DNA of 64,000 nucleotides. Origin: Chrysomallon squamiferum. Its lineage: Eukaryota > Animalia > Mollusca. Below, in pieces: positions 1-64,000 of the stretch. Numbering within the stretch: position 1 is the first letter of the stretch; each line of letters opens with the position of its first letter. The notes beneath the pieces were generated by a model that saw only the letters and a list, made by a program, of their open reading frames with translations, ran no database searches and was not told where the DNA came from. Location of the stretch: positions 12,152,001 to 12,216,000 of the forward strand of contig CM022678.1 in NCBI GenBank assembly GCA_012295275.1. The letters run 5' to 3'. The translations under genes and the position numbers were made by a program.

Positions 1-962
1 CTCAGCAACAACTAACACAGTGTCAAATGTAATCCTGTATCTATCAATTTTAAAACCACTGGCTTAAAATTAAATTCAGACATAGAAGGTGATTTCTGAG
101 AGGTTTTTCTTTCTCTACAGTAACACTCTTATAAATGGGTTTAGATTTAACCATTTAGTTTCTGGTAAAAGCCAGGAGGCAATTCCACACATAACAGATG
201 TAAATACTAACAGCATGGACAGTGAACCTCTGAGACTGATTTCAAACAACTTTTACTACAGAAACATGTGTATTTATATTTGTTTTATTAAGAGCTGGGC
301 TGAATGAGTCTTTTGCCTACAAAACTTGAAACCAAAGAATTAAATACTAAGGTTGTGTAAACACTATTTTACACGTTTGTTTTTGGGTAAGAGCCAAAAA
401 GTTGGAGTTGAAATGTGATCCCAGAACCTTCAAGTTTTGAAAATTGCTGTCTCATGACAATATTAACATTATAGGTGGAAATATATTTTAACTGTACTTT
501 TCTAACTTCTGAAAGCACTTAAATATTGCCCTATTTTTCTTTCAAGAGCGATTTCAGATCTAACTAACTTTCTGAATAAGAGACAGAATTAAAATATACA
601 TGTACAGCTGATTAATATCCACCTACCCCCAGCACAGCTGATTTCTGAGAGTACATTTATGAGTTTGTATGATTTGCTGCTTGTTTTGTGCAGCTGCTAT
701 AGAACAGTGGGTTGACCTACATGCACCTCACTCAAAGTGTTAAGTACTAGTAGCAGTCAGTTTGAGTTATTCCAAACACAAGCTGACTGCTTGATTTTGA
801 CAGCATGCCATTAGCCACTCACTCTGCCAGATAATATCCAGTCACTCTGAACAGTAACTGATGAGCCATTTTTAAAATCAAATTTTTTTTTTTTAATTTC
901 CAGATATTGATGACCATTCATCTATGTGGTTGAGGGTAACAAAAAATAATAAAAATAAAAAA

Positions 963-1041
<79 letters not shown>

Positions 1042-1094
1042 AAAATCAATTTTCTGTTATTCCAAAATTCATCTTTGTGGTTGAAAAAAAAAAA

Positions 1095-1125
<31 letters not shown>

Positions 1126-1126
1126 T

Positions 1127-1170
<44 letters not shown>

Positions 1171-1716
1171 ATAATAATAATAATAATAATAAAGTAATTA
1201 TATTACTACTAATAATAACAATAATAATTAAAAATCAATTTTCTCATTATTATCAATTAAAAAAATATTCTTCTTGGCTGAAGAGAGTGAAAACACAAAA
1301 AGAAAAATTTTTAAATTTGAAAAAGATTGGTTTTTTTTGTTTAAAAAGTGAAAACATTTCCAGACCATGTCCAGTAAATTTTACGTACACAACCTATTGA
1401 CGGCTGATGCAAGATATTATCATTATCCAGAAATTAGCAAAACAGGTTTAACTCCATTTCTGTCTACCTAATCTTCCAGCACTTTAACAATGACACTGAC
1501 TGTGAAACCACAACAAACATGCTGGAACATGTAAACGTACCAGTAAATGATTTACCAATTAATCAGACTATTTTCTCTACGGTACCCTAGTTTCTCATTA
1601 CTGTAAAAGTTAATTCAATTAATTGTTATATTTTATATTTTAAAATTTATTTTAAAGCTATTTAAATATTAATTTGCTACCAATTTACCATGTAATTACT
1701 TTAGTAGTAGTTTAAA

Positions 1717-1759
<43 letters not shown>

Positions 1760-2197
1760 GACAATAAAAGAAAGACAGTAGGTTGATACCTGATAATTAA
1801 AATGTAAACTATATTTGCAAATTAACACAATACTGCTGTTTTATATTTATTATATAAGTTAATTTAATTAATATGCACTTAAGTGTTTTTAAAAAAATCA
1901 TTTTTAATCAAAAGTTAAATAACAAAACATGTAAAAGACAACATTATATACTGAAGTTTTGTATTTAATTATAATTTCATTTGTTTATAAAAATATTTTA
2001 AAATAAAAAGATAATCCTACGGTTGTCTCATAAGTTTATTTTGAAGTGTTTTTCACAATAAGATTATTCTCACCTCCAGTGGATTAACAAAAAGTATATT
2101 TGTCCTTTTAAGGACGCTTCAAAAAACTATGTGAACAAAAGATACAGACCTCTGTTTCTGCAATCTGAGTTAGTAAATAAATAAATCTCTGACTTAC

Positions 2198-18000
<15,803 letters not shown>

Positions 18001-18533
18001 TGCGGTGGGAAATAAAAAAATAAATAAATAAATAAAAAAAATATATATGTAAAGAAAGTGAAGAAAGAAATTTCACTGCATTTTAATAGATGCCTTTCAC
18101 TAATTGTTAACATTATGGACCATTTCACAAAAATAATAATGCAAATAACTAAATCATTTGCTGGTAGACCTATTTTTTCAGTCAATACTTCGCTAGTTAA
18201 TAATAGCATACGACACTCACAGAGGAAAAAAAAAAAAAAAAAAAAAAATGGCGAAGAAAGAACAGCCGAAATATGAACACAATAGTCAAAACATTACTAT
18301 CACATGCTAGAATACTTTTTTCTATTTTAGACAAATGTAATAAATTTATTATTGTTGTTGTTGTTGCTATTATTGAATTAGAAAAAGTTAATTTTATATA
18401 TGCATGCTCAGTTTTGTCTATGATTATTATGACATTAGCTGCTTCTTAAAGAGAACTGTTTAATGAAAAATATTCATTCGCATGGTTTTGTTCTTTTTCA
18501 CTGCTGTAGTTGTCTTTTATGTTTAACTTTTCA

Positions 18534-18580
<47 letters not shown>

Positions 18581-18817
18581 AGCTACTTACATAATAATCT
18601 ATATGTAATTACTATTACACTTTCTCTTTCCTGGTTTGAAATATGCACATGCAAATAGATTCATACCTTTAAATGTATCTAAATAAATAAATAAATAAAT
18701 AATTCTAAAATATTTTGTTACAAAATGTATATTTTATTAAAAAAAAAAAAAAAAAAAAAAGTAATTTAAAAATTTAATAAATAAATAAAATGAACAAAAG
18801 CAATCATAATAATAATA

Positions 18818-18853
<36 letters not shown>

Positions 18854-20129
18854 TATAGATCGATAGACAGATCGATAGATAGTGAGGATTTTATTTTCGT
18901 TTTTCAAATTATTTGATAATCATGCATTCTTTTGTTTACATGAGTGTATAATAACGGGTTTTTTTTATTATTAAAAACTATAATAGCCTAAAAATATTAA
19001 TTTCACCAGTTTTATGCTACAGCGGGTTTCTTTACTCATTTATAAAAAAAAAAAAAAAAAAAAAAAATTAAATTTATTTATTTCGTTTGTTTTTATAATA
19101 AAATAAAATAAATAAAATTTGACATCCTATGAACATTAGAGCGGAGAACTAGAACCTAAGATACAAAGAGTCATGTCCCCTGAACTTTTATTTTTAGATT
19201 TTCAATTTGTCCATGCATGCATTTAGACAAACTAATATATTTTCATACGGAATATATATTTAAAATAATAATAAATAGTAAATTAGATGAATTGTTTCCC
19301 AATTATTTTTTCAAATAATGTAGAAATATATTAGTTACGTCATTAATTTGCAAAGATTATATTCTGCGAGAACAATCGCTTAAACGGATATTTTAAAGTA
19401 TAAACCACAAAGCGAAAAGAGACTGTAATACAGTAACAAAAAAATACAACAATAAACAAAAAGCTACAAACAAAGTAATATATTTAATGTGTCAAGCATT
19501 GTAGCTACTACTAAAGCAAAATATTAACATTATTTCTTTATTTATTTTTGTTTTGTTTGTTTGTTTCCTTACTTTATTTTATTTATTTATTTATTTATTT
19601 TTGTTATTTCAAACTGCATTACTCATTAAAATAACAAATCTAAAATTGAAACAGCATACAGAGAGAGGTCCAAAACACCTTTTTTATCTTTTTTTTGGGG
19701 GGGGTTCTTATTTTCTTATTTTTTTTTTTTTTTTATTTTTTTTTTTTTTTTTTTAATCTTTAAAGAACAAAAATTAGCTTCAGTTATAATCAAATAAGAT
19801 AAAAATTAAACACTGTGTAAAAGGATTCAAAAACCATTTTAATCTGGGAGAGTGTACTATTTGAACCGTATTTACATCTTCTGATGATTCAACTAATTGT
19901 GCAGGCTCCCCTGACTAGATTACAAGTTTAATTAATTTACTGGAATGTGCCCGATAGCCTTACCAGATATGTTACCAATTCAAATCAGTGGATCTACAAT
20001 GGAGCTAAATAAAATAAAATAAAATAGCAAAATCAATGAATGAATAAACAAAAATCGATAAATAAATAAAAAGTGTGAGTTAAATATTATCTGGTTTTAT
20101 TTATCTGTTCCCGTTTCATAAAACGTTTT

Positions 20130-20220
20130 AATATATCACGTGATTAACCGGTTTTTACAAAACATTCAGAAAGAGTTGAAGCCTACCAGTCGTTCGACTT
20201 CAAACTTTACCGGTAAGGAA
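20130..20220 (+). promoter_or_regulatory. Candidate promoter and non-coding first exon of RING gene copy 1 (duplicated at ~25890-25975)
   Basis: CpG-containing patch with palindromic E-box ATCACGTGAT (20135-20144), AACCGGTT and a donor-like CCG|GTAAGG near 20212; the CDS is preceded by an acceptor-like tttcag at 21600-21605. Confidence 0.35.
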
Positions 20221-21438
20221 AATGAACCGAAACAACAGTTAGTTCTGTTAATACCTCTACCAGCTTATATCAGTTCTTCTACCACTGTTTTATATTACTA
20301 GTCATAGATCTTTCTATTTTTAGGTAACAATGTTATCACCGTAGAATAAAGTTACTAAACTCTAAATGAATTAGGAATGCTCTCATGAATAGCTTTACAA
20401 ATTACAGGTATTTATTTATATGCTGTACATTCATATATTTATGCTTTTCTTTTATACAGGAAGTATAAATATATACTTTCTAATTTGTTTAAGATTCATT
20501 CTTTCTATTTTATCCTATTTCACAGTTATATATACAATGACAGAAAAAAAAAGTCGTTACTTCCTACTTTAGTTTCAGGTTATTACAAATGACAGTTATA
20601 TAAAATAAGTAGGTAATTATTTTAATGAATTGTTTTTTTACTCTTCTTGATTATATTATTATAGAGGCTATTTGATATGGGTGGTCACTATTCGTTTTCA
20701 AATATTAAGACTTCAACATAAGGCGGTTTAACTTTGCGTTGTATAGCCTACGTAAATTTACCATTAAAAACTATTTATAGATTTCTTGGAAATTTGGAAA
20801 CATTATATGTCGATAAAACCTGGTCTCTGTTTATCCATTCTTTTATTATTTTATTTCATTCCAATTTTTATTATTTAAAAAAAAATTTTTTTAAAAAATA
20901 TTGTGTTTATTATAATACTCATTACGTAACTATGAATTCATTTTAATATCTGTTCTGTCGTATTGGTTCTTCGTGTGTGTGTGTGTGTGTGTGTTTTTTT
21001 TTAATTTCTTTATTTTTTTATTATTTTATATTATTTTTATTTTATTTTATTTTATTTTTTTAATTTATTTATTTATTTATCTATTTATTTATTTATTTAT
21101 TTTTAATGAATTTATTTATTTTTAATGGATTTATTTATTTAGTTATTTGCTGGAGAGATAGAATATTCGGCACTTGGAAAATTCACCGGATTTAATGTTA
21201 TATTCTGGAGTGTAGTTTATAAGTTGTTTGGTTTCCATCTCCTGAATTATTATAATTTCATTCAGTTAATTATTTACGGCTAGTGTCAATATATTTATAA
21301 TTACCGAAAATAGATAAATTCATCTATTCATCATATCCCTGTGTGTCTATGTGTGTGTGTGTGTATGTGTGTGTGTGTGTGTTTTAGCAGTGATGAAGTC
21401 GATACAAAATAATAAGTTTTACTTTCTTATTTCTTTCA

Positions 21439-21471
<33 letters not shown>

Positions 21472-21542
21472 GATATATATCATAATTAATGTCGGTGTTC
21501 TTTTTGTTGTTTTAAATTACTATTTTCTTTTTACTGACCTTC

Positions 21543-21604
<62 letters not shown>

Positions 21605-21614
21605 GTTGTTAAAG

Positions 21615-22760
21615 ATGGCGGCTGCAAATTCAACTGAAGGTCACATTTCATGCAGCCTGTGTCTTGACGTGTTTAAAGATCCACGGACACTGACCTGTGG
21701 ACATACTTTTTGTCGTACCTGTCTACAGAACCACATCAACTGTAGAGAACACGAAGGTATTTTACAGTGTCCCCACTGCAGGAATACCATACACATTCCT
21801 GATCGACAGAAGCCACGCAATTCATACGCTGAACAGTTGTTACGAGTTCCGGCTCTAGTAGACGCCATAGACGGATTTAAAAAATTACAGATCGAGGAGA
21901 AGAAGAGGCTGAAGAAAAAGCTTAAACGCTGCAAACAACCAACCATCACTGAAATGACGTACATAGGACCAGAGCGTGCGTCAGCAGTACTGCAACATTA
22001 CAAAACTTTGGATACAAGGACGCCGCCATACGATAGCTTTCATCCCAATATAAAAAGTGTGCTAGTTATAGAATCTGCAAAAATTGTTTTTAGTGACTGT
22101 GCCAATTGTTCTATAAAAATGTTCAGTTTACAGACATGTCATTTAGAAAAACTTCTTCCGACTTCTGGTCGGCCTTTTGGTCTAGCAGAGTCACGTGACC
22201 TACACCTAATATGCACTCTACCTTGGGAAAGAGAAATAGTGTATCTGAATTTGCGACTGAATTTCAAATTGACGCAGCGACTGAAAACAGAGAAAGAGTA
22301 CTTCTATATTTCCGTGTTATCTAACAACCAGACGGTGGTCAGTGGGGGATGGCATGGATGTATAGATATACTGGACCAATCTGGTCAGATCATAAAATCT
22401 TTGTCCGTGGACGTCCCTGTCTGGCATATTGTGATAAATGACGAACGTCTTGTGTTTGCGTCTGAAGGGAATGCACTTAAGCGTATGGCGTTATCAGGAC
22501 ATGTGACGCAGCTGTCACGTGATTCGAGAAATCTGCGTAATATTCGAGGAGTTGCCTGTGACACGGAGGGTTTTGTTTATGTCTGTTGCAAAGAAGGTAA
22601 CTCAATTGTTCAGCTGTCCAGTAAAAGTGAAATTATTCGAGATGTCATCAACGATTCACGGTTTATTTGCAAACCCGAAACCGTCTGCTGTTTCCAGGAC
22701 AAACTTTGTGTAGCTCAAGAAGACGGAGTTGCTAAAATCTTTACTTGGTGCAACATGTAA
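21615..22760 (+). CDS. RING-HC (C3HC4) E3 ligase with C-terminal NHL/beta-propeller-like repeats, TRIM-like, copy 1 (381 aa)
   Basis: CSLC-x-CGHTFC-xx-C...CPHC RING; basic helix EEKKRLKKKLKR; propeller-like blades (RPFGLA, NIRGVACDTEGFVYVC, KPETVCC). Single coding exon; ATG in aagATGg context just after an acceptor. ORF-track start is a TTG 9 nt upstream. Confidence 0.88.
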   Translation: MAAANSTEGHISCSLCLDVFKDPRTLTCGHTFCRTCLQNHINCREHEGILQCPHCRNTIHIPDRQKPRNSYAEQLLRVPALVDAIDGFKKLQIEEKKRLKKKLKRCKQPTITEMTYIGPERASAVLQHYKTLDTRTPPYDSFHPNIKSVLVIESAKIVFSDCANCSIKMFSLQTCHLEKLLPTSGRPFGLAESRDLHLICTLPWEREIVYLNLRLNFKLTQRLKTEKEYFYISVLSNNQTVVSGGWHGCIDILDQSGQIIKSLSVDVPVWHIVINDERLVFASEGNALKRMALSGHVTQLSRDSRNLRNIRGVACDTEGFVYVCCKEGNSIVQLSSKSEIIRDVINDSRFICKPETVCCFQDKLCVAQEDGVAKIFTWCNM

Positions 22761-24030
22761 CACTGAAAGCAAAATAGAGTTATCAACGATCTAATAATAA
22801 TAGTTTTATCCGTAGTGAAATATTTTATATTATAATGGAAATTATGTTCATCCATAATAATTGTATGTTTTTTAATCGTTACAATTTTTACTTTTCAGTG
22901 CTTTTGCTCCTTCTGCTGTAACCATTTCATTACTATCAATTTCAGCACAACCAGCAATCACTGAATAAAAGTTTGACTCTAAATTATCACTGTATATATA
23001 TTTTCATGTTAATTAAAATATATTATTCTACTGAATATGTATTCTTATTTATTTATCGTTTAACATTTGGAAAATCAGTAGTTTAATAGCCTGGATAATG
23101 TGTCCCTCCCAGATTTTTTTTCTTCCAGTTCGTCTCTATATATTTACCAAAATAATGAGGAAATTTAGTATACTGATGTGAAAATATTGAGGAAAATGAG
23201 TTCTAAAAAAAACTGTATTGTTATCCAAGTCTGAAAATTTCAATATATCTGTAATTTAAAGGATCAAGAACCTAAGATTCGCCAAATATTAGGTACAAAT
23301 GTTCGTGAGGAATAAATATTCGTTCCGCCGGGGTTACAAATATTCTTTTACACCGGTCTACAGATATTGACCCATAAGGAAACCCGCTCTGTACTCAAAA
23401 GCTTATTCCTCATGCATAACGTTTTGTTATCGAGGTTGAAAAAAGAAACAATACAAACCAGGCTTTTTAAAACTGTTTATTGTCGTTTTCTGGATGATAA
23501 AGTTCTTAGTAAGTAGATAACCCATCCTGTCATTCAGCAAACGACTAGAGAAAACAATGACGGTATTTATTTATATATTCTGTAATAATTAAGTTATTAC
23601 GATTATTTAGAAGTTTTATAGTCCAATTAAAAAACTGAAGTTGAGTTAATTAACTAGAAATAAAATGTTCCAGACTGATTAATACAATAACGTCTGATCA
23701 AAATAGAAATTATTTATATTCTTTATAAAAAAAAATGTAAATGTACAACTTCAAAATAAGGTTGAATTTATTTAATTAATTACGGTTGTCTGTTTATATC
23801 TTTCTTCTAATGATGCTAACGTGATATGAAAACATTCTAAAATATTCTATGCTACGGATACTCTATGATGAAACAAACACAAGTTGTAATATAAGAGAAA
23901 CAAGTATTGTATTCAAACAGGACGTTAACTCACAGAATGACTAATGATATACTTCCTTAGCGTTCATCCAGTTGTCGGTCCGTCCATCCATCTATCCATC
24001 CAGAATTCCAATATAAGCAAGTGAGAAAAA

Positions 24031-24734
24031 TCACGTGCGCAATAACTCCAGACGGATATCCGGACTGAGAGTCAGATGTTTGGATTCGCATCTTCTGAAA
24101 AGTGTAAACGTTTTTCCAGGTACACCATTTAGGTTCTCCATGACACCGTACACGCTGGAGCTGTCCACCATGATGCTGTCGCTGTCTGTGTTGCCCTCGT
24201 CGACGTACATTGATCGGAATGTGGCAAATGGAAATCCATTACTGGACTGTTTAAATATGAGCTCAGAAACAACAAGTTCCGTTCTGTCCACTTTCGAAAT
24301 CAACGTCAGCTTTGCTTTTTCTCCATTTCTGTAAAGAATCTTCAGCTCTCGTTTATCGACGTCGATATCCACTTGATCAATGGGAGCAGAAGGTCTGACG
24401 AGGTTAGGATCAGATGTTCCAACGACAACTGATGTTCCGAACGGAATCCAGTCTAATCCAGGAGGAGCGAGGGGCAGCAGACGAACGTTTCCGTCCTGAT
24501 AGAGAACAAAAATCTCACTGAAACCTTTGGCCCAAGGAACAGTCAGGGCGATTTTAAAATAATCAGTATGAAAATTCTTTCTAGTATTCACTATCTTAAC
24601 CTTCATGGTTTCCGGAGCTCTCCACCAAAAATCCTCATCAGTTCCTTCTATTGTAATTTCATTGTTAGAATGCACTGGGAAAACCGTTTGGTTTAATACG
24701 GCGTCTTTCTAATTTGAGCTCCTCAATGAAATGA
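24031..24734 (-). pseudogene. 5'-truncated duplicate of the 592-aa secreted protein gene (C-terminal ~230 codons only)
   Basis: Matches 29775-30480 but stops at the duplication breakpoint; no signal peptide or promoter; 2-bp deletion at ~24685 (aaaacc|gttt vs aaaaccctgttt); the internal ATG is GTG here. Confidence 0.88.
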
Positions 24735-24822
24735 TTATTATTAAAAACTATTTTGGCCTAAAAATATTAATTTCACCAGTTTTATACTACAGCGGGTTTC
24801 TTTACTCATTTATTAAAAAAAA

Positions 24823-24853
<31 letters not shown>

Positions 24854-27063
24854 AATTTGTTTTTATAATAAAATAAAATAAATAAAATTTGACATCCTAT
24901 AAACATTAGAGGGGGGGAACTAGAACCTAAGATACGAAGAGTTATGTCCCCTGAACTTTTATTTTTAGATTTTGAATGTGTCCATGCATGCATTTAGACA
25001 AACTAATATATTTTGATACGGAATATATATTTAAAATAATAATAAATAGTAAATTAGATGAATCGTTTCCCAATAATGTAGAAATATATTAGTTAAGTCA
25101 TCAATTTGCAAAGATTATATCTGGGAGAACAATCGCTTAAACGGAAATTTTAAAGTATAAAACAGAAAGCGAAAACAGACTGTAATAAAATAACAAAAAA
25201 ACACAACAACAAACAAAAAGCTACAAACACAGTAATACATTTAATGTGTCAAGCATTGTAGCTACTACTAAAGCAAAATATTAACATTATTTATTTATTT
25301 ATTTTTGATTTGTTTATTTCTTTCTTTTTTTTTTTTTTTTTTTTTTTTATTTTTTTTTTATTTCAAACTGCACTACTCATCAAAATACGTATAAAAAATT
25401 TAAAATTGAAACAGCACACAGAGAGAGGTCCAAAACACCTTTTTTATCTTTTTTTTTTTTTTTTTTTTTGGTTTTTCTTATTTTTCTTATTTTCTTTTTA
25501 TTTTTTTGAAATCTTTAAAGAACAAAAATTAGCTTTAGTTATAATCAAATCAGATAAAAATTAAACACTGTGTAAAAGGATTCAAAAACCACTTTAATCT
25601 GGGAGAGTGTACTATTTGAACCGTATTTACATCTTCTGATGATTCAACTAATTGTGCAGGCTCCCCTGAGTAGATTACAAGTTTAATTAATTTACTGGAA
25701 TGTGCCCAATAGCCTTACCAGATATGTTACCAATTGCAAATCAGTAGATCTACAATGGAGCTAAATAAAATAAAATAAAATAGCAAAATCAATGAATGAA
25801 TAAACAAAAATCGATAAATAAATAAAAAGTGTCAGTTAAATATTATCTGGTTTTATTTATCTGTTCCCGTTTCATAAAACGTTTTAATATATCACGTGAT
25901 TAACCGGTTTTTACAAAACATTCAGAAAGAGTTGAAGCCTACCAGTCGTTCGACTTCAAATTTTACCGGTAAGGAAAATGAACCGAAACAACAGTTAGTT
26001 CTGTTAATACCTCTACCAGCTTATATCAGTTCTTCTACCACTGTTTTATATTACTAGTCATTGCTCTTTCTATTTTTAGGTAACAATGTTATCACCGTAG
26101 AATAAAGTTACTAAACTCTAAATGAATTAGGAATGCTCTCATGCATAGCTTTACAAATTACAGGTATTTATATGCAGTACATTCATATATTTATGCTTTT
26201 CTTTTATACAGGAAGTATAAATATATACTTTCTAATTTGTTTAAGATTCATTCTTTCTATTTTATCCTATTTCACAGTTATATATACAATGACAGAAAAA
26301 AAAGTCGTTACTTCCTACTTTAGTTTCAGGTTATTACAAATGACAGTTATATAAAATAAGTAGGTAATTATTTTTGATGAATTGTTTTTTTACTCTTTTT
26401 GATTATATTATTATAGAGGCTATTTGAACTGGGTGGTCACTATTCGTTTTCAAATATTAAGACTTCAACATAAGGCGGTTTAACTTTGCGTTGTATAGCC
26501 TACGTAAATTTACCATTAAAAACTAATTATAGATTTCTTGGAAATTTGGAAACATTATATGTCGATAAAACCTGGTCTCTGTTTATCCATTCTTTTATTA
26601 TTTTGTTTCATTCCAATTTTTATTACTTTTTTTTTTAATATTGTGTGTTTATTATAATACTAATTACGTACCCATGAATTCATTTTAATATCTGCTCTGT
26701 CGTACTGGTTCTTCATGTGTGTGTTTGTGTGTGTGTGTGTTTAGTTTTTTTAATTTGTTTATTTTTTATTATTTTTTATTATTTTTATTTTATATTTTTA
26801 ATTTATTTATTTGTTTATTTTTTTATTTTTTTATTAATTTATTTGTTTAGTTATTTGCTGGAGAATATTCGGCACTTGGAAAATTCACAGGATTTAATAT
26901 TGTGTCATATTCTGGAGTGTAGTTTATAAATTGTTTGGTTTCCATTTCCTGAATGATTATAATTTCACTGAGTTATTTACGGCTAGTGTCAATATATTTA
27001 TAATTACCGAAAATAGATAAATTTATCTATTCATCATATCCTGCGTGTGTGTGTGTGTCTGTG

Positions 27064-27103
<40 letters not shown>

Positions 27104-27263
27104 CAGTAGTGATGAAGTCGATACAAAATAATAATAGTTTTACTTTCTTATTTCTTTCATTTTTTTTCTTTTTCTCTTTAAATTTGATATATATCATCAT
27201 TAATGTCGGTGTTGTTTTTGTTGTTTGTAATTACTGTTTTCTTTTTACTGGCCTTGGTATTAC

Positions 27264-27306
<43 letters not shown>

Positions 27307-30300
27307 CTTTCAGTTGTTAAAGATGGCGGCTGCAAATTCAACTGAAGGTCACATTTCATGCAGCCTGTGTCTTGACGTGTTTAAAGATCCACGGACACTG
27401 ACCTGTGGACATACTTTTTGTCGTACCTGTCTACAGAACCACATCAACTGTAGAGAACACGAAGGTATTTTACAGTGTCCCCACTGCAGGAATACCATAC
27501 ACATTCCTGATCGACAGAAGCCACGCAATTCATACGCTGAACAGTTTTTACGAGTTCCGGCTCTAGTAGACGCCATAGATGGATTTAAAAAATTACAGAT
27601 CGGGGAGAAGAAGAGGCTGAAGAAAAAGCTTAAACGCTGCAGACAACCAACCATCACTGAAATGACGTACATAGGACCAGAGCGTGCGTCAGCAGTACTG
27701 CAACATTACAAAACTTTGGATACAAGGACGCCGCCATACGATAGCTTTCATCCCAATATAAAAAGTGTGCTAGTTATAGAATCTGCAAAAATTGTTTTTA
27801 GTGACTGTGCCAATTGTTCTATAAAAATGTTCAGTTTACAGACATGTCATTTAGAAAAACTTCTTCCGACTTCTGGTCGGCCTTTTGGTCTAGCAGAGTC
27901 ACGTGACCTACACCTAATATGCACTCTACCTTGGGAAAGAGAAATAGTGTATCTAAATTTGCGACTGAACTTCAAATTGACGCAGCGACTGAAAACAGAG
28001 AAAGAGTACTTCTATATTTCCGTGTTATCTAACAACCAGACGGTGGTCAGTGGGGGATGGCATGGATGTATAGATATACTGGACCAATCTGGTCAGATCA
28101 TAAAATCTTTGTCCGTGGACGTCCCTGTCTGGCATATTGTGATAAATGACGAACGTCTTGTGTTTGCGTCTGAAGGGAATGCACTTAAGTGTATGGCTTT
28201 ATCAGGACATGTGACGCAGCTGTCACGTGATTCGAGAAATCTGCGTAATATTCGAGGAGTTGCCTGTGACACGGAGGGTTTTGTTTATGTCTGTTGCAAA
28301 GAAGGTAACTCAATTGTTCAGCTGTCCAGTAAAAGTGAAATTATTCGAGATGTCATCAACGATTCACGGTTTATTTGCAAACCCGAAACCGTCTGCTGTT
28401 TCCAGGACAAACTTTGTGTAGCTCAAGAAGACGGAGTTGCTAAAATCTTTACTTGGTGCAACATGTAACACTGAAAGCAAAATACAGTTATCAACGATCT
28501 AATAATAATAGTTTTATCCGTAGTGAAATATTTTATATTATAATGGAAATTATGTTCATCCATAATAATTGTATGTTTTTTAATCGTTACAATTTTTACT
28601 TTTCAGTGCTTTTGCTCCTTCTGCTGCAACCATTTCATTACTATCAATTTCAGCACAACCAGCAATCAATGAATAAAAGTTTGTCTCTAAATTATCACTG
28701 TATATATATTTTCATGTTAATTAAAATATATTATTCTACTGAATATGTATTCTTATTTATTTATCGTTTAACATTTGGAAAATCAGTAGTTTAATAGCCT
28801 GGATAATGTGTCCCTCCCAGATTTTTTTTCTTCCAGTTCGTCTCTATATATTTACCAAAATAATGAGGAAATTGAGTATACTGATGTGAAAATATTGAGG
28901 AAAATGAGTTCTAAAAAAACCTGTATTGTTATCCAAGTCTGAAAATTTCAATATATCTGTAATTTAAAGGATGAAGAACCTAAGATTCGCCAAATATTAC
29001 GTACAAATGTTCGTTAGGAATAAATATTCGTTCCGCCGGGGTTACAAATATTCGAGGGAACAAATATTCTTTTACACCGGTCTACAGATATTGACCCATA
29101 AGGAAGCCCGCTCTGTAATCAAAAGCTTATTCCTCATGCATAACGTTTTGTTATCGAGGTTGAAAAAAGAAACAATACAAACCAGGCTTTTTAAAACTGT
29201 TTATTGTCGTTTTCTGGATGATAAAGTTCTTAGTAAGTAGATAACCCATCCTGTCATTCAGCAAACGACTAGATAAAACAATGACGGTATTTATTTATAT
29301 ATTCTATAATAATTAAGTTATTACGATTATTTAGAAGTTTTATAGTCCAATTAAAAAACTGAAGTTGAGTTAATTAACTAGAAATAAAATGTTCCAGACT
29401 GATTAGTACAATATCGTCTGATCAAAATAGAAATTATTTATATTCTTTATAAAAAAAATGTAAATGTACAACTTCAAAATAAGGTTGTTTTAATATAGGT
29501 TATATCTATTTGATGAATAATAATTTATCTTTCTTCTAATGATGCTAACGTGATATGAAAACATTCTAAAATATTCTATGCTACGGATACTCTATGATGA
29601 AACACAAGTTGTAAAAGAAAAGAAACAAGTATTTTATTCAAACAGGACAAGATATCTGCGGTCTGGCGTTAACTCACAGAATGACTAATGATATACTTCC
29701 TTAGCGTTCATCCAGTTGTCGGTCCGTCCATCCATCTATCCATCCAGAATTCCAATATAAGCAAGTGAGAAAAATCACGTGCGCAATAACTCCAGACGGA
29801 TATCCGGACTGAGAGTCAGATGTTTGGATTCGCATCTTCTGAAAAGTGTAAACGTTTTTCCAGGTACACCATTTAGGTTCTCCATGACACCGTACACGCT
29901 GGAGCTGTCCACCATGATGCTGTCGCTGTCTGTGTTGCCCTCGTCGACGTACATTGATCGGAATGTGGCAAATGGAAATCCCTTACTGGACTGTTTAAAT
30001 ATGAGCTCAGAAACAACAAGTTCCGTTCTGTCCACTTTCGAAATCAACGTCAGCTTTGCTTTTTCTCCATTTCTGTAAAGAATCTTCAACTCTCGTTTTT
30101 CGACGTCAATATCCACTTGATCAATGGGAGCAGAAGGTCTGACGAGGTTAGGATCAGATGTTCCAACGACAACTGATGTTCCGAACGGAATCCAGTCTAA
30201 TCCAGGAGGAGCGAGGGGCAGCAGACGAACGTTTCCGTCCTGATAGAGAACAAAAATCTCACTGAAACCTTTGGCCCAAGGAACAGACAGGGCGATTTTA

Positions 30301-30480
30301 AAATAATCAGTACGAAAATTCTTTCTAGTATTCACTATCTTAACCTTCATGGTTTCCGGAGCTCTCCACCAAAAATCCTCATCAGTTCCTTCTATTGTAA
30401 TTTCATTGTTAGAATGCATTGGGAAAACCCTGTTTGGTTTAATATGGCGTCTTTCTAATTTGAGCTCCTCAATGAAATGA
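24735..30480. repeat. Tandem segmental duplication, unit 2 (5,746 bp)
   Basis: Junction ...cctcaatgaaatga|ttattattaaaaacta... joins the 30480-equivalent position to the 18965-equivalent position. Confidence 0.95.
27323..28468 (+). CDS. RING-HC E3 ligase with NHL/beta-propeller-like repeats, TRIM-like, copy 2 (381 aa)
   Basis: Same ORF as 21615-22760 with 4 amino-acid differences (L>F, E>G, K>R, R>C). The poly-Leu N-terminal extension in the ORF track is an intronic (TTA)n microsatellite. Confidence 0.88.
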   Translation: MAAANSTEGHISCSLCLDVFKDPRTLTCGHTFCRTCLQNHINCREHEGILQCPHCRNTIHIPDRQKPRNSYAEQFLRVPALVDAIDGFKKLQIGEKKRLKKKLKRCRQPTITEMTYIGPERASAVLQHYKTLDTRTPPYDSFHPNIKSVLVIESAKIVFSDCANCSIKMFSLQTCHLEKLLPTSGRPFGLAESRDLHLICTLPWEREIVYLNLRLNFKLTQRLKTEKEYFYISVLSNNQTVVSGGWHGCIDILDQSGQIIKSLSVDVPVWHIVINDERLVFASEGNALKCMALSGHVTQLSRDSRNLRNIRGVACDTEGFVYVCCKEGNSIVQLSSKSEIIRDVINDSRFICKPETVCCFQDKLCVAQEDGVAKIFTWCNM

Positions 30481-31553
30481 CAATTTTTCCTCGATGTGAT
30501 TATTGTCAGGATTATAAGATTAAATTTAACCTCCGTCCAGGTAAAATCAGAAAAGTTCCAGACGACTTCCGTTTGCTGCTTTTTCAGTTTAGTTAATCTA
30601 AGTTTTCTAAATTTGTTTGTTCTACCTTTATACCAGCAGCTTATTGAAACCACGTGATTGAGCGGCTTCAGCCTTAGACTTAATATGGAGCCTATTTCTG
30701 AATCAATGAGACCTTTAGATCGTCCTTTTAATTTGAAAGTGATCCTTACTTGTTTTTTCATTAAATGTTTTGTGATCATTTTCATAACAACAGATTTTGA
30801 ACGAAGAACTGCATTAGTGACGTTTTCAGGTGAAAATGTCCAGAGTAGAGGTGAAAGGAATGGGCAGTTTTCGGTATTTTCCTCTCTTCTGTTTGTAAAA
30901 TCGTTATACATTGGAAGTGTTGCCGTTAGCTTGTACTCCGCAATTTCGTCAAGGTAGACTGGTATTTTGACGTTGTCTTCCTCCGCGCATTCCGTTGGAT
31001 TACTTTTATCTGTCAATACGGCCTGCTTCTGGACATTAACATTTGGTTGGAAACTGAATAAAGGTAGATCAGATAGACAGCGAAGCTTACATTCAAATAT
31101 ATCTTTACTTTTGTAGCCGGTAACATTTAGTTCAATTGTATCGAACTCCATCCCATCAGAGTTGACAACTTGAATCTTTAACACGTGTATCCCTTCGTCC
31201 AGTGTTGTTGTTCCGATCTTTCCGCTGGAATGAATAACATTCCAGTTATCTCCCGTCCTTCGCGGAGTTCGTGTGCTGATTGATCCCATTTTGATACTGT
31301 TCAAGAAAACTGAACAGTTATCAGATCGGTCGCCGTTTGAGTAACGCAAGTCGAGAACAGTTACAGACGTTCGTTTGGTCAGACAGAAGGTGAAAGAAAT
31401 ACTTTCATTGTTTTTCAAAAGTACAGTCCTGTTCACTGAAGCGTTTGACCGAAAATGCACTGTAACGGGTACCTGTAGAGACGCAGCGTGGAAAGAGTGA
31501 ACGTCACCTGAGCAACTGTAGCATAACGTAAGAAACAGCAAAAATGTTTCCAT
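29775..31553 (-). CDS. Secreted uncharacterised protein (592 aa): signal peptide, CBM6/CBM35-like module, C-terminal domain of unknown function
   Basis: 1,779-nt uninterrupted ORF; ATG at 31553 follows a strong acceptor (ttttgttctctatcag|G ATG); hydrophobic leader METFLLFLTLCYSCSG; jelly-roll-type motif LRYSNG...TGDNW...LDEGIHVLKIQV...GMEFDTIEL. Confidence 0.85.
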   Translation of the reverse strand: METFLLFLTLCYSCSGDVHSFHAASLQVPVTVHFRSNASVNRTVLLKNNESISFTFCLTKRTSVTVLDLRYSNGDRSDNCSVFLNSIKMGSISTRTPRRTGDNWNVIHSSGKIGTTTLDEGIHVLKIQVVNSDGMEFDTIELNVTGYKSKDIFECKLRCLSDLPLFSFQPNVNVQKQAVLTDKSNPTECAEEDNVKIPVYLDEIAEYKLTATLPMYNDFTNRREENTENCPFLSPLLWTFSPENVTNAVLRSKSVVMKMITKHLMKKQVRITFKLKGRSKGLIDSEIGSILSLRLKPLNHVVSISCWYKGRTNKFRKLRLTKLKKQQTEVVWNFSDFTWTEVKFNLIILTIITSRKNCHFIEELKLERRHIKPNRVFPMHSNNEITIEGTDEDFWWRAPETMKVKIVNTRKNFRTDYFKIALSVPWAKGFSEIFVLYQDGNVRLLPLAPPGLDWIPFGTSVVVGTSDPNLVRPSAPIDQVDIDVEKRELKILYRNGEKAKLTLISKVDRTELVVSELIFKQSSKGFPFATFRSMYVDEGNTDSDSIMVDSSSVYGVMENLNGVPGKTFTLFRRCESKHLTLSPDIRLELLRT

Positions 31554-31809
31554 CCTGATAGAGAACAAAACTTTCTAAATTCTGATTCAGAAGAATTCTG
31601 TAATTTCTCAGCTTTTTAAATCTGACAAATTAATCTAACAAACTGTTGTGCTTTCCTTCAGAAATATTTGATAACAGCAGTGAAAAAGGCGTTCTTTTAG
31701 AACAGTATGCTACCGCTGTCCGATTCAGACGACTTAATACCAGCTGACAGCAGTAAGCTTATTTTACATTTTTAAATAATTGTGGGGGTTTTTTAATTTT
31801 TTTTTGTTT

Positions 31810-31844
<35 letters not shown>

Positions 31845-32494
31845 TTGTTTTTTTAACGTTTGAATAGATTTATGAAATATGAGATCCATTCTAATTAAAA
31901 TGTTACATATTTAACAATAAATAAAGAAACTTCACTTTGCGTCTCAAGGCTTTTTGAAACCTAATACAGTTTGAAACTTTTGTTATCTGACATTTTTAAC
32001 ATTCATTGATTTAATTTATAATTTTTATTTTTTTTTAATTTTAATTTTTTTATTATTTTAATTTTTTTATTATTTTTTTATGATGAATATTTGATTTTGA
32101 TATATTGTTATTTTGAAATAAAAGAAAATTTATTTTTCGTTTGTAATAATTTATTGTCATTTCCATTAAATCATTTTTAATAATTCACAGTGCATATGTC
32201 TTATTTTTATTTTATTAACACAATGTATTGATCATACAGTTTTTTCATATAGCTATGTCGCGATCAATGCAATCTTTTATCAACGTCTACAGTTTACTGA
32301 TCAGTGGGCATTCTAACAACAGCCTCTAACATTAGCAGTATGGTCTTTCTATACCTGAATCAAAAACACTGAGAAATGCAGCTTCACGCGTCAGTAGTGA
32401 AAGGGGACGTAATTCGATATTACTTTCAGTCAGCTGATACAGTAATAACGATTTTATTGTTTCAGAATAACTGAATTAGTTTAATCAAGTAATT

Positions 32495-32503
<9 letters not shown>

Positions 32504-32581
<78 letters not shown>
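32504..32581. repeat. (GA)n microsatellite
   Basis: Uninterrupted run of GA dinucleotides; one of many (CA)n, (GA)n, (TAA)n and (TAAA)n tracts in the window. Confidence 0.95.
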
Positions 32582-32582
<1 letters not shown>

Positions 32583-32786
32583 AGCGCTGAATTTGTAAAA
32601 GGTTCTTAGGCAGATATGAAAATATCGGTTTATTATGATTATTATTATTATTATGTTGTTGTTGTTGAGGGGTTTATTATGGAGACTATTTACTTTTTGT
32701 TGAGTATCATTATTACGGCTGAAAGTCCAGAGAGAGACCTCGGTTTAATGACCCGTTATGTACATCTTTTAGCACGACAGCAGATA

Positions 32787-32817
<31 letters not shown>

Positions 32818-33516
32818 GGTTTGTTTTTCACTGTATATTTATTTTCGTTTTTACTGATTAGTGACTGATTCATTATCGACTTATACCGAGGTGACACTGT
32901 AATACTAGATTACATGTAATTTTCATTTCTTATTATTCTTTTTAACTGAATGACTTATTTCTATTGTTTATTGATTACTGAGTGATATATTGTATATTAA
33001 CAACATGTATCGAGGTAACACCGTAAGGGAGGGCCCAAAGTGGTTTTTCAGGTTTTAAAATATATATATATATATATATGTTTTGTTGTTGTTGTTGTTT
33101 TGTTGTTTTTAGATTTCTGTCAAAGTATAGAACAATGTAGCACACGCCTGCCAGTGTCTCTGTTGCACGCTATCATGTTATAGTCCATGTGAACCGTGTG
33201 TAATTTTTCGATAATGACTTTTCTTAATGTTTTTGTGTCTTTTTTGCCATGGACCCCCACCCTGATCAGAAAAACTGGATCCGCCACAGATTTGTGAATT
33301 ATTTATTACACATTTACGATGCATATACGGAGTCTCTTTCAGATGTCACGACTTGTGACGTCAATTGCTTATAAATATAAATTTGACCTTCGACATAAAA
33401 TACCATAATTTCACAGTGAATTAAATTGAAAAGTAATTACGAAAAAAAAAAAAAAATCAAAGGATTACAACATAATGTTGTAAACAACCAAAAAAATTTG
33501 AAATAATAATAGAAAT

Positions 33517-33551
<35 letters not shown>

Positions 33552-34242
33552 ACTTATCGAGAAAAAAAAAAATAAAAAATTTATTTTTCTTCGACGTGAC
33601 GAAATCTACACAATTTAAATATGTTGAATCTAGTTTCGTTATCACTCAATAATCACAATATAACTAATTGCGTTAGTATTCCATATTTCGACTAATAACG
33701 TAAAATAAATTCAATTTATGCATGGATGAATATCTGTATGTGTATGCATGTATGTATTTGTTAGACCGAATTGAAATGATCTGTCATAACATTAAAGAAT
33801 GAATGCGCTCACAAGGAAAGTTTGTTTTAAAAAAATTATCATAGAAGAAAAATAATAAGCTTCAACTGACTTTTCCATTGGAAATGTAATATATTAACAT
33901 TTAAAATGTTTAAGTTATCATTTTATTTCATTTAATAATTACATGTGTTATTTATAATCACTGCCTCTCGCAAGAAACTGTTCATGGAAAAGGTGCGCGC
34001 ACTGACAGTTGGGTGGATTTGGCACGTTTATGGGCGGCTGTTGTGTGATTAGTTTGTAGTATGGTTGGCCAGACAGACGGCAAACGACTGTAATACTACC
34101 GTTTTCAAAGTGAACGATGACTTGCAGTTTACACTCGAATTCCAATTAGGATCGGTACACGCAATCAAATATTTAATTTTTAACATGCGTAAAGTACCGG
34201 TCTTAGGGATCGTGTCAAAAGGTTTTATACAATTCAAATGCA

Positions 34243-34299
<57 letters not shown>

Positions 34300-35248
34300 T
34301 GGTTTCTATTACTTTGGCGAGAAAGATGTACCTACCTTTTCCTTTTACAGTTGTGAAATTTAGTATATATAACGTGTTATGTACTGAAATGCTACCATTT
34401 CGAGATTACAGTTATTTTGATGAGCCTTCAGCAGAAAAGAACATTTAATTTATTTTTTATTATTATTATTTTATGTTATTTGTGCATATCTTGACGGAAC
34501 AATATATGCACAGTATTAGGAAAACATTAGTTCAAACGACATGGTGTGAATGAAAAACGTAGTGGTACAAAATGAGATACCTTTACATAATAATGACATT
34601 TTAAAACGACAAATTTTCAATCGACTTTAATTTGTCAAATTTTTAATACGACAGTGATATATTGCAAATATAACTAACAATTTGCTGACTGGAAAACATA
34701 TCGTGATCGTTTAACAATAATTAACTTTTTAATTTTTATTGTTATTTTTTCTTCTGTTAATAACATCTGTACAAATAATAAATATTTTAGGTAATATTTA
34801 ATTTTATATGTATAAGACAATAATGATAAGAACTGCTGTCAGTTGTCATCGTATTGAAGGAGAAACTTTGCTGTTAATGAAGAATATGATACAACCCCGG
34901 TTTACGAAATGTTATCACTTTCTGTCGAGTCATGATACGGCTTTTACCAGATATCCAACAAAAAAACGACTTGCTACACAACTATTGCATTACAACTTCC
35001 CCGTTATATGATAGACGTTTTAATGTTTGAACATTTTTATCTTTCAACCACTGTCTTACTCATTTATCATTTGATATTTCAATTTGGATGTCATTGAAAA
35101 TTATTCCCTGGTGTTTTTGTTATTTTTTCCATCAAACAACAGTTCACTGAATACAACATGGAACTGATTTTATTACGAACTATTTGTTTGTGTGTGTGTG
35201 TGTGCGTGTGTGTGTGTTTGTGTAATTTGTTGTTGTTGTTGTTGTTGA

Positions 35249-35291
<43 letters not shown>

Positions 35292-36262
35292 ATAGTGAAC
35301 ATCGCGCCAGTGAATTTAAACTGAAAATATTCTATTTTGATCTGATAATAACAATAATGCTAATTTGTGAATTTGATGTCTTTATGGTACAATAGGTGAA
35401 ATATGCTGAGCTGAAAATGAGTGACATGTAGGAAATATACAACATTAATTATTCACTAGGTAGAGACACACACACATTAAACGGAAATTCAGCCTGGCTA
35501 ATAATGTTATTCTCGTAAAGAGTATTAATTCAACGAAAGTGGAAATATTTATTGGCACACACACACACACACACACACATATGAATACATAGATAAATAT
35601 ATGGATAGACAGAGATAATAATGAAGATAGATAAGCAGACAAACCGAAAGATAGATAGATAGTCAGACAGAGAGACAGATAGATAGATGGACTGATAAAA
35701 TAAATGAAAAAAAGAAGAAAAATTCCAAAACGATCATAAAATTTTCTTATAAACCTTTTTTTCATGATATCACTAGACGGGAGTGTTGTTTTAACCGTTG
35801 TAATATTTCGGTGAGATTCTTTATTTAAAAAAAAGAAGAAACAAAGTAAAAAGTGAGTGACCGATAGAAAAGCAACATCAAAATATATATTTCCGTCTGC
35901 TGCACTATTAAATCAGAAAAAAAAACCTGAAATTTCTATTTTGAAAGTGATTTACCTTTTGCTATTTTATTTAATTATTTATATTTTGATATACCTGCAG
36001 TGGATGTAAAATGTATTAAAATTCAATTAAGATAAAACATAATGAGTTGTTTTACAATTAGTATTATAAATGCAGTAGATATTTTTAGAAAACCAGTGGA
36101 TTTCCTACAGACGACATAGCGCATTACAGCTGAAAATTAGGTTTATTCGAGAAGACGAAAAAACATCGGAATAAATATGCAAACGCCTGTGATAAGCGTT
36201 GACGACATGGTTGAGTAACGTGCTTTTTTAGGTTATGTCAACAATCAGATAAAATACACACT

Positions 36263-36297
36263 ATGACGCTGCAAATTTAGACAACATCTCTATAAAT
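36263..36297 (+). promoter_or_regulatory. Antioxidant response element (ARE)-like motif plus TATA box upstream of GCLC
   Basis: ATGACGCTGCA (36263-36273) fits RTGACnnnGCA; TATAAAT at 36291-36297; ATG at 36346. Confidence 0.55.
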
Positions 36298-36345
36298 ATT
36301 GCTCATCGTAGACGTTGCCGATTTGTAATTTTTGACTTCGACGAT

Positions 36346-38923
36346 ATGGGTTTACTTACTGAAGGAACGCCATTTACGTGGGAAGAAACGAAAGCACACG
36401 CGGACCATGTTAGAAAACATGGAATTCGACAGTTCATCAATCAGTATAAAAAACTACGTGAAAGAACAAGAGATATTTTATACTGGGGTGACGAGGTAAG
36501 ATCATTTTTAGTATTTTTCAGTGAAGAGTTTCAAAGGAAATTGCAAATATAGCTTAGTTTTGTTAAAACGTGACAAATAATATAAAAATTATAGGACATC
36601 TGCAGACATCCGGGTTCTGATCTGTCAGAATGGTCCGAGTTAAACGTTTTATTTTTATTTTTATTTTTTAAATTGTTTTGGCTTTTTTTCTGCTATGGCT
36701 ATTTCTAATAATGTTCGTTAATTAAAAATAACTAACTAACTAAATAAATAAATTAACAAAGACTATATACTATATATTTTTATATCACTCTACATACATA
36801 CATACATATTAAAATGAAAAGTAATAACTTTTTGATGATATATGGTTATTATATGCAAAATCAGTTGTAATTACAGGTGTAATAATGTTTGTTTTACTTA
36901 AAAAAAGGAAAGATGAAAAGATAACACTGATTTAGTGATTATATATATTAAAATAAAAATAAATATAGCAATAATAACTGCTAAATAAATACCTTGTTAT
37001 TAATTAATTATATCATTTACATTTTGACCAACTGTTAATTAGTAATTATTACAGATGGGCTTTTGGATTGGAACTACATTATATATATAGATAGATAAAT
37101 AGATAGATCAATATAAATTATGATTTTTCCCACCTATCAGTGGCCTTGACATACATTTCTTTTACTTTTTTCTCAGTTTGATAATTAATAGTACATCTGA
37201 ATTTTATTTAAAGATTACTTATCTTTAAACCTATTAGAAATGCAAATTCAGAATCTTCATGCAGTCCAACTGAAAGTATGGAAATATGATACTTCATGCT
37301 TATTACTATTATTACATTATTATTCGTAAGTGAAATTTAAGAGTGCTTATAAATAACTGAGTAAATTATACTGAACTCATAACAAACTTTAAAAAAAAAA
37401 ATTATTATTAAGATAAAAAAAAAAAAAATAAAAAAATAAATAAAAAATAAGACAATTAATAATGAATATAATTAAATAGGAAATGATTTAAAAAGAAGAA
37501 GAAGAAGAAAAAGGAATAATTGGAATTTTGTGTTTCTGGATAATAAAAAGGGTAAACAGTGACAACATTTGACCATGTTTCTCATGGCTGTTTTCCCAGC
37601 TCATGTCAGTGATAATTTACAGTTTGTTAATGACTTGTTTACTGTAAATTTCCTTTTGGGTCAGAGAAGCGAGATAATTGCGAGCTACCCTTTCAGATAT
37701 TTATACCTGCAGCAACCCAGGTGTGCTAGGAACTAAATAGGGTGTCATGTGACTTCAGGTGTTTTAATTAGTGAACCTTGACCATGAGAATTAGTTTGTG
37801 AACAAGCACGGTCATCTCGAGATAAATAAAAGTAACTTGTAAATATTTATTTTTATAATTTATAATGGGGAAAACACATACATTGATTTTTGCCAAAAGA
37901 AATTTATAAAATAAAGTTGATGTTTATAAAAATCATATAAATGAAGGAATAAACTTATTTTTTTATTTTTTTATTTATTAAACATTTTAAAAATTATTTT
38001 AGAAATATATATAAAATATACCAAAACAGTAACCATTAGTACACATAAAGAGCTATATAATGTAATAAAATGGAAGAACAATATACAGATATAAAAACAA
38101 TTTAAAAAATGTCAAAGTATATGCAAAGAAAAATGCAGACTAAGTTGGGTTAGGTTTTTAAATTTTATTTTTTTAATATATGTGTGTTCATGTGTGTGTG
38201 TTTGTATATTATATTAATATTTTATTGTCATAAAGAATGATAAGCCAAAAATATCCCAATAATTATTAATAAAATGTTGATAATGTTTATGTTTTGCAGG
38301 TGGAATACCAGTTGATAAAGTTTGACCATAAGAATAAGAGAGCCACTCTAGCATTAAAAACACAATATGTCCTTTCTGAACTGATGAAAAAGGAAAAGGA
38401 ATGCCCAGAGTAAGTCTACCACCAAGTTTTATTGTAAAATAATTGTTTTCTGAATGAATCTTGAGTAAATATACCACCACCACTTACTAAATAATATTAT
38501 GTAATCGTAAATCTACCATCATAGGCCTATTATACAGTAATCTGAATTAATCTTGAGTAAGTCTACTAAAAGGAATTAAAGATATATAATAATTCTACCA
38601 TCATGTTTTATTGCAAAATAAAAGCTTTCTGAATTAATTATGAGTAAGTCTACTGCCACAAGTTATTATAAAAAGATTTTTATATAATATAATTTCTAAC
38701 TGTAAAATAATAGTATTGTAATTTATCCTGAATAAAACACTAAAACTATTCCTTAAATAAGTTTTAGTAAGACTATACCACCCACTTCTTATTAATGTTT
38801 TTAACTCAGTAATATTATTCTTAATTAAACCCTAGTAGGAATATTACTATCACCTGTTATAAAAAACATGACAATATTCTTAAATAATCCACACTAAGTT
38901 TATTTCCGTATCCTCTGTTCTTC

Positions 38924-38975
<52 letters not shown>

Positions 38976-41405
38976 AATATATAGATATAGATGTATATCA
39001 GATATACATATGTGTGTGTGTGTGTGTGTGGACTGTTAAAACCGGATTTACTTGAGACCAACTAGACATGGCGTTTTAGACAAAGGTCAAACTGAGATGA
39101 AATTGGTATATGTTTTATTACAAATGTTATCAAATGTCTATCAAATGTCAGCTCAGAGATAGTCTATCACAGATGACTGCATTTTTTTTCATGTTTCTTT
39201 TCAAAGCAAACCCCACTGTCATGGCCTTCATTTGTAACACTGGTTGCAAAACTCTGCTTTTGGTAGTAGTATCAGCAAGAGATTTAATTTCTTTTACTAT
39301 TTTAAAAACATCATTGTACAAAATATAGTCAGTGTGCTTCAAATTTTTGACTTGCTGGTCTTCAGTTTCTCTCTGCTGAACTGTAGAGTTGCCAGTAATA
39401 GCAGAGGTCTCGGTACATACTGTAAATGAAACAGACACTTTGATTTTATTTAATTGCTGGTAAAATAAACTTGTTAATATTCAATGCATTTGGTGCAGTT
39501 ATTTATTGGAGTGTTTTTGACAAACAAGTAATTTGAACATTGTTCAAAGTACTTGTACGCTGAAACGTTTCTGTACCATCCCTTACCTTGCCCCAGTTAA
39601 GCTGATACCTGCCATCTCTTTCACAAATGCTGGGGAGAGCACTGAATGGTCACTAAGTTTTAAACTGCATGGTGAAATCTTTTCCTTTCCACAGTGGATT
39701 TTATGAAAGCTCTTCTGTTAGGAAAAGTTGATGCAATTCTTAGGTCACTGACATTACAACAAATTTAGTAAGTCAGTGCAAATAGGGCAACATACATGTT
39801 TATGAAACTTCTACTTTTGACAATAAATGAGTGAATTCACTTAGATACACTAATATAAATCTTGTTCATCTAGCTGCATGTAATAATTACAAGAAGCATT
39901 GTTTATTAAACCTTTAAAAAATAAAATCTATATATATTCATATTTGATTGTGACGAGTCTCCAACTATTTTGTTAACAGAACTGACCAAGCCCATTGTTT
40001 CTTTGTACATAATTTGACATCATCAGAGAATGCAGACAGAGCTGATTGGATCTAAGTATATTTTAAAACAGAAGTTTATCACTATAACATAAATTATTCT
40101 AATCAAAGGCCAAACCTCGGAGATAATTAATATTAGATGCATTTATCTCTGATTATACAGTCTAACTAATTCCCTGGCAAACATACACATGATGATGATG
40201 AGGCATTTTTGAAAGGTTTCCAGAGAATGTTTATAATCAACAGTTACTCAGCTTTAACACCATGTCTTATATTGCTAATTATTTTCCAGTGATCATCCAA
40301 CAACATGGAGACCTGAGTATGCAGAGTACATGGTGGAGGGCACGCCCGGGAGTCCATACGGTGGGCTTATGGCTAATTTCAATGTCGTGGAGGCCAACAT
40401 GAAACTGAGGTAAACTGGATTTTTTAAATTCATATTTCTGTATATTAGTAATAATAATACTTGCACACATCCTTTTTGTATTGCTTTTTATCTCTGTGTA
40501 TTATTTGTCTTTCTGTAAATGAAATATAATAATCAGTGCATTGTTATTTATTAACAAAGTCTAGTAAAAAGAACATAAAAAAAAGATTAAAGAATTATTA
40601 AAATACTTTATTAAGTTTTAAAATCAGTGCCAGCTGGCTTCTTGTTTGTCACCATTTGATGACTGAATCATAAATATTTATTGTTATTTATCTCTTTATA
40701 AATGAATTATAATAACTGCATTGTTATTTATTTCTGTATTGTTATTTACGTCTCCTTAAATAAAATAATAAATTTTCATTGTATATTTATTTATTTATTT
40801 ATTTCTGTAAATCGATTAAACTAACCACTAGTAAAATAATTTTCTTTGATGATTATAATAAACAACTTTTAGAACTCCAGTCACCAAGGATAAAGCAGTA
40901 TTCAGTATTTGTTTAAGTTCAGATCACAGGAATATTTTTAATTTACTTTTTTTTATTTAATTATTTTATACTTCATCTTGAAAAAGAAACTTTGATGATT
41001 TATTATGTTCAGTAAATATTTATGATTCAGTCATCAAATGGATGTGACAAACACGAAACCAGCTGGAATTGATTTTAAAACTTAATAAAGTATTTTAATA
41101 ATTCTTTAATCTTTTTTTATGTTCTTTTTACTAGACTTTGTTAATAAAAAAAAACTCAACAATAACAAACAATAAAATTAATACTGTAATAATAAAAACC
41201 CCAAAAAAACAGTAACAAAGACTAACAAAATTAGTACTTCAGTAATAATTAAAAAAACAAAAACAAAACCACTAATAAAATGTAATCTTATGTTATGCTT
41301 GGAATGATGTGTTTTTGGTACCACAGAACAGAAGTTAATAAAAGTTTCAAATTTCAAACTGAGTCAGTATAACTGAAAAATATGCTTAGTGTGTTGTTAG
41401 TAATT

Positions 41406-41445
<40 letters not shown>

Positions 41446-44142
41446 GAAATGGCAAATATCAGTTGTATAATTAATTATACTTTATTATAAGCAAAGATTG
41501 GTGTTCACATCACTTGTAAGCATGCAGACTATATTCAGCATGTTTGTACAGTAAAGTACATTTTTAATAATCAAGAGTTCACTTGTATTCACTTTCCTGT
41601 GGAGTTTAATTATAAATATTTCTGTTTATTTTACAGAAGGGAAGAAATTAAACAGCTGCTGGGTGATGATGAAGCACCACTGTCTTTAACAGTTTTCCCC
41701 AGGTTTGTTGTTACCTTTACCTTACAAAACAACAATCAGTAATTATGTGCATGAAGAGTGTGAAAAAAAAAAGCATATTGAAAATGATTTTACATTTATA
41801 AACATCATTTGTTTCTACGAATTGCTTGAATATGTGCACGAAGAGTTTACAGTGTGAAAAAACTTGCATGTTGAAAATGATTTTACATTTATAAACATCA
41901 TTGTTTCTAAAAATTGCTTGAATGTGTGTAGATTTCTAAACATTCGGACTGTTTTGTTAAACGTTGTAGGTTGGGGTGTGGCCAGTTCACTGATCCGCCC
42001 TATGAAGCAAATCCATCCTCAGGAGCATCAAGGTCAATATTTTACCCTGACGAGGCTATCAACAGTGGCCATCCTAGATTCAAGTAAATTTTTTTATCAT
42101 TCTTTTCAAAAAAACTAACTTAGTACAAGAGTCACCGATTTTTCACTAATTTCTTACTCCTCCATGGACTTTAAAATCACATTTAAATGGACTATGTACA
42201 TTTTGAATGTATGATTGCAATGCAGCTCTGTACAAAGGTTTATTGGTTTGTTTTTTTTTAACTTAGAAATAGCTTAAGAATTCTTATAGTTATTGTTGAC
42301 TTGATGAATTGTTGGTAAGTGTATAGTTTTAATCTGATTGCTTTCAGAACCTTAACAAGAAATATCCGTGAAAGGCGAGGAGCAAAGGTTGCTATTAACA
42401 TACCAAGTGAGTGAGCTCATTTTGTTTATTTTTTATTTTTTTTTTAGCTTGATTATTAAAACCATAAAATAGCTCTCTTTGCATCAGAAATAAATGGTTA
42501 TGATAAAAGGCCAGGTTTACTTAAAACGTAATCTTCCTTTATTCTCAGTCATCATTAATCTTCAACATTATTTTATTATCACAGTCCTACTTTTCTTTTT
42601 TTAAAGGAATTAATATCTCTACAGACTTAGTCTAGCCCCCTTTTTTAACATTTAATTTTTGTTTTATCACTAATAAATTGTCAACAGCATTTCTAAAGAA
42701 TAAGTCAAGTTGACTTTGTTTTATAATGAAAAAGATAAAGAAATACCGAATTAAATATATATATATACACAATAAATTTCCTTTTACAAAGATGATGCTT
42801 ACAACAGATCTTTTCCTCATTATCAACCCAAGAAAGGCTTCAGTAGGTTTTTCTCTTAGAGAGTGATACTCTGACAAGTATTTACTGTTCACATTTCACA
42901 TACTGCAGTGACATTATTGTCATTTCAGTTTTCAAAGACAAAAACACAAAAGAACCATTTATTGAAGACTTCTCGCAGCTTGGTGACAACGGCAAATCTC
43001 AGAGTGCAGCCCTGCCCGACCACATCTACATGGACTGCATGGGCTTTGGCATGGGCTGCTGCTGTCTGCAGGTGACTTTCCAGGCCTGCTGCATGGCTGA
43101 GGCTCGACTCTTGTACGACCAACTGTCCACTCTCTGCCCCATATTTGTAAGTAGCTTTAAAACATCACTGAGCAGAGTGTCTTCTTTTACATAAAACATC
43201 ACTGCAGAGTGTCTTCTTTTACATAAAACATCACTGAGCAGAATGTCTTCTTTTACATAAAACATCACTGAGCAGAGTGTCTTCTTTTACATAAAACATC
43301 ACTGTGCATAATGTCTTCTTTTAAATAAAACATCACTGAGCAGAGTGTCTTCTTTTAAATAAAACATCACTGTGCAGAATGTCTTCTTTTAAATAAAACA
43401 TCACTGTGCAGAATGTCTTCTTTTAAATAAAACTTCTATTAAAATGAGTCTTTTCATGTACAGTGGTACATTTTAGATCAAATATCTTAGGTTTGTTTGG
43501 TAGTCTTCATTTTGTTTTTATTGCCACAAAAATAAAAAAAAATAAAAATGCAACCAACAGAAAATCTTTATTTATATAATTGTTTTAATAATGTCTTTTT
43601 AAGTTGAATATTTGTCTTTGTAAATAGCATAGCTTTTCACATGAATGTCTTTTTTAAATATTTAATTTTGTATTTAAGTTAAATAGTTGTCTTCATACAT
43701 TATACATCTTTCAACATAGAATATCTTCTTTTTTTTTTTATTTATTTATTTATTTCTTTTTTTTAATGTTTTTTTAAGTTGTGTATCTTATTTTGTAAGT
43801 GATGGAATTTTTTACGTACAATATTCTTTATTTAATTATTATTTAATAATTTTGTGTATAAGTTGAATATCTGTGTAGGTAGCATCCCTTTTGAAATGGA
43901 ATATTTTTATTTAGTTAAGTTTGCAGAGTTGATTCAAAATTAGAATTCTGTATATTAACAAATCTTACTCCATATAATTGTGCCCAGTATTTTTGCAATT
44001 GTGTCTTAGAAACAAGACACAATTTTAGTTGCTTGAAAAAAACTTAAATATTTTTTTTTTCAATGTAGTATATTTCTTGCTAAAAAGAATAATAATTTTT
44101 TTCCCTTCTTTTTAATATATCTTAATTTTCTTTTAAATTCTT

Positions 44143-44173
<31 letters not shown>

Positions 44174-45695
44174 CTACAAGCATTTAATGATTGTTATGTT
44201 CCTTCCCCATTCCTGTCCCTCTGAACAAGCAATAACAAATCAGTAATACATCAGCATGGAAAGAAAAACACGAAAATTATATATCTTGATTAAATTTCAA
44301 CTAGCTGTTTATTATTTAGTTTTTACATGAGTTATTACACTTGCATGAAGACTTAATAGTAATCTTGCCCACAAAAATATAGCAGATTATCTAAATATTT
44401 CAAAATTTTAAACTGTTTCTTCTTATTTGTTAACATCTGTTGACAACAGATTCCTAGTATTTTTAAAAACAATAAAGGAATAGTTTCTGCTTGGTCAGTC
44501 ATCATATTTGTTACTTCATTAAAAATAATTTCTCTGACTCTACTAGAAATGTTCTGTGTATTTTATTATTATCAAATTGAGAAAGTAATTGCAATTAAAT
44601 CAGCAGACAAACTTTCTTTAAAACCCTTTCTTGTTTTCTCTCTATTTGATACAGTTTATACTCTGTGCAATCACGGACTATAATCTTATGACTGATCTTT
44701 CTGGCCAGTCTAAAACTCGTCTAAGGATGCTAACATGAAACTACAATTTTTGATTACTATATCGCTAAATATTTGAATAATTCTGTGAACAGACTGCAAG
44801 AAAATACATTTTTTCGAAAAAAAACAGTTTTTTCAGAAAAACATCTCTTCGTATAACAAATAAACCGTGAAAGCGTTGTAGTTTGCATGAACCCAGCTTT
44901 CTCCGTAGCCTCCGTCAACTAGCATCACATACACCTGGTCTCCGAAGGCCAGTTTGCTGATTGTCTGGATGCTGCTGGACGGGTAGAAACCAGCATTCTT
45001 GCTGTCGTCTGCCCACAGAGCAGCCACGGGTCGGTTGTTGATGAAAATCCTCGCGTTCACCTTGGCCCCTGGGTGTGACATGAGATAGAGAGAGATGACG
45101 TAGATGCCTGGAATTGACGTCATGAAGACGCCCGAAGTGTTGTCGTAGTTGTCTGCTAGGTCGATCAGTTTGAGGTCAAAGGGGATGATGACGTTTTTGT
45201 CAGGGCCAAAGTGGTCAGTGAGCACCGCTGTGGATGCAGCCTGAAGTTTTACTTGTGGAAGGTCTTCAGTTGTGTTGGCTGCTGGTCCTGGTGGTCCTGG
45301 TTAAAATAAAATTGAGAAATATAAGAACAAATAACACACGTTTTAAAATTTTTAACTCATTGAGACTACATAACTATATAGTTACATACATTATGTAGAT
45401 AGATTACAGAGATATGGATATAGAAAATGATATAGATAGATATACATGCTATTTGCTATTTATTTACTTATGTTTTTTTGAGAACTAATGAAAAATAATC
45501 ATTAGAGCCTGACTTTTCCCCCTTTTTAACAGTTAACTTTTCTTTTGTCACTTTTAAATTGTTAAATAACACCACTAAAGACTAAGACTAGCCTTAATGA
45601 AAATATAGAAAAAATATTAAATTATATTATATAAAATATATATGTATAATATATAGATATAAAATTGTTTTTCAAAGATTTTGTTTCTTTGTCTG

Positions 45696-45732
<37 letters not shown>

Positions 45733-47553
45733 ATTTCATTGTATAGGTAACTTTGGTTTGTTTAATTTTGGATTTAATTTTTTTAAAGTTCACTCACCTC
45801 TTTCTCCTTTGTCTCCTTTTTCTCCTTTTGGGCCTCGAGCTCCTTGTAACCGACTGGCTCCTTTTTTGTTTGCTCTCTTTTTCTTTTTGGCAGCATCTTG
45901 TCTACCTGAAAGAACAGAAAACAAAAATTACTATTATTGTGCAAATCCAGATATTAAGTTTTAAAATATATCTATTTCTCTCTTTCTCATTTTGTGTGTT
46001 CATTTAGAAGTAAAATAGAAGGGGTCTAAAATATTGAGTTGCTAAAAACAGCACAAAAAAAAGACAATGGAACTGTATTAATATTTACCTGTACTCTTTG
46101 GTTTCATTAATTATGGGTTTGTTTTTAATGAAGAGAGTTTGGAAGTGTTATCTAAACACAAACCTGCTGGTGACATTAACATAGGCATAGGCTGTGGAGT
46201 GTCACCAGTGTGACCTTGAACTTCAGGACGAGAAGAATTTGCAGAAATCTTCTTCTTCTTCCTTATACGTCTTGGTTTTGTTTTCTTCTTTGATGAACTT
46301 GACACAGTCACTTTAGTAGTTGTTGCTCTGTTTGTCCCCGAGGTTGCTGATTGTTTAGAAGATGATGGTGTTGGTGTTGTCAGGTTTTCTGTATTAGATG
46401 AGGTTTGTCTGTTTTTTCTAGTTTTGTCGCCCCTTTCTTTTGGTGATGTTATATGTGTACTGGTATTCAGTTGTGTGGTTGTTTTTCTGGGAGATGTTTG
46501 TATTGATGGTGTTCTAGAAGATTTCTTCCTAGCAGGATTAGAACTTGATATCTCAGATCTTGTTTGAGGTGCATTTGAATTTGCACCACCATCATCATCA
46601 TCATCGTCGTTGTCTTGGTTATTGGTCTTATCATCCTTATTATCATCATCTTTGTTATCATCATCAGAGGCATGGTCATTATTCTCAGGTATATGCTCAT
46701 CATTGAGAGAGATTCCAATTCCTCCATTACCAGTGTTTGTGTTTTCTGACTGTGTCTGTCTGTTTGAAGTTGTGTTATTTGGTATCCACAGTTTGATGTT
46801 AGAGTCATCAGTTGTTTGCTGTGTGGCGGAGCTGGTCGTTGTTTCACCTGTCTTCACAGACTTTCTTCTCAACTCAGTTGTTGTAGCTGCTGCCGTTGTA
46901 GCTGCTTGCTTCAAAGATGGTTTTGCATCTGTTACTGTTGTGTATATTTTGTTGTTCTCATATTTTTTTGTAGCCTTTAATGAGGACTCTGTTGTCGTGT
47001 CCTTTTTTGTTGATGTTTGTTTATTTGAGGTTGTTGTTGATGATGTTGTCAAGGTTGTGTTGGTAGTATTTTGTTCAGCAGTTGTTGGTTTCCATGACGA
47101 TTCTCCACATACTGTGATGAGAGTGAGGTAAACAGTAACCAGAATCTTCATGTTTACGATCATTACTTCTTCAGTCCATAAACATATCTAACAATATCTA
47201 CATATATAACAATCATTATGAATATATTTATAAATAAGTTAAACAGCAAAAAGAACAGTAACATATCTAAGGAACGGCAAATTGATTTTATTATACATTA
47301 ACCCAGATCAAACTGCAAAGTTCATTAGCTACATTTAAAATTTTGTTTAGGATTATATGTGTAATTATGTGTAATTATTTAAATACAGACTGTTATATTC
47401 TTTGGCACTGTTATATTGATTAATTTTAGACAAATAATAAAAAAATATATTAGTACAAATTATTATGTGTTACTATTTCATGCATTTTGTTCTAACTATA
47501 ACTTAATTTGATTATTTTATATATTTATTTATTTATTATTATAATTATTGTGG

Positions 47554-47592
<39 letters not shown>

Positions 47593-47977
47593 GGTATTTT
47601 AAAATAAAGGAGAGAAAATATATTTAAATGTTATTTTTATATGATAATTTAACTCACCTTGTGTGATCAGAACGTTTCTCCTGTTTCCACTTTGTTCCAC
47701 TGATAAAAATTAGTGAAAGAAGACAGTGTTTTAAAAAATAAACAGGAAAAGGCAGAATTCTTGTTTATTTCTGCCTTAACAGACCCAATCAATGTTTGTC
47801 ATCAACGGTTGATGTGTTGACACAGAGATCACAGAATTGACAGAAAGAGCTTAAGTGACATAGAAAAAGCTTGTCTTAAAGTGAGGGTGTGTGTGTGTGT
47901 GTGTATGTATGTGTGTATGATATAAAATTATGTATGTTTAAGTGTATGTGTTTTTGTGTCTATAAGATAGTGTGGTA

Positions 47978-48025
<48 letters not shown>

Positions 48026-51000
48026 ACAGAGAGAGATTTTGATTATATATTGATAGATTTTTATTTAGTTATTTTTAAGATTACACATTTATTTTTTTAT
48101 TTTTTTATTTATTATGAAGAGGAGTTTAGAATATATAAATTTTCACTTGCATTTTGCATTTTTGATGAATCTGTATCATTAAAAATATTTCCAACTAGCA
48201 AAAAATAAGTCCATATTTGAGAAGTGAAAACTGTCAACATTGCATGGTGCTCTCAGGATATAGTGGAATTTTTTTCACATGGTTAACATATTTTTAAAGT
48301 TGTTCTTGCTCTGATAAAATTCTGGGTGTATTTTATTAAATTATTCTTCTTGTGAATTTACATTTGTCCATATTTTTGATTTTTTACATCTTTGTTGCTT
48401 CTGTATTAATTATTAGACAGCTGTGTTTTTAATTTAACTATTTATTTATTTATTACTTTATCATCATCATCATCATCATTATTACTATTATTATTACTTT
48501 TTTGGGGTGAGATGACAGCTTTCTTCTATTTCTGAGATGACAGATAGAGAACAGAGAATTTGTTTTGTTTGTGTTTTAGTGACCATTAAATTTTTAGCTG
48601 TCTCTAATCTAGTTAGATTTCCATATAATTAGAATTTATTTTAATTTACATACTTGTCCACGCTGTATTAATTACATAGTATTTGTGTGTGAGATTAATG
48701 CACACACACACACACACACACTCACAGCATTGCAGTCTTTCTGAGTTGAGGTTAATTTGTAAATACATATTGTGTTTCACAGTTAAAGTTAATCTGTTGT
48801 TTTTCTTTGTTGAAGTTAATCTACACATGTAAGCTGTGTTTCTCTGTTGAGGTTGTTCAGTACATTGATGTATTACATGTTGATGTTAATGTAGACATAT
48901 TTACGTTGATTCATTAATCTATACATGTTCTCTGCTAAAATAATCCATACATGTTCAATACTGCACAGATTAATCTACAGGGTTTCAAAATTATTGATCT
49001 TTTCATATCTGAGGTTAATCTACACATTTACTGTGTTTCTTTGTTGAGGTTAATCAGTTTTTACATATGCTGTGTTGAACTAATCTACACATGTATTCTG
49101 TGTTTCTGAGTTAAGGTTTTTAATCTACACAACTACTGAGTTTCTGTTTTGATGTTGATTTATACATGTATGCTTGTTTCTCTATTGAAGTTAATCTGTA
49201 TATATGTATACTGTGTTTCACTGTTTAGGTTAATCTACAAATATCTTCTGTGTTTCTTAACTGAATTTTAATTTATATATTATTCTGTATTTGTGCTAAC
49301 TGAGGTCAACCAACACATATTTTAAAAAATTACATTTGCTGTTTTTTAGTACTGATGTTAATCTATGTTGCATTCTAGTACTGAGGTTAATCTACTTTAT
49401 TTTCAGTTAGCTTTGAGTGCAGCCTCGCCCGTGTATCGAGGTTATCTCTCGGACATCGACTCTCGCTGGACAGTGATTTCTCAGTCAGTGGACGACCGCA
49501 CACCACAGGAACGAGGTCTGGAGGTCAGTATGTGTAGGTCACACAGATAACAGAGTTGTTTGTTTAGACTTTGTATCAGAGACGCAGATAGAGAGCTAGC
49601 AGAGAGTTAGTATCAGAGACAAGATAGAGAGCTAGCAGAGATTTAGTATCAGAAACAAGATAGAGAGCTAGCAGAGATTTAGTATCAGAAACTCAGATAG
49701 AGAGCTAGCAGAGATTTAGTATCAGAGACAAGATAGAGAGCTAGCAGAGATTTAGTATCAGAAACAAGATAGAGAGCTAGCAGAGATTTAGTATCAGAAA
49801 AAAGATAGAGAGCTAGCAGAGATTTAGTATCAGAAACAAGATAGAGAGCTAGCAGAGATTTAGTATCAGAAACAAGATAGAGAGCTAGCAGAGATTTAGT
49901 ATCAGAGACAAGATAGAGAGCTAGCAGAGATTTAGTATCAGAGACAAAATAGAGAGCTAGCAGAGATTTAGTATCAGAAACAAGATAGAGAGCTAGCAGA
50001 GATTTAGTATCAGAAACAAGATAGAGAGCTAGCAGAGATTTAGTATCAGAGACAAGATAGAGAGCTAGCAGAGATTTAGTATCAGAGACAAGATAGAGAG
50101 CTAGCAGAGATTTAGTATCAGAGACAAGATAGAGAGCTAGCAGAGATTTAGTATCAGAGACAAGATAGAGAGCTAGCAGAGATTTAGTGTCATTTTTTAA
50201 AAAATACTTAAAAAACACCTGATGTTAACACTTCCTTTACTGTGATGTTCTTGTTATTTATCTTTTTAGTTTGTAAATTTGCGGCTAGTTAATTTCTTAA
50301 CTAAATCAAGTAAACGAGATTCCGATGCTGCTGATAGGCCACTATGTCACTCTGTGATGTTTAAACTGGCTTGTTTTGTTTACTTACAGCCTCTTGAGCC
50401 AGGCAGCTACAGGATAAACAAATCAAGGTACGATTCGATTGACAGCTACCTGTCTCCTGAAAGTAAGATTTACAACGACATTGACCTTGTGTACGACAAG
50501 CAGCTGTACCAGGAAATGATTGATGCAGGTAACCATGGCAACCGGTTGTAGCTTCTTTAATTTAGATCTTTGATTATATCATTTATATTAATTTTGATCT
50601 TTGGTTATATCATTTACGTTAATTTGGATCTTTGGTTATATCATTTATGTTAATTTGGATCTTTCTTTATATCATTTATGTTAATTTGGATCTTCGGTTA
50701 TATCATTTATGTTAATTTGGATGTTTGGATATATCATTTATATTAATTTAGATCGAAAGGTTATATCATTTGTATTAATTTAGATCAAAAGGTTTTATCA
50801 TTTATTATAATTCATTTGGATGCTCACAAAATAACTCAAATAACTAAGATTTTTTTTCACTCAGTTCATTCTTTCTGATAAGCAAATCTTCTTTTAATAC
50901 ACAAGGTTATATTTACTATTATTACAGAAACAGTAATATTTTGATAACACAAGTTATATCATTATTAAAAATGGTATTATCTGAGTTCAGTGTTTATCTT

Positions 51001-52922
51001 TACAGGTAAAATAGTGATTATTTTATATCATATAATATTTTATAACTGTCATCTTCATACCTCTGTCTGACACCCAACGGCCAAACTGCTTATTGTGCTG
51101 GGAGTCATTAAGCAAACATTGATTCATTCATAAATACAAGAATAGTTGTTATTTAATTACAAGCATAATATTTTGTAGTCGCATGCATGGTAATTATTTT
51201 TTAATTAGTTTTGATAGTTCATTTATTAAATGATATTTATTAAAATAAAAGGTAATTTTTAATTTTATTTACAGGTATTGATAATTAATTTATTATTGGT
51301 GTGATAGTTAATACAATAACAGGTATTTTTTTAATTGCAGGTGTAGATAATTAATTTATTAGTGGTGTGATAGTTAATATAATAACAGGTATTTTTTAAT
51401 TACAGGTGTAGATAATTAATTTATTATTGGTGTGATAGTTAATATAATAACAGGTAATTTTTTTAATTACAGGTGTTGATGATGCTTTATCTAAACATAT
51501 GGCTCACCTTTTTATTCGTGATCCAATCACTTTGTTCAGTGAAAACCTGGACCAGAATGACGAGGAGGACACCAATCATTTTGAGGTTTTTATTATTTAA
51601 TATTTCTTACTTCTTTCATGTGGTATTTAATTTTTATATATTATTATTATTATTATTATTATTAATTTAGTTTTTTCTAAATGAAATCATTTTAATAGAT
51701 TTGTTATAATCATTGTTATTTGTATCATTATTAATAATATTGTTATCGGTTCTAACTTTTGTAACACTGTTATCATGTTATGTTTCATTTTATACAAAAT
51801 TTCAAATTTACAAGATACCGTGGACATAGATAAAAAGAAAATAAAAATAAAAAAAATAATAAGAAAGAGAAAATAAGAAAGATATAATCTTTGCTTCTGA
51901 AATTTCCAGGATTTTTCAGATTTATTCATTATGTGACTGAAGTATTGACAAACTGCACAATTCTCTTAAATTTTTGGATTCAGCTATCTTGTCATTAAAA
52001 ATTCTATTTTTAGAATATCCAGTCAACCAATTGGCAGACAATGAGATTCAAGCCTCCGCCTCCGAATTCAGACATTGGTTGGCGAGTGGAATTTCGACCA
52101 ATGGACTGCCAGCTCACAGATTTTGAAAATGCTGCCTATGTTGTCTTCATTGTCCTTCTTACCAGAGCCATCTTGAGTTTTAAACTCAATTTTCTTATTC
52201 CTATCTCTAAGGTAAATTATAAAATCTGAGTATATTTGAGTCAGATGTTAATGTATTTAGTGTTCAGTTGTGTTGTTTGTTTGTGACTGTAAAGCTTGTG
52301 TCTGTGGTGAAAACATACATACACATACAAACAAATGTGTTTATTTCATGTAAATTTAATTTTTTTCACATCTAAATTAAATGATCACAAAATCATAATT
52401 CATTCTAATTTTTATTTTGTTATTAAGAATTACAAACAATATTTTTATAATATTTTTAATATCATGAACCAGAAGTATCAGTTATTATTTTCATTTTAAG
52501 GACATTTATTTATATCATGTATTTTATGTCCTGAACTTGAAGAATAAATATTTAATTAAATATTTGTTTTCTTTCATATTTCAGGTAGATGAAAATATGA
52601 AAACTGCTCATGAGAGAGATGCTGTTCGGAATGGGAAATTCCACTTTAGAAAAGATGTCCTCACTGGTACTAATAGCTGATAATGTCAGAGTTTTAATTA
52701 TTTTATTGTAAATTAACATTATTATTTTCATTATTATTACTATTACTACTACTACTACTATTATTATTATTATCATTATTATTATTAATACTATTATTGT
52801 TTCTACCACTACAACTATTATTATAATTATAATTATTATTATTATTATTATTACTTTTGTAATTATTACTATTATTATTACTCAAAAGTAACATAGTTTT
52901 TACTATTATTCTGAAATAAATA

Positions 52923-52953
<31 letters not shown>

Positions 52954-53235
52954 TTATCATTACTGTTATTATCACTGTTATTATCACTATTATTATTACA
53001 ATTATTAGTTATTATTACTATGATTATTATTATTATTGTTATTACTATTATATTATTACATTATTATTATTAATATTACTATTATTACTGTTACTATTAT
53101 TACTATTATTATTATTATTATTATTATTACTGTTGTTATTATCACTATTATTATTACAATTATTATTACTATGATTATTATTATTATTGTTATTACTATT
53201 ATTATTATTAATATCATTACTATTATTACTGTTAC

Positions 53236-53266
<31 letters not shown>

Positions 53267-54963
53267 AATATATTATAATTATTATTATTACTGTTATTAT
53301 TATTATTGTTATTATTACTATCAGATGCTTCGCCAGCCTGTGCCACTGACTGTATTTACGCTAAGTGTAACAAGCCCACTGCGTGCAAGGTGATCAGAGA
53401 CCAGTACACACTGATGGACATCAATGAAATTATTAACGGCAAGGTAAACATCTAAACACGGATTATAGTGACAGAGAAACACAGGCTTATCCTAATACTA
53501 AATAGACTCATCTCTTGTTAATACTCTGTTAGTCTAATTAGCTTGATTAGTTTATTTGTTTTAATTCTAACTGTGCATTACTCTAAGCAGTAAAAAAAAC
53601 AAAAAATAAAGGATGAAGGCAAATAATCAAACAAGTAAAAAAACCCATTCAAAACGTATAACATAATGTAAGTAACTTTGCTTGGATAACAAAACTAAAC
53701 TGTCCTTGATCCAGAAACGGCTAAATATACATAGTATATATGGCTACCATTATAATAGTAAAAACTTTATATTAATTTACTTTTGAGAACTCTTTTATAT
53801 TTGGGGAACTATTTACTGGCTATCATAATTTTTGATATGTGTACCTATCTACCTATCTATCATATTTGTTTATTTATTTATCTGTCTATCTATCTATCTA
53901 TCTATCTACCTGTATAATCTTTGAAAGTAATGTCTGCAATGGTTAATTCTGGAGACTGTGTATGAAAGGAAAGTTAGAATGTTTTGTTATTTCAGGGAGA
54001 CTTTGTTGGAGTGATGCCGCTAGTTAACAAATATCTCGACTCAGTGGACATTGACGTGGATACTCGTTGTACCATCACACAGTACCTCCGACTCATCTCC
54101 AAACGAGCTTCAGGTAAATCATTTTACATCCAGGTAACAGTGTTTAATCACTGTGAGGAATATAGCTTGCTATTTAAACTTAACAAAATTATAATATGTA
54201 ATATTAGATAATTTTATTATTCAGATGAATTGATTTAATGAAAATTATTTTAGGATTCAGGTACAAAGTAAGATTATTAATTACAGGCAATTTTTGGTAT
54301 TGAGGTAACTTCATGTTAATCTCAGGTAAATTAATTTTTGTGTTGAGGAATTGATATGCAGAGTGATAATTCTTATGACATTTTAATATGTCAGTTCATA
54401 TTTCATTACTAAGTTTTATTATTATTGTTATCGCTAATGTTTATTTGTTTATTAGTATTGTTTACTGATTTATTTATTTGTACAGTTTGTTTATTAATTT
54501 GTGTTAACTGTTTATTTGTATTTACTAAATTATTTGTTTATATATTTATTTATCTAGTTATTTATTTATCTGTTTATTTATTTATTTATTAACATGTTTT
54601 TTTATGTTTATTTATTAATTTATTATGTATTTATTTATTTATATTAATTATTTATATATTTTTTTATTTATTTATATAATTTATTTTATTTATTTATTTA
54701 TGTAATTATTTACTTCAGGAGAACTGAAGACTACAGCTAGCTGGATGAGAGAGTTTATTCAGAGTCATCCTGACTACAAACAAGATTCTGTTGTTTCCGA
54801 GCGAATTGCGTACGACCTGCTCGTCAAATGTGAAAATCTCTCACATGGACGAATCACAGAACCTGATTTATTGTTTTTACCTGTAAACAAAAGTGCAGGG
54901 ACTTTGCCTACTGCTGTACTCAAAGCTCACCAGTACCTCGATTCAAAAAATCACAGGAAGTAA
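36346..54963 (+). CDS. GCLC: Glutamate--cysteine ligase catalytic subunit, 15 coding exons: 36346-36495, 38300-38409, 40290-40409, 41637-41702, 41970-42083, 42348-42406, 42929-43146, 49407-49523, 50390-50528, 51473-51585, 52014-52211, 52585-52666, 53325-53443, 53996-54113, 54719-54963 (1,968 nt, 655 aa)
   Basis: Hallmark motifs MGLLTEGTP.., [100 protein letters not shown]. All introns GT-AG with consistent phases and no internal stop. Confidence 0.97.
40547..41148. repeat. Inverted repeat in GCLC intron 3: ~135-bp arms (40547-40680 and 41013-41148), ~330-bp spacer
   Basis: ttattaacaaagtctagtaaaaagaacat...gatgactgaatcataaatattta is the reverse complement of taaatatttatgattcagtcatc...atgttctttttactagactttgttaataa, with a few mismatches. 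Confidence 0.9.
41745..41930. repeat. Two-copy tandem repeat (~90 bp) filling most of GCLC intron 4
   Basis: atgtgca(t/c)gaagagt...ttgaaaatgattttacatttataaacatcatt..gtttcta..aattgcttgaat twice. Confidence 0.8.
43158..43433. repeat. Minisatellite, 34-bp unit, ~8 copies
   Basis: Unit taaaacatcactgagcagagtgtcttcttttaca, starting about 11 nt after the exon 7 donor. Confidence 0.92.
44833..47163 (-). CDS. Secreted C1q-domain protein with Thr/Ser-rich mucin-like stalk and short collagen segment, nested in GCLC intron 7: exons 46164-47163, 45798-45905, 44833-45296 (~520 aa)
   Basis: Signal peptide [16 protein letters not shown]; Thr-rich region; [21 protein letters not shown] triplets across exons 2-3; gC1q motifs IIPFD..., [38 protein letters not shown]. 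Phase-1 GT-AG junctions. A non-coding upstream exon probably ends at 47658 (AAG|gtgagt). Start could be 47163 or 47151. Confidence 0.85.
48740..49400. repeat. Degenerate tandem repeat (~35-40 bp) running up to the GCLC exon 8 acceptor
   Basis: Recurring (t)gaggttaatctacacat...tgtgtttct core. Confidence 0.7.
49573..50188. repeat. Minisatellite, 36-bp unit, ~17 near-identical copies (GCLC intron 8)
   Basis: Unit gatagagagctagcagagatttagtatcaga(g/a)acaa; produces the spurious 177-aa repeat ORF on the minus strand. Confidence 0.97.
50557..50804. repeat. Minisatellite, 31-bp unit, ~8 copies (GCLC intron 9)
   Basis: Unit ttaatttggatctttggttatatcatttatg. Confidence 0.9.
51060..51131 (+). mobile_element. 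3' tail remnant of a SINE-like element
   Basis: tgtctgacacccaacggcc...tgtgctgggagtcattaagcaaacattgattcattca, ending in a (CATT)-type tail like molluscan SINE 3' ends as I recall them. Confidence 0.35.
51265..51480. repeat. ~66-bp tandem repeat whose unit contains the GCLC exon 10 acceptor
   Basis: AG acceptor-like sites end at 51274, 51340, 51405 and 51472, each followed by gt(g/a)t(a/t)gat. Confidence 0.88.
52700..53320. repeat. Degenerate (ATT)n trinucleotide array filling GCLC intron 12
   Basis: ~600 bp of ATT/ACT/GTT/ATC triplets. Confidence 0.92.
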
Positions 54964-55020
54964 AACATTTAGTTTATAAGAAAAAATATATATATTTTCT
55001 CACACTTTACACAGTTACAG

Positions 55021-55210
55021 ACAAATTTTTCACTTTTTCCAGCTGGAAAAAATATGTCTTGAAATAAAACCACACAACATTGGACTTTCTTAAATTGTTA
55101 AAAAAAAAAAAGTCTTAAAAACAAAAATCTTTCACTTTTACAGATTGGAAAAAAATACGACTTGAAATAAAAATGACACAACTTTAGACATTTTTAAATG
55201 GCTAAAAAAT
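55021..55210 (+). repeat. Two-copy ~103-bp repeat in the GCLC 3'UTR, each copy with AATAAA
   Basis: AATAAA at 55063-55068 and 55166-55171 within duplicated ...ttcacttt..cag.tggaaaaaa..cttgaaataaaa..acacaac.. units. Confidence 0.7.
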
Positions 55211-57593
55211 TGTCTGAAAAATTAGCATGGAAAACACTTTAAAAATTTATCAGGTGTCATTACATCCTTTTATTTTTCATTTATTATGCTTTAAAATTTT
55301 ATAACATATCCTCAAATATGGTTGTAAAAAGTAAAAGTTCATCACAAACTGTATAAGCAGAACATTTAATTAGCTAGATTACCATAGCAAGCTTTAATTT
55401 TTCAGTAGAAGAATGAGTGAGACAGAAATGAAACTGTCTCTCTGTTAGCTGGCTGGTTCTATTTAGATAAAACTGGGGAACAATTAGGGGCCAATCAGAC
55501 CCTGAAACACAAAAATGTTAAGTTTGTTACAAGAGGAGTATAAAAACTCTTTTATTTGCTACATTTTGTTTAAACAACAAAGTGAAACTCACAGTTTATT
55601 ACTATTCACGTAAACACTGATCCAGGTTTTGTTTGTCTTCTCCTGTTTCTGGACAGATGGAATGGTCTCATTCAGCTGAAGTAAACAGAATCCTACATTT
55701 GAGGGTCTTTTCTCTCAGTACTGAGTTGTTTCACTATCAGTCTGGATTCCATAGTTAAACAGAAACCATTCTGATTCACTGAAGAGAGTGCAGGCTATTT
55801 CAGTTTTGTAATAATTAACCAGACTGTATTTTTATATTATTTCATATTAGGTGGGTGTCATTTTCATTTCTGATGTGAGAGAGAAGGTCAGCAGTCATTT
55901 GTGGCTATTCTCTGTTGTTGTTTTTTTTTGGGGGGGGTTGCACTTTGTTGTAGATCATAAAGCATATTTCAGAGGTGTGTTATACATTGGTTGGAATGGG
56001 AAATGTCTTGGGGTAGCATTAAGATGACTTGATCCTAGGAGCTGTTTCACTGCAGTGTTCAAACCACCATGTTGTCAGCTGAGTCTGTGTTAGTATTTAA
56101 ACAGAGCAAAAATAATTATCACAATTTTCTTTTAAAAACAAAACAAGAAAAGTATGTAAAATGATGGCATAATTTCTGTTATTTCAAACTATAACTTCAG
56201 TGTGCTTATAAATATATGTATACATGTATGTTTGTGTGTGTGTGTGTGTGTGTTTAAAAAAAGAAAATATTTAATCAAATTTATCTGAATTTCACCATCC
56301 CATTCATCCTCTCATTCAAATTAATTAAATCATTACAAATGGTAAAAGCCATTGTTATTATTCAGCAAGAAAAGATTCTGTCATATAGTCATCGTATAAT
56401 TAATTTATTTATTTTGATATTGAGATAATTCAGTTAATGGCATTAATTTATTTTGATATTGAGATAATTCAGTTAATGGCATTAATTTATTTTATTCCAT
56501 ATAAGAATACTAGAAGTGTCAGTTTTATTTAAAATTATAATATATATTTGTTTATAATTTAGGATTTATTTTTATAATAATTTATAATAATTTTTTTCAA
56601 TACTTAGTAAGTTCAGAGGTGTTTTACAGTGTAAACTAACAAACTAAAATATAGAAGGACATTAACATATTAAAATAAATGTAAATAATATGACACATTA
56701 TTTAATCATGTTTAATTTATTGCTGATGTGTTACCTTTTTCTTTGGTGATTGTTCTTATTTTGTCCCCTCTTAGATGTTTAATAAGAAATAGGAAGATTT
56801 TATTTCTTCTGTGTTAATCAGAATTTTAAAAAAGTAGAGAAGTTGATTGAACTGTATATTTGTTGCTAATGTAGGTTAAAATAAAGCTAGGCTCAGGGTT
56901 ATGGTTTTGAACAGATTTAAGTTCAAACTTTTTACAAATTTGTAGAAGATACATTATTAACCAGATTAAAATTAAGTTCATTTTAATATTAGGGTCGAAT
57001 ATAATATTGCACGAACACAGATGACAATTTGTTTTAATTAAACATTATGTTGTTAGAAATACACATTATGAATATAAATTTGTAACACTTTATAAAATAA
57101 TTTATTTTACCTAGTCTTAGTTTATTTTTAGAAATATATTAATTTTTTTTTTTTTTTTTTTTTATTAAATAAGTAATATTTACTATTATTTTCAGTTTGT
57201 GACTTCATTACCTTGGTATTCTATGCCAGAAAATTAGAATTACTTTTGTTGTTGATTAAAAAAACCTGAATATTATTATGCTACTTATTCTAAAGCTAAA
57301 ATATTTTTTAAAAGGAGGTAAAAAGATAGTGATATATATAGCTAAATATGAAGAAATAATTCTATTAATTATTTTATTATCATTTCATATAATTCCAAAA
57401 AAATAAAAAAATTATTATTATTAGAAACTGGAATGCTGAGTTTCTTTTGTTACAGAGAGAAAAGGTAAACAGAAATTAATATTTCATGTTATCACACTTT
57501 TGATTTTAATTAAGTTCCATAGGGTTGTCTTAATTCCAGAATTTAAAAGTGTATAGTGTGAATATGTGTGTATTTGTGTGTGTTTGGGTGTCT

Positions 57594-57647
<54 letters not shown>

Positions 57648-58037
57648 ATGAAGATGTTCAAAAACATTTTTGACAATCAACATTTAGATCTCATTATATT
57701 ATAATGTCCGCATTAATAAAAAAAATTAAAAAAAAGACTGAAACACTTCTAAAACCTATAAGGTTACTTAAACCATACAAACAACAGAGATGGTATAAGT
57801 TATTGATATAAGATTGTATAAGTTAAATAAGCCTTTAAAGCTGTATAGTTCTGAATACTTTTTTAATATTGATTTGTAAATCTTCAAAACTATATGCGTA
57901 TAAAATAAAAACTAATTTTACATTTATGTGAAATAATTCTATAAGGATATATGAGCTAAATATGTTTTAAGGACATTTGAGCTATATAATTAATATATGC
58001 TTATTAAAATGTATAATTTTTCTACTTAGCTTTAAAG

Positions 58038-58077
<40 letters not shown>

Positions 58078-59260
58078 TGAATTGTTGGAAGGGTTGAGAA
58101 TTCAGTGTTCAGGTGTCAGCTTTAACTGTTCTGTGATCAAAGCAATTCATAACATTTCAAAATGATGATGAATATTTTAGGTTTATCAGTTTTGTTCGAA
58201 TATTTTTATTTATTTATACTGTATCATTTTCAGAATTTTCTTAGTTGTATTTCAACAAAAATAGTTCTGTTTTAGTTCATTTATTTTATTACTTTACTTT
58301 TTTTATTTTTTTTTTATTTCAATATAATTTGTTCTGTTGAAATTACTGCAATGAAGTTAAATAAAACAAAATGTATTTTAGTATGTTTTCATTATTTTAT
58401 TCTGTAATTTATTAATTTCATTAGACTTCTGGTTGTAAATTAATCTTCAAAAATTTTACATTATTATTTTTAATTTTTGTTCTGTCTTTCTTTATTATTT
58501 TTTTTAAAATTTTAACTGCATCAGTGTATGGGTATTCATCAACAAATATATCTTGAAAGCTGAAAATGATTGAATATTACTGGTACTGAAGAAACAGTGC
58601 AGTACAGCCTACCCAGAGTAACAAAGGTGTGAAGATATTTCATTTTCTAATTTTTAAATTATGTCAGAATGCAAATTGTACTGAAATAACAGCTGGATTA
58701 ATAACAATAAAAATATATTCATCTTTCATTTATTGTATTTTATTTTTGTTTTTTAATTTATTTAAAATATGTTTTATGTTTTGTTTATTTATTTATTATT
58801 TTATTTTTTTATTTTTTATTATTATTATTTTTTTTTATGGGACTTGTTAAACATGAATAAGACAGAATTTTTTTTGTCATTTACAAATATCTTGCATTCC
58901 TCAGAATAAATTCATTGATATTTGAATAATACAAAAATAATTTAGATATAAAACGTATTTTTGACTGATTAATGATTTATTAATATTTTACAGATTGTTA
59001 TTCTTTGAGACTAGTTTAATAAAGTTTTCTTTCAAAGCAACCCTAAAGTTTGTGTGATGTAAGAGAATTACAGTTATATTTAATTTATCAGTGATCTGTG
59101 CATTTTCAGGTATTAATTAATTTTTATGAATTATCTGTAAACTGACTTGTAATAGATAACAATTTTTCAATAATAAATGTTTGTGTTTTTTTTTTTTTTT
59201 TTTTAAATTTAAATAACAGCAAGGATTCTTCATAAACTAATTCTGCCAAAATTTACTTCC

Positions 59261-59305
<45 letters not shown>

Positions 59306-62300
59306 AATGAATATTTTACTTGGGGGAAAAATTATATTTGATTTATTTTTAAAAATAAATATTAAATACTATTATGAATTATTCTCCTTGTTTCGTTTTT
59401 GAAATTTTCTTATTGTCTCTTTGAATTATTAATTGATATGTAATATGATAATATCAATTTTCTCAGGAATCATCAATAAATAAAAATATATATATTAAAA
59501 TATAAACACAGAATTTGTTAATAAGACCAGCATACCTCAATAATATTAGTTACATGAAAATTGGATTTTTAAAATAATAGTTAATATTTCTTAGTATAAA
59601 AATTATTTCTTCTCTTCTTGTGTATACATGTTGCCCATTTTAAGTAGCCTTAAAGTTTACTGTAATACTATTGTATATTATTTTTACTTTTTTATCCCAA
59701 AAATAATATTTGATGCAATTTTATAGAAATATTAAAAAAGATAACCTCTACAATTATGAATATAAACAGATAATCCTTTTTATTAAACATTTCATTTGAA
59801 GTTGACAAATAAAAGATATATTATTATTATTATCATTATTATTACTTATTACTTTAAAGTTTGACCAATAATTATAAATAAAGTTAATTAATAGTTCAGT
59901 ATTTTGTTATTAGGATACGTTTTCAGTTTGGTAACATCTTATGTAACATGCCTTAAAATGTATAATTTGTAACAAATGTGCTTCTGTGCTTAAAGCAGCA
60001 ATATAAAAAATATAAAATAAGAGAACTGATAAAATGCAATTCATGGTTTATAGCGTATGCTGCATATTAATAATATATATTAAATACTTATAGGATATTT
60101 AATTAAATATAAGAATGTTAATAGTTTAAACTTCGCTCTGTGAAAATAGCTAAAGGAAAAGTATTTCCCCATAGACAACAGTAATGTTTGTTTCTAACTT
60201 CTTATATAACTGATTTTAATTATTATTTTTTTTATTAAAGTTAAAATAAGCATTAGTTTATTTACACTACATTTGGCCATTATTTTATTAAGAAAAAGGT
60301 TGTGTAATTTCAAGTTTATATATATTTAAAACACTGAGAGAGAAATATAAATGTTTGGTTTCTTTATTGGCCAAGGTGGTGTGAATTAGATCATGTAACA
60401 GAGTATCTTTTAAAACAAGGTATCTTACATTTTCACTTCTTTGTAGAGACAAATGTTAACATGAAGAGTGAACAACCTGTTACAAACTTGAATTATTTTC
60501 AGAATCATGAACATAATTCTTAGTTGTTGTTTTTTCAGTGAAAACAATTATTTTAATATGTCCTTTTCTTGTTAAAAACTTTCTATTATTTTTTGTTATA
60601 TTTAAATATGTATGCTTATTATTATTATTATTATTGAAAACAAAATATTTTTGTGTATTCTCACTATGCAAATTGCCATACAAAATGTTAACATTCTTTT
60701 GAATCATACTGTGAAGCTTTTAACTACAACAAACTCACAATACTCACATCCATTTCCATTCCACACAAACATTTCTTCACATACACTCACACACACAAAC
60801 ACAGAATAGAAAGACAAATATACACACATCCAAAGAACAGAAAGACAAAAATACCCCCCACACACACACACACTGGAATCATGTAAAACTGATAGTCTAA
60901 TGATTTATTTTCAAGTCTGTTTATTAATATACATAAGTGTTTGTTTCATGTTGTATAATAACTGGTTTTAAAAAATGTTTTAAACAGATCTATACATCCT
61001 CAAAATGATTTCACATTATCTGTTAAAGTTTTCATAGTTAAAATGTTTTGTTCTTTTTGTCTTATGTCGCAGGGCTCTTTTTTCTAGAAAATAAACATTT
61101 GTCATATTATTTTGAGTACTTGTTGTTTATTATACAAAATGATAAACAGAAAGAAAGTACAAAACTTTAATTTGCTAAATTTAGTTTAAATTGCAATAAT
61201 AAATATCATATAATACTGAAAAAAACAAAAAAAAAAAAACAACCAAGATGCAAGGTGGTAAATGAGTTTAAACGGTAAGAACAAGAACAAACAAAAATGG
61301 GTAGACTGAAGAAGGGGAAAAGGAGTCAGTAGTGAGAATTAAGACAAATATGGATGTTGTATTAAAGAATGGTACATGAAAAATATAACAGAAACTGGAG
61401 AATATCAGCAAAGAAGACAAAGCATAAGAAGAAACAAAACATAATTAATTATGTCCAAGAGAGAAGTGAAAAACAGTGACTAAACAGTAAGAAGACAGAA
61501 GAATAAAAACAGAGAAGAAATAGCAAGACTGAAGAATGTGAGAAAACAAATAAATTATATTAAAAAATATGGAAGTACTAGTCAAAATTAATTACATCAA
61601 AGACATATCAAGAAGAAACAAGAAAAGAGAAGAATAGGAAACAGGACAGAAGTCTCAGAAGAAAGCTGTAAATAGGAAAAGAAAACGAAACTTCTTTTAG
61701 TTATATATTTCAATTTCTTTTTTTTTCTTTTTTTTTTTTAAATTATTTACATATTTTTATTTCAAGAATATGCTCGATTCTTATATCCAGTATCAAATTT
61801 TTATCACTTTACCTACAATTATTTTTCACCTTAATATCCAAAGTTGTTTTTCACCTTTAACCGTAAACTGTTTGCCACGGTTCGCGGTAACCCGCGGCCA
61901 GTCCACTAATTTAGAAATAGTTGGGCAAACCACTGCGAGACAGTCTATTGTTTACATGTTACTAAAGGCAACACATAAATTCCTGCATCACGCTGGAACC
62001 TGTAATTTACTCTAGGGCAACGCGAGGTATATATATATTTACTGGATGTGGAATAACTGATAGTAAGTTCACTTTCTGATAATAATACCTGACTGTGGGT
62101 TAACACTTTTACTGTTCTGTAATCTATTAATATTTCTAATTTTAGATAATGTTTACCGGTTCTCAATAATGGGTCAGTGGGTGTATATTGGACAAAGGTT
62201 ATATCAATCGATAAGCGTATTATTACGACAGTTTTAATATTTGTACGAATCGGTCAGCATATTTATTATACGTTATAACTGATGTGTAACCTTTTATTGA

Positions 62301-62897
62301 TTATAAAATAACGTTATTACTGCACACACTCTCACACATACGTTATGTTATTTTATAAGTGTATAATTAATAAAACGATTCAGTGCAAATGACGTCTGAT
62401 GATATTGTGTGAGGCTGCTGGCAAGTGCGTCTGTGAATGTTTGTATTTTTGCATAACTGTACATGTTTGAACATACGGATAGTTAGCATTTTAAAATAAA
62501 ATTAACACTACATTAGTCTTGTTAGTTGAATCACGTTCAATAATACATTCTAGCTGTTTGTTTGTTTGTTTCTTTATTTATTTATTTACGAATTAACAGA
62601 AAAATAAATAAATTGATAATAGCATTATCATTATTTTAATAAATTATCAAAATAACAAAAATAAATAAATAAATAAAAATACTGATTTTAAGTTAAATAC
62701 TTGAATATATGTTTATGCTTATTGCTGTGGATATATTTGAATAGGTATTCCCCTCCCCCGCCTCTAATTAAACATGCTGAATTAACCATCTGATATTAAA
62801 CTGATATTAAACTATTTAGTGTGTTACGATATTATTATATAAATATACAAGTATAGGTCCTCCAGTGTAACAAACACACACACACACACACACACAC

Positions 62898-63012
<115 letters not shown>

Positions 63013-63264
63013 ATTATAGTCTTTCTCGGAAGAAAACAATTTTTTCATTTAATCTGCATTTTAATATTCCATTTTAATATTTGTAGATTATATATTTATT
63101 TATTTAGTGTTATTATTATTATTATTTACTTCTTTTTTCTTTCTTTTTCTTTCTTTCTTTTTTTTTTTTTTTTTTTTTTTTTTTGACAGTGAAATCGGAT
63201 TAAATATATTTTTTCAACGCTTTCTCTTATACTGTTTTGAAAATTATATTTTCACAGACTGGAT

Positions 63265-64000
63265 ATGCCACCGGTCCCGAGAGTCTCAATTTCCATTGGC
63301 ATCAGCGACGACGTTCAGCCAAAGTCGCTGATAGGAAAATTACGACACCATTACTACAACAAAGGCAAACCCAAGACAGCACGTGCCAAGCACTTCGCGC
63401 GAATTTTGTTTGTATTTGAAGCCATTACGCAGCTGTACACGTCACTGGTCTATTTGATTCCGTACGGTTACCGTGACTACGATCCATGGACGCAGTATTA
63501 TCTTAAAGTGTTTGTTTTCTATTTGTTTCTCATGGCCGTGGCTAACTGGCTCTGTGTCATGCTCTATGACACGTCAGTGAGAAAGACAAAGGACAGAGCG
63601 TATCTGACTAGCGGAGAATTCTGGGAGAATCCGCCGGACCATTTCGTCCCACGACTTGAGGCACAGAACGGCTACGTCCCAACAAATTACGATTCTGACG
63701 AAAAAGGACGGTTGCCGTGGAAATACTGTGACGTGTGTCAACTGCACGCGCCTCCACGTGCTCACCACTGCGACTTCTGCAAAGTCTGCATTCTCAAACG
63801 TGATCATCATTGCTTTTTCATTGGCAACTGCATCGGATTCAGAAACCAGCGTTACTTCGTCGTTTTGTCGCTCTACATGATCATCATCGGCTACTATGGC
63901 GGTTACCTCACTGGCGTTTACCTATCCGGAAACTACTGGGCAAACGCCAGGTGGTGGGATTTCTTATTTCCAGTGACTCTGTGGAAATGGGTTGTGGGAT
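63265..64000 (+). CDS. DHHC-type palmitoyltransferase (ZDHHC22/24-like), 5' part; runs off the right edge
   Basis: Frame open from ATG 63265 (just after acceptor ttttcacag) to the window end: MPPVPRVSISIG...two hydrophobic segments...WKYCDVCQLHAPPRAHHCDFCKVCILKRDHHCFFIGNCIGFRNQRYFVVLSLY. Absent from the ORF track because there is no stop in the window. Subfamily assignment is tentative. Confidence 0.93.
   Translation, partial: MPPVPRVSISIGISDDVQPKSLIGKLRHHYYNKGKPKTARAKHFARILFVFEAITQLYTSLVYLIPYGYRDYDPWTQYYLKVFVFYLFLMAVANWLCVMLYDTSVRKTKDRAYLTSGEFWENPPDHFVPRLEAQNGYVPTNYDSDEKGRLPWKYCDVCQLHAPPRAHHCDFCKVCILKRDHHCFFIGNCIGFRNQRYFVVLSLYMIIIGYYGGYLTGVYLSGNYWANARWWDFLFPVTLWKWVVG

Follow-up and report, generated by a model that had tools for sequence, protein, structure and literature searches.

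A gene in the analysed DNA of Chrysomallon squamiferum (64,000 nucleotides, called the window below) encodes a protein, P0001, that we read, with a probability of about 0.55, as a secreted three-module beta-glucan glycoside hydrolase with a circularly permuted core of GH186 fold, gained by molluscs from a bacterium. The gene and its product have the following parts.

29775..31553, minus strand: full coding sequence of P0001, 592 amino acids, single ORF (ORF call; 52 homologues, 28-53% identity)
31506..31553, minus strand: residues 1-16, a likely signal peptide (judged by eye; helix at the N-terminus of the model; hydrophobic N-termini in homologues)
31113..31505, minus strand: predicted CBM6/CBM35-fold domain, residues 17-147 (VIA Z 14.4, rmsd 2.6, 122 aligned, to the CBM35 of 3zm8)
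30858..31040, minus strand: N-block (residues 172-232) of the core, in which C189, E191, D193 and N194 are invariant (conservation; co-variation with the C-domain)
30438..30854, minus strand: beta-rich insert (residues 234-372), probably a CBM-like domain (predicted model; matches of the insert HMM in bacterial members)
29778..30437, minus strand: C-domain of the core, residues 373-592, with the predicted beta-supersandwich fold of OpgG/OpgD, GH186 (VIA scores of the P0001 and bacterial models)
30975..30977, minus strand: D193, candidate general acid, putative equivalent of EcOpgD D388 (conservation)
29928..29930, minus strand: D542, candidate general base, putative equivalent of EcOpgD D300 (end-anchored alignment; conservation)

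The core of P0001 matches a prokaryotic family that has no Pfam model (profile E 1.7e-70) and that, with animals counted in, comprises 840 clusters at 50% identity. The series of bacterial motifs given in the first-pass annotation is real and contiguous, for instance in P0062, and every motif quoted from P0001 is present in its translation. The suggested proteobacterial source found no support, as the bacterial carriers are mostly outside Proteobacteria; prokaryotic members cover at least ten phyla, have all three modules among them, and include at least one archaeon. No relatives were found in viral contigs. The core has no Pfam, NCBIfam or PDB-sequence match, and Pfam has none for P0001 or P0062; the best rows of one search, at E 0.044, were treated as chance. 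PF04349 is missing from the families listed for 53 alignment rows and from the 25 of 77 families listed for 115 rows.

The predicted models of P0001 and of a bacterial member (pLDDT 90-93) leave little doubt that the core would have a GH186-like fold. The P0001 model aligns with 1txk (VIA Z 15.8, rmsd 3.6, 221 aligned) and 8x18 (Z 15.3, rmsd 2.8, 208 aligned). Only two of 48,161 chains, both GH186, reach Z >= 8 with the bacterial model (15.4 and 14.6), the next fold having 7.2, and six GH186 entries score 14.5-15.7 with it; the top matches of the P0001 model are the same. Its one Foldseek match under 1e-3 is OpgG; the full-length P0001 model yielded only low-TM multi-domain CBM matches in Foldseek, and leads from the ESM Atlas were weak (0.91 for the top one, which has 122 shared features, then 0.84). 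The structural alignments to GH186 have an identity of 10-12%. In hhalign comparisons of the core with GH186 profiles the E-values of 0.13-0.97 were not significant, and our own GH186 HMM gave a best E of 0.22 over the fetched set. A GH186-remote family, considered as a bridge, matches GH186 (97%, E 9e-12) but the core family only at E 0.048, and was rejected.

All structural alignments to GH186 stop at EcOpgD 367 or OpgG 340-342, short of the catalytic acid (D388 in EcOpgD, D361 in OpgG; the base is D300, roles as given in the part of PMC10514313 available to us), and the C-terminus of P0001 corresponds to OpgG 342. The N-block likely corresponds to the final three strands of the catalytic domain of GH186 in a permuted position, and its invariant CAEEDN block likely supplies the acid by circular permutation, for which co-variation speaks and a sequence-only test failed. 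In an alignment of 308 rows (Meff 257, P0062 numbering), the N-block co-varies with the C-domain at C87-C186, G83-R304, I73-I193, N61-T256 and I64-I316. The pair A55-N266 (rank 43) adjoins D58 and D268, the latter being D542 of P0001, and A43-L318 implies that the termini are adjacent. By eye, T-x5-D-N-[VI] in the N-block may be set against the GH186 acid motif E-x-x-D-N. However, an unbiased scan of the N-block for the D388 register did not rise above shuffles, and in a motif scan with the bacterial profile this register was second of about 540 (p 0.6). Complex prediction for N-block and C-domain scored 0.18 (mark 0.34) and speaks for neither side. Taken as a whole, a circular permutation of the GH186 order in this family is probable.

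The end-anchored profile alignment to GH186 scored 7.9, compared with a mean of -14.9 (sd 5.6, maximum -1.4) in 25 shuffles and -12.4 for the reversed profile. It pairs D542 with D300 and R443 with R184 in three of four gap settings, and RSM with TSM in all four; by sequence, D542 is the likely equivalent of the catalytic base. D542 is kept in 48 of 52 animal-type rows (three have gaps) and is invariant in the 115 bacterial-type rows, and D193 is kept in 51 of 52 and 93%, respectively. Together with E191, D439, R443, R532, R572 and H578, these residues are retained in 47-52 of 52 animal-type and 93-100% of bacterial-type rows.

The jelly-roll fold predicted at residues 15-148 bears out the CBM6/35-like segment proposed in the first-pass annotation. 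P0001 resembles CBM6/CBM35 modules in this predicted fold of about 125 residues and differs in having no Pfam match; Pfam CBM_6 was found in 15 of 53 alignment rows (E <= 0.05, best 4.2e-6) and not in P0001 itself. Among the fetched prokaryotic family proteins, the best match to the CBM of P0001 is P0182 (E 4e-31). The basic insert of about 130 residues that had been proposed was found as about 139 residues (234-372) splitting the core, but strong basicity occurs only in P0001 (net charge +20; the 51 remaining animal-type rows range from -15 to +11). The insert is probably a CBM-like beta-rich domain, to judge from the full-length model and weak PF14683 matches; homologous domains occur in bacterial members P0281, P0293 and P0297 (insert HMM, E 1e-10, 5e-9 and 1e-5), and PF14683 matches the insert region of P0297 (E 1.5e-7). 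Residues 1-16 are hydrophobic by eye, as the signal-peptide claim had it, and P0001 is likely secreted. The insert did not originate in animals, and the view that the CBM fusion and secretion did so found no support: all three are present in prokaryotic members.

Among 7,996 candidates scored, 52 homologues of P0001 were found. All 29 named ones are molluscs, as are three further clusters with names (7 + 9 looked up); the gene occurs in gastropods (snails), bivalves (clams) and chitons. The animal-type rows form one clade (100/99) in an unrooted tree with no outgroup, and this clade joins P0293/P0297 (95/92) and P0281/P0277 (100/99). Three of these four proteins carry the P0001-type insert, the columns of which were kept outside the tree. 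The four as a single clade were not rejected by the AU test (p 0.062). The midpoint of the tree shifted between runs. Core, insert and CBM are all homologous to prokaryotic proteins, and transfer from bacteria to animals is a well-favoured explanation, its best reading being a gain early in mollusc history. The idea of an acquired, probably carbohydrate-active family stands as to bacterial kinship, the CBM-fold module and a tree fitting bacterial origin, with the direction inferred on an unrooted tree. It is rather unlikely that the gene predates molluscs in eukaryotes, by vertical descent with many losses or by transfer into an early animal. Such an age would agree with P0048, which branches off below every mollusc sequence and ends in a hydrophobic tail, and with a survey that covered 150 of the 840 clusters, 7,996 scored candidates and an unrooted tree. 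However, all named full-length matches and all further named clusters are molluscs, and the prokaryotic members span their phyla with all three modules.

Some bacterial relatives are found with putative genes of beta-1,2-glucan metabolism. At locus L014 the family gene is followed by an OpgH-like synthase and then by a GH144-like glucanase, and at L015 an OpgH-like synthase lies three genes on. These are two of 34 bacterial loci, both from Planctomycetota and both with synthases under the NCBIfam cut-off; the other 32 have neither an OpgH-like nor a GH144-like neighbour. The 32 carrier genomes have seven OpgH-like genes, two of them in the flanks of family genes (post hoc p ~7e-5). P0251 and P0239 are fused to a GH189-like domain. 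This gene context, the GH186-like fold and the likely permutation are absent from the first-pass annotation. Four motifs of the six-hairpin partner domain matched none of the families in the PMC12102758 supplements. Other fusion partners in the family are PA14, CBM4_9, CBM6, dockerin and fascin-like domains. A genome-wide enrichment of PF10091 (16/32 vs 23/120, the background including the unpublished genome G136) was dropped, as size-matched genomes gave 13/23 vs 13/38 (p 0.11).

With GH186 (PF04349, MdoG), which includes the E. coli OpgD beta-1,2-glucanase and the cyclising transglycosylase OpgD of Xanthomonas, P0001 and its bacterial relative share a beta-supersandwich as predicted by the models (208-221 residues aligned, Z 14.5-15.8). 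The family has putative equivalents of D300, R184, G193, S279-M280, P360 and, by permutation, D388-N389, and in two genomes an OpgH-like neighbour. In contrast to GH186, the family has no detectable sequence similarity to it, a likely permuted order, a predicted disulfide C54-C94 (C189-C230 in P0001) and CBM modules, and it occurs in animals and at least one archaeon. The C-terminal Loop A domain is missing, as signal, N-block and C-domain use up the 319 residues of P0062. R359 of EcOpgD is replaced by Ser or Ala before P583 (the equivalent of P360), and E385 is aligned to Ala; the invariant R532 might substitute for R359. Galactose-mutarotase-like supersandwiches (aldose epimerase, the YidC periplasmic domain, PL26, beta-galactosidase domain 5) have the same fold class as the core, but at Z <= 7.2 over 130-170 aligned residues, which is background likeness only. 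Carbohydrate-active genes of bacterial origin in animals, such as the cellulases of nematodes and beetles and the aerolysin-like genes of Biomphalaria, are likewise secreted, with prokaryotic relatives and a patchy distribution; in the sources as available to us those are named and assayed families, whereas for the P0001 family there is neither a model in Pfam or NCBIfam nor a sequence-related solved structure.

In the proposed mechanism, the N-block would close the sandwich so that D193 as the acid and D542 as the base face one cleft and, as in EcOpgD, cleave with inversion, and the two CBM-like modules would hold the polysaccharide. Catalytic activity of P0001-type proteins seems fairly likely. 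Beta-1,2-glucan as the substrate of the bacterial members is somewhat favoured; for the mollusc enzyme the same substrate is a tentative suggestion, and it might digest or sense bacterial beta-1,2-glucan or have shifted to another beta-glucan. In the literature searched, no animal report of beta-1,2-glucan-degrading activity of this kind was found.

One alternative, which we consider doubtful, is that the mollusc protein is a non-catalytic glucan-binding lectin or pattern-recognition protein on a GH186-like scaffold. Invertebrate glucan receptors derived from GH16 glucanases are a parallel in its favour, as are the two CBM-like modules and the lack of Loop A and of the R359 and E385 equivalents. 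According to the accessible part of PMC10514313, all three are required for EcOpgD activity, and EcOpgG, with its catalytic residues kept, is barely active. However, a short Loop A does not prevent activity in XccOpgD, as stated in the available text of PMC11228985, and the eight D, E, R and H residues are conserved in animals as expected for an active site.

About equally improbable is an enzyme acting on another glycan, algal laminarin or some other beta-linked polysaccharide, with a likeness to GH186 at the fold level only and no permuted acid. The low identity in structural alignments, the failed sequence tests, the varied fusion partners and the many loci with no beta-1,2-glucan genes agree with this reading. 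On the other hand, Z is 15 for GH186 as against 7 for all other supersandwiches, the conserved residues are collinear, and there are three kinds of beta-1,2-glucan-related partner.

The remaining features concern the genomic surroundings of the gene.

31546..31570, minus strand: 25-nt stretch with the putative splice acceptor and the ATG (identical to the gene's own coding sequence 30231-30255 except for one base)
18965..30480, no strand assigned: two tandem units of about 5.77 kb each, 94% identical; in each, a RING-domain gene is accompanied by the 3' part of the P0001 gene
24031..24734, minus strand: truncated second copy, residues ~358-592, with a 2-nt deletion near its 5' end and no N-terminal half

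The ORF (31553-29775, minus strand) was found again with no intron in the coding sequence. The description of flanking genes as intron-rich fits the glutamate-cysteine ligase gene that lies head to head with it (its first exon at 36346-36496) but not the nearest downstream genes, two RING genes that are long single ORFs. An AG after a pyrimidine tract at 31554 is a putative splice acceptor, with no RNA contigs there; the 25-nt stretch around it has three matches in the window and none in 100 shuffles. The 3' 40% of the P0001 gene lies inside the 5.77-kb tandem repeat, which the first-pass annotation overlooked. In run X2 the junction sequence of the repeat ends loosely at 30480. Within the gene, RNA contigs are confined to 29778-30198 and 30945-30991, and absent cover proves nothing; they do not prove expression of the full gene, because the main X1 contig mixes three alleles of the truncated repeat copy with others. 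The absence of an intron and the bacterial homologues might suggest bacterial contamination or an assembly artefact, but this can be practically dismissed, being already contradicted by chromosome-scale orthologues (many mollusc assemblies hold them, on contigs as long as 165 Mb), by animal neighbours (glutamate-cysteine ligase exons, RING, C1q) in DNA of about 29% GC, and by the recurrence of the 3' part and downstream flank of the gene in another run.

Mollusc annotations, as far as examined, all label the family 'uncharacterized'. With about 840 clusters and neither a Pfam nor an NCBIfam model, it now has a predicted fold, candidate catalytic residues and a candidate substrate. The fullest form of the proposal, which is speculative and which we hold to be improbable in all its parts together, is that these proteins form a new family of glycoside hydrolases, circularly permuted relative to GH186 and with the acid at the N-terminus. 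Its complete three-module form would have passed from a bacterium to the mollusc ancestor, so that gastropods, bivalves and chitons would secrete a multi-copy enzyme directed at bacterial beta-1,2-glucans. GH186 itself is mainly proteobacterial, according to the part of PMC11228985 available to us. A permuted sister family with no Loop A would be a test of how far the GH186 water-relay mechanism can be rebuilt.

The studied gene is a single uninterrupted open reading frame of 592 codons at 31553-29775 of the window (minus strand), as the first-pass annotation had it. The product, P0001, has no match in Pfam, NCBIfam or among PDB sequences. The annotation also described intron-rich flanks; this is true of the head-to-head glutamate-cysteine ligase gene, but not of the downstream RING genes, each of which is a single ORF. 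The region contains the following features.

18965-30480: 5.77-kb tandem unit comprising a RING/beta-propeller-like gene (single ORF) and the studied gene's 3' part
31546-31570: 25-nt near-exact copy holding the putative acceptor and start codon; counterpart at 30231-30255, in the gene's own internal coding sequence, other frame
36346-41700, plus strand: gene for the catalytic subunit of glutamate-cysteine ligase, with introns, arranged head to head with the studied gene
44833-47187, minus strand: C1q-domain exon and Thr/Asp-rich secreted-looking exon, probably one gene
49566-50192 and 43158-43433: minisatellites with units of ~36 and ~34 bp, respectively

The long ORF at 49685-50224 is minisatellite repeat, and its GvpO match has no passing stretch.

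The 3' 40% of the studied gene falls within the tandem unit; the second copy of the unit is truncated. With reads placed on 29300-31990 only, the depth of sequencing run X2 is ~600-3,400 at 29750-30200 versus ~100 on both sides. The unit junction and this ~6-30-fold raised depth suggest amplification of the unit to many copies. RNA contigs, from the same placement, span 29778-30198 plus a 47-base piece near 30950, and the main contig has three alleles in common with the truncated copy of the repeat. The present start codon may derive from a duplicated fragment of the gene, given the 25-nt internal copy at the start and the N-terminus of the closest homologue, P0301, which is longer than that of P0001 and different.

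A search over proteins of 325-1036 aa yielded 52 matches to P0001 among 7,996 scored candidates. All 29 organism-named matches are molluscs (gastropods, bivalves and the chiton Liolophura), the nearest being 40-43% identical to P0001, which makes the host likely a mollusc and probably a gastropod; cluster look-ups added three animal-type clusters, from Haliotis, Crassostrea and Mytilus. One of the 52, P0053, is of bacterial type. The studied gene is a member of a real, conserved mollusc gene family. One animal-type protein, P0048, is basal in all trees, branching below the named molluscs; its C-terminal tail is hydrophobic, its insert is nearer the bacterial ones, and it is possibly a non-mollusc sequence.

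A separate search with the C-terminal part of P0001 (residues 380-592) among shorter proteins did reveal a bacterial relative, P0062, a lipoprotein-like protein of 319 aa with 209 relatives among 1,191 candidates. The collinear bacterial motif series described in the first pass exists and is unbroken in P0062. The animal alignment (53 rows) matches the bacterial one (115 rows) at a probability of 100% (E 1.7e-70); the match is interrupted by a gap at P0001 234-372. The family profile covers 840 clusters at 50% identity, 150 of them among the matches listed. The 34 loci found in species-representative genomes belong to Acidobacteriota, Chloroflexota, Planctomycetota, Verrucomicrobiota, Nitrospirota, Bacteroidota and others; few are from Proteobacteria, the carriers originally proposed. 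Many of the 70 longer members scanned for architecture (68 of 115 new representatives, those of at least 400 aa, plus P0053 and P0048) have surface, sorting or glycan-binding modules: PA14, CBM4_9, CBM6, dockerin, SLH, PEP-CTERM, T9SS tail.

The segment 234-372 had been regarded as an insertion of ~130 basic residues. However, a long insert occurs in 4 of 182 bacterial-type proteins with both motifs located, three of which match the animal-insert HMM (P0281, E 1e-10; P0293, 5e-9; P0297, 1e-5), and the net charge, +20 in P0001, lies between -15 and +11 in the remaining 51 animal-type rows. Judged from these sequences, the insert is an inherited domain rather than basic filler. The animal-CBM HMM matches P0281 and P0182 (4e-31), the latter having the CBM before the core, as in the animal protein. 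All three modules (CBM, insert and core) are therefore found in prokaryotic members.

The AlphaFold2 models of P0001 (pLDDT 90.5, pTM 0.84) and P0062 (92.9, 0.86) are confident. In the former, the stretch 15-148 matches CBM35/CBM6 over 122 aligned residues (Z 14.4, rmsd 2.6), in agreement with the segment noted from sequence. The best structural matches of the modelled P0001 core, formed by an N-block (172-232) and a C-domain (373-592), are E. coli OpgG (Z 15.8) and Xanthomonas OpgD (Z 15.3); P0062 scores 15.4 and 14.6 against the same two structures, and no other of the 48,161 chains reaches 8 (next 7.2). Six entries of GH186, the OpgG/OpgD family, give Z 14.5-15.7. Identity in the structural alignments is 8-12%. 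The family core is predicted to have the GH186 fold.

E. coli OpgD (EcOpgD) uses D388 as general acid and D300 as general base, assisted by R359, E385, T386, Y356 and Loop A (PMC10514313, PMC11228985). All structural alignments stop at EcOpgD 367 or OpgG 340-342, so that P583 is placed on P360 and the D388 segment is left unmatched. When the profiles are aligned globally from one structural end-point to the other, the score is 7.9 (reversed, -12.4; column-shuffled 25 times, mean -14.9, sd 5.6, best -1.4); in three of four gap settings D542 falls on D300 and R443 falls on R184. The N-block, extra relative to the GH186-matched part, contains three strands together with the invariant motif C-x-E-x-D-N; its T-x5-D-N-[VI], compared by eye, resembles EcOpgD T382..D388-N389-I390. 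This resemblance failed in sequence tests: the D388 register ranked second of ~540 windows with the bacterial profile, no better than shuffles, and a gapped scan of the N-block against GH186 picked other sites. Co-variation links the N-block to the C-domain (P0062 numbering: C87-C186, z 11.8; G83-R304, I73-I193, N61-T256, I64-I316; among ~37,000 pairs, A55-N266, z 5.1, rank 43, and A43-L318, z 3.9, rank 98). These couplings would make the N-block part of the sandwich, with its acidic loop beside the candidate-base loop and the core ends close, as a permutant requires, and provide independent support. D193, the candidate acid, is kept in 51 of 52 animal-type rows and D542, the candidate base, in 48 (3 gaps).

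On the other hand, profile comparison of the core family with GH186 gave no match, and, unlike GH186, it has Ser/Ala for R359, Ala for E385 and no Loop A domain. For these reasons we place it outside GH186, although it is predicted to work similarly. The prokaryotic core of the mollusc family is likely permuted and likely catalytic.

Flanks of the bacterial loci were scanned with Pfam (80 of 228 ORFs) and NCBIfam (29 proteins), and the partners found were then sought in all 34 loci. At L014, the family gene is followed by an OpgH/MdoH-like glucan synthase (E 9e-30, which is below the cut-off) and then a GH144-like glucanase (XCC2207, 6e-28; endo-beta-1,2-glucanase 5gzh, 1e-21), resembling the opgG-opgH order. 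L015 has its OpgH-like gene three genes further along. Neither neighbour occurs in the remaining 32 loci. The two OpgH-like neighbours are among seven such genes in 32 carrier genomes, where the flanks account for 0.18% of all DNA (p ~7e-5, post hoc). Both genomes are Planctomycetota and the synthases are 36% identical, although the family genes are not sisters in the trees. PF10091 is present in 16 of 32 carrier genomes versus 14/60 and 9/60 background genomes, one background including G136; among genomes of at least 4.5 Mb, however, the counts are 13/23 versus 13/38, a difference that is not significant (p 0.11). Canonical PF04349 matches occur in 4 of 32 carriers.

A ~600-aa domain is fused to or adjoins the core in four cases (P0253 21-625, L017 3319-5286, P0162, P0279). 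Neither Pfam, NCBIfam nor the PDB sequences contain a match to it; by its motifs it is presumably helical and glycosidase-like, and is a candidate further glycosidase. A remote GH186 subfamily (L064 4038-4997, minus strand; L065, L067-L071, L088-L091; hhalign 97%, E 9e-12) retains both the D300 and the D388 motif within ORFs of 1,500-2,400 aa; of 401 genomes from the phylum to which G091 belongs, 6 have it.

We found no report joining OpgG with circular permutation, or naming any of six gene ids or Lottia 159264. Titles and abstract openings on MdoG in eukaryotes, mollusc horizontal transfers and beta-1,2-glucan in molluscs contained nothing on this family; transfer-candidate tables of mollusc genome papers could list these genes.

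Trees were built from the C-domain: 308 domains, reduced to 181 by near-copy removal (FastTree), and hand-chosen sets of 62 rows (quick search) and 32 rows (careful), both retaining named lineages as well as the four prokaryotic-type rows that lie nearest. The animal-type rows form one clade in every tree (100/99 with 32 rows), joined there to P0293 + P0297 (95/92) and next to P0281 + P0277 (100/99). P0293 ends in a PEP-CTERM tail and the P0277 cluster is Methanothrix; P0281 and P0297 are taken as prokaryotic on architecture. The nesting of the animal clade among the prokaryotic-type rows depends on root placement, the trees having no outgroup: by midpoint, animals are nested with 181 and 32 rows, whereas with 62 the root falls on the animal branch, and a single clade of the four nearest prokaryotic-type rows is not rejected (AU test, p 0.062). 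Although P0048 branches below the named molluscs, transfer of the gene from bacteria to animals is favoured by the prokaryotic and animal sequences compared, since all three modules are widespread in prokaryotes, against one animal clade.
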